This document shows, in pieces, positions 1 to 64,000 of a DNA stretch of 64,000 bases. The stretch comes from Blasia pusilla (lineage: Eukaryota): assembly GCA_050084515.1 (NCBI GenBank), contig CM114271.1, forward strand, positions 20,832,001 through 20,896,000, in the 5' to 3' direction. The position numbers and the translations under genes were made by a program. Each line of letters begins with the position of its first letter. Within the stretch, counting starts at the first letter, position 1. The notes beneath the pieces are model-generated. The model saw nothing but the letters and a program-made list of their open reading frames with translations. It was not told the origin of the DNA and searched no databases.

Positions 1-3000
1 GTATGTCATCGATATAGATGATAACATACTCATCCATTTCCTTGTGAAAAATGGAGTTCATCAATGTGGTGAACGCCGGAGGCGCGTTACATAGACCAAA
101 AGGCATCACTACAAACTCAAAGGAACCGTATCTCAAATCCCCGCACGCAATCTTCTCCACATCCGCCGGCGCAATCCGCAATCCGACCGTAATATCCTAA
201 CTTTAAGTCAATCCTACTGAAATATCTCGCGCCTGCTAGCCTATCAAAGAGATCATCTATCCTCGGAAGAGGATTATTGTTCCGAACCGTCACTTTGTTC
301 AATGCACGGTAATCAACACACAGCCTCATCTTTCCATCCTTCTTCTTTACAAAGAGAACAGGTGCTCCATAAGGTGACTTGCTAGTCCTAATGTAACCCT
401 TTTCCAAAAGCTCACTTAGCTGCTTTTTGAACTCAAGAAGTTCCTCCTGATTCAACCTATATGGTGCTTTTGAAGGCGGTTGGGAACCGGGTATGATCTC
501 TATCTTATGATCTACGGCTCTATGCGGCGGAAATTCAGTCGGAAGCTCGTTTGTCAAGACATCCTCAAACTCCTTGACCACTTCCTGGAGTGGTTCTGGG
601 ACTTCCTTCACAGCAGTGTCGTGATCTCTGCGTATTCTGCTTGTAGCCTCCTCCACTTGTCTCATCAAGCAGAGAAATCCATCCTCCAACTCGCCATGCT
701 CCTCCCAGATCGAGTTCACTAACTCCATTTTCGCTGAACCTCACGGACCAACCGCACTCAGAACCGTTTGTTTTTAGCAAGACGCTCAACCTCAAGGGTC
801 TACGTCTTAACCCCACCTCATACGCATCTAGGAATGTATTCCCCAAAAATCCGTCATTGCCATCCATTTCGCACACAGTGAAATTCTCCTTCAACTCGAA
901 TACCCCGATCCCATTGTCAAACCCAAGACCAAATCGAAGTCCGATGAGACTTGCCTCAAATCCTACTCAAATGGGCTCGTCCGCCTTAGAGGTAGATGCC
1001 CAGCCTTCCTTCACGATTTCGGCTTAGGAAGGAGGCGAAGCACCTGTATCCACGAGCAACAACACATCGCGATCAGCAATCTTGGATCTTAGGTACACCA
1101 AATTGTGCGCCCTCTTGGTGAATTGAAGGGACGTCTGAGATCGCCAATGATGCTTAGCAAAGCAAAGGCAATCATACTCCCATTACTAACCTTGGTTTGA
1201 ACACCCTTTCGAAAGGTGCCTTGCCACGCTTGTAGCATACGACCTTGCCGTTCCTCGACTTTGAGTGTTGTCCTCCTTTCGGCCGCATGAAGTTCCACTC
1301 GCTTTGCCGGGCGCATTTACTCTCCTGGTTCGTCTTGGCCCCACCCCAGCCTCTTTTGAACGCCTCCTTATTTTTCGACTTCTTCAAAAACTTTTGGCTC
1401 GAAGGGTTTCGGTTTGGACCTCATCGTCTAATCCGCCCGCTTAGCTTCGTGGAAGGTCCGCTTTGGTCTCTCTGGCAACGCCAAGATTCGATAAAGGGCC
1501 TTTTCAGCCGCCGGGCTTGAGTCCACTAATGAAGATAGCCTTCTTTGCGTGCTCATCCATCTTTGGACAAGAAGTCGGGCCGACTAAACTCCCTCACATA
1601 CGCACTTAAGGAACCATCCGATCCGACGCATTCCACCGTGTCGCGAACCCTTGGTACTCCGGAGTGAACCGATCCCCAATCAACTCCTTGAACTCCTCCC
1701 AACTCAGAGGTGACTCGCCGCCCAGATATTCCTCTCGTTGAGTTGTCCACCATTGTAGAGCATGATCCTTCAGAAGAGTAACGGCTACCGTCACCTTGTC
1801 GCTCGCCAGCCCTCCCTCGGCATGGGCCTGATTCGAGCCTGTGAAGGAAATCCTTCACTTTCATGAGCGCCCACTCCAGTTGAATGGCGGGCAGGTGTAA
1901 ATCTTCTTGCAGAGCTTTTTGCCCGCACCGGTTTCGAGTGGCCTCTAACTCGCAATCCGCTTGCTTTGTGGGACATCCGCTCCACCAACACCTTCAACAA
2001 GTCCAACGTTTGGCTCGACTCCCTCCTTTCCCCTGAGTTTGGGCCCTCGCCCCGCGGAAGGAGTTGCCTCTGGAACGTCCTCACGACTGGCGTTCAGCTC
2101 TTCAGGAGTCTCCTCTCCTCCATAGCTTCACGGTCCGGCATTGGTTCCTCTCTTGGTTCACGCCGCTTGATTCGGTGCTTCTTGGGTTGTTCTCCCTCGG
2201 TCGCCATTTCCAAGCCAACTCACTCAAATCTCCTCCTCGCTTTTTGCGTCCCTCCTCGAGCGCATTTAGTCTCAGCCGCTACCTTCAAATTTCCCAAGCG
2301 TCCGGCTGATCCCACGACCCCAAGTTCTCGCCACCAAGGATTTGCTCGATACCACTTGTCGCGCCTCTACTCTCCTTGAACGTCAATCTTTAGTGTTGCC
2401 GGCGTGCGTTCGATGAGGGTCACGAACTCATCGCCGATCTGCATCCAAACACGCACTCTCGTTAGTCGGGTTTGGGCCAACCGGCATTCCAACCCACCGA
2501 GTCCTCAACTCGGCGTCTCATCAAGCTCAACCTTCCTTAGTTCCTAGCTTCCAAAACATGGCAAGTCCTTCAAGACTTGGAAAGACTTCCTGGTTAGTCC
2601 AGGGATCAAACGGCACTTGCGCCGCCTAGCGATCCTGTTCAACGGTCCTCGGTGAGTTCCAACCGAGACCCAAGTAATTGAGTCGCGGAGTGGAATCCAA
2701 GAGGGATGTCTAAAATCGCCTCACTGGACTTGGTGCAGGTTTTCCAACCCAACCCCCAAACTCGCGTTCCGTTCCATGCCCTTGAGCCGCCCCGTGGCGC
2801 CCAAAGTGGGGTTTGGGTTCCAAGCACTCTCGGAAACCTTCCCTCTTACTAGTACTTCTGGGGTTCTCCAATAACCCCTCCCCTTTGGGAAAAGAGGGTC
2901 GGCCCTTCATTGTGGCCCTCAACCCGACTCCACTTACAGTCGTTTTCGGGTTGTATCTCAGCCGCTGCTTATGCGTTTGTAGCAATCTTTGGTGCGTTAG

Positions 3001-3349
3001 GACTGACTCTTCATAAGCTTTCCAACGCACCTTTATTTGCTCCAAAAGCATCTTGGCGCTAAAAGTTATGGCCATAAATACAATCGGAAACTCTCAAACG
3101 CTAGTGGCGTTCCAAATCCGGATCTTTCCTTTGGCAACCCACTTCCTAGACTCGACTTCTTTCAAGTCTCATTCCGCGTTTGGTCCAGGTTTCGATCACG
3201 ACCATAACACCTGAAACGCGACTCCTCGCTCGCGTCTCGTCTCTTGTCTCCTCTTTGAGACAACTCCAACGCGCAAACCATCTTAGCGTGAGCCCGCTAA
3301 TGTTCCGATGTTCCGCTTGGCACTTTGTTTGGTCATGAGGGTCGCGACA
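1..3349 (-). mobile_element. Ty3/Gypsy chromovirus copy 2 (5' LTR, PBS, gag-PR-RT; runs off the window start), in tandem with copy 1
   Basis: 1-2356 aligns with 6165-8548. RT motifs [14 protein letters not shown] and [14 protein letters not shown] remnant at 2344-2354 next to LTR 2357-3349; many small indels. Confidence 0.93.
2357..3349 (-). repeat. LTR (~993 bp) shared as 3' LTR of copy 1 and 5' LTR of copy 2
   Basis: TGTCGCG...CGCGACA termini; near-identical to 8549-9542; PPT on one side and PBS on the other. Confidence 0.95.
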
Positions 3350-3364
3350 CTCACCCCTCTTTTA
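3350..3364 (-). other. Polypurine tract
   Basis: Minus strand reads TAAAAGAGGGGTGAG immediately before the LTR TG; same tract precedes LTR 47227. Confidence 0.85.
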
Positions 3365-4038
3365 GAGGTTGATGCCCTCATCGACACAAACTTTTATTAT
3401 GTCAAGTCTCTTGGGCAGCCTACCCCTTGACATTGAATTGCGTTCTGGTGGCTAACCCGCAATTCCTCTTAGTCTCTAGTTGTCGCTTTGCCCCACTTAG
3501 AATTATTAGCCTCTCCTCTTTGATAAGCCTGGACTAGTTCCAAGGAACTAACCTATCAAATAAGCTAACTAAGTGTGCAACCTTAGACTCTTTTGACTCA
3601 TAACTGTAAACATCACACTTGTTTACCTGGTCCACAAATCGTACTACTATTGGGTCGCTCAGATTCGACTTAGGCACGTCACTAAGTTTACTTATGTGGC
3701 CACAAGTAAGATCACCCCAAGCCCCAAGACAGACTTTATCTGCCCCGCCGACGCTAGGGCGAGCCCGAGTGTAATCCAACACAAGGTCCTGTTCTAGGTG
3801 CCTATCCACATACGAGCTCTCACCTCAAATACTCCTTGTGTGTCCTCTTGTCATACATTCTACGCTTATGATGAACGACTCATAGCCATGCACTACCACA
3901 TACAAATTGCAATCAACACTGGTATCGAATCTCCAAATCCATACACTCCTTTATTGCAACACTAGCATATTCTAGTTACAACGGCCTTTGGCCCAAGATT
4001 CCACTGGTTACAAGTCATGTCTCTAGCTTCTCCTTGTA

Positions 4039-7000
4039 CTAACGTATGTGCTTCGCTTGTGTTCGCTTGAAGTCACGCAACAACTCTTGCGCGTGTTCCA
4101 AATCCGCCTCCGCAATCCAAGTCGCCTCCTTCACATGGTAGCCCTTCCATTTTACCAAGTATTCATACTTGTTGGCCTGACGCCTCGAACGTAAGATGGT
4201 CTCCACCTCAAACTCCGGCTCTTCATTTACGAGACCGGGTGCGGTCTCACCACTGCTCTCGTGGCAGTAACGCCCATTATCTTGAAGATATTTCTTCAAC
4301 AATGACATATGAAAGGTCGGGTGAATCTTGAACTCGTCCGGTAGCCTCAACGTATACACATCCTCAAACGGGTTTGCCACAATCACATACGGTCCAAAGA
4401 TACTTGGCGGGCATGGGCCAACAACTTTTCGAAGAGTGAGGTTTGTTACACTCAACCACACTTGTTCTCCAACTTGGAATCGATTGGCGCCGACTTTTGT
4501 AAGCATGCTTAACGTATTCCTCATTTGAGCCTTTGCAAGACTTCGCCTCGCGCTCTTCTCTTTCGTTGCATCTCTACCAACAAACCTTCTGTCGTCGCTT
4601 GTCGTGTTCATGCCAATGAAGTACCCTTCGAAAGGGCTAGATCAAGAGGCCCTTTTCAGTCTGTCCATCCGTCTGTGGGTGGAAAGCTGTACTGAAACTC
4701 AGCTTGGTCTTAAACCTTCTGAACAAGTGCTTCCAGGAAGCACTGGTAAACTTTGGATCCCAATCTGAAACAATGCTCCTCGGCAAACCATGAGCACGCC
4801 ACCCAACTATCGAGGAATGGTTGCGCGTCAGATACGCCGTTCAGATGGAATCCACCGTCGGCACGAATCTTGCCAACTTGCTAAACTGATCAACAATCAC
4901 AAGTATAGCGTTGTATCCCTCAGATTCCGGAAGACTCGTGATGAAATCCATACTCACACTTTGCAAGGGTCCTTGTGGGATCGGCAAGGGATGCAGCAAG
5001 CCCTGTTTCTTATCATAAGAGACTCGATTCGCTTGGCAGGTCACACAAGTCTTCACATATTGAGCAACATCCTCTTTCATATTGAGCCAAAAGAATCGCT
5101 TCGACAGAACAGCTAGCGTAGATTTCTCTCCTTTATGTCCTGCCAAGGGCCCGTCGTGACATTCCGCTAACACCTTGGTTCGCATCCTGCCTTGCCCTAC
5201 ATAGATCCTACTCTATTTGAACCTTAGTAAACCGTGTTTCAAACTTATGTTGGCCACCTTCTCACCCTGCTTCAACTTCCTCAGGTATTCCCCTGCTTGA
5301 GCATCCTTCATATATCCTTCACGAATCCTTCTTTCCAGATCTGTTTCTTTAGGGAACATTGCTCTCAAGACCTGTGTCGTCGATGGCATGTGTTCCTCCT
5401 TGCGACTTAATGCATCCGGAATCACATTATCTTTACCTGGCTTGTGAATCAACTCAACATCCATCAACGCCAAGGTATCATGCCATCGCAGTTGTTTCGG
5501 TGTCACTCGATCCTGGGTCTCAAAATACTTGAGTGATATATTATCGGTGAATACTCGAGTCCTGTGGAGCCCTAGATAATGCCGCCACTTCCTCAAGCAA
5601 TGTACCACCGCGAACAACTCTTTCTCGTGAGTAGGCCATCTCCTTTCAGTATCGCTAAGCCTCTTGCTCTCATATGCCACCGGTCTTCCTTCTTGCACAA
5701 ACATTCTTGCAACCGCGAAATCACTAGCATCGGTATGCACCTCGAACGGTTTGTCAAATTCCGGCAGCTTCAACACTGGTTCCTGCGATAGAATTTGCTT
5801 CACTCGGTTGAATGCCTCATTTACTTCCTGGGTCCAAGTCGTGTTGGAAAACTTTGCTGTCCAATCCGTGAGAGGTCTAACAATTCCCGAAAAGTTTTTC
5901 ACATAAGTACGATAAAACTGCACCGCACCTATGAACCTCCTCATCCCCTTTACAGTGGATGTGGGTTCCCACTCGGAAATCGCCGTCACCTTCTCCATGT
6001 CTAGACTGACGCCATCTAAACTCACCACGTGACCCAAGAATTTGATCTTACTCAAACCAAATTCGCTCTTCTCTACATTCGCATACAGCTGATTTTCCCT
6101 TAGCTTAGACAAGACCGCTCTTACATGTCAAACGTGCTCCTCTAGTGACTTCGAATAGATAAGTATGTCATCGATATAGATGATAACATACTCATCCATT
6201 TCCCTGTGAAAAATGGAGTTCATCAATGTGGTGAACGTCGGAGGCGCGTTACATAGACCGAAAGGCATCACTACAAACTCAAAGGAACCGTATCTCGTCC
6301 TGCACGCAATCTTCTCCACATCTGCTTCGGCAATCCGAATCTGGTAATATCCTAACTTTAAGTCAATCCTACTGAAATATCTCGCGCCTGCTAGCCTATC
6401 AAAGAGATCATCTATCCTCGGAAGAGGATTATTGTTCCGAACCGTCACTTTGTTCAATGCACGGTAATCAACACTGACCTCATCTTTCCATCCTTCTTCT
6501 TTACAAAGAGAACAGGTGCTCCATAAGGTGACTTGCTAGTCCTAATGTAACCCTTTTCCAAAAGCTCACTTAGCTGCTTTTTGAACTCAAGAAGTTCCTC
6601 CTGATTCAACCTATATGGTGCTTTTGAAGGCGGTTGGGAACCGGGTATGATCTCTATCTTATGATCTACGGCTCTATGCGGCGGAAATTCAGTCGGAAGC
6701 TCGTTTGTCAAGACATCCTCAAACTCCTTGACCACTTCCTGGAGTGGTTCTGGGACTTCCTTCACAGCAGTGTCGTGATCTCTGCGTATTCTGCTTGTAG
6801 CCTCCTCCACTTGTCTCATCAAGCAGAGAAATCCATCCTCCAACTCAGTCATGCTCCTCCTTGTGATCGAGTTCACTAACTCCATTTTCGCTGGAACCTC
6901 ACGGACCAACCGCACCTGTAACCGTTTGCCTTTTAGCAAGACGCTCAACCTCAAGGGTCTACGTCTTAACCCCACCTCATACGCATCTAGGAATGTATTC

Positions 7001-8399
7001 CCCAAAAATCCGTCATTGCCATCCATTTCGCACACAGTGAAATTCTCCTTCAACTCGAATACCCCGCATCCTACTGTCAAACCCAAGACCAAATCAGAAG
7101 TCCGATGAGACTTGCCTCCTGCAAATCCTACTCAAATGGGCTCGTCCGCCTTAGAGGTAGACGACCCCGATTCCTTCACGATTCTCGGCTTAGGAAGGAG
7201 TGCGAAGCACTGTATCCACGAGCAACAACACATCGCGATCAGCAATCTTGGATCTTAGGTACACCAAATTGTGCGTCCTCTTGGTGAATTGAAGGGACGT
7301 CTCGAGATCGCCCGCCAACAGATGCTTAGCAGCAAAGGCAATCATACTCCCATTACTAACCTTCGGTTTCGAACACCCTTTCGAAAGGTGCCCCGGTTCG
7401 CCACAGTTGTAGCATACGACCTTGCCGTTCCCTGACTTTGAGTGTTGTCCTCCTTTCGCCGCATGAAGTTCCACTCGTTTTCTTTGCCGGCACGACTCTC
7501 CTGGTTCGTGGCCCCCCCCACCCCAGCCTCTTTGAACGCCTCCTTATTTTTCGACTTCTTCAAAAAAACTTTTGGCTCGGCGAAGGGTTTCGGGTTTGGA
7601 CCTCATCGTCTCAATCCGCTCCGCTTAGCTTCGAGAAGGTCCGTCTTTGGTCTCCTGGCAACGTCAAAGATTCGATAAAGGGCCTTTTCAGCGCTCGGCT
7701 TGAGTCCACTAATGAAGATAGCCTTCTTTGCGTGCTCATCCATCTTTGGACAAGAAGTCGGGCCGCACTAAACTCCCTCACATACGCACTTAAGGAACCA
7801 CTCTGCGCATCCGCACGCATTCCACCGTGTCGCGCAACCCTTGGTACTCGGAGTGAACCGATCCCCAATCAACTCCTTGAACTCCTCCCAACTCGAGGTG
7901 ACTCGCCGCCGGATATTCCTCTCGTTGAGTTGTCCACCATTGTAGAGCATGATCCTTCAGAAAGTAACGGCTACCGTCACCTTGTCTCGCTCGGCAGACC
8001 CTCTGCGCCGGAAGTCTGATTCGATTCCGTAAGGAAATCCTTCACTTCACTTTCATGAGCGCCCACTCCGATGAATGGCGTAAGGTTTGTCTTGCAGAGC
8101 TTTTTGCCCGCACCCAGGTTTCGAGTGGCCTCTAACTCTGCAATCCGCTTGCTTTGCTGGGACATCTGCTCCACCAACACCTTCAACAAGTCCAACGTTT
8201 GGCTCGACTCCCTCCTTTCCCCTGAGTTTGGGCCTACTGGCCCCGCGGAAGGAGTTGCCTCTGGAACGTCCTCACGACTGGCGTTCAGCTCTTCAGGAGT
8301 CTCCCTCTCCTCCATAGCTTCACGGTCCGGCATTGGTTCCTCTCTTGGTTCACGTCGCTTGATTCGGTGCTTCTTGGGTTGTTCTCCCTCGGTCGCCAT
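4039..8399 (-). pseudogene. gag-pol polyprotein of chromovirus copy 1, frameshifted, with C-terminal chromodomain
   Basis: ORF pieces 7977-8405, 7190-7474, 6454-7092, 6128-6457, 5213-6112, 4841-5185 and 4039-4611 give consecutive domains; chromodomain EFEVETIL...YLVKWKGY...ATW. Confidence 0.93.
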
Positions 8400-8534
8400 T
8401 TCCAAGCCAACTCACTCAAATCTCCTCCTCGTTTCTTGCGTCCCTCCTCGAGCGTACGAGTCTAGCCGCTACCTTCAAATTTCCCAAGCGTCCGGCTGAT
8501 CCCACGACCCCAAGTTCTCGCTCACCAAGGATTT

Positions 8535-8546
8535 GCTCTGATACCA
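8535..8546 (-). promoter_or_regulatory. Primer binding site (tRNA-iMet)
   Basis: TGGTATCAGAGC on the minus strand, 2 nt after the LTR CA end. Confidence 0.93.
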
Positions 8547-8548
8547 CT

Positions 8549-9542
8549 TGTCGCGCCCCTACTCTCCTTGAACGTCAATCTTTAGTGTTGCCGAAGCGTG
8601 CGTTCAGTAGGTCACGAACTCATGGCCGATCTGCATCCAAACACGCACTCTCGTTAGTCGGGTTTGGGCCAACCGGCATTCCAACCCACCGAGTCCTCAA
8701 CTCGGCGTCTCATCAAGCTCAACCTTCCTTAGTTCCTAGCTTCCAAAACATGGCAAGTCCTTCAAGACTTGGAACAGACTTTCTGGTTAGTCCAGGGATC
8801 TCTAAACGGCACTTGCGCGCCTATAAAATTCAACGGTCCTCGGTGAGTTCGAACCGAGACCCAAGTAATTGAGTCGCGGAGTGGAATCCAAGAGGGATGT
8901 CTAAAATCGCCTCACTGGACTTGGTGCAGGTTTTCCAACCCAACCCCCAAACTCGCATTCCGTTCCATGCCCTTGAGCCGCCCCGTGGCGCCCAAAGTGG
9001 GGTTTGGGTTCCAAGCACTCTCGGAAACCTTCCCTCTTACTAGTACTTCTGGGGTTCTCCAATAAACCCTCCCCTTTGGGAAAAGAGGGTCGGCCCTTCA
9101 TTGTGGCCCTCAACCCGACTCCACTTACAGTCGTTTTTGGGTTGTATCTCAGCCGCTGCTTATGCGTTTGTAGCAATCTTTGGTGCGTTAGGACCGACTC
9201 TTCATAAGCTTTCCAACGCACCTTTATTTGCTCCAAAAGCATCTTGGCGCTAAAAGTTATGGCCATAAATACAATCGGAAACTCTCAAACGCTAGTGGCG
9301 TTCCAAATCCGGATCTTTCCTTTGGCAACCCACTTCCTAGACTCGACTTCTTTCAAGTCTCATTCCGCGTTTGGTCCAGGTTTCTCAGTCACGACCATAA
9401 CACCTGAAACGCGACTCCTCGCTCGCGTCTCGTCTCTTGTCTCCTCTTTGAGACAACTCCAACGCGCAAACCATCTTAGCGTGAGCCCGCTAATGTTCCG
9501 ATGTTCCGCTTGGCACTTTTTTTGGTCATGAGGGTCGCGACA
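8549..9542 (-). repeat. 5' LTR of chromovirus copy 1 (~994 bp)
   Basis: TGTCGCG...CGCGACA termini; direct repeat of 2357-3349. Confidence 0.95.
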
Positions 9543-12500
9543 AAACAGGATTGCACTTGTACAAAAATATACCATTTTCTGGCAGAAAATTGCGTGAGTC
9601 TAGGATCAAAATGAAGTCCACCAGAGTGGTCGACTTGGGAAGTCCACTAGAGGGGTGGACTTGGCAATAATGAGATTTGATCACCAATATGCCTCAAGAC
9701 TTGGTATTCTCTGCTAGGCAGCACCATTGCAAACCCCCAAGCAGCAGATACAAACTTTGCCTGAGAATGACTTGTGAGTAGATCTAATGCAAACTTGTGT
9801 TCGGGAAGGACACCTTCCCAAAAACTGCATAACTCATATCGGACTTGTACGACTTGACCACCAATGCCAATTGCATATTTGATCAGGTCCATAGCTATCA
9901 CTTTCTTTACATCTTGCTCCTCCCCAATCACCAATCCCGCATAATTGTGACAGATGTGAAGGGTCACTCTCCATACCACTCCGACCATCAACCATGCGAG
10001 CAATACATATCGATCCTCGTGGCACAACACAAAGTCTACAAACCAGACGTACATGTAGCAATCATCAAGGTGGAATCTGTAATTCTGAGATATGCCTACG
10101 GACTCTAAATGGTTGCCACAACCTCCATACTTGGACATCATGATATAATATCCTAGCCCTGGTAGCATCATGCATAGCCATTATTCGATCAAATATCCCT
10201 ATTGGCCTACTCTTGTGCAAGATGTTCACCCTCACTTCAAAGGGAAGACTACGGAGTCTAAACACAAAGTATTCATCTTCTGCTATTTTTTACAGAGTAT
10301 ATATTATCCTGTTCAATTTTGAACACAATAAACTTAGTCATACATTTTAGATACATCAAATAATGCGTACACTTTACTACTATGCCATGCTTATTATGTG
10401 CAAGAGCATCTTGAACTTATTTAAGCGGTTGAAAGATCAAGGATTATACTTGGGGCCTTCACCTTAAGAAATCTGTGAAGGGCTTTGAATGTAAGAAAGC
10501 TTATCTTTGGGAATCGAATGGACTATATCTACACCTACAACGCACTCATCGATGACCTGTTTTGTAAGTTGGCTGATGTTGATAATTGCACCTGAACCCC
10601 ATCAAAATCAAAGTAAGTACACACGGCTACTTTTATACCCACTTGCATTTAAGTGGAATTCACAGTATAAAAAAAAGGGGTCTCATCAGGAATCGAATCT
10701 TCAAATTGGTTAGGGGGCACTCAATCTCCAATCAAAATGTACTAGTTTCAATATAACTGTGTGTTCTACACAAATCTCAATTTGTAAACAACACAAAACC
10801 ATGCATAGTATTAACTTTTAATGTTGTCGTCCCTCTTAGTAACTTGTATCTTATTTCAAGTAAATCCCTTTAGTAAAAAAATATCGCGCATGTTACGATG
10901 TAGGAAAAATACTCTGCAATAAAAGTGCCAAAGTAGTCAATGTGTCATTGTAAAAAACTACCATTCAATCCGTAAACTCAAAAACTTACTTGAAACAAGG
11001 GTCTATCTTGGCTACATTATAGGGTATGTATCAACCAGATCTAGCCCAGACTCCTATGTCCATACATGAGCCCACACAACACGCGTATGCAATGTCATCT
11101 CCTAAAATACCAGGCTGCCTTCTACATCAGACACCATCACCAAAAGCAGAGCCCGTCAATTTTTCATGATAGAACTCTAGAGCCAACTTAGTGTTTGAAC
11201 CCGTGGAAGAAATAATGCTTCAGACTTGAGCAAGGGCATTTTCCATGTCTTCCCCTCTCACTCCTCTTCGCATGCTTTCTCGATCGTGACAAATATACAT
11301 CGTACAAATATTCACAACCCCAGCTATACTCAACCAAATCAAGATAGTCTCTTGTGTACCCATATCTAATTTCCAATCTTCCCAACAAAAGTAAATATGC
11401 CTCTGTTGTAGGTTATAGCACCATAGAGGGTGAACCCATTCCTCAACACTACCCCTCCACAACGAATCCTCATAACAAATTATGGCTACTAAATCAGGTT
11501 GGAGCACACAGAATGCATCAACTAATGGTTTATTGAATGCACCAAGAGGGATCTCTTTTGGAAACCACCAAACCATGTGTGTTCAGACATCGTTGAACTC
11601 AGGGCAGGAACTCACCCACTCACTGCAATCAAATGCTGTCAAAGGGAAGTGACACCTGATTGAAACTACAACAAAAAAATAGAAAACAATAACATGAGAC
11701 AACAGATGCAAACATAGCGCACACAGAGAGAGTAGTGTCTATTGTAGCTTTGTGACTATAAACACCGCGGCCTGGTTGGAGGATGGTTGAGATTGGGATA
11801 TCCAGAGGGAGACAGAGCAAGAGAGGGGTCTACAGTAATTGATTAGAATCCTATGTAATGATTCCTTACCAATGCATCACTTTGGGCAATAAGCATATGC
11901 TACTACATGTGTAGAATAGTAGTCTCATTACCAATCGAGCAATACTAGCACATGCTATTGCTCAATGTGTTTTGAATTCACAGACATAGAGATATAGTGA
12001 GGGAGAGTGATAGACTATCCAGCCAATATAGTGCCTGATGGAGCCATCAACATTCTTGAACAGTGCACTAGATCAGTGTTGAAACTACATGGGCTCTAGG
12101 AAATAAACATAGGCTTCACATCCGTATCCCCTACGTTACATCCTTGCAACCCCCCCAAAAAAAATTGTCACTAATGCAGCAGTATTAGGCCATATATCTA
12201 GCGCCGTCCCCCCTAATGTGTTTAACATATTTGGTGTTACCATGTAAGAAATATCAGTATATGGGCTTGGTCTCATGACGAGAGACTTTACTCGTTAAGA
12301 GAGAGTGGAGTAGCCTTGCAAACAAACCCCATGCCATGGTTGGATGGTGATTGAGACTGGGATGGGTATAGACAGAGCATCAAGTGAAGAAGGTACTATA
12401 TGAGAGGATGGACACTCTCATATAGTGTGAGTGCCAACCATACAACGTGTTGGTGCCGACCTTCCAAGTGGCAACCAAGAAACTCTTCACCACAACTCTA

Positions 12501-15500
12501 GATAGGTTGCAACTCCAGACTTCTGAAATGGAGAGCTCTTGCCCCCGCTGAATTACATATCATGGATAGAGGAAAAAGAAATGCCAAATCTGATCTGACG
12601 AGATAGAAATCGCTCTTCCTCCCTGAAAAATTGTTGCGTGGTGCAGACAACTATAGCAACACAAGCAAATAGTCCCCCTCACACGCAGAGCCCAAAAGGT
12701 TAGAGCATTGTTGAACGTGCTTTCTTACTCATCACCAAACAAAGAATTCAAGTTCGACATGCGTCACGATGCTGCAACACGTAGATTGCGATGAAGAAAG
12801 CAGCACGGAGTAGCAAATTTCTCTCGCCGTGATCCTCTGCACACATCGTCGACGTCATTGATTTCCACATCCCTTCTCTCCCCTCTCTCCCATCCCTTTG
12901 CGCTCCTTCCCAACACTCCATTCCCCCCTCTGACCCTTGAAAAATATAACAATCCCTTAATCCCATGCGCAACCATAGCTCTCAGAGAAACACTCAAATC
13001 TGACCTTCCAAAGTGAATTGGTTCCGTAGGGTTTACAATATCTACCTTGCAATCCCGCCACTCGACAAACATGCACTTGATCTGCCACCAAGAGAAGGCA
13101 ATGTCAATTTCTACGATCGATACCTTGCGGCCTCTCCATAGCCTCACACCTCCAAATCGGCGCCAGCACCAGGAGTACCACCAACAACAACGACGACTCT
13201 CCTTGTGGAAGCTTTCTCTTTGGTCAAAGACGATACGCAAACCAGAAGTGTATTTTGGAACTGATTGACTGATTCTTTTCCCTTGCCTTCAATTTGCACG
13301 CTTTCGGCATGAGGTTCTCATCACCAACATAGTAGCAACAACTTCAAAGCTCGACACTAGTGCAGACCTTGTCCTTGGCCTACAAGCTCGATCTGCCATC
13401 ACCATTCCCTCGCTTTCTCACTATTGTAGGGTTCAAGAAACATGGAATGCGGGAATGTCGAGGGTCTAAGCCCTGCGGAAACACAAAGGAGAAAAATTGA
13501 ACCCGAAGTGCCCGGTCTGACACCACAAGCCACATAGGATAAAATATGCCACATCAACTTAGGATGTTACAAGCAATGCCACGTAGGATCCACCTTGCTA
13601 CAAGAGAGCCCTTTCACAATGAGGATGGGCAACCAAAGTTATCTAGTTTTCACCCTCAACATCAAATCGGCCAAATCGACTTGGTTACAATCGGAGGTAA
13701 GAAATATGCACCCTAGTGTTCTATCGCATCGTCCATCGGCAAACAGATGTGAACCCTTTCCTCATGTGTGTCGTGGCATACATGGGTCTCCGTGCGTTGA
13801 GTATTTAAGATACCAATCATAAACACCTTCCCTTTTTTGTGAACCATTTACCCTAACAACTCTAAAGTCAGAGCCCTACTCCAAGACACATCATTTTCTC
13901 CCCCCCATCAAAGCCTTCCTCCTCCTTGTTGACACCACCTTTTCTCACCTTCACCCTCACCAAGGGTTCCAAAAGATAGGAAAATTTTCCCATAGGGGAA
14001 CCCCAACACCAAAAACACAGAGAAAAGAAAAAAACTTGAAATTTCCACTCCCACATGGATTTAAAAATCCTAAACCCCAAAAGAGGTGTTTCATTTTTGG
14101 GGCAAGTATGAAGGTTTAAAATGCAGATCGGAACCTTTGAAGTAGTGCCACAAATTGATCCCCAGGTTCCTACCAAGTTTGATCTCCATCCAATGGTGGT
14201 ATGGAAAGATAGCTCCATGTCAACGTGAAAATTACGCAAGGATTTTAAACTATCATACTCAAAGCCTTCCTCCTCCTTGTTGACACCACCTTTTATCACC
14301 TCCACCCTCACTAACGGTTTCAAAAAATGGGAAAATTTCCCCATAGGGGCACCCCAACACCAAGAACAAAGAAGAAAAGAAAAAACTTCAAATGACGACT
14401 CCCACATGGATTTAAAAATCCTAAACCCCAAAAGAGGTGTTTCATTTTTGGGGCAAGCATGAAGGTTTAAAAAGCCGATCGAAACTGTTGAAGTAGTGCC
14501 ACAAATTGATCCCAAGGTTTTGCCAAGTTCGATCCCCATCCAATGGTGGGATGGAAAGATAGCTCCAAGTTAACATGAAAATTACACAAGGACTTTAAAC
14601 AATTGTACTCAAAGCCTTCCTCCTCCATGTTGACACCACCTTTTATCACCTCCACCCTCACCAGGGGTTCCAAAAAGTGGGAAAATTTTCCCACAAGGGC
14701 ACCCCAACACCAAGAACAAAGGAGAAAAGAAAAAACTTCAAATAACGACTCCCCAATGGATTTATAAATCCTAAACCCCAAAAGAGGTGTTTCATTTTTG
14801 GGGCAAGTATGAAGGTTAAAAAGCATATCAGAACCGTTGAAGTAGTGCCACTACTTCATCTGCAAGTTCATGCCAAGTTTGATCCCCATCGAATGGTGGG
14901 ATGGAAAGATAGCTCCATGTTAACGTGAAAATTACACAAGGACTTTAAACAATCGTACTCAAAGCCTTCCTCCTCCTTGTTGACACCACCTTTTATCACC
15001 TCCACCCTCACCAAGGGTTCCAAAAAATGGGAAAATTTTCCCACAAGAGCACCCCAACATCAAGAACAAAGGAGAAAAGAAAAAACTTCAAATGACGACT
15101 CCCACATGGATTTATAAATCCTAAACCCCAAAAGAGGTGTTTCATTTTTAGGGCAAGCAAGAAGGTTTAAAAAGCCAATCGGAACCGTTGAATTAGTGCC
15201 ACAAATTGATCCCAAGGTTCTGCCAAGTTTGATCTCCATCCAATGGTGGGATGGAAAGATAGCTCCATGTTAACATGAAAATTACACAAGGACTTTAAAC
15301 AATCATACTCAAAGCCTTCCTCCTCCTAGTTGACACCGCCTTTTAACACCTCCATCCTCACCAAGGGTTCCAAAAAATGGGAAACTTTGCCCACAAGGGC
15401 ACCCAAATACCAAGAACAAAGGAGAAAAGAAGAAACTTCAAATAAAGACTCCCACATGGATTTAAAAATCTTAAACCCCAAAAGAGTTTTTCATTTTTGG

Positions 15501-16686
15501 AGCAAGCATGAAGATTTAAAAACCTAATCGGAACTGTGGAAGTAGTGCCAAAATTTGATCCCAAGGCTCCCGTCAAGTTTGATCCCCATCCAATGGTGGG
15601 ATGGAAAGATAGCTCCATGTTAACGTGAAAATTACACAAGGAATTTAAACAATCGCACTCAAAGCCTTCCTCCTCCTTGTTGACACCATCTTTTATCACT
15701 TCCACCCTCACCAAGGGTTCCAAAATATGGGAAACTTTTCCCAAAGGGGCACTCCAACACGAGGAACATAGGAGAAAAGAAAAAACTTGAAATGTCCACT
15801 CCCACATGGATTTAAAAATCGCAAACCCCAAAAGAGGTGTTTCATTTTTTGGGGGCAAGCATGAAGGTTTAAAAAGCAGATCGGAACCGTTGAAGTAGTG
15901 CCACAAAACAATCCCCACGTTTCTGCCAAGTTTGATCCCATCCAATGGTGGGATGGAAGATAGCTTCATGTTAACATGAAAATTACACAAGGACTTTAAA
16001 CTATCGTACTCAAAGCCTTCCTCCTCCTTGTTGACACCACCTTTTATCACCTCCACCCTCACCAAGGGTTCCAAAAAATAGGAAAATTTTCCAAGAGGGA
16101 TACCTTTACACCATGAACTCTGGGAGAAAGAAAAACTTGAAATGACAACTCTGACATGGATTTAAAAATCTTAAATTCCAAAAGAGGTGTTTCATTTGTT
16201 TGGCAAGCATGAAGTGGTAAAAAGCAGATCGGAACCGTTGAAGTAATGCCAAGAACTAGTCCCCAAGTTCTTACCAAGTTCGATCCCCATCGAATGGTGG
16301 GATGAAAAGATAGCTCTATGTTAACATGAAAATGGCACAAAGACTTCAAATAATCCTTCCCAAAATTGGAGCATGAAGTCATTTAAACATATGAGTATTT
16401 TTTTATGACTTATCTTTACTGGGTGAGTGAAACATGCATGACTCATCTTGACTAAAGAGTATTGATAACTACGTTTGTTATAAGCAGATGACATAGTGAG
16501 TTGTGCGACCCTAAATTTTACGACTAGACCATTTAAGTCATTATTTGAGTCATTCTTTCAATGAGTCATTTAAAGTCTAGTCATAAAAACCCATTTCTTC
16601 TAGTCACCCAAAGTAAAGTCTCTAGGCCTCAATGCACTAGTTTTTATGACTAGACTTTAAAAGGGAGACACCCATTTCATCTAGTG
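9543..16686. mobile_element. Probable CACTA (En/Spm) DNA transposon, right portion; no transposase recognised
   Basis: Ends ...CCCATTTCATCTAGTG (reverse complement CACTAGATGAAATGGG); clustered TGACT/AGTCA subterminal motifs at 16375-16600; internal tandem array; abuts mid-gag of a Gypsy at 16687. Left boundary not seen. Confidence 0.6.
13908..16355. repeat. Tandem array, ~7 units of 350 bp
   Basis: TCAAAGCCTTCCTCCTCC recurs at 13908, 14259, 14609, 14959, 15309, 15659 and 16010. Confidence 0.97.
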
Positions 16687-16712
16687 CATTGAGGCCTAGA
16701 GACTTTACTTTG
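16609..16712. repeat. Perfect 32 bp inverted repeat with 40 bp spacer
   Basis: 16609-16640 is the exact reverse complement of 16681-16712. Confidence 0.95.
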
Positions 16713-17353
16713 ACTCGCATTATATATGAAGGACTAAGCCATTTCCAAATGAAGAGGAAGAGCTAAAGGAGGCTATTTCCTCTACCACTAGTGAGACTCA
16801 CGAAGGGGTGAGTAGGATTGGAGAAATTACATGATCTAGTCGAGTTTATCCTAGGTTGAACCTCGTGATTGAGTTCTTTGTGGAATTGCAAAGGAACTAC
16901 CAAGGGGTGCAGACGAAGAAGTTGTAGAGCATCCATGACTTCCATACGCACGTAGGGAAGAGTTGGCGATAAGCAATTACTTGCTTTCATTGGTTGATTA
17001 ATGTCACTCAAGGGGTGACGGAAGCTTATGCCATTTAAGCATTATATGGGATATCAGAGTGTGAGCTATGGAGACGGATGGGGGATGCGACCCTTTTGTA
17101 TCGCACTGCATCTACATTGAATTGAGAGATATGTTTGAGATGCCTTAGAGCGTTGATTACAACATGGCCAAGGCGAATGTAGCAATTATGAGTTACGCGC
17201 AAGAGATGCCATGAGTGTCTGCACTACTAGTGCATCAATGGGTATCTTGAAAGAGGCACCGCAAGCCTAGGGAGGTTACTAAGAGCATATTCCACATCAA
17301 CTTATGCAATCCTATACAAGTCAACAGCAATCAAAAGTTGCTTATTGGGTATG

Positions 17354-18530
17354 TGATGGAGCCCATCCAAGAGTGTCCCAGTGTGAACATTGTCAACGTT
17401 ATCGTGTAATAATATGATCCAATATGTATATTCCTCTTATCAGTATTAGAGAGAGTTTATAAATATGAAGTAAATTAGCCTAGGAAAAATAATTTTTCAT
17501 GTTTAAACCTCCTTATGGTGCCTCATATAAGGATATTTTGGAGGAAATAACAAATAATCTACTTGTGTCAAAATGGGATTGGCTAAGTCTTAAGATAAAA
17601 CCATGTGGCATAATATAAGATTTTCCCTAGTGTTTAATTTTGTGGATCCTTTGTGAGTATATAAAGAGGAGGGACCTTTAAGGGTTCATCACCTTCAACT
17701 TCATTTCTCAAATTTCTCTTGTCACTCTTGAGTGGATGGCATTGGGCTTGCTTGCTCTTCCAATGAGAGTGGATTTCCCCTCGTGGGAGAGCCACTTGAC
17801 CATGGTATATTCTTTGAGAGTTTTCCAGAGTCTGATGTATGTAAAGATGGTTCTTTAGAGAGACTTGTCATCTTAGGGGAGTTCTTGTCATTTTAGGGAT
17901 ATTGGATGGATTTTGGCTTGTTATTTTTCTCATGAGAGTGGATTACCCTTCTTGGGAGAGCAACTCCATCAAAACCCATTCTTGAGAAGAATAGAGGATG
18001 TCCGTCAATCATAAATAGGGATGGAGCGCGAGTCGTACCCGATTTCCCTTTTCTTAACCCATACCACTTAAAGGTTCTCTTTGTTGATAGGCACTAGTTT
18101 ACTCATTATCTAATCTACCACTTTGGAGAGGCATTCATGAACCAGCTCATGCAATCACCAATTTTGGTGATATTTCCTATTATTACGTACAAAAGGACTT
18201 GGGATTGTACTTTTTATGTCCTTATATAGCGATCTATGGATGTAAATAGTTCTGTTTGAGTTGGATTTAACACCAATTGTGTCATTTTCTTATGTACAAG
18301 CATAAAATAGTTTATCAGGACTTCATAGTTAGGAATTTCGTTGTTAGATGTTATGAAGAAGTTATCGCCTTGGCATTACCATTCATCATTCCTATCGTGA
18401 GAGAATGGAGAGTGTATATAGTGATTCTGTACTAAATAGGAGAACTTATTAGAGAATTCACTTTGCATCAATAATTTTCGCAGCTAGAAGATCCACCCTT
18501 ACTCAAAGCAAAGCTCTCGCCACGACAACA
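17354..18530 (+). mobile_element. Solo LTR (1177 bp) with 5 bp TSD GTATG
   Basis: TG...CA ends; GTATG at 17349-17353 and 18531-18535; TATA-like TATATAAA near 17658; removing it restores the gag zinc-knuckle frame GYDHIRARCFSLH. Confidence 0.85.
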
Positions 18531-19209
18531 GTATGATCATATACGCGCTAGGTGTTTTAGCCTACATCTTAAGCTACTTTCGAATCGAGTGCTAGAGAGG
18601 ATACTAGAGTTCTAGGTGGGGCTAGAGGTCATGCACAAGGTAGTCTCGTAAGAGGATGAGGAGTTAGATATGCCCATGAGGGAGGTAGGTAGGTATGCCC
18701 ATGGAGGAGGTAGAGATCTGCCACTTAGACAAGTCAAGAGGGACTCTAGCTGTGAGGCTAGGATGGTTGCTCAGATAGAGAAGTTGCAAAAATAGATTTT
18801 TTTAAATGGCATTGAGGTAGTCCGATGTTGCATTAGTGGCCTCAACCTCATATAGAGTAGTCATGGATCAAGACGATCTTAATTGGATGTGCGGGGCTAC
18901 ATAGATAGAGGTGGAAATTATTGATATCCGTGGTACAGTCATAGATTTTTTAATCCACATAGAGGGGAAGCCACAAAACAAACCATTCTTCCTCAATCAT
19001 TAACTTTGTTCGAGGAAATGAGACCCATCGATAGGTCGTGATCAGAGTTTTCAGAGGTTGGATTTTGTTGGTGTGCAGGCACGACCGATGATGGGAGAAG
19101 TGAACACGACTACTCTTATTATTGATGCTTGGAAGGAGCTTATGTCAAGTATGTTGTTGGGGACGGCCACTGTCACTAACCATGTGTACCCCATGGTTTA
19201 GTAGGGAAT

Positions 19210-20260
19210 GCTATAATGTTGCCCTTGGACACCACACCAATTGTATGGCGCATACTATAGGGGGTATCAGAGTGTTGGATCCCTTGGAGGGATTAGCACT
19301 TGTTTGGATGCTACATTACACTCAAGAGTGTGTGTTCATTTGTATTTATATGTGGAGTGTGATGATGTTGCAAGGCGCATTTCACTCAGACATTTGGCGC
19401 AGTTATGCCTTCATTTTCCTTATTTGTTACCCATATCAACCGTCTTGGATTGCCAAAATCCCTTATCAAGGGATGTTTCCTTGTTGGAGGTGGAGGACTT
19501 GGATCACAAGGGGACCATTGATTTGGTCATTGACTCATTGTAGGTCAACCATGTCACGGTCAATTGAGTGTTGGATGCGATGGCCATGGTAGTTTAGCTA
19601 ACTCTCAATCCAGGTTATTTTGGGAGATGATGAAGGTCTTGCAATACTTGGAGGAGCAATTCTCTTGATCTCCAACTTACATTCTTGAGAATATACCAAT
19701 CTTGGATGATTCTTGGACACGAGTTATGACAAGTGCACATCAAATTCATGCTTAGATTGCCCCAATAGTGTTTTTGGATGTAGCAAGTGTAGATTCACGA
19801 GCACATCATTCGCGTCTTTGGTGGACCAACTTGGTGCCACACAAGGTTTTGAGAAGGGCATATGCCAAAGTGGATCGTCCCTCCCATTTTTTGGAGGATT
19901 ATATTTTGGATCTGGGACGTTGATCACAAGCAATGAGCCACAATGATCGACCTCCATTGAAAATGGACAACAAGGACAGCATGCCATATGCATCCTTTCC
20001 CACTTTTTTGAGTTTCCCCGTTATTCTATTCTTATAAGGAGGCCGATCGATTCTTGGTTTGGAATGACCAAACACAATGGTTGGTAGAGCCTAACACTAA
20101 TGTGCGAGGGCGTGCAATGAGGTTCTCCGTAAGAGTGACAACAATATGATTACTATCAAAGGGATCTTTATATTATATTTTGGGTCAGGCGATGGACCTA
20201 AATTTCTTGACATGGATTCTCATCCTGAGAGTAGTTAAGCAACGTCGGATGTGTTTGCCA
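19210..20260 (+). pseudogene. C5-cytosine DNA methyltransferase domain within Gypsy pol (decayed)
   Basis: With frameshifts: VLD.GGIST (I), DLVI..GQPCHG (IV), PTYILENIP (VI), LDVASVDSRAHHSRLWWTNL (VIII), EPN..RGRAMRF (IX), ILGQAMD (X). Confidence 0.85.
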
Positions 20261-22533
20261 TATATCACCTTCGTTGCACTTGTTAGCCTCGTGCCTATTG
20301 AGACCATGCAGGTAGTGGCTGGGGGTGAGATTCGAGGAGATAGGCTATGCTAGTCGCTTGAACAACGTAACAAAGGCAAAGTATAGCTCGTATGAGGGTG
20401 GGTGAGTGGCTGCAATATGGATTGTCGTGCATTTTAAGGTGTTAGTGATTTGGAAACCACTTAACCATTATTACTGATCATCAACCACTTAAGTGGTTGA
20501 TAGAGTTTGACAAGCTTACAAATAAGCTTGCTATCTGGGCTCTATTGTTGCAAGAGTATGGAATTGTATGATTTCCCGGTGGTCAAGAGACTTGTGATGA
20601 TCAACCAAGATACGGATGGATTGAGTTGCAACCTATAATCGAGTCAATGAGATGAGACTAGAGCTCGTTGGCATGAAGAGAGTGATGAGGAGATGATGCA
20701 CGGTTGGCATGCGCCAGCCTATTTGGATTTATTGGCCATAGTGTTGGGACTTCAATGACAAGTTCCGATATCGATGGAGAATCCTTAGATCTAGAGGTAG
20801 GTGAGGAAGAAAAAAGTGATTGAGATATCCACGAGGATGGGGTAGCATTGGAGTACTTGCAACCTGGCATCATTGGGAGCACAGCGGGTGCTAGAGAGTA
20901 GGATCAGATTCTACATCAAGGTGGGAGAGGACACATGTCTTATGAGTTTAGGAGGATGATAGAGTACAAATAGTATGTGCCTTATCCTACGCATATATCA
21001 TGATTGGTATAGCATATTCGTGAGGAGTTTGGACACATTGGAGAAAAGTTAATATATTGCTTGCTTCAGATACAATATTGGTGGTGACGCATGGAAACTC
21101 ACGTATAGGAGTTTGTTGCCAGATGGATGGTGTCTAATGGAGTCCGAGCATTCTTCAATAGTCTGACATCATAGTTGCATCCATTACCAATCATGGGCTT
21201 AGGCTATATATGGAGTTTGGATTTTGCAGGGCCTTTACCTTTGACAAAGCGTCATACTCAGTCTATGTTGGTATGGTCGAGTACATCTTGAAATAGATAG
21301 AGTTTGTTGCATTTCTTTGACAAAGTGAGAAAGGGAGTAGTGTACGCATTCCTAGATTGAGTGTTGATTCACGATGGTGCATCACTTAAGGTGTTGATTG
21401 ACCGAAGTACAGATTTTTGTGAGGAGTTTGAGGTCTTGTGTGATCATGCACCGATCGACCACCACACTACTTCTTGAGATTATCCTACGATGGATGGATA
21501 AGGGGGCAAAGTTGTTCAAACGACAAAGGAGGGTTAGTGCAAGTATAGCTTATAGAGAGATCACCTAGGAGATTGGGACTCATAGTTCGCAATGGGATAT
21601 AGATTCAATAGCCATACATCATTAGTATCCTTCTCGCCTTATTTGTTGCTTTATAGCCGAGAGATTGATTCACCTATGGGCATTTGTCATGATATTGGTG
21701 AGGTGTTGAACCTTGATGATCCTAACGTAAGGATGAGAGCATATTCTCAAAGGGTTGAGTTATTTCCGAAAGTTTTGCCCATGGCGTTTGAGAACTTATC
21801 TATTGCATGACAATCGGATATGTTGAAATATGCAACTATTGGAGGAGATGGTTATCAATCAATAATCTAGAGGTTTCATCAGAAAGATTATGTCTACTTG
21901 GAGCATACAGTACTTATGACGTTGGATATAACAACAAAGCGCACCATCTTGAAAATGCATGAGTTGTTGCCATCCGATATTCTCTTATTGGAGGGACATG
22001 ATGGTATGGTTTGGAAAGACCACATGCAAAATTGCACGTCATGTCACCTTCCTAAAATTGATAATATAGTTGGTCGAAGTTTAGCAATAGTTCTTGCAGG
22101 CTTGTATTTTATGTTGTGTGGATTTTCCCGCAATTTAGCTTCTATGTTAGGATCAAAGGACATCCTCGGTCAAGGGTGGCCTATTAAAGTCCTTGATAAT
22201 CTAAGAGAGCATGTTTCCCCCTTTTTGGATAATTTGGAGTTATATTAAGGAATTTACTATTTCGTAGAAGTTACTATTATGAGCATGGTTGAATTTCCAT
22301 TTTGGGAAGTGGCCTTGACCCCCTATAAGCACAAATTACTGTGGGGAGAGCTTAGGAGAGTAAAGGGTTATACCCAAAGAGAGGGAGCTTTGGAGCTCAT
22401 TCTTTCTTTATTAAACTTGTTGGCTTGAGGGAAAAAAACTATGGTGCTCCTTGCTTTATGAGTATCCAATCCTCTTATTAGTAGAGAGGATTTGGTTTGA
22501 CATGAGAGAGAGATGTGGAGATTATGTGCACCA

Positions 22534-22935
22534 TTGGAGTGATCTTGATTTAATTAGAGATATTTTGGTACACAATCACCTCTATATGTTGTACAGCAAT
22601 GTTTATGCGCACGGAAATTCTATTCCGTTATGGGATGAGATATATCTATCTGACATAATTCTTGAACACTAGCTTATCATCATGACTACCTCCACATTAC
22701 TTATGCTTGAAAATTGGAGCACCAATCATCCTTTTATAGAACATGAATGGATCAAAAGGACAAGCAAATGACATTCACTTGGTCATTCATGGGTTTCATG
22801 CAATATATTATAGATGGAAAAAATATTATATGCAAGAATATTGGAGATCAATTTTTAATCCCCGTATTCCACTAATTGCTTCTGACTCTAATTTAACATT
22901 TGATTTATGTCAATTAAATGTAACATTGTCTAGAA
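22534..22935 (+). pseudogene. Helitron PIF1-like helicase remnant
   Basis: LPPHYLCLKIGAPIILL*NMNGSKGQAN and PRIPLIASDSNLTF match the helicase at 31850-32430 (-). Confidence 0.8.
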
Positions 22936-24869
22936 TAGAATCAAACTTTTATGTCCTATTCACAACGGACATCGATTGGTTCCCCCTAGCCAAAGAGATG
23001 AATGGGGTTATGGGGGAGAGGTTTGACTCGCTCCTTATGGATTGCGCCTATCATCTCTTGACAAGAAATGGGTTTTCATTGGCTAGTTCCATTCTTTGTT
23101 ATAGCCAACGGATCTCCATAGCTTTGGATCATGCTCAAGCCAATGTGCTTTCGTGACGGGCTCAAATTGTGAAAAACAACGGCACTAGATGGCCACTTAG
23201 CGGTGGTAATGTCTCTTTAGGTGTTGCTAATATTGTCTCTCCTATTGATGAGTTTAGTAGGTAGAAGATAACCCCCTCTTTTTTCAATCTTCATTTACTC
23301 CATTTTTAAACCCCTTTTCTTATTCTAAATGTATTTGAAGTCTCTTTCCCCGATGTGATCGAAGGGAGACAGCCACCCGCGACTCATGAAATGCCAAAAT
23401 CCTCCACTTTTGCACCCGGCAAGTTTGCCAGAATGGATATGAACTCGAAAGAGTGCAATGCCGGTATTTTGCACGTCACGAGGGAACAGGAAACACCACT
23501 CTACGGGTGTAGAATATACCAATGAATCGACTCTAGATTTGTCCGGCTAGAATCGGGGTTATGTCTCGACCTACCAGGTTCAAATAGCAAATTTCCGCTT
23601 TCATTTTTTCGACACCGAAACGGCCGAAACTGACGGAAAATATGGGATCCCTTTGTATTTATAGTCACATGGCCGACCGGGATTCAGAAAACTTGGAAAA
23701 TTATCGTCTGCCTTTATAAATACCGGTTCTTTGCAAAACACTAAACGGAAGTTGCTCTACATAAGATTCATTATGAGATCTATGCTATAGAGAACATGCA
23801 AAGGAGTGAAAGAAATCCAGATCGCAACTAACAGCGAAAATCTGGTCTCCTTGCGATCAAAAAAGAGACAGACAGGGACTAACTTTGTCTGGCCTTTATC
23901 GAGAAGTGATCGCAAAAGCAGATGAGGACAGGCCGAGGCAACAGCGGTTCACGATTTCAACCGTCTTTCTCCCTGTAGAGTCCCTTTCCCTTTCCCTCAC
24001 ATGCGCTCCACTGACCGTCTTCTTTCCTTGTTCTTTTGCAGCAGCACCGCACCGCACCTCAGCTTTGTTTTGCTCTGACCCCGCTATCCCGCGGCGGTCG
24101 TCGGACGGCAAGCAGGTCTGATCTTCGAAGGTTTAGTTAGGGCTGTCTGTCACTGCAACAATCCTTGTCCACAACCGCTAGCAGCGCAAAGAGCGAGCGA
24201 GAACGACAGCGCGATGCGTCGAGGGAATTTGCTTTCCAAGATCTCGTGGACCCCAACCGAATTCGCCATGGCCCAAAGCATTGGAATGTACATTTCCCCT
24301 GGGTGGCGAGTCTAGCTCGCCAGCTAGCAAGATCACGACCCAGCTACCTGTAGCCGCTGCTTTGATGCAAGAAAAAACGCCTCTGCGCTCATAAATTCCG
24401 CCCCCTCCTTATTGCTCGCTCTGCACTGGATAGACTTGTCTCTTTTCCATCTCTCCTGAAAAGAACTGCGAGCCGCATGGAAAATGATGACATTCCGTCA
24501 CTCTACGATGGCGTTGGATTTTTACGGTCGCGCCCCAGCCCCGAGTAAAGGCTCCCTCGAGAGAGAGAGGAGTCCCAAACGCGAACAAGGAAGGAAGGTG
24601 CTATGTGTCGCGCATCGGCGGCAGCAGCGGCGGTAGGGCAGCAGCCTGGAAAAAGAAAAAAGATCCGATATAAAGTCATACGCGGGGAATCAGCTCTACA
24701 GGAGTACCATAGTCCTTTCCAGTCTTTTGTGTACTGTACTGGGTCAGACTGGCGGACTGTGCGCAGGATACGGAGGCGAGAGGAGAGTCCGTCGATGTCG
24801 AGATCGGACGGGCCACTTGAGTGCGTGTGCGCTCGCTATCACGGAACCTACGTTCGCACGAGGTTGTAT

Positions 24870-24880
24870 TTAGGGTTTCG
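24870..24880 (-). promoter_or_regulatory. Telo-box (AAACCCTAA) in a GC-rich putative promoter
   Basis: Plus strand TTAGGGTTT, adjacent to GGG-rich repeats at 24933-24990; associated gene not identified. Confidence 0.35.
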
Positions 24881-25081
24881 GGCGAAGTACTGTATTGTAC
24901 AGCGCTGGGAGCGTGGGAGCGCACCCACCCCCGGGGTTGGGTTGGGTCGGGTCGGGTTGGGTAGGGCGAACGGGCGGCCGGGCGGGAGGGACCGCGCTCA
25001 ATTGAACCGCCCCTTGTCGCAATTGAATCGGTGCGGGCTCCGTCCGCCAGCGGGCGACGAGGATACAGTTATGCGGCCATC

Positions 25082-25163
25082 AATGCCTCGCTTAACTGCA
25101 GCGAGAGAACGAGGATGGAGTGAATGCGGCGATTAACTGCAGCGGACGAACGAGGATGGAGTG
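25082..25163. repeat. 41 bp imperfect tandem duplication
   Basis: TTAACTGCAGCG...GAACGAGGATGGAGTG at 25092 and 25133. Confidence 0.85.
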
Positions 25164-27117
25164 CTCTGCTTTTGTGGTGTCTAAAGGCCTATGAATTTCA
25201 CTTGTGTAAGAAGGAGCAAAGAAATTCTCATGGGAGACAGGAAGCAGAAGTAGAATGATTGCAGTCGCTGTACCACCAGTCGCTCGTCCTCTCGCAGTTG
25301 GCTCTCTTGACGACAGCTGCAGGAAAGCCCATTATCTAATTCATCTTTCCCTGTCTTGCAACCTGGCGAGGGGCACAGACATGGATCAGAGAAGGTTGCG
25401 ATCTTCCCTCCGTCGAAGGGCAATAATGTGCACAACAACACTCAACTATTTCCCAGGCTGAATTCCCAGCACATTACCGTCCCCAGATTCTGCGTGCACG
25501 TGGTGTTGAAGTGCCAAGAGTTTTTCCGTTTTTGACTCTCTCCGTCAGAGTTCTCCAATGATGGGGACAGAGTGTGCACTGTTCATGGGCACATGGCAGT
25601 ACACGCACAATTTAGGTAGGTCACATGAAAGTATTCAATGAATGAGAGCAGCTACCGTGGATACGAGGTGCGCGCAGTTCCTTCCATCGGCTGTTGGAAA
25701 TTATGATGATCCCTTAATTCAGCGGGTTCACAGTGGATCTAGACGTACTGCGTAGGTTACGTGGTGACGCTCAACGAGCGGAAGGGCTCGGCCCATTATT
25801 TCTAACGATCGTGCTTTCCGCCACTTCTACTTCCCTTAACTCCACTCGGAGGCACAGTGACCTTTTCGTACCGCTTTTCTCGACATTTTCCCAAACCGCG
25901 AACTTCACACTTGTCCAATTAGTGGGCAGATTCGAATCCTCGAGGTTTCGCATGCTTCAGTGAACTACATCCATTACGTCTCCGTAATCTGCAACTTTTG
26001 TCCGGAAGACGCTCACAATTGTCCTACTCGAAGATTTGATGACTTACTACAGATATCAATAAACCCAGGTGGCCCGCTTTCAGTTCTTGCGGCCTAAACA
26101 GTACTCTTATTCTTGAACAATTAGACGGTTTCATTGATCTGGTCGTGGGCACCTCCTATGTTTGGGCGGTAACTTCACTCGATTTTCATTTCTTGTGACC
26201 GACATCGGGGAGATAACAGCCAACGGGGATTTTTTCAAGGAACCCGACCAGACTTCACTGTCACTCTAACATCTCACCCACATGGTAGTTAGGCTAACAT
26301 TTACACAAGTGATCGTGATTTGCTGGCTAAGAACCCTACCATTCACGGTCCAGAGAAACTACGATTCATCTGTGGTGGACAGATAATTCGGCAAGGTTGT
26401 CTTTCAGATGAGCTGAGGAGAGTGCAGGCCAAAGACGGGAGGATGGGAGCGTGGCGAGATCGGCCCAGGTCACTCGTAACTTCGTGGTCCAGGCTTTACG
26501 AATATTCTCGAAAAACATACTGAGATATGTTGTCATCGTGTGTAATTTGAAGGGTCGGCATATTATAGCATGTTCACGTGATGCTTTTTGACTCGATAGA
26601 TGGAGACTCCATTCTGTTACGCTGCCAGCGAGCAAGCAAATACGGCAGGATATCGGCTTAGCCCAGACAAATGGAAGAAGAAGCATACGGACACACAGGG
26701 CACAAAGACGAAGGTATGTTTGGTTCTCATCCAGGTCGATAAAAATCGTGGAAATTTTACATAGTACAAAAAAAGCCTCCTCGAGAGAAGCTTCATAAGC
26801 CGGACTCCAACAACAAAAATAGTTTCCTACAGGGATAACCTCTCCTTGACAATCACAAATGCAAATCCCAGTTGCGGGAATTATTGCTTATTTCTAGGTC
26901 ACAAGCGGGTTCCTCGCATGCCTGGTTGCACTCCCTCTTCCCTTTTCGGCCCCTTCTGTCTCACCTTACTTATTTAATAGATCCAGTATACACAATTCCT
27001 ACTCTATGAGCAAGGGCAGCACCTTCAGTGTGGCAACGCGTCGGAAAAAACAAGTGGAATGCATGTCACAGCTCGCAAGGGCAGCGCTTGGTTCGGGAAG
27101 AATTAATCTATTACTAT

Positions 27118-27417
27118 TCACAATCCACATCCATTACAATTACACGCAATTGGAACAAATTTACAGAAGCCGAAAGGCTCTACATTACAGTTGATACTGT
27201 AACAGCATGGAAGTCCCGTTTTACAAAATGTTTTAGCTTCATCACAGCATTTGCAGAAGGCACAGCCCAAAAAGTCTCCCAGCTTTCGACGTGTGCTGTT
27301 CGATAACCGGAAATGTGAATCCGGTTCGGGAAAGAGCTCGATTAGCCTGCCATCTTCTGTACTGTAGAGGTTGTTCTTATCGACAGGGCTCGAGCTCGGG
27401 TCCGCTATTTCATCCTC
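27118..27417 (-). CDS. Last coding exon of a small secreted cysteine-rich protein
   Basis: CAG acceptor at 27418-27420, phase 0; encodes EDE...RRKLGDFLGCAFCKCC...C...PCCYSINC...PFGFCKFVPIACNCNGCGL*, a pattern I recognise from an uncharacterised land-plant family. Confidence 0.88.
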   Translation of the reverse strand, partial: EDEIADPSSSPVDKNNLYSTEDGRLIELFPEPDSHFRLSNSTRRKLGDFLGCAFCKCCDEAKTFCKTGLPCCYSINCNVEPFGFCKFVPIACNCNGCGL

Positions 27418-28902
27418 CTGCCAGCAAGACACCCGCCCACGACAAACTCGCATCAGATTCTTAATCACGTCTACCCCAGAGAAGTCATCTAGGGACACCC
27501 AGATCACAGACAGCATGTGCAGACCAGGCACCTAATCCTGAGCCGTCTGCCGCAAGAAATTCCACGCCGTAGGGAGGTCGGTAGACTAGGCCACGTGGTC
27601 CTGCTATGGGCAGCAGTGGAACCTAGTGATGAGAAAGGGGCGTGAACCATGTGGGCAGCGGAAATACTTTTTTTTCACCAGGAAGCAGACAGGACAAGCA
27701 ACAGAAGGTCAACAGGACGATGAAACTACATGTGGGACCGACTTGGTCTTTAAGGGCCTCCGAAGGCTGTGGAATCGTTCAGGGTTCAAGCGGCAACAAA
27801 GCGCGATTCAGCTCACCCACCAGGGACCCAATCGGGTTCTAGGTGACGGGGTAGTTCAAGAAGGAAAAGATATGGCAACGGAAGATTTAGGAGGATCATT
27901 CGGTAGGAAGGGACGGTTCAGGGGTTCAGGGGTTCAGGAAATCGTCAGCTAAGAAAATTGCACGGCGGAGAGCCAGAAAATTCGGACACTTCCCGGGAAG
28001 ACTACAACATTTACTGCGTGCAGCATCTCGCTACCGACCTGGTCTTCATTCTAAAGAAGCTACACCCAGGGTGAACACCACATCTACAACTGAAGCTGAA
28101 GGAGTTGGAAGAAGACGGACACCATCCACATGAGATGCTGGTGTACCACGATCTCAGTCCTACACAGGATGACGGGAACACGTCCAAAGGGCCCAAACAG
28201 TAGATTGAAATTGCAGCCAAGATCAGCTCAGTTTCCTGACTAAAAACACCCTGGAGCACTGCCACCTCCAAGTACCACGACCGATAAAAAACTGAGTCAC
28301 AGTGTAGGTTTGTTTTCCTTCGACGGGCACGTTATCGCAAGTCCTAAAGCAGACGCGCCAAACCGACAAGGGAATGCAAGGAATAAGCCTTCGATCCGAA
28401 ATTTTCTCTGATACGAGAACTGACTCTTTCAACCAGTGCATCGGGCGAGTAAGCCGCGCCTCCAAGAGAAGATCGTTAGACGTCGAGGACACATTACCTG
28501 TTGATTTCCCTTCGACAGACATGGTTCAGCGAATCCACCAATTCTTGACGACAAGGTGGCACCTCTGTTGACCAGCTAGAAAGTAATGAGAGCGGAAGAC
28601 ATCCTTTGATCTTACAGATATTCTAGGGAAAAACCAGGACCCCGTGGGTAAACAGAGGCTCAGACACTCACACAAGCCGACTTGACAGACCCTATGGAAG
28701 TCATAAGAATGGATGACAGGTCGGTCCAGAGACGTTCACACCTCGGGCACAGATGATGACATGTAAGATGTAGGAGCTCGTAAAATCTCCCTATCAGGAT
28801 GTAGAGAGACAACGGATCCACTGTGATGCAGTGTGAAGAATAAGAGAACATTCAGGAACTTTGACAATGCGCGCACATTACAGGAAGCACACCGGAACTG
28901 AC

Positions 28903-28940
28903 CTTTCGTAATCTTAATTCAAGCCCGGAAACTTGGTAAC
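28903..28940 (-). CDS. Second coding exon (38 nt) of the cysteine-rich protein gene
   Basis: TTTTCCTGCAG acceptor and AAG|GTCAGT donor; phase 1 in, phase 0 out, which joins the flanking exons in frame (CYQVSGLELRLRK). Confidence 0.78.
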
Positions 28941-29226
28941 CTGCAGGAAAACGAGTACGCGTTGCCAAAGAAATCCCAGTCAATCTTCTATTCCACGCAT
29001 TCCTTAGCAACGACCTTATCATGCATATCCATGAATCCCAAGCTGTGCACAAAAACACCCGGACTGCGGCACGAAGTCTAGTCAACCGCGGCCCTCCCAC
29101 CAGAAACTCTCCTTGACCTATTACCGATATCCGCCGACAGAGAGCCGTCATTCAACATAATAAGAGCATAAGAACGTCGAGGTCAGCACGAAATTCAGGA
29201 GACGGTAGTCTCAAAATGCTACTCAC

Positions 29227-29287
29227 AGGCGAAGAAGCATAGAAGCAAGGATGCAAGCAGCGCGAGTCGTTGCAATGCCTGCTCCAT
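29227..29287 (-). CDS. First coding exon (signal peptide) of the cysteine-rich protein gene
   Basis: ATG at 29287, MEQALQRLALLASLLLCFFA hydrophobic leader, GTGAGT donor at phase 1. Confidence 0.8.
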
Positions 29288-31514
29288 TTCACGAGCGGAA
29301 ATTCGACGGCCTCCTCCAAGAGCGAGCAGGCAGAGTGGCGTACAGGCTGTGCTTTCTTTCCTTCCTCGCGTGCGAACGCGCGATCAGAGCTAAAGAAAGT
29401 GCACTTCGCTCAGGGACGAGTGAAGTGCGGAGGAAGTGCACAGAGGACGGGCGAGGCTGTGCGGTTGAGGTGCCGCTTCTGCGGCGATAGCTGCTTCTGG
29501 AGCGCCGGGAATGGAGGGAAAGCGGCACAGGCCGACATAAGTAAAATCTTTGTTGGTGGTGGTGGTCCCGCAAAGCATCCTCACTCGCGTGCCCTTGCCC
29601 CACACCGGCGCGTCCTTGTATCGAACTCCACAATCTCGCGAACCGCAGTGTCCTTTTCATCACTTCTTGCGCCTTCGTTCTCGTATGAAGATGTTCTCGT
29701 GCCGCCACCGAGTCGAGGTGCTCTCACCGGTTCTCGTATCAAGCTGTTCTCGTACCTCGACTGAGTGGAGGCGCGGTAGCAATAAACGGGGCTGATCAAT
29801 TGCGAGCCGAATGGCCTAAATCCCCGGTGCCGCTAATTGGCCTTACCACGCCGTTGACGTCCAAAACCCACCTACAGCCGGATTAACGGGGTTTTAGGCA
29901 CCGAGACAAAGACAAAGATGTCGAATCGATAACAAAAATTGAAAGCTCGCGGTCTTATTAATGTGGGACTCCATACTGCGTTGACACAGTTCGACGGAGT
30001 AGACCAATTATACGTTCACACGACGACAGACATCCCCGTTCGCTCCGTTCACTCTCCCGAGTCTCCCCCAGAGTCTCTTGCATGTTTCCACGACATCGTT
30101 CTATATCAGGTCTTACCCTGATTACCCGACATCAGGCACAGCCGCACAGCCGGTGCGCTAGCTCGCTGCCTCAACCGGTCTGCAGCCCGTCCTGCCGCGT
30201 ATCCTGTTCTACCCACCGCGTTTCCGTCGACTGAACACAGTACACAGTACTGGCCGTCCGATTTGTTAACGGGCAGCCCTGAACCCCGATGCGGCAGAAT
30301 CCGGAATGGGGCAGCCACAGCATTTCCTAGTGGTCCCGCCACGGAGCTGGTTGTTTGTTGTATAGCAGTGGTGGTCTTGCCAAGTATAGAGTTTTCTAAA
30401 AATAGATGTCCAGGTAGTCTGACATCGGCGTTCCACTTACTTATCTCCGGACGGCCGTCACGATTCCGTTGCATGGATGCGAGCTACCGTATACCCTTCC
30501 TTCTCCATTGGACGTCATTTCCGCCGGTTTTCCAGGTGTAGATCCGTCGCGACACCGGGACGGAAGGGGAGCAGCCTAGACTCCTTCTCCACTCCGAAGT
30601 CGGCAGGAGGGCCCTGGAAGAGTGGGTGGCGGCAGGGGAAAGCGGGAGTATGGAGACAGTGCAAGAGCGCGCGAATGACAAGAGGGCTGTTGCTTTGAAG
30701 GACCGGGATAATTATTGAGTTTGCGACATAGTTGTGCTAATTTCGGAGGGTTCGCGGGACGGGAATGAGGGCTTCTTTCTTAAATGTTGCGACAACGGTG
30801 ACGTTCCTGACAAACCGGCCCGGTTTATTCTGCACCGGATACCACCGACGATGCGCGACAGCCGATAGGACAAAACAGGAACAGTACATGTAGTATGTCG
30901 CCTTGGAGAAGGAAGAGGGGGAAATGCCCCCTTCTTCCTTTTCCTCTTGAGGTCTATTTTTTTTTCTCCATGGCCCCCCTCTGATGTATCGTGATGGGTT
31001 TCCCATCCTTTTTCAATATATATATATATAATTTATTTATTTTATTTGCTTCCTTTTCCATCGAGCGTTTCTATTGAAGTTCATTCTATTTTTTTCCCCA
31101 GGGCCGGTTGTGGCCTTGGACCAGAGCGTACCTACGAGGGCGCAAAGCGGGACGAGCTTGACCGAACTTCGGCAAAGCACCGACTGTACTCCGGTTGCGC
31201 ACGTACAACCCATCCATGCAATTTCGAGGGTCGCGCAGGGCCACGCAAAGGCCCGACCTTTTGCGTCTTTCGATCGTCTCAGATTCTGATCTTCCGTTCT
31301 TTGTCTTGGTCTACTTTCGTTCAACGACTTCTTAGTCACGAGGTCGTGCTCGGCGCTCGATTGTGGATGGTCTCGTGAGGAGAAAATCAAGTAAATGCAT
31401 AGCGAGCAACAGGCATTTCGAAACAGCTCTCTTTGCTTGGGTCGGAGTGGTCGGACTACGACCCAATGAGGTCATAAGTTGACCTTCCGTGATGTCCAAT
31501 TACTTGGTTTTCAG

Positions 31515-34500
31515 CTAGTGAGAATGCGCACCGGCATCAAATTTTACAATAATAAACATATATATATACTTTTTATTTTTATTTTAATAAAATATGTCAA
31601 ATTTCTTAGTGAAAATAAACATAAAATGTTTTCATTAGACAACAAATTGAAGAAGAATAAATCTCTCTAAACTCTAACTATTATTTGTTTAATTGTAACG
31701 ATATAGAACATTTCTAATATAAGCACCAACTTTGTTTGGTGGAGTTTGACTATCGTATCCATTGAATTGTTAGAACCTACTCTAGATAAGGCAACATAAA
31801 ATTTTCCGCCAGAAAATATTGGATTTGGCAAGTAAATACCAACTCTCTATAATGTTTGACCTTGAGATTTATTAATCGTCATGGCAAAGGCAGTTTGAAT
31901 AGGATATTGAAATTGCCTTGAATCAAAAGATAATCCTGAATTCGATGCAATCAACGAAATGTACGGAGTAAACACTCGAGCTCCAATATTTTTTCCCGTC
32001 ATAATTACAACATCAATAACATAACGACCAAATCCAACAATCACCAAGCAAGTCTCGTTTGCTTGTCCCTTTGCTCCATTCATATTCCGTAATAGCATGA
32101 TCAAAGTTCCAATCTTCAATGTTAAACAATGTGGTGGCAATCCTCATGGCAAACATATATTTATGAATTCTGTTGGGGATATCAACCTCATCCCATTATC
32201 AATTACCGAATCAGCACGTAAAAAGGTGTGCTCCTGAAAAGAGACACGGCCATTAGAATCAAAAGAATAACTTCTAATAGTTCAAATAAAAAATATCATC
32301 GTATCATATAAATTGATAACATCGATGAAACATTAGAATTACCTCTCCTGGAAATTACGACATAATTTCGGCATTAATAAAATCCAAAGTAGTCTTTTTT
32401 GTTGTAAGAATAGATGTACCCCTCAAGAAATCAATATCACTCCACTTATCAATATCATGCACATAGATAATATCAATCAAAACATTTAGTGTGTAGCTCT
32501 TAGCGATCATTTCATCGGGAATTCTTATAAAATCATCTCCAAGTTCAATATGCAATGGTATTTGAACCTCACCAACCTTCAATAACCAGTTTGCAAATCC
32601 TTCTTGTTCATGTCATTCTTGACCTACAAAAATTTGACCCCACAAAATTTGTACATCTTAATAAGAAATACATAAGAAAGAAAAAACAAGAACATAAGGT
32701 TCAATCTTTCTTACCTTGTAAACAATTCACTCTCATGTTTGTAATAACTTTCATTATTCTCACATGAGACCAAATAAGAGATCTCCTAAGGGTAGCACAC
32801 ATAACAATTGGCTGATCACCATGACGTATGACAGGAAAAATTTGTCGGAAGTCACCACCAAATATGTATTTCTTGCCTCCAAAAGGCAGATCTCGTAGTA
32901 CAACATCCACAAAATCCATAATATTTTGGAAACTACTATTAACATCCTCAAAAGATGACGTTGCGTCATAGGAGCTTTATCTCATACGACCAACTTTGAA
33001 ATTTGTATGAGGCTTGATAACTGATAAACTAGAAAACACATAGAAAATCAAAAAGTAAGAAATATTTAAACATAATATATATAAATAATAACAAAGCAAT
33101 GAAAAAACAATTTTAGAAAAAGAGCAAAGTGATAGCAAAATCTTCAACATAGACTTATTTGCAAGTGGATGTTTCATGTATCTAAATCAAAATCTTGAAT
33201 GGAGAATGAGCAGTAAGGCCTCCATCTAGTAACAAAGCAACAATACCATAAGATGCAAATGCAAGAGCACTTTAACCCGTGCTTCGTACGCTAGCAAGAA
33301 GAAGATTGTATAAAAATGTTTTCCCCCTTCCACCAAGACCATCAATGAAGAATAATGTTGCCTAAAAATACCCAAATTAGCCACAAGAGGTTCAAAGGAG
33401 TAAAAACATAGAAACAAAACTTCAAATAGCATAACATATATAAAAGCACTTACAAAAGGTGGCATAGCATTTAACACATCCTCAAAGAGAAGATGGACAA
33501 CATCCCATATAGCTGGTTGTCCACCATTCAATGAAGTCTCTCCTCGTTCAACACCATCAGCAAACATTTCACACGATCATAGCAAAGTTCTTCTTCCTCT
33601 AAGTCCGAGATCGATAAATCTCGAGTAAAAAATCACGTTGAAGCATGTCCGAAAAATCCGCCATACTCTTACCATGATCTTGAAGATGGTAATGGATCTC
33701 TAATAATGCAAGATTAATAATTTGAATGTCCAAAGCAAGATCAAGAATTCCAATTCTCTACAAAAAATTATAAAAGATTATAAAAACTTAAAGACAAAAA
33801 AAAATCAATAGATTTTTTTGAATATAAATACAAATTGAATAATATATAGAAGGCATGCATATTACCTCAGGCCTTTGATGTAAGAGATCTTATGTTAGTG
33901 GAACTAAGAAACGTTCCAACACCATACTAGGTACAGATGGCGTGTTACAGAGAATAATCATAGCAAAGAGCAAACGCAATATATAACCAATACGAATTTC
34001 AACCATCTCTTTGAAGCAAGAAAAGACCTCCCGGTCATCTTCTAATAACCCCATTTGAATAGTTGTTTCCTTAAAAGTAGAATAAACCATATCCCCAAAC
34101 ATGTTCAAATCCTTATATGATTGAGCTCCTCTCGTATGATGAAGAAGAAATCGTAGCCAATGACGCCCCCCTTCAACTATAGAATCTTAATGAAAACATT
34201 AAGCATCCACACAAAAGGAAATAATAATATTATATTAAGTCAAATATTTATGTTGTTAATAAAAAATAAACACATAAGAGAAAGTTCACATGGGTTAGTC
34301 ATATACAAACGTCCAATAAGATGTCCATATCCTTTTCTTCCACGTTTACGTCAAACCCATATCTTCTTATTCCAAGAGTAATAAGAAGGACATTCCAAAT
34401 AAAGCAGTTGTCGAGCCGTGGGATCAGATATATTAGTTGCGACCCATTGAGTGAGGATGGTATCCTTACTCCAATCTAGAATATTACCCAAGGAATCTCT

Positions 34501-37500
34501 ATCATGAAGATATACCATCTGGCTATCTGGGAGATGAACAATTAATCGTACAATACTTTGTTGCTTTGTGTGTAGACTAAACTTGAAGATTCTTCAACAA
34601 GCTTGTGAGAAAAAAACATACCTTAAAAAAAAAGCAAATATAGTCAGAGTCCACTATAATCCTAAATAACTCTTTCTTTTTTTGTTGGAAACCGTGTACA
34701 ACTAAGTTATGACTATCTAAGTTTGTTTGACCAGGAAGTAGAGCAGAAGTGATTTTGGGCTACTTAGGGTTGCAAATCACAGTCAAAAAGTAGTCAGGCT
34801 TCCCAAAATATCTCACAAATGCCATATCATCATGCTACAATTAATGCATATGTCAAGGTCCTCCAAAAAAGGAGGAAGGTAAAATAACTCGTCTTCCTAT
34901 GGTATGACCATCAATATCATGTCCCATCAAAGCATCTCTCACACCTTGGTTTAATCAGTTGTCATCTCTTTTTGATGCAATTGTATCCATGTTAATCATT
35001 TTATCTTAATACTTGCATACATGTCTACCATATATTCTCGAGTAAGTCAACCAAACCTCAATAACATGTTATGATCTTGAGCATTGGCTCTCATTTGGAG
35101 GCGAAATGAAGCAAATTGTAGAGCGGTGATAATCTTTAAACTTGCCTCATGACTTGTCTCTCCACCTTGAAGTTGCTCTTCTTCCATTCGCTCTAGTACA
35201 TTATGGTAAAAAATCTGATCTCCATCTTTCTCCATCACAATATGCCCTCTTCTCGCCGCACTCCCTCTAAGATCACCCACCCGAGTAGGTATGCCAAGAT
35301 GCCAATCAGCTTCACCCTATAGAAAAGGCAATACAAAATGCAATGGAATATAGGCCTTATTGAAGTCAGACATTTGACGAATCCCTCATCCATATAAAGG
35401 AAAAAATACATCACAACCTTCTCTAGGCTCACTTCCGTCTCCATGCAAGCTAGCGGCAATCTCCAAAGCAGTAGGCAAAGTGTATCGTTTAGCATCAAGC
35501 CCTCGCTTACCACCCCTTAAGACAATATGAGAATTTGAATTACATAAATCCATGGCCACATATCAAAAGATAGCGACACATGGATTATGAACATGTAACA
35601 TGTCTTGAAATCCCCTCAAGATCTCAACCCTCAATTGATCACGATTGTCTCGATTCATGATCCTTCTCCTTAAATTTTTTTCAATTTGATACTCATCATC
35701 ATGAATATAAATTTCTGCAAATTATGCAGAAACACTCATCTCTGCATTAAGTGGTCCAATAGCATGATAAACATCACCTCGAATCCTTAAGTTCCTTGTA
35801 CCACCGCCATGCTCTATAACATGTGCTTCAGTAGATGCCAATTGGAGGGCACTATTATAGGCACATGCATTACGCAAAAATTGCAAATTACCCGAAATCA
35901 ACTCAAATAGAAAAGTAGGAGAAGCCTTCAAATATGGTAATTGAACCTTACCATGCTCACAACATATCCCAAAAGGAGAGCTTGGAGACTTAGATGACTT
36001 AAATCTCTCATACTTCCAATGTAGCTCTTTGCAAGTCAAACACACATCATTCATACATAATCCAATTCTTTAACGACTAGTCATACTATCGATACGATCT
36101 TCGAATCTAAGAATTCGGATATGTTTATTTTTAAATTCACGTATACGTGCAATATTCAATAACTTCCTCAAGTTCACCATCCTTCCACATGTCATATATG
36201 GAACATTAGAAAATACACGATCTTCGTTTACTTTCATATAAACCTCATAAACATTATTCTCAGGTATAGTATTTCTTCTTGAACAATCGCCATAATATCC
36301 TCCATGAGGTAATCCAACCAAATCAGCATGCCTCTGTCTTTGGCCTTTAGCTCGCACAACTCGAAGCATATCTTGTGGTCTTTGAGGGTTGGAAGGAACA
36401 CGAAGACTACAAAGAATATAATTTTCAAAAGTAAAATTAGCAAAAACAATAATTTTACGTCAATTTTAAAAAAATCATAAATAAATAAAAGGTTATAGAA
36501 AATAAGTGTACATTGGAGATCGCATAATAAGAGTCATCAATCGAGGCACCACATCATGCGTCCTTATCATACGCATGGAAATCTACCAAATTTTAGAAAA
36601 TCTATACCAAAATTTAAAAAATTCTACATAAGTAAAGTTTGTAAGAGAAAAAAATATTTAAAAAAACCATACCTTATATTATCTTCAACATCAATGTCAT
36701 CAATTCTACTTGTAGTTGTAGGAGCTAGTTCTTCCTCAATTGGACCAGGACCTATTCCAGTGGAGTTTAGCCCTATAGGTGGATTCGTCCTTATTGATGA
36801 ATCACCAATACTCGCCCCATTAGGTAGCTCAAGAAAATCACCATGTATGCATCTTTGGATTTGCGCTCACACAACTCGAAGCGTCCTTATTATAGGCCTG
36901 GAAAACAACCATATTTTAGAAATCATATACCAAAATTTTAGAAAATATACACAAGTAAATTTTGTAATAGAAAAAAAAACAAAAAAAATATACCTTGTAT
37001 TATCTTCAACACCACTGTCATCAATTCCACCCGTGGTTGTTGGAGCTAGTACTTCCTCCATTCCTCAAGACCTAGTTCTTTGGCCTTGTGCTCGTGCAAT
37101 TTGAAGCATCTCGAGTATTCGTTGAGGGTTGGAAGGAAAAGGAAGACTACAATAAAAAGAGGATCATAGGATATAAACGTATGTAGGAGATGACATAACC
37201 ACAACATTAGAAGTCTCAACCACATCCGACATAGTTGTTACTCGCATGCAAAATAAACATTGTCAATAGATCAACTACGTAGGCCAAAATTAGACAGAAT
37301 GATTATAATCTTGAAATACAAAATAAATACTTTAAAATGATACCTATGATCCATATTCATATGTCTTTGAATTTTTCCTCGAGCTCTTGCAACTTTTAGC
37401 ATTTCACATACTCGTCCTAGATTTGGAAGTCTACAAAATAAGAAAAATAATGTTTAAAAAAATATCAGATACTTTTCCCATAATATACTTCAAAATTTGA

Positions 37501-39100
37501 AAGCTCTTAAAATTAAAATAGTGCTATAAAACCTTACATTTCATACGCAATAGTTGTACAAGGAAGTACAAAGCGCGTATCTTGAAGTATTCGCCTTTTT
37601 TCCTTTGATACTCTCCCTTTTTAGCCTTATTAGAGGCAAGATGTGTGTCGCCCTTGAAGTTTTTGATGTCGAAGAAAGGTCTTTTACCACTTTTCCATGA
37701 TACTTGATCCTCATCCATCATATAATAGATTATTCTATAGAAAACCATTTTAAAAGAATACAATATAAAATGTTATTAACAAATAACATAAATACTTCAC
37801 CAATGCATATTAATTCCAAAATTGGTAAATTTCTTACACTTCACATTTCAAAAAGAGGATGAATCTACAATTAAGTGAGACTTAGCAGTACTCATTTAAG
37901 TTAAGTCATCAAAGTCATGGGAATGACCACTACTAAGAATCCAAGACCCAGACCCTAAGGCATCTCGCATAAAGGAATGGCTAGAAGATATGGGCTCAGA
38001 GGAAGGAATGCAATGGTTAGTCGAACCCGTATCTCCTTCTTCATCCTTACCTTGGGATAACAAAACGCTAATATTTTTATTATTAGGTTCTACTACAGGC
38101 GTTGGTAGAACTCTTAATACGTTCTCTTCAAACACTTGCATTACATCCTCAATTGGTACCATCGTGTACTTATTGTCTACCTCCTCATAAAAAATAGGTG
38201 TTGGAAGATAGCCATCACTTGAAACTTATACAAATTCAATTTGCTTGGGATTTGTTGGCATAGGTTCATATGCATCTTCAGAAAGAGGAACATACGACTT
38301 ACCATCACTACCTTGCCATATCATTTTTAAAATCCTCGCTTGCTCCTACGCTTCTCCGCCACAACTTGGAAATCAGCAAGAAATTATAACATATAAATAA
38401 TTTCACAAATTAAAAAAAAAAGCAACATGGGAGGGAGTTTTCAAATTTTTTTTAAGATGAGTATAGGTCCTAACAAAAAAAAAGACTGTCTTTGCTAATT
38501 ACGCTCATTGGTATCTTTACCATTTCAATCATGGTTAGGAGAAGGAGTGTCAAACCTTAAATCTCAAATCTCACTATTATCACAACTATTATCGATATCC
38601 CTATAATCGATATAACTATATAATTACCTATCAAACTTATCACCGACATACCATCCATTGGAATCATAAAGGGAAGTGGAAGAGACTTCTACATTGTCAT
38701 GTTCTCCAAGACCAGGGTATAAATCTAGGGAGTATCTCTCATCACTATTGAGAGTACCCACAACTTCTTGACCTATTCCAATTTCCCTAACCTCCTCATC
38801 CTCATTGAAAAATTTGAAGGAGGAGAGGACAAAGTAGGCTCCACATGAAATAATTTTTGTTTTCTTTGCAAGCAAGTCAAAGAAAAATTGAGTTCCACAT
38901 CTCTCTCTATTATATATTCAGTACCCCCAATCTCTATGTTTTTTTTTCAATTAAAGGTCTCTTGCATCTTGATGAGAGAGTTTACATCACACCAATTAGG
39001 CTCACTCCGTACATGCAATATGATTGGTTGCAATGAAAAAATGATTATCAAATTTCTATATATATATATATAATATAGATAATAATTCAACCAAGTTTAG
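31515..39100 (-). mobile_element. Helitron, decayed
   Basis: AT-rich block with an intron-containing RepHel pseudogene; candidate 3' end is a degenerate GC hairpin plus CTAG at 31515-31540; 5' boundary approximate. Confidence 0.8.
31740..36070 (-). pseudogene. Helitron RepHel (N-terminal zinc motif, Rep N-region, PIF1 helicase)
   Basis: CLTCKELHW..E...CCEHGKVQLP; GRRVILPSSFFGGP; Walker A FIDGLGGRGKTFLY; FGGDFRQIFPV; AFAMTINKSQGQTL; YVALSRV; many stops and frameshifts. Confidence 0.92.
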
Positions 39101-40473
39101 CAAGTAAAGTTATTGCAAATTCTTAAATAAAACCTACCAAGTTGATAAAAAATCCTAAATTATTAATATAAGAGGCTGACCTAGGGACACGAGGATATCC
39201 CAATTCCCTTGCCACTCGCTTGTCCATCTTACCTTTCCCTGACCACTTCCCACCCATGTTCTACGTTCTTGGAAAGACAGAGATCTTACTTGTCAAACCT
39301 GCTAGGGTGAGTACTGTGGGTCATGGTCACAATGAGCTGAATCACAGGATTACCTAATCTTGAAGAAACTTGAAATGGAATGGATAACTACCCAACAAGA
39401 TCATCTTTCTCCAAGCTAAAGTTGAGCAAAATTATGCACACCTGGTTTCCAGGAGGATCCCCAAGATGTATGTTTTACAATGAAGATGATGTCCCCGCAA
39501 TCGATCAAGATATAAGTATAGTGTATTGCGTGGTGAGAAATAAATAAAAATTCCTAAGAATTGTTGTTAGGGTAGATGGGTTGGCTTTGGCTTCCGCTGC
39601 TAGGGATGGATGTCTGCTAGGGATTTGGAGTCTTTCAAATGGTACAATGATTTCCCACACCATGTTTTCTCGCTGGAGGCAACCAAAAGTCCATGAATAG
39701 TAAGAATGTCTCCCTTGCAGATGGTGCATGATGTGCCCTTAGAATTGTGAGTTTTTTGGGAAGTCATGGAACCTCACCATGGGTTGTCCATGTAGGGAGG
39801 TGAGAATCTAGTCAATCGCAAGGGAGGACTCTCAATTATCAGTATAGAAGACGATAGACTCTGGAAGTCTCTCCTCGGGTAGGGTGGACATCTCCTCTAT
39901 TGCTCTATATGAGCCAGACAACAACTGCCCTGTGTAGCAACATTAGAATGGTGAGAGCCATTCTCCGTTTTGTGTTCCAACTTTCACGAACAAGTAGCCA
40001 TTGGAACCATTGCTAGCAGGCTCCAAGTGTGGAGAAAACACAACTTGCTTCCTGATTGGATTCCTTCTTAGAACACAACTGCATCCTTTGAGGGTGCATC
40101 AATTTTTTGCGTCTGATTTTGAGCAGATGGGGGACTTTTGGTCACGACAGCTTCCTTCTTGTTGAAGCAATCAGCCAACGAGGAAGTACGTATGAGTAAC
40201 CCGACTCATAAACTGAAAAGAGTGTATGAGCATCTCAACTTATTTGAGACACTTTCACGGGCGTGTGTGGGTGTTGTCAACCTCACCTCACAGTTGGGAC
40301 GTTGTCTCTTCTATCGCCCAAATTTCAAAACCAGAGATAGGAAAGATCCCACAATCCATGCAAGTCGAGAGAAAATATCTTTGTTAGAGTGCTTCTCGTT
40401 TTGATTTTCGGTGGTCCTAAAGCGCACACTTTTCCCAAGCATGGACTTTTCGGGTATATCAAAAAGAGTTATC

Positions 40474-40651
<178 letters not shown>

Positions 40652-42767
40652 ACAAATCTCTCTATTCCACATCTCCCAATTTTCCTCATCTCTTTGTTCC
40701 ATGAAAATCCTCCCGAGAGCCAACAACTTGTGGGTCAGATTCTGAAGAACTACTTGGATGCAAAGGAGGCTCCATGGATTTGGCTCCTGTCGTCTCAACG
40801 TTAATGGAGCATTACTGATTTCCAATGTTGATACCTATTTTAGGCTCGGCTTGAGCTCACTGTTTGGAACTTGTTTCTGTTGTGTTACAAAAGAGAGAAA
40901 GTATACGTGCGACAATTTTCTAATCCCAACTTAAAACCCCCGGCTTAGCCACAATTGATCAATCTGCTATGGCTAGTCAACGTTTCCACTTTCAATTGGC
41001 TGCCAATTGCAGATCAGATAATTATTTCTATTAGGTACTTGGTCAAATGTCGGTCATTTCATTTTGAGATCATTGCCCCTTGTGGCTATGAGTCTATGAA
41101 GGACATAGAAAGTGTCCAATGGATCTAAATTTTTTTCCACCTTTTCTACATTATCTTCTAGAATTCCATCGGTATCCCCTCATGAATCTTCATCTCTATA
41201 TCTGTTACCAAGTTCCACCAATCGTAATAGGACTCTTTATTGTTTTACTACGTCCCAATGAAGGTTGTTGTAGTCAATCACGGATATCCCAAACGTTGAA
41301 GTATTCAGATATCAAAGAGTGCTCGCTCTAACCATCCTTGCTGGTGTTGCAAATGCGGGATGCATGAGTCCAAGTCTGAATTTTTGAAAGCGGAAACGAA
41401 TGGGTTTGAAAAGCATCTCCGATGCTCCATAGGATTCTCACAAGGGAAGGGCCTCCAAATGTTTGGAAAGTTGTCCACTTCGAGACGCTGGATGGATTGA
41501 AGGAATAATTGCTTGAGTCTCAACAATTTTTTTTGCTCCTTGGTGATGCACATCGGGCAACATTTGAGCAGTCAATCGCAAAACCTCAGTGGTCATGCAC
41601 CAAATGACCCTCAATTCCTATGGCAGCATGTTGGAAATCATGTTAGTACTCTTGGTGAACATTCTTCACTAATCTTTCTCGAGAGAGAACAATCGTCGAG
41701 TGTAGCCGACCCAATCCAACCCCAATGCATTTGATCATTAGGTCCGGTGTAAATGAAACATGTTTGTGTAGAACAAAACAACTTTTCACAAGAATCTAAA
41801 AATTTCATGGGAGACGGCAGTGGACATTGATCCCCACAAGAAACAAGTTGGTTTCGTGGATTCAAAGAGTCTCCTAGGCAACTTCTAAGCCAATTTTCTT
41901 CTCATCCTTTCATTTGTTTGTGAGTAGAGTTCCTCGTTATCCCCACCATTTCTCGCCCTCATGGATCATTGCTACCCATGGATCAAAACATCGTCCCATT
42001 CCATTGCACCAAATTTCAACTAGAAGAGACAGTTTCATCTTTGGAACAAGGTTCACAACAAAACAAGAGTGAGTGTCTCCTCTATAGTATTCATGAAAGT
42101 TCAAAAGGAAACCACAAAATGCCGATATTAGATTCTCTTATTTTGATGATGAGAAAACCCCGTGGAAAAGGCTAGTCATGCGAGTAGTCCGGCGGTCGTC
42201 AAGTGTATCCTCAAATGAAAAGGAATGGTCTCGAGACCAAGGGAGCGAAAGTGGATTTTGATGTCAATCACTTCAAAGTCAGATTCAAACCTCAACTACG
42301 CGCACTTTTTAAGCATTTATGTAATTCCTAGATTGACTCTAGATTCAAGCGTTTTAATAGTTTTGAGAATTTTGGAAATGCTACGATCGAATCCAAGAGC
42401 GACAGGAATGCATAGAAAAACAACGAATTAGCCGAGAGAGTGTTGCAACCAGAAATTACCTATATCCCAATCCTTGCATGCGATTACAAAGTTTTAACCA
42501 CACCCTCCTCCGCTATTAGTAGTAGCTCCTCCGCTAGTAGTAGTAACTACTCCACTACTTAACTCCCGCTCCACTCCCTCCCTATTGTAAAGACCTACAT
42601 TCGTCTACTCTCAATAAAGTTTGAAGGTGCACAAGTGTCAACCTCCAAGCCCTCCAACAACCAGGTCATTTATTACAAAATAGGTGTCCTACACCGAGTA
42701 GAGATTAACCCTTCCTCCCACAAAAAATCCAATCAAATAAGATCCATCAATCAACCAATCACGCTAC

Positions 42768-42870
42768 GAAGCCAAAACAGGTCCCTACCCACATTTTTAG
42801 GGTCCCTTATGGTCATAAATAAAGAAGCCAAAACATGTCCCTTACCCTTATTTTTAGGGTCCCTTATGGC
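42768..42870. repeat. ~56 bp imperfect tandem duplication
   Basis: GAAGCCAAAACA.GTCCCT...ATTTTTAGGGTCCCTTATGG occurs twice. Confidence 0.75.
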
Positions 42871-45315
42871 AAATTATTTTTATTGCAGGCTTCGTTTCTT
42901 ATAGACTACACCCTTTTTCTTTCTTTCTTTTTTTCCATACATAGTAACCCCCAAAGTTTTGTTAATAGTATAGATTCCATGTAGTTTTTCCGCCGAAACC
43001 AATAATCTGTTGGTTAGTGGGTTTGCTTGTAAATTTTCTTATCGGTACTAAAAGAAACATTCTAAAATGGGTGGTTACTTTTTAGGATATTTTTTCCCAC
43101 ACTTATTTTCAGACTTCTATATTATTTGAATGGTATATTTTTAACTATTTGAACGGCTACTCAATCCCTGCAACCTAAATATCTAACTAGCTAGAAATGA
43201 AATTTCACAGCCTGGTATGGACTTCCTTCTCCACCATTCCTAGTGCAAGAAAACATTTCCTCGTAAATTGTTGGTACTTCCTTCATTGTTATCCATAACA
43301 TTTTTTGCACTATTTGAGCCTTACCAATCCTCCCGTCAAATTGGAATCAAGGATCACATACATTCAAAGTTCAAATATACATCCCTCATCCTTTGCTAAC
43401 TCTCCCATTCATATCCTTAGTAGTAATTGAACTTGGATAGGCCTCACTCCATTTGGGAACAATGATGAGACCCCTTCATGATACTTACAACGTTTTAAAG
43501 GAAGCTTCAATGTATTAAAATAGGGTTCCCTCACCTCAACCCCCTTACACATCTACATTAGGTGGACTTGAAAAATTATGTACATCTACAACCTCTCCCA
43601 AGGTGCCTTCATCTCAAACATATATATCTCATAATTGACATACACATCTAAATTGTGTATAATTCTTCCAAAGAATGATTGATCCAACCAAAATGTCCTA
43701 ATGAGCAACTATTTTTCCCTCTAAGGCAACTCTAAGAACAATATCCAAATGTTTTGTCATTAGCATATCGTGACATTAAATTTTATCATATTTTGAATAA
43801 AGAAAACTCTCTCACAAATGGCAGTACTTGCATATTTTACTCTAGTATACCCTTTCTTTAGGTCCCTAAATACACTTTACATTTATCCTTCACTCTGCTT
43901 AAATTTCCACAAAGTAACAAGTGTGAAAAACATGGTAGAGGGTGCCTTCCAACAAAAGCCGCACATTAAATGTACTCTTAACTTTAAAGAGTATGAATTC
44001 AATCCTTTCTCTATTTGCACTTTTATATATTTCATACGAAGCTTGCATCAAAATTTGTTAATCTTTTATCCTACTCTAGACTCCCATCTCTTCCCTTGAG
44101 AGCTCTATCCTAGAAGCTCCTCTTCTATGCTTCAGTTAAATTCACTTGCTGAAAAGATCAAGGTGTCCTTCATTTGGTTGGGAACCTAATGTTTGAGCAT
44201 CTCATTTACGATCCCATAGTTGTGCCACCACAACTTGTCATTTTTTCATATGTAAAGTCTTTTATCTATAATTAAACATCAATTGACAAACCTAGTTGCT
44301 TACCATTGCACTTTGCCTCCAAAATCACTATCCAAAGTTTATAGCTCCACCAAACATGATTACAAGGGCCATAAAATTGTCTCTTTCTCCTTTGTCTTGG
44401 CCCATACCTTATGGATGAATTAACAAGCCAACCAAGACAAGAAGATCCTCTTATCCCTTGGTGGTTTAGTCTTGGAGTATGTATCCGTGAACTCCTTGAT
44501 GAGACTTATCCATTGTTTGTCAAGATCTAGATTTCTTATCATGGAAAAACCAATTGGTGGTAAGTAAACACAAGATAACTTAGACTTTTGGGGATAGTTA
44601 TGGATATTTTTCTTGTTCCTTCCTTGCTAATGAAAGGAATTCACCATATAACCTTGACTCACCTCTGCCTTCAAAGGATTGGAATTCCCTTCTCGCCAAT
44701 GAGCCATACAAGAACTCTTTGGATGGAGTCTAGTCCACCCATCATAATTATGGTACCATATCAAACTTGAGCCTTACCTTCCATGTTTCGTAAATTTGCA
44801 TAGACATAGCCAACTCTTTTCCCTCATCTTGTAGAGGCAATCCTTGGCCCTTAACATTCTTAGGAAATTTCTCGTGGTGATTCGTAAAAAACGTCGAGAG
44901 GAATGCCTCATTTCCCAACATATATGATTCGGAAGAGATGAGTTATGACTGCTCAAAGCAATATTATGAATATCATCAAATATTGTATAGAAAACATGAT
45001 TTAAATGAAATAGGTTCAAAATTCTTGATAGATTTAGAAAAAAATACCATAAAATATTTTGTATAAAATTTAGTAATAAATAAATTTTAGTTTAAAGATA
45101 AAAATTGAACTCAAACTATCAATCAAATGAAAGATACATTCCCTCTAATAATCTTCATAGCTATGGATTCTTTTCCATGATCAAAACCTAATTCTAGATT
45201 TTTATTTTATTTCCTTTAAGAATCCACACATTTCTAGTCCATTTATGAAGGATTTGATCTATTTAAAAAAAATAGCTATCATGAATTTATGGAAAAGAAG
45301 AAGAAGAAATATTCA

Positions 45316-48229
45316 TCAAGCGGTTCTTTTGGCCCAACATGAAAGAGGATGTTGCTCAATATGTGAAGACTGTGTGACCCGCCCTTAGCTTAATAGAGTC
45401 TCTTATGATAAGAAACAGGGCTTTGCATCCCTTGCCGATCCTGAAGGACCCTTGCAAAGTGTGAGTATGGATTTCATCACGAGTCTTCCGGAATCTGAGG
45501 GATACAACACTATACTTGTGATTGTTGATCGGTTTAGCAAGTTGGCGAGATTCGTGCCGACGGTGGATTCCTGAACGGCGATAATGACGGCGCAACTATT
45601 CCTCGATAGTGGTGGCGTGCTCATGGTTTGCCGAGGAGCATTGTTTCAGATCGGTATCCAAAGTTTACCAAAGTGCTTTTGGAAGCACTTGTTCGAAGGT
45701 TTAAGACCAAGCTGAGTTTCAAGATGACTTTCCACCCACGCACGGATGGGAGATCGAAAAGGTAAACTCTATCGTGAATCAAGATTTAAGGAATTATGTC
45801 GGTCTTGATCAACGTGATTGGGTCAAGTGGTCGAGCATGGCGGAATATCTGCTACAACTCGACCAAGCATTCGCGAATCGAGAATCTCCGTTTCTCTGGC
45901 AAATGGACGAGCCGAATGGCCTCTTGATCTAGCCCTTTCGAAGGGTACTACATTGGCACGAACACTAAAAGCGACGGCGAAGGTTTGTTGGAAGAGATGC
46001 GAGAACAAGAAGAGAGCGCGAGGCTAAGTCTTGCAAAGGCTCAAATGAGGAACGTTAAGCATGCTAACAAAAGTCGGGCGCCAAGTACGATTCCAAGTTG
46101 GAGAACAAGTGTGGTTGAGTGTAAAGAACCTCACTCTTCCGAAAGAGTTGTTCATGGTATGCCCGCCAAGTATCTTTGGACCGTATGTGATTGTGGCAAA
46201 CCCGTTTGAGGATGTGTATACGTTGAGGCTACGGACGAGTTCAAGATTCACCCGACCTTTCATGTGTCATTGTTGAAGAAATATCTTCAAGATAATGGAC
46301 GCGTTTCGTCATGGAGACAGTGGTGAGACCGCACCCGGTCATCGTAAATGAAGAACCGGAGTTTGAGGTGGAGACCATCTTACGTTCGAGGCGTCGGGCC
46401 AACAAGTATGAATACTTGGTAAAATGGAAGGGCTACCATGTGAAGGAGGCGACTTGGATTGCGGAGGAGGATTTGGAACACGCGCAAGACTTGTTGCGTG
46501 ACTTCAAGCGAACACAAGCGAAGCACATACGTTAGTAAGAGGAGAAGCTAGAGACATGACTTGTAACCAGTGGAATCTTGGGCCGAAGGCCGTTGTAACT
46601 AGAATATGCTAGTGTTGCAATAAAGGAGTGTATGGATTTGGAGATTCGATGCCAGAGAGGTTGCAATTTGTATGTTGTAGTGCATGGCTATGAGTCGTTC
46701 ATCATAGGCTTAGGATGTACGTCAAGAGGATTGACAAGGAGTATTTGAGGTGAGAGCTCGTATGTGGATAAGCATCTAGAACAAGATCTTGTGTTGGATT
46801 ACACTCGGGCTCGCCCTAGCGTCGGCGGGGCAGATGAAGTCTGTCTTGGGGCTTGGGGTGATCTTACTTGTGGCCACATAAGTAAACTTAGTGAGGCGCC
46901 TAAGTCGAATACGAGAGCGACCCAATAGTAGTACGATTTGTGGACCAGGTAAACAGGTGTGATGTTTACAGTAATGAGTCAAAAAGAGTCTAAGGTTGCA
47001 CACTTAGTTAGCTTATTTGATAGGTTAGTTCCTTGGAACTAGTCCAGGCTTATCAAAGAGGAGAGGCTAATAATTCTAAGTGGGGCAAAGCGACAACTAG
47101 AGACTAAGAGGAATTGCGGGTTAGCCACCAGAACGCAATTCAATGTCAAGGGGTAGGCTGCCCAAGAGACTTGACATAATAAAGGTTTGCGTTGATGAGA
47201 GCATCAACCTCTAAAAGAGGGGTGAGTGTCGCGACCCTCATGACCAAACAAGTGCCAAGCGGAACATCAGAACATTAGCGGGCTCACGCTAAGATGGTTT
47301 GCGCGTTGGAGTTGTCTCAAAGAGGAGACAAGAGACGAGACGCGAGCGAGGAGTCGCGTTTCAGGTGTTATGGTCGCGACTGAGAAACCTGGACCAAACG
47401 CGGAATGAGATTTGAAAGAAGTCGAGTCTAGGAAGTGGGTTGCCAAAGGAAAGATCCGGATTTGCAACGCCACTAGCGTTTGAGAGTTTCTGACTGTATT
47501 TATGGCCATAACTTTTAGCTCCAAGATGCGTTTGGAGCAAATAAGGATGCGTTGGAAAGCTTATGGAGAGCCGGTCCAAACGCATTAAAAATCGCTGCAA
47601 ACGCATAAGCAGAGGCCGAGATACAACCCGAAAACGATTGTAAGTGGAGTCGGGTTGAGGGCCACAATGAAGGGCCCGACCCTCTTTTCCCAAAGGGGAG
47701 GGGTTATTGGAGAACCCCAGAAGTACTAGTAAGGGGGAAGGTCTCCGAGAGTGCTTGGAACCCAAACCCCACTTTGGGCGCCACGGGGCGGCTCAAGGGC
47801 GTGGAACGGAACGCGAGTTTGGGGGATTGGGTTGGAAAACCTGCACCAAGTCCATTGAGGCAATTTCAGACATCCCTCTTGGATACCACCCCGCGACTCA
47901 ATTACTTGGGTCTCGGTTCGGAACTCACCCGAGGACCATTGAACAGTTGGGATCACTAGGCGCGCAAGTGCCGTTTCAGATCCCTTGACTAACCAGAAGT
48001 CTGTTCCAAGTCTTGAAGGACTTGCCATGTTTTGGAAGCTAGGAACTAAGGAAGGTTGAGCTTGAGGAGACGCCGAGTTGAGGACTCGGTGGGTTGGAAC
48101 GCCGGTTGGCCCAAACCCGACTAACGAGAGTGCGTGTTTGGGTGCAGATCGGCGATGAGTTCGTGACCTACTGAACGCACGCTTCCGCAACACTAGAGAT
48201 TGACGTTCAAGGAGAGTAGGGGCGCGACA
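45316..48229 (+). mobile_element. Chromovirus copy 3, 5'-truncated (INT, chromodomain, 3' UTR, PPT, 3' LTR)
   Basis: Reverse-complement homologue of 2357-5110; chromodomain ORF at 46311-46535; PPT at 47212-47226. Confidence 0.94.
47227..48229 (+). repeat. 3' LTR of chromovirus copy 3 (~1003 bp)
   Basis: TGTCGCG...CGCGACA termini; same family as LTRs at 2357 and 8549 but visibly more diverged. Confidence 0.94.
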
Positions 48230-50950
48230 GTAAGCTTGCAGGAACTACTGCTAAGCTCGGATCAAATGTACCATCAATATTAGGAAGGTGACATGGCGCA
48301 CAGTTACGCATATGGTCCTTCCAAAGCATACCATCGCGTCCCTCCAATAAGAGAACACCATATGGCAAAATCACACGCACTCTCAAGATGGTACACCTTG
48401 GAGTCACATCCAACGTCGTGGGTGTAGTCTGCTGCAAGTAGACATAGTCTCCCTGATGAAACCTCCGGATAGCTGATCGATAACCACCTCCCCGAATAGT
48501 CGCATACCTCAACGTATTCCGATGCTGTGCAATCGCCAAGTTCTCAAACGCCATGGGCATCACTCTCCTCGAAATAACTCAACCCGTTGAGAACATGCTC
48601 GCATCCATACATCAAGGTCATCAAGGTTCAACATCTCACCAACATCTCGACAAATGGCCATAGGTAGATCTGGTTCTTGGCCATAAAGTAGCAAGTACAA
48701 TGAGAAAGACGCTAAGGATGATTGCCTCTTGAATCTGTAACCCATCGCCAACCACGGCAACAAGAGGTCCCAATCTCTTAGGTGACCTCTCTCCAAGCCA
48801 TACTTGCGTAGTCCTCTCTTTATGGTTTGCACAACCCGCTCCGCTAGTCCATCTGCCTCAGGATGATCTCGCGAAGTATTGTGATGGTTGATCAGTGCCT
48901 GATCACACAAGGCCTGAAACTCCCTGCCAAACTCTGTACCCTGGTCTATCAACACCTCAACTGGTATTCAGTAATGACTCAAGACTCGATCTAGGAAGGC
49001 ATACACTACTCCCTCACTCGCTTTGTCAGGCAATGCAACCAACTCTATCCACTTCGAGAAGTGCTCGACCATCGCCAACACATAACGACTATGGCGCTCC
49101 ATCAAAGGTAAAGGTCTTGCAAAATCCAAACTCCATCTACAACCTAAACCCAAGATCGGAAGTGGATGCAATTGTGGAGTCGGAGCATTGAACGATGCTT
49201 CGACCCGATCACAAACCATGCACCTAGCAAAACATTTTTGAACGTCAATCTGTATGCCTCGCCACCAATATTGTATTTGGAGCAAGCTATATGTCCGCTT
49301 TACTCCAAATTACCCTACTCCTTGTGAGTATGACGCACCAAACGTGCTCTCTGTGAAGGATGAGCCACTACACGTACTCTACCATCCTCCCACACGTGCA
49401 ACACATGTGTCCCCTCCCACCGGAACCGTTTGGCTTGATGTAGGATCCGATGCCACTCTCTAGCACCCACTATGCTTGCGACGCTACCAGTACGCAGGTA
49501 CTCCAAGTCCACTCCATCATCATGAATATCTAGGACACATGTCGTATCCTCACCGGCCTCTGGATCTAAGGACTCTCCATTAGACTAGGCCATCAAAGTC
49601 TCAAAAATCAGGCTCCCTATAGCCAACAAGCCCAAATAGGCTGACGCGTGCCATCCTGGCATCAACTCCTCATCACTCTCTCCATGCCAATGAGCTCCAG
49701 TTGCATCTCGTTGACTTGCGCATGGGTTACGACTCAAACTATGTGCATCTTGGTTTAGCGTCTCAAGTCTATGCATCACCTGGAAGTCATACTCCTGCAA
49801 GAAAAGAGCCCACCTTGCAAGCTTCCATGTAAGCTAGTCGGACTCCATCAACCACTTAAGTAGCCGATGATCAGTAATGATGGTAAAGGGGTTGCCAAAT
49901 AAATAGCACCTAAAATGTGCGACAATCCACATTCTAGCCAAGCACTCACCCTCATACGAGCTATACTTCGCCTCTGCAGCGTTGTTTGAGTGACTAGTGT
50001 AATCCACCATAAACTCTCTACCATCATCGTCACGCTTGGTGAGCACAACTCCAAACCCCAACATACTCCAATCTGTATGCAACTGGAAAGGACGCCCCTT
50101 GATCGGTCTCCTCAATATGGGCACGGATGTCAATCGGTCCTTGAGCAGCTGAAATGTTGTCTCCTGCTCATCCTCCCAATGCCACTCCTCATCCATCTTG
50201 GTCATCAAGGTCAACGGCTTTGCAATCGAATTGAAACCCTTGAGGTACTGCCAATAGAAGTTCGCCAATCCCATGAATGCACAAACTTGACTCACATTGT
50301 AGGGCGTGGAATGTGTGAAATAGCTTCTACCTTTGTCTGCTGCACACGAAGGCTCCTTGGGTATATCGTAACACCCAAGTAATCAATCTGGTCATAGAAG
50401 AACTTGCACTTGCGTGGATGTAGCTTCAACCATGTAACTGCAATCATCAAAATATCTCCTCCAGATGTTGCTCATGCTCCTCAAACGTGATGCTGAAGAC
50501 TATGATATCACCAATATAACACCTAGAAAAATCCAGACTTGCCAAGATCCTATCCATGAACCTTTGAAAATCAATCGGGGCGTTCTTTAACCCAAATGGT
50601 AAGAACCGCCACTAGTACAAGCAATCCTTCCCGTGAGGATCAATGCCCCAAAATGCCATCTTCCGCCTGTCCTCCAATCTGATAGGCAGCCGATGGTATC
50701 CAGCTCAAAGATCTAACGAATTGAAGACCTTTGCATGCCCAATAGCATCAAAGATCTCCTCACGGGTGGGCATGGCATACCTATCACACTTTTTCTGCCC
50801 ATTGATAGGTCAATAATCTCCACACATCCGCCTATTCATCCAATTTCCATGCACATCCTTCTTGGCGGGCATGATTGTGGCAGATGGATACTCTTCATGC
50901 AACATTTCCACTAGTCTTGCTCCAACCAAATCTTGGCTAGCTCCTTCTCT
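48230..50950 (-). pseudogene. RT-RNase H-integrase of Gypsy copy B
   Basis: RRMCGDY, PFGLKNAP, YIGDIIVFS (YIDD decayed), LHTDWS, YSSYEGECLA, WSLDFARPLP, DQGTEF, DGLAERVVQ. Confidence 0.93.
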
Positions 50951-51509
50951 GAATCAGAGCCCTCTCCATGTCAATGTACTTGTAGGGTCGTTAGAAGATT
51001 GGCGTGTCGCTCAACAACTCAATGCGGATCTTTGGACCCTTCAGCATAACCAAATTATGCATGCTAAATGCAAAACTACTCCTGTAACTCCTAAGGAATT
51101 GATGTATCCGGCGCCGCTCTGCTCTTGTCAACTTAGGGCCCATATTTGGCTCCCAAGTCTCCATTGTGACTACGGTAGGACTCTATGGTGCAGGTGTCAA
51201 TGGTTGCTATGGTGCAACCCCGTCTCGAACAACAAACTCGACAGCTCTCCTGCAGCCAAGTGTAAAATCGGATCTCCTCCACGTGCAGTACTTGGAACCA
51301 TGCTCGATGCTATAGCTAGCATCTCCTGGCGTACCTACAAAACATCCCAAAAAGTCCAAGGGTGTCTCTCTCGATCATCCATGATGTGTCGATCCCCTCG
51401 AATCTCGCCCCCAACAACTATCTCAATTGGCTTGGTAGGCATGGGGCTCACCAACATAACAGTTGTGATCTGTCGCATCCGCAAATGACGTTGCTCAACT
51501 ACTCCTAAC

Positions 51510-52430
51510 CTAAAAATCCATGTCAAGCAGTTCAGGTCCATTGCCTGACCCAAGACATGACGTCGCGATGCCTCTGATAGTGACAGTATTTCGGTCTGGC
51601 TCATCGGCGCTGGGATCCACCAACTACTGTGCTTGGTCATCCTAAACCAAGCCAGACCCAACCTCCTTGAATGCATAGGAAGAAACAAAACTCACAAAAG
51701 TGGGAAAGGCTGCCCGTGGCATGCCAATCCTGTTGACCATAGTCAATGGCGGTCGATCATTGTGCCTCATTGCCTATGATCAATGACGTGGATCCATAAT
51801 AGAATCCACCAACAAATGGGAGGGGCGCTCCACTCTCACATACGCCCTCCGCAAAACCTCATGTGGCATTAAGTTGGTCCACCAAAGATGCGCGCGATGT
51901 GCTCGTGAACCTACACTCGCCGCATCCAACAACACTATCAGGCCGATCCATGCGCGCACCAGGTGTGCACTCGTCACCACGTGGGACCTTGAATTGCCCA
52001 AAATCGGCATATTCTCTAGAATGTATGTTGGAGAACGAGACTAATGGTCCTATAAGTGTCGCAAGATCCACATCATCTCCCAAAACAACCTAGATCGAGA
52101 GTCAGCTGACCCGCTACCTCGTCCAGCACTCGATTGGCGTTGACACAACCAACGTGCAATGAACCAAATCTATGGTCCCTACCCGCTCCAAGTCCTGCAC
52201 CCCCAACAATGAAATGTCCCTCGGTAGGGAACTCAGGTATTCGTAGACGGCGGACGTTGACAACAAGTTGGGAAATCGGAGGCGTAATTGCGCCGCATGG
52301 TGAAGTGAAGCGCGCCTCGCAACACCATCAACCTCCACGTATAGGTACTACTACACGCGCACTCTTGCCTGCTAAACAGTAGCTAGACCTGTGCTGATCC
52401 CCCCCAAAGAGATCCAACACGCAAATACCC
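51510..52430 (-). pseudogene. C5-cytosine DNA methyltransferase domain within Gypsy pol (decayed)
   Basis: VLDLFGG (I), YVEVD (II), DLV/IARWLCQ (IV, frameshifted), PTYILENMP (VI), LLDAASVGSRAHRAHLWWTNL (VIII), SEASRRHVLGQAMD (X). Confidence 0.9.
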
Positions 52431-52565
52431 TCCTCTGGGATGTACCACACAATCAGAATGGTGTCCAAAGGGGTCATAGTAGCACTCTTGGCTACCTCGG
52501 GTTCCTTTGAACCGTCACGCTCCGGTGCAAATATCTCGCTCCATGCGGTCTGCACATGCTTAGCG

Positions 52566-55500
52566 TGTCATGACCATACGGATTATATCGTAGAGTATAG
52601 TGTGCTAGTAGAGGCCATACCTTATGTAGGGCCGTAGTGTCTAGGTAGAGATGCGGTTTCATACATAGGGTTGGGGGTTACTCAGTTAAGGGTGACTTTT
52701 CCAGTAGGGCCCGCTCTTAGGTTGGAGGATATAGTCTAGAGTGCACTCAAAGAACAGTTAGTTCTTTGAGTTGAGCCTGTTGCGTTGGGAGTTAGCCTTG
52801 ATAGTGAGTAGAGCTCTTGGCTATGGTGGTTCCCGCAAGCTTCGATTTGGATTCTCCCATCATGGAGTGGGTTTGGCTCGATTGTATGTGATTCTATACG
52901 TGTTTTATGATAGAAGGTCTTTCACGGATTTCACTCAAAGAACTAGAGTAGATCGATGGTAGCTTCGATTGTGGATCATTAGGATCTGGTTAGGGTTTAT
53001 TGTGTACTCAGCCGTGGATGTTCGTGGCTTGTGGCCTATGTTGGAATGGGAATCTGGTATGCGGTTGGTTGGGAAAGAAGCGCCTTGCTGAGAGCTTTCC
53101 AATCTGGCGATCTTTAGATCGCCGGATTTCGTCAAGGGAGTTGGAAGTTATCAAGGATTGAAGATTCTGGTTCAAGGCAACGAAGCAACTCGTGAGAGGC
53201 GGAGTAAGGAGCAAGGAGCAAGCAAGCAAGCTTGCTTGCTTGGACCTGAGGCAGTTTTTGCAGGATTTGTGAGTTGAGTGTTGCATAACTTGTCACCCAT
53301 CTTTGGGCTATTATGCCTGGAAGACGCTTAACTTCTGAGTTCTTAACTATGCTAGTGTACATACTAGTATGGCTCATTTGGTGCTGTTTGGAGATGTGTT
53401 AAGTGCTTTATGCATCTCGTGTTTTCAGTTGATGGACCTATAGCGCATAGTACAATGTAGCCTCTCCATGCAGGTGATATTTTCAGGTGATGCGAGTGCG
53501 ACTAGCACGTCATCGACCAGCGGCGGAGTAGTTATTACGTTAGAATTGTATGGTGGGTTTTGTGGATTCAAGGGGCGCCACTTTTGGTGGATTGTGTTAC
53601 CTTGATTTCCATTTGCGACTGGAGGGTTGTCGTTGGACTTCTTGTGTTTGGATCCCCTCCTTCGTTGCTTCTTGCCTGCGCGCCCATTGTTAGGGTTGAC
53701 GCTGATTTCCAGAGTAGTGTTACTCATGTGTGCTACCGGTAGTGAGGCTGGAGTGATGAACGGTAGACCGTGGGAGGCTTATTGTGGTGATGACAGGTTA
53801 CGTTGCCTACACCCATAGCTAGTAGAGCTAGAATAGTACAGTGACATTGACGTCACTTGGTTACTTAGTGGTGGTAATTTGGTGGTGGTGCAGCATCGAT
53901 GTTGGTCATCACGGAGCTGTCTGGTGGTCAAGTTGGGGACCGTGGTGTGGACAGTGGTGGTTTTACATAGAGTGGATTGAGGTATCGGTTACCTTTTCCA
54001 CTTCCGACGGTTGATGAAGAGGAGGACGAGGGTGTTCCAAACAATGAGTCTACTACGTTGTTATCGAGTGTTGCAGCTCCATTGATTTGGGACATGGATG
54101 GGATATATGGGGCCATGAAGTGCCCACGACAATACTCGGGTGGAGTGGGCACCATTGAGTTGGAGGACTTCATGCAAGAGTTTGATACGTGGTATGATAT
54201 GCAGATGTTGCGGAACGCCACGTTGTTTACACCCTTCTTGGCTTGGAAGGGGTTGTTTCAGCACTTGGAAGGACCACCCATGGATGATTATCATGAGTTT
54301 AGGAAGGACCATGTCACTGAGATTGAGGCGTGGAGACAATATTGGTCCCCAGGCTATGTGTCTATCACCCATGGTGGTATTGGTAGTAGTGCTCCTACTA
54401 TGCCAGCTAGCCCGACGTTGAGTGGTACGAGTACGAGCCGGAGTGGGGGTACCAATGGAGGTACCCATGGAGGTACCAGTGGGGGTACTAGTGGAGGTAC
54501 TAGTGCCCCACCATCGTTCAGCCCGGTTGCAGAGTTCTTCAAGAGGTTGAAGAAGAACTATCAGGGAGTGAAGACAGAGAAGTTGAGGAGTCTTCAGGAA
54601 TTTGAGTGAAAGACTGGTGAGAGTCTTTGTGAGGCATACACTCGTATGCAACGCTTGATTTCGATTACCAGGTGTGACCGAGGCTCAGCGATCTAGTTTT
54701 GGTATGGGATCTTGGACAGAGAGTTGCGCCGCAGGGTACGTGATGCTACTCTTATGAGTGATGATTCACCCACATTGACCCATGTGTTTGCTCTATCTGA
54801 TAAGATTGAGCTTAACATGGTGAAGGAGAGAGTGGTGACGTCTGCATTGAGTAGGGATACAACTACTACTTCTCGTGTTCAGCAGCCCACCTTATAGTCC
54901 CGTAGTAGTGGTGGTGGTTGTAGTAGTGGGAGTCGTGGGGGGTACATACGACCTCAGTCAGGTCCTAGATGGACACTTGCGTAGATACCATTGCCTTCAT
55001 TTGCTGCCCCGCAGCAAGGACAGTCATGTTGGACATGTGGAGGTGATCATGTTAGGAGGTTTTGTCCCCAAGAGGATGGGAGAGGGACTTTGGAGGATGG
55101 GCCTCATTCGGCCCCAACTCAGTGTGATCATTGCGGGAGACTAGGCCATCCATTGCTTTGATCTTCATCCAGAGTTGAGATCAGGCGGCGTCCGTGGTGG
55201 AGTAGCTCCGAGAGGCTGAGGTGGTAGAGGTGGTAGGGGTGGTAGAGGTGGACCAGTAGTTGGAGAGCCTACCGTGGCTACCCCTACCACTACGACAGAG
55301 TCAGCTATGGCTGCCAGGATTGAGCAGTTGGAGCATAAGTTGGCTACTATGGCTAGTATCCAGCATAGATCAGGTTCGGGAGCAGGGGCTTCCACCTCTT
55401 ATGGAGGAGATGATCTCTCTTATATGGCGAGTGCAGCATAGGTTGAGGCATCAGCTGCAGTTACGAGAGGAGCCACTCGAGCGTCAGAGCCACGTGGTGC

Positions 55501-56258
55501 TACTGTGGAGTTGGATCCACAAAGGGATGAGGCTGGGAGGCAAGCTAGGCTTCCCCAGTCATTCTTGTTGTCTGAGGTGCTTAGGAATCCATCCATGGTT
55601 CCTACGCATCCTATTGAGCCGACAGTGGGGACTAAGGCATCTACATCGCGTGTAGTAGACACGGATGCAATATCCAGTGCAGTATTTCGGATGGCAACTT
55701 CAGTGTTGGGATCCCCATTGTTTTCGGCCAGGGAGCTAATGGCTTAAGGAGTTGAGTTAGCTCCTGTATTTTAACTAGCATCCACGTTGTGTGAACGTGG
55801 GGGTGTTACTGCTACACGTGCTGAGGTGGATGAGGGTGTTGCGGTGGAACGACCCTCTATGTCAGGTGTAGCATTGAGTACCAGTGCTACTTGGCAGGCA
55901 ACAGCGGCGAAGATGGATGCATTACCAGCCCGGCCACCCATTGATCGTGAGAGGCTTACACATGGTGTATGTATGTTGGACAACCGGAGTGGGATATTCC
56001 GATTGGTGAGTCCTATAGGACAGGTGTATAGACCAGATAAAGTCTTGTTAGACTCTGGTGCCCAACCTTTGATGTTGGGAAATGCGGCATGTATTGGTTT
56101 GGGTATTCGGAGGTCAGAGCTTGAGCCTTGCCCATTCCTGATTCAAACATCAGTTGTGGTACACTTGTATTTTTGGATGCTCTCGTCTATATTATGTATG
56201 TATGTGAGTATGGTATGTCAACGATGTATGTTGTATGACGATGTGGATTTGCACGACA
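52566..56258 (+). mobile_element. Nested, internally deleted Gypsy element (gag and PR only) of the same clade as B and C, with 4 bp TSD AGCG
   Basis: TGTCATG...CACGACA ends; AGCG at 52562-52565 and 56259-56262; excision restores host frame EEF*RLAAKHVQTAW; gag 53977-55750; PR VLLDSGAQPLMLG at ~56040. Confidence 0.85.
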
Positions 56259-59200
56259 AGCGGCTAAGCGTCAAAACTCCTCAGTCGAGCCCCAAAGCGG
56301 CATCTCTCCTCCACGGAATGATGTGGTTATCATGATACTCCTCTCCATAGAAATGTCAGGAATGGGAGTGTTTTCTGCATGGACACGTCCGTCAATAAGA
56401 TCAATAGGCCAAGTGATGGCGGTGCAAAATATTTCTAAGGTCGCCATCTCTCCTAGCCGTTGCTCGATCACTCCACCGATGAATCGAATGGATAACGAGC
56501 TAAGTCGTCCATCGTCGGATTGCCATCCGGGGTCTGTAGGACGCTAAATCCTGTCAATAATCCAAGGAAATATTGGGTACAATATTTCTCCACCAACCAA
56601 GACGTCGTAGGACTCTGCATCGGTCATTATCGCCTTGGCTCGCATCACAGACTCATCTGTAGGATGTCCCGGGTGAATCCTCACCAGGACCTCCTGTCGG
56701 GAGATAAATTGTTCTCGCTTTATCCAAGGATTTTTGTATTCTGAATGGACAACGCTCCACATCGGCTCTCATCAAGCCCAATCCTCTGAATGTTGCTTTC
56801 CCCAACATGAGAGGTTGCGCTCTTGAATCCAATAGGACACGATGCGGTTTAAAAACTCTACCTCCTAGATTCACCAACTGGAAGACCTCTCCTCACTTAT
56901 CCAGCAATACAACACCAGGAGAAGCCGTGGCAATGTCTATCGCGGGTCTAACGGGCATCTCCTCCATCCTAGCAGCCGCAACCTGCCATGAATCTGACGT
57001 GGACGGCCCGAGCATCCGCTCCAAGGGCAGGTCCATCACCTCCTCTCCAATCACCTCTGAACGTGATGCAGGAATACCAACTCCACTCTTACATAGCGTA
57101 ACGTCCGGCCGGAAAACCTCGACGGGCGTACCTTCCAACGTTATAACATCAAAAGCAGAAAATAAAATAAAGGACCGTGGTACACAACAATGACCGCCCC
57201 CAACAACGTGCTCGACACATGCTCCTCCTGAACATCAGCAATAGGAGTAGTCACACTTGCTTCTCCCATCGCTCTCCGTGCTTGCACACCAACAACATCA
57301 CCAACTCTCTGGGAACTCTGATCAAGACCCATTGATGGGATCCTCATTGCCTTGGACAACGTGAAAGACTAAGGAAGCATGGTCTGTTTCCTGGCTTCCC
57401 CTCGCTGTGGATCCAACTTTGTGGCTGCTCCACGCATAACAACTGTGGTGGCCTCCATCTGGGCAACCTCATACACCCAACTAGGATCATCTATATCTCT
57501 GCCTGCTCCATATGACGTCGATGCCACTGATCCGGCATCGGGTAGCCTAAATGCCATAGCGGCAATCTGCTGCTGTATTTGAGCCGCCATCCCAGCCTCA
57601 CACCCGACATCTCCCTTAACGCGTCTAGGTTTTGAAACTCTACCTCCTCGATGAGCAACTCCACCATCCCCCCTGGGCGACTCTAGCTCCTCATCCACCA
57701 ATGGGACCACATGGTGCACAACCTCTAGGCCCACCCGAACCAGCAACTTGTTGTGGTGCCCTCTCTGGCCCTCGTTCTGGACGTAACTCAGGGTGTCGGC
57801 TGAAACAATTGGTGCGTGTGTGACTGTACCTCTGATAATAGTCACAATGATATCCTTCTGCTGTAGCACCATCTCCTCGTCCATGCTGAGGTACGCGTCC
57901 ATGACATTGACGAGTGCAATCGCCCTAGTGATGGGCTCCATCACATGCCGAACAAATAATTGCACGCGGCTGCTGCAGAGCCGCATATGAAGGCGCGGGT
58001 CTCTGTGGTACGGCCTCCTGGCATCCTCCCTGAGCTCGTGGTGCCACTGTCAACCTATCTCGGAATCCACGTTGCTACACTGGTGGTGCACACAATCGTG
58101 ACTGCTCTCGCCCAGAACCCATGGTGGCTACACTCTCCTTTGCCATGTTGCGCTCAATGTTCTCGGAGGTCCTAAGAACATCTCTCAACGTAGCGGAGGT
58201 GTTCATAAGAAGCATCCCCTCCCGCACCCGTGTCCGCATGGTTCGGTCCAACATTGCGTACCATGACTGGATATCTTGAGCCTCTGTCACCTTCTGAGTG
58301 ATGTTAATCAAGCGGCGCAAGCGAGTGTAAGCCTCACGTAAACTCTTACCCGGGCGCCTCTGGAAGTCGTGGATGCTCCGGAACTTCTCAATCCGTATCC
58401 CTTGGTACCTCGTCCTCAACTCTGCAAAGAACTCAACCACGGGGTTGAACCTGGGAGGAACCGGACTGGATGATGCAATTGCTCCAGTGCGGGTTACCCC
58501 TCCAAACACATCACAGGTGGAAGAAGCCTCTCCTAACTCCTCCTCCTCATCTTGGAATAGCTCTGTCCATGACACATAGTTTGGGTCATAGTAGAGTCTC
58601 CATGCCTCAATCTCATGGGCATATCTCTGGGAGAACTCATGGTAATTGCCTCATGGGAATCCCAAAAGGATGCCGTGATGACCCTCGTGCCCCTCTCATA
58701 TGATCACTCTCAACCTTGCGAGTAATCGCTCAATCACTCAAACTAACCATGTGGCACTCAATCTACACTCTCTCACTAAGACGTGTGTTGTTCAGCAACA
58801 AGCGGCGTGGTGCGGAAAATTGACTATTGTCCTATCATCTCATCAACATAACATATCGTCAACTCTAGTTATCCCACAAGGGTCTAGGTCCCCTAAACCC
58901 ATACATCAATGGTGCTCTCAGCATCCGCACGAAACCCAATATCCCAAATAACTACCCAATACCCAGAAATCGCTAACACGTGCAGGGAAAAAGACCAGAA
59001 TGGGTAACATGACAATAATGTCGATGTCACTCCTCAGCAACTGCAAATCTTAACCCCAACTCGGTCGCGAAGACAAACTCCACCAAATAGCACGTCATAC
59101 TCCCCCGGTATTGACGATGCTCAAATATCCTCGATGCGCGGTGCGGGTCCAGCGACATGGTGCAGCACTAGCAGCACAGAATAGCTACAAACGGCACGAC

Positions 59201-61039
59201 ACGGCACTTAGCGGCATACCCTCCTCAATCAACAAAACACAATCTGCTCCATAGTGATAGTGCGGCTCGACAATCGAGACGGTGCGGTGCGGCCATGAGC
59301 GGCATGACGCAAAAATCAACGGCGTGTTGCGGCTACGGCCGTCACGACATGGTACTTGATCGTCATTGAGTGGCTACCAATCACAATGTAGCAAAGCGGA
59401 AACGAAATGCCTATCCCATGACTCCAAAAAGGTCACCGTCCATTCAATGGTGAAGAACACCCTCGACAATGGCCAACAGACAGAGCAAGGACGGCCCGCA
59501 TTGACGGTGAAAGTCAATTGTAATTACAATATCTTTCATGTGGATAAAAATCATTCTATTTTGACCTTATTGAAAAAGTCAAAGCTTTTGTTTTTTTTTC
59601 ACTCCACTAACTCCTTAAACTAAGGGTCAACTCACTAAAATTACTCACATTTGGCTTATACTCCACTAAGCCCCATAAATATTGGGTCAACACCCACTAA
59701 ATAAAGTTTCCACTCACTTAAACCTCAAGATCTTAAATTTCTTGTATCCATACACCAATAATAAAAGATCTTTTTAATTTTTCTACCTCAACTAAGAAGT
59801 TACCAAGAATTTAGAAATTTGCTCCTTCCTAACGCGGTGGCTATGGCAACTTCACAAAAATGATCTTAACTTCTTGCTCACATGTTCAAATTGTGCATTG
59901 TTTCTTCCACACATGCATAACTTCTTGATCTACAACAATATTATATTGGTTTCTTCATTTGATCTTCCCATAAAAATAGACGGGGACTATCATGCAGCTA
60001 TTCAATCTGCACTCCTAAAGAAAATTTGGCAGCGCTTCCGTGTTGCTTTTTCCCAAAAGAAATTGAAAACTTGTAAACACAACAATCAGCAAGCTACAAG
60101 GTACTCCCGAGAGCACCAGCATGGGACAACTTGCCCCCATACTAAATTTCTAACCAAATTTTGGTAGCACTTCCGTGTGCCACTCTCCTACACAAAAAAT
60201 CAAACAACAAAACAACAAATGGAGCGGCTCTTGCTCCCGTGAGCACTCCCATGAGCCGCTGAACGGGGAACACGGTCCCCAACCTGCACCAACAAGGAGT
60301 GATCAGCGAGCTCCTGTATTCAAGGTCTCTCACTCTCTCATTCTCTCTTTGTAAATCAATGAAATCTCACATCAATATCTTACACCAAACTCTCCATGGT
60401 GTGCACACTCTCTCATATCAAACCAAACCCACTCTCCTAATGAGAGGCTTGGGTTACACACACAAGGCAAGTAAGATGATTGCTCTGCTGCCTCATGCCA
60501 AGAGGTTCAACAAAGAGAGAAATGAGCTCTCAAGCCCTCTCTCTCTCTTGGAGGTATACCCCCTTCCCTCTCCCAAGCTCTCTCCTCGATAACCTATGCT
60601 CGTAGGTCACCTCCTTGGCCCTTGGCCTGCTGTAGCGGATCAAGGGCAACTTCCCAAAGTGGAAAGTCAAATATAGTCCAAATGAAAACTTAGCGGAAAT
60701 AGTAAGTTTCTCTATATGGCTCAGAATGAGCCGAAACAAAGGGGAAACGTGCTCTCTCAGGTTACCCGTGGTCTCAGCAAGTCATCCGCGACCTCCTGAG
60801 GTTGCCCTCTAGTATCTCTGAAGGCTCTCTACTAGATCTCGCCAATCTCTTCTAAAAGACGTGATAACTACCATATACAGATCCATGATATGACCATTTT
60901 CTCGTGCAAATTGGATCAAGAAGAGTGGGGGGAGGGGGGGTCACACAAAATATATGCCTTCCCTAGAACAACCATTACACACAAATATGATGGCTGCATC
61001 CTTTGCAAATCCACACAACATATATATATGTCAAGCCCG

Positions 61040-61217
61040 TAGTTACCATTGCCTCATAATCCCTTTCATAAATGATCGCGTACCTCAATGTATCCTTATG
61101 TTGAGCAATAGTTAAGTTCTCAAATGCCATAAGTATATCTCTATGAAAAATCTCTATCCTCTGAGAAAATGCTTCTACCCACACATCTAGGTCATCAAGA
61201 TCCAACACCTTTGCCAT
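61040..61217 (-). pseudogene. Integrase C-terminal fragment of the B/C Gypsy clade
   Basis: VLDLDDLDVW...MAFENLTIAQHKDTLRYA matches 48500-48640. Confidence 0.8.
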
Positions 61218-61772
61218 GCCCCACTGGATAATGTTACATCATGAAAACTAGAAGGTACTAACTTTAATTGATATAATTTGAACATAAAATCTAATAGGGT
61301 TAACTTTCATATTGATTTGATATCAAATAAGTAAAATTTTTATATTGATATTTTCAAATATATATATTTTCAATGCATAAATGACATCATAAATACATGA
61401 AATGCATATTATATTCTTATTGATATAGAAAGGACATAATTACAAATTTCGTGATATAGGTGAGTTTGAATTTCTTCCATACAGCAAAAGGCATGGTGAA
61501 AATGACGCTAGTTTCGTCAATTAATTACCCTATGTTGAGCTCTCCATTTTATGATTTCACCCAATTCATATTTCTTTATTGAGTAAAGCTCAAATTTTCT
61601 CTTTCCTTTTTTTGCAAGCATTTATTGCTTCTCAAGATCAGTTCTCTACTTCAGCAATCTATATTATTATTGGAGAGTCTTCTTATAAGAAGTGTCATGC
61701 CTCCTGATGACACTTGACTTTTTGGGCCAATAGCATTCATTTAGTTTGTATTCTTCGCACGGGTTGCACTTT

Positions 61773-61840
61773 GGATGTTTTTCACGGTGCTCCGAGTTCG
61801 GATGTTTTTTCACGGTGCTCCGAGTTCGGATGTTTTTCAC
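61773..61840. repeat. ~28 bp tandem repeat, ~2.4 copies
   Basis: GGATGTTTTTCACGGTGCTCCGAGTTC repeated. Confidence 0.9.
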
Positions 61841-61882
61841 CTCTGCGGAGCATCGGCACCATCTAGTAGCTATAGATATTAT

Positions 61883-62634
61883 CATATTTCTTTTCAATAT
61901 AGTTTGCTCTGTCTAATTACGTTTACCTAGAGTTATGGTCCAGCAGTTGCAAGTATTTCTTCTTCGTTTTTTATCATGCTGGATTAAGTCTAAGGCATAT
62001 ACATATTTCTACTTTAGACTATACATCCACACTCAACTTAGATGCCTTTTTCTACTTATTGCAATTGAGCTTTACTTCATTCGCATTGTGTTATGGTTCT
62101 CTATAATAGTTTCATTTTTCATTTTACTAAGTTTCTGGAATTTTTATATTATTATTTCTTTCCAAATTGTGTGCACATTCAACTATCAACTATGCACCTA
62201 CATAATTCCATTTTTGTGAGATTTCCACGTTTTATTTTCCATTCCATTTTATTTCAATTCCGTTTTGCTTTCAATTTATAGTCTCTTCATGTTGTTCTTC
62301 AATTCAGCACATTCAATTCTCTTTACTACTAACGAATATGTTTGTTTCTATTATTTCAAGAGATCAAATTTATAATCACGCCGACCAACACACCATGGTC
62401 CATTTCATCAAGTTGAATTTAGCACATCTCATAGGCGTTTCACTCACCACATTGATGTTGAGGTATCATTAGAAGATCACCTTCAATCGTCATTAGCAAC
62501 TCTACTAGATCCCTACAAGGATTTTGTTCTTGATCTAGATACGGTTGGACTGTAGAAGAAATAGTTGCAACTGCTGGACCATAATTCTAGATAAACGTAA
62601 TTAGACACAGCAAACTATATTGAAAAGAAATATG
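61883..62634. repeat. 81 bp inverted repeat pair with ~590 bp AT-rich spacer
   Basis: 61883-61963 is the reverse complement of 62554-62634 with 4 mismatches. Confidence 0.9.
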
Positions 62635-64000
62635 CTAGATCTAGATACTGCTGTACTGTAGAAGTGGCATCTTTCTTTTATTGAGTGATAATGCCTTTTC
62701 TTATTGCTGCAGTGTGAACGGGTTCTTCCACCCTCTCATTATATCTGCCACCATAAAAATCTCAAAATTCTCCAATCTATCAATTACACCTACGCCACAA
62801 ACCAAAAAGCTCACATCAAACCATTCTACATACGACCAAGATGTCTTCTAAAAACTACTATGTTACAAACTACTTAGGGCGCATACTTATTACTCTTAAA
62901 TGACACAAACGTCAACAATAGGAAGATTTTAAAAGAACAAGTGTCAACAATAAAAAATAATTTTTAAAAAAACCCAGGTTTTTCTAACCCTCTTCTCTTT
63001 TAATTACATAGATTTTGATAATTTTGTCTAATAATAACATATGTAATATCACAATTGCCCAAATTTATAATAGCACCTAGAACCCCTTTAGGACGGAATG
63101 AACTCTAACTATGCTACGCTGTCGAGTTCGATGACTAAACATGTCACGAGGGACCCAAACAACCGTGTCTCGATCTTCAATTCTACTGAATTCTCGTCAA
63201 TAAATTTCCATATTTTTTATCGAAAACTTTGGAATTTTCTGCAAAGGCCAACTTTTTTTTTGCAGAAAATTGGAACAAAATCCGTATCTGCCTCGAAAAC
63301 ATTCGTAACTATTCCGCTCTTATACGAAAACCTTTTTCACGCGGAAACCTTTCGCGGATTTCGAAACCGGCCTCCGCCTTGTTCACAGCTGCTGCACCTG
63401 TTTCGACCCTCCTTTCATTTCACATTAAGAAAATCGCCCAAAATCCCAAATCTCTCCAGAAGCTTCACCACCCGCGAGCTCGTTACGGAAAGTGGGGGGA
63501 CGGACGTTGCCGCATCCTCATCCTCGAGATCACGCATGACGACGGACACTTGTTGCGTTCGTACGTTCGATTTGAATTGGGGGGGGGAGGGGTTTGACCG
63601 TGGCTTCAGAATTGAGACGGATCATCGTGAGCGAGTTCCCGAGCGGAGTGAAAGGAATGAACGAATGAATCTTGAGGATCGAGGACGCCGGGAAGGCCGC
63701 GAACTCCCGGGAACAAGAGCTCGTGGGTGAGAAGTGGGATGATTCTTTCTTCGTAGGGGCTCCGCCAGCGGTGTCCGTCGATCGCCATGCGCCGTCGTAG
63801 CCAACGTAGCGCGATTGGCGGATGAGATGCAAATTCCGACGTCTTTCGCGCGAACCGATGTTGATTGCTAGCGATATCACTCTTGGCCGAGTCGCTCAAC
63901 AACTACTGTTCCAACCCCGAAACCGAAGAAGGAACGACCGAAGAAACCACGGAAACGAAAACTAACCATCTCCTCTTTTGCCGTTTCCTGTTTCTCGGCC

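What the first reader, a model, noticed from the sequence alone, without database searches (positions are those of the whole stretch)
51510..52430. Gypsy retrotransposon encoding its own C5-DNA methyltransferase between protease and RT
Seen: all the main C5-MTase motifs in canonical order on the pol strand (FGG SAM-binding motif I, E motif II, xCQ motif IV, EN motif VI, DAxxxxxxAHR..WWTNL motif VIII, R..LG motif X). Removing the nested insertion joins the PR-side linker in frame to this domain, giving gag-PR-DNMT-RT-RH-INT. Established: motifs VIII and X resemble DNMT3/DRM-type enzymes, and retrotransposon-borne DNMTs have been reported in dinoflagellates and charophyte algae. They are not a standard domain of land-plant Gypsy lineages. 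Inference: a land-plant LTR clade that could methylate its own cDNA or insertion site. This copy is dead.
Basis: partly seen in the sequence, partly recalled or inferred. Interest (0 to 1): 0.9.

Follow-up and report, generated by a model that had tools for sequence, protein, structure and literature searches.

The report
Retrotransposon carrying its own DNA methyltransferase
A dead copy of a jumping gene that carries its own DNA-methylating enzyme, from a family also found in liverworts and peat mosses, although such elements had been described only from algae.

Summary
On the minus strand, 52567-51341 encodes a broken (9 stops, 3 frameshifts) C5-cytosine methyltransferase domain. Its motifs I, II, IV, VI, VIII, IX and X stand in the unrearranged order. 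It lies between the protease and the reverse transcriptase of a Ty3/gypsy-type element.

It matches bryophyte proteins at E 5.6e-44 to 3.9e-17 (Marchantia, Calypogeia, Sphagnum). Intact relatives pass the Pfam PF00145 cut-off. They fold with high confidence, and the model matches DNMT3A/B/C best (Foldseek E 5.8e-19).

Uninterrupted polyproteins from elsewhere show the same order: gag, PR, DNMT, RT, RH, INT. A second copy in the window also keeps the domain. Between the two copies dN/dS is 0.43, similar to gag and RH-INT.

The 3.7-kb interruption is a true nested insertion of a sister element (TG..CA ends, 4-bp duplication). Removing it restores the host reading frame.

Relatives carry split direct repeats (A-coding-B-A-B). 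That is the arrangement published for KnitGypsy-Dnmt3 of the alga Klebsormidium, the closest known system.

I found no report of such elements in land plants. One paper states that methylase-encoding transposons are absent from them. I rate it a new member of a known kind. What the enzyme does is inferred, not shown.

The parts
51341..52567 (-). DNMT3-type C5 cytosine methyltransferase domain of the focal element, with motifs I to X. It is degenerate: 9 in-frame stops and 3 frameshifts.
56259..56720 (-). Linker between PR and DNMT of the focal element. It aligns to P0010 residues 647-798.
   Evidence: tblastn.
52566..56258 (+). Nested sister-subfamily element, internally deleted. It consists of repeat A (52566-52930), a leader, gag-PR (54094-56155) and repeat B (56150-56258). 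Its ends are TG..CA.
   Evidence: tblastn gives 60% identity to P0010. Read joints and loose ends fix the two ends. Sequence read.
52562..52565 (.). Left copy of the 4-bp target-site duplication AGCG of the nested element. The right copy is at 56259-56262.
   Evidence: Sequence read directly, with the ends fixed.
56854..57165 (-). Protease region of the focal element. The active-site motif reads DSR here, where relatives have DSG.
   Evidence: tblastn; ORF listing, compared with the relatives.
57330..58668 (-). gag of the focal element.
   Evidence: tblastn to P0010 residues 58-497.
50429..51176 (-). Reverse transcriptase of the focal element.
   Evidence: tblastn to P0006 residues 689-897.
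49396..50429 (-). RNase H region of the focal element.
   Evidence: Pfam RT_RNaseH_2 at 5.2e-28 and RT_RNaseH at 9.5e-25 on ORF 49834-50382. tblastn.
48232..49309 (-). Integrase of the focal element. It is cut off at 48232 by the end of a chromovirus LTR.
   Evidence: Pfam Integrase_H2C2 at 4.7e-08 and rve at 7.7e-05, the latter below its cut-off. Self-blastn.
45318..48229 (+). Fragment of an unrelated chromovirus (integrase, chromodomain, LTR) that abuts and truncates the focal element.
   Evidence: Pfam Chromo at 2.5e-16. 94% identity to the copies at 1-9542.
16688..22103 (+). Second family copy: gag, DNMT (19206-20377), RH and INT. It lacks PR and RT, and its DNMT carries 5 stops.
   Evidence: Self-blastn; tblastn; stops.

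Best explanation
The segment is the methyltransferase module of a dead copy of a Ty3/gypsy-type retrotransposon family. In this family a single polyprotein reads gag, protease, linker, DNMT3-type C5 DNA methyltransferase, reverse transcriptase, RNase H, integrase.

Shown:
- The domain is a real DNMT3-like fold with catalytic residues conserved across the family.
- It is an integral part of the element, not a passenger of this one copy.
- It evolved under purifying selection, roughly like the other domains.
- The family lives in bryophyte genomes.
- Its relatives have split direct repeats (A-coding-B-A-B) like the Klebsormidium Gypsy-DNMT3 elements.

Inferred: after translation and protease processing, the methyltransferase travels with RT and integrase and methylates cytosines of the newly made element DNA, or of DNA at the insertion site. 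The new copy would then carry host-like methylation from the start. This copy does nothing now. It is broken, split by a nested sister element and truncated by a chromovirus.
For: Identity.
- A single-frame piece gives E 5.6e-44 to 3.9e-17 to 20 proteins, all named ones from bryophytes.
- 5 of 5 tested relatives pass the PF00145 cut-off, at 35-51 bits against 22.
- The best solved relatives by sequence are DNMT3A (6.1e-12), DNMT3B and DNMT3C, ahead of DRM.
- The AlphaFold model of relative P0003 has pLDDT 86.1 and pTM 0.87.
- All top Foldseek hits are DNMT3A/B/C, with E 5.8e-19 and TM per target 0.80-0.85.

Integral module.
- P0040, P0246 and P0257 are uninterrupted ORFs of 2188-2358 aa with the order PR-DNMT-RT-RH-INT.
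- All 9 environmental loci examined for order are colinear over whichever of gag, PR, DNMT, RT and RH they hold.
- Both informative copies in the window carry the domain.

Selection.
- Focal copy against copy 2: DNMT dN/dS 0.43 over 343 codons, Fisher p 9.3e-10. gag gives 0.46 and RH-INT 0.38.
- Across 17 divergent domains, the Cys-Gln of motif IV, the Glu of motif VI and the Arg and Asn of motif VIII are invariant.

Placement. The two window copies are sisters (SH-aLRT 95). They sit inside a 15-row clade (support 100) with Marchantia, Calypogeia and Sphagnum.

Repeats.
- 5 of 14 loci searched show A and/or B repeat pairs.
- In the window's own organism, about 420 DNA reads show the B-to-A joint and about 380 the A-to-B joint.
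- de Mendoza 2018 describes A-coding-B-A-B repeats for KnitGypsy-Dnmt3.

Expression. RNA reads 90-99% alike cover the element, mostly in one orientation.
Against: - No activity has been shown for any member of this family.
- The Klebsormidium Gypsy DNMT gave no methylation in yeast; the authors called this inconclusive.
- Every copy I could read as DNA is degenerate. That covers both window copies and all 80 environmental loci, where the longest stop-free stretch through the domain is 451 aa.
- In the environmental copies DNMT is less constrained than RT-RH: median dN/dS 0.58 against 0.41, over 589 non-independent pairs.
- The focal copy alone fails the Pfam cut-off. It has lost the Pro of PCQ and one invariant Arg of motif VIII.
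- 9 of the 14 loci searched showed no A or B repeats.
- No Klebsormidium sequence was retrieved, so shared ancestry with KnitGypsy-Dnmt3 is untested.
- The host organism is coded, so 'land plant' is inferred.
Confidence: 0.85

Rival explanations
1. The methyltransferase module is retained but does not methylate DNA. It could act on RNA, as DNMT2 does, or serve as a non-catalytic binding or regulatory subunit, as DNMT3L does.
For: KnitGypsy-Dnmt3 showed no DNA methylation in yeast, and the authors themselves raise RNA methylation for the LINE-borne DNMTs. The constraint on DNMT is weaker than on RT-RH in the environmental copies.
Against: The catalytic Cys-Gln, the Glu of ENV and the Arg and Asn of motif VIII are invariant across 17 divergent members. 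The fold and sequence are closest to the catalytic DNMT3A/B/C, not to DNMT3L or DNMT2. SymbioDIRS-Dnmt3 domains do methylate CG de novo.
Confidence: 0.12
2. The enzyme acts mainly on host chromatin rather than on the element's own DNA. It might mark target sites, or blunt host silencing by altering methylation patterns in trans.
For: Nothing here distinguishes cis from trans action. The families are high-copy in the host: WGS depth is about 40-1200 against roughly 6 for reads at 99% or better.
Against: There is no targeting domain such as PWWP or ADD in the bryophyte-clade proteins scanned. The element copies themselves show CpG depletion, with observed/expected 0.5-0.7. That fits their being methylated, by whatever enzyme.
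Confidence: 0.15
3. The DNMT-like stretch is a host DNMT3 gene fragment that happens to lie between pieces of transposons, or that this one copy transduced.
For: The locus is a dense nest of transposons, and the copy is interrupted right at the PR/DNMT boundary.
Against: The same order occurs within single uninterrupted ORFs elsewhere. It also occurs in copy 2 of the window and in 9 of 9 environmental loci examined. The interruption is a clean nested insertion with a 4-bp duplication.
Confidence: 0.01

Closest known systems
KnitGypsy-Dnmt3 of the charophyte Klebsormidium nitens (de Mendoza et al. 2018, PMC5890265; passages read)
   Same: Both have Gypsy-type domains with an integrase. Both carry an unrearranged DNMT3-type domain inside Pol and lack introns. 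Both show purifying selection on the DNMT and have A-coding-B-A-B repeats. Both hosts are streptophytes.
   Different: The named hosts here are land plants (liverworts, Sphagnum). The position of the DNMT within the Klebsormidium Pol is not given in the text I could read. No Klebsormidium sequence was retrieved, so common descent is untested. The published Ka/Ks is below 0.2, whereas I measured 0.4-0.6, on dead copies.
SymbioDIRS-Dnmt3 of Symbiodinium (same paper)
   Same: A DNMT3-type domain inside Pol, with A-coding-B-A-B repeats. It is the only retrotransposon DNMT with demonstrated de novo CG methylation.
   Different: It uses a tyrosine recombinase rather than a DDE integrase. It belongs to the DIRS class and lives in dinoflagellates.
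Chlorophyte Gypsy polyproteins with DNMT between RNase H and integrase, most with a C-terminal PHD finger (database entries from Scenedesmus, Haematococcus, Monoraphidium, Chlamydomonas eustigma and Cymbomonas)
   Same: The DNMT domain is homologous, with profile E down to 1e-151, and the Gypsy core is the same.
   Different: The domain sits after RNase H, not before RT. On the DNMT tree these proteins form one side of a well-supported branch: support 99 in FastTree and in IQ-TREE.
Cellular DNMT3A/B/C and plant DRM
   Same: The catalytic fold and motifs are shared. Motif VIII is of the DNMT3 type (AHR..W.N).
   Different: The element domain has no PWWP or ADD domain and no introns, and it is embedded in a retrotransposon polyprotein. 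It lacks the motif rearrangement that defines DRM.

Membership tests
C5 cytosine DNA methyltransferase (Pfam PF00145) | Profile match above the curated cut-off of 22 bits | tested here: inconclusive
   The window piece scores 17.3 bits, E 0.0033, and fails on its own. 5 of 5 intact relatives pass at 35-51 bits, and the window piece matches those relatives at E 1e-44.
C5 cytosine DNA methyltransferase (Pfam PF00145) | Motifs I, IV (PCQ with the catalytic Cys), VI (ENV), VIII and X in order | tested here: met
   All are located in order. In this copy PCQ reads LCQ and ENV reads ENM, while the family keeps PCQ and ENV.
DNMT3 type, as opposed to DRM, DNMT1 or bacterial enzymes | Closest in sequence and fold to DNMT3 catalytic domains, with unrearranged motif order | tested here: met
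   By sequence: DNMT3A 6.1e-12, tobacco DRM 1.2e-08 (motifs I-V only), M.HaeIII 3.5e-04. The top Foldseek hits are all DNMT3A/B/C. No tree with cellular DNMT3 genes was made.
Ty3/gypsy (Metaviridae) retrotransposon | Pol order PR-RT-RH-INT with a DDE integrase | tested here: met
   tblastn colinearity. Pfam RT_RNaseH_2, Integrase_H2C2 and a weak rve hit in the window. Full sets of domains in P0040, P0246 and P0257.
Ty3/gypsy (Metaviridae) retrotransposon | Two identical long terminal repeats, TG..CA ends and a short target duplication | tested here: inconclusive
   The nested sister copy has TG..CA ends and a 4-bp duplication. Relatives have A at both ends plus a split B repeat, rather than simple LTRs. 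No terminal repeats were found for the focal copy.
Streptophyte Gypsy-DNMT3 (KnitGypsy-Dnmt3) | A-coding-B-A-B repeat arrangement | tested here: met
   Both repeat pairs are seen in L040 and L056. A B pair spaced by about one A length is seen in L036 and L074, and an A pair in L006. That is 5 of 14 loci searched. Read joints support the arrangement in the window's own organism. It could not be tested on the truncated focal copy.
Streptophyte Gypsy-DNMT3 (KnitGypsy-Dnmt3) | DNMT and RT sequences cluster with the Klebsormidium copies | not tested
   No protein named Klebsormidium appeared among the 88 and 59 hits of the two profile searches. Each scored only the 8000 candidates sharing the most words.

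The most novel reading that the evidence does not exclude
These copies are the land-plant branch of an old streptophyte lineage of Gypsy elements with split direct repeats. The lineage has carried a working DNMT3-type enzyme since before plants colonised land. It is still transcribed in bryophytes and methylates its own new DNA. That would overturn the published view that methylase-encoding transposons are absent from land plants. It would also make the role of transposon-borne methyltransferases testable in Marchantia.
Probability: 0.3. Interest if true: 0.75.

Novelty: new member of a known kind. Interest (0 to 1): 0.6.

Why it matters
DNA methylation is the main way plants silence transposons, so a transposon that brings its own methyltransferase reverses the usual roles.

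Such elements were described from dinoflagellates and one charophyte alga (PMC5890265). A 2019 paper states that methylase-encoding transposons are not present in land plants 'such as tracheophytes' (PMC6338049, passage read).

This family is in liverworts and Sphagnum, and it includes many gene models of the genetic model Marchantia polymorpha. The unresolved question of what the enzyme does for the element could therefore be approached experimentally. The Klebsormidium domain gave no activity in yeast.

The find also flags 'DNA methyltransferase' gene models in bryophyte annotations that are really transposon fragments.

Tried and rejected
- Pfam on eight separate ORF fragments found nothing in the DNMT pieces. 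phmmer of the window piece against PDB found nothing.
- Ungapped repeat search over 44-64 kb found no LTRs. More sensitive self-blastn found no terminal repeats for the focal copy or for copy 2.
- Two profile searches for long relatives returned no protein named Klebsormidium. This is weak evidence, because only the 8000 candidates sharing the most words were scored.
- A gapless RT comparison using Marchantia model P0006 failed, because that model skips sequence. I replaced it with a locus-derived query.
- No listed run that holds the stretch is on record as RNA. RNA runs of the same species label were laid instead.
- Literature searches for bryophyte or land-plant DNMT-bearing retrotransposons found no report. 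Subscription journals and all supplements were out of reach. Supplementary trees in PMC12344493 and PMC5890265 might include bryophyte element copies.
- I considered that the stop shared by the two window copies marks descent from an already dead ancestor, and rejected it. That position is a CGA arginine codon, which is TGA in 5 of 25 environmental copies, so parallel CpG decay explains it.

Full report
**The observation.** Three-frame translation of the minus strand between 52650 and 51250 shows the C5-methyltransferase motifs in canonical order. Coordinates were fixed.
- Motif I: VLDLFGG at 52420-52400, continued as GGISTGL in another frame.
- Motif II: YLYVEVD at 52347-52327.
- Motif IV: LCQ within 52157-52134.
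- Motif VI: ENM within 52028-52005.
- Motif VIII: ..SRAHRAHLWWTNL at 51932-51870.
- Motif IX region: 51710-51591.
- Motif X: RRHVLGQAMDLNCLTWIF within 51577-51512.

The domain runs from 52567 to 51341. It is broken by 9 in-frame stops and by three frameshifts, near 52400-52404, 52160 and 51590-51578.

Separate ORF fragments gave no Pfam hit. A 130-residue single-frame piece with X at its three stops (P0001) scored 17.3 bits against PF00145, at the right profile positions but under the cut-off of 22.

The same piece found 20 proteins at E 5.6e-44 to 3.9e-17. Nine are from Marchantia polymorpha, three from Calypogeia fissa, two from Sphagnum, and six are unnamed ENA or JGI entries. Fourteen of the 20 carry PF00145. 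The match is therefore real, and the copy is a decayed member of a well-populated family.

**What the domain is.** Five of five intact relatives pass the PF00145 cut-off, at 35-51 bits. Relative P0003 (368 aa, DNMT only) finds DNMT3A as its best solved relative (6.1e-12). DNMT3B, DNMT3C and tobacco DRM (1.2e-08, motifs I-V only) follow, and bacterial M.HaeIII comes at 3.5e-04.

An AlphaFold model of P0003, built with a 17-sequence alignment, has mean pLDDT 86.1 and pTM 0.87. All its top Foldseek matches are DNMT3A/B/C catalytic domains, with best E 5.8e-19 and TM per target 0.80-0.85.

The motif order is not rearranged, so the domain is DNMT3-type, not DRM. Across 17 divergent domains the Cys-Gln of motif IV, the Glu of motif VI and the Arg and Asn of motif VIII are invariant. 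The focal copy has lost the Pro of PCQ and one of those arginines.

**Part of the element, not a passenger.** tblastn with Marchantia models P0010 (gag-PR-DNMT) and P0006 (PR-DNMT-RT-RH) maps the following on the minus strand:
- gag: 58668-57330
- PR: 57165-56854
- linker: 56720-56274
- DNMT: 52561-51341
- RT: 51176-50429
- RH onward: to 49396

Pfam confirms RNase H and integrase.

Three uninterrupted environmental polyproteins of 2188-2358 aa (P0040, P0246, P0257) have the order zinc knuckle or PR, then DNMT, RT, RH, INT. Nine of nine metagenome loci examined for order are colinear over whichever of gag, PR, DNMT, RT and RH they hold.

A second copy lies on the plus strand at 16688-22103. It is colinear with the focal copy at 66-74% nucleotide identity. 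It keeps the DNMT (19206-20341) but lacks PR and RT.

**The interruption.** Whole-genome reads of the window's organism (a coded run) fix the ends of the inserted unit at 52566 and 56258. It starts with TG, ends with CA, and is flanked by AGCG on both sides.

It is a sister-subfamily element, 60% identical in protein to P0010, with an internal deletion. About 690 reads continue past 56156 into normal linker sequence, where the window instead jumps to the terminal B repeat.

Removing it together with one copy of the duplication puts the PR-side frame in register with the DNMT-side frame. The number of residues then equals that in relatives (my reading).

At its other end the focal element is cut at 48232 by the LTR end of an unrelated chromovirus.

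**Selection.** Between the two window copies the DNMT has dN 0.34, dS 0.79 and dN/dS 0.43 over 343 codons, with Fisher p 9.3e-10 for fewer non-synonymous changes per site. gag gives 0.46 and RH-INT 0.38.

In the environmental copies the constraint is weaker. The median dN/dS is 0.58 for DNMT against 0.41 for RT-RH, over 589 pairs from 36 loci. For DNMT alone it falls from 0.64 to 0.52 as dS rises (300 pairs from 25 loci). These pairs are not independent, and all these copies are dead, which pushes the ratios towards 1.

All 80 loci have stops in the domain, and the longest open stretch is 451 aa. Of 85 stops in the 25 gapless copies, at least 54 are single C-to-T or G-to-A changes. The elements are CpG-poor, with observed/expected 0.5-0.7, against 0.92-0.95 for the young chromovirus. 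This fits decay of methylated DNA.

**The wider family.** A profile search of 1.84 billion representative proteins gave 4253 hits at E up to 1e-3 and 369 at E up to 1e-30. Among 284 held proteins with the domain:
- 150 have it between RNase H and integrase. The named ones are chlorophytes, and most carry a C-terminal PHD finger.
- 52 have it between PR and RT.
- 82 are DNMT-only fragments.

The DNMT tree separates the two architectures: support 99 in FastTree with 143 rows. In IQ-TREE the 29 sampled RH-DNMT-INT rows form one side of a branch with SH-aLRT 99.

The two window copies are sisters (95) inside a 15-row clade (100) with Marchantia, Calypogeia, Sphagnum and unnamed sequences.

**Terminal repeats.** Of 14 loci searched, five show repeat pairs and nine show none.
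- L040 and L056 show both an A pair (about 330 bp, 8.5-8.7 kb apart) and a B pair (about 117 bp) flanking the 3' A.
- L036 and L074 show the B pair spaced by one A length.
- L006 shows the A pair.

In the window's organism about 420 DNA reads join the end of B to the start of A, and about 380 join the end of A to the start of B. This is the A-coding-B-A-B arrangement that de Mendoza et al. describe for KnitGypsy-Dnmt3.

I take this as the strongest hint that the bryophyte family and the Klebsormidium elements are one lineage. I could not retrieve Klebsormidium sequences to test it.

**Expression.** Three RNA runs of the same species label give reads over both families, mostly in one orientation per family. 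Nearly all are 90-99% alike, and only 1, 4 and 7 reads reach 99%. Relatives are therefore transcribed, not demonstrably this copy. Depth over the DNMT region is low (0.2-8.5). The strand is inferred from usual library design.

**Mechanism and its limits.** The shown parts are identity, architecture, constraint and distribution. The rest is inferred. The proposed action is methylation of the element's own new DNA, or of its insertion site, by an enzyme that travels with RT and integrase. This follows the published idea for DIRS-borne DNMT3, which does methylate CG de novo in yeast. The Klebsormidium Gypsy domain gave no activity there, which the authors called inconclusive.

**Novelty.** Seven literature searches found no report of such elements in bryophytes or other land plants. 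A 2026 preprint still lists only Symbiodiniaceae and 'streptophytes (Gypsy-DNMT3)', citing the 2018 paper. A 2019 paper says methylase-encoding transposons are not present in land plants such as tracheophytes.

Supplements and subscription journals were out of reach. The proteins are in public databases as hypothetical proteins. I rate it a new member of a known kind, of moderate to good interest.

Noticed in passing
window 52566-56258: The nested sister element behaves like a non-autonomous derivative with proper ends (repeat A, leader, gag-PR, deletion, repeat B). RNA reads start in a cluster at 52727, inside A. Joints from B to A are common in RNA (82, 115 and 81 reads), while joints from A to B are rare (0, 0 and 3). 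Transcripts therefore seem to end inside the 3' A repeat. How the terminal B is regenerated is unexplained.
   Followed up: partly
window 16688-22103: Copy 2 has lost PR and RT through internal deletions but keeps gag, DNMT, RH and INT.
   Followed up: partly
window 13908-16355: A satellite of 7 copies of a 350-bp unit (87% matches) lies directly upstream of copy 2's gag, where that copy's 5' repeat and leader would be expected. No similarity to other family 5' regions was found.
   Followed up: partly
window 1-9542 and 45318-48229: A young chromovirus is present. Its copies are about 94% alike, and CpG observed/expected is 0.92-0.95. At 1-9542 it sits in a head-to-tail arrangement with a period of about 6.2 kb. 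Reads running past its LTR end at 48229 show a primer-binding site of the tRNA-Met type, which I recognised from memory.
   Followed up: partly
window 60408-61210: A minus-strand fragment of another family copy lies here. Its integrase end, 61210-61076, matches 48636-48500, and its 3' region, 60764-60408, matches copy 2 at 22197-22510. It sits about one A repeat plus leader length upstream of the focal gag, which suggests a head-to-tail pair.
   Followed up: partly
window 51782-51780 and 19921-19923: Both window copies have TGA at the same invariant arginine codon. In 25 environmental copies that codon is CGA in 16, CAA in 4 and TGA in 5, so this is a recurrent CpG decay hot spot rather than shared ancestry.
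   Followed up: yes
proteins P0036, P0099, P0205, P0209, P0244, P0283 and others: A large group of polyproteins has the DNMT between RNase H and integrase, and most have a C-terminal PHD finger. The named ones are chlorophytes and the rest are environmental. They form a separate branch of the DNMT tree. I did not check whether this group is described in print.
   Followed up: partly
loci L001-L080: All 80 metagenome loci carrying this DNMT are degenerate. Most are damaged by stop codons without frameshifts: 25 align gaplessly over 365 codons. These contigs probably come from moss or liverwort DNA in environmental samples.
   Followed up: partly
window 61880-61963 and 62554-62637: A pair of 84-nt inverted repeats, 94% complementary and 590 nt apart, possibly a small DNA transposon.
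   Followed up: no
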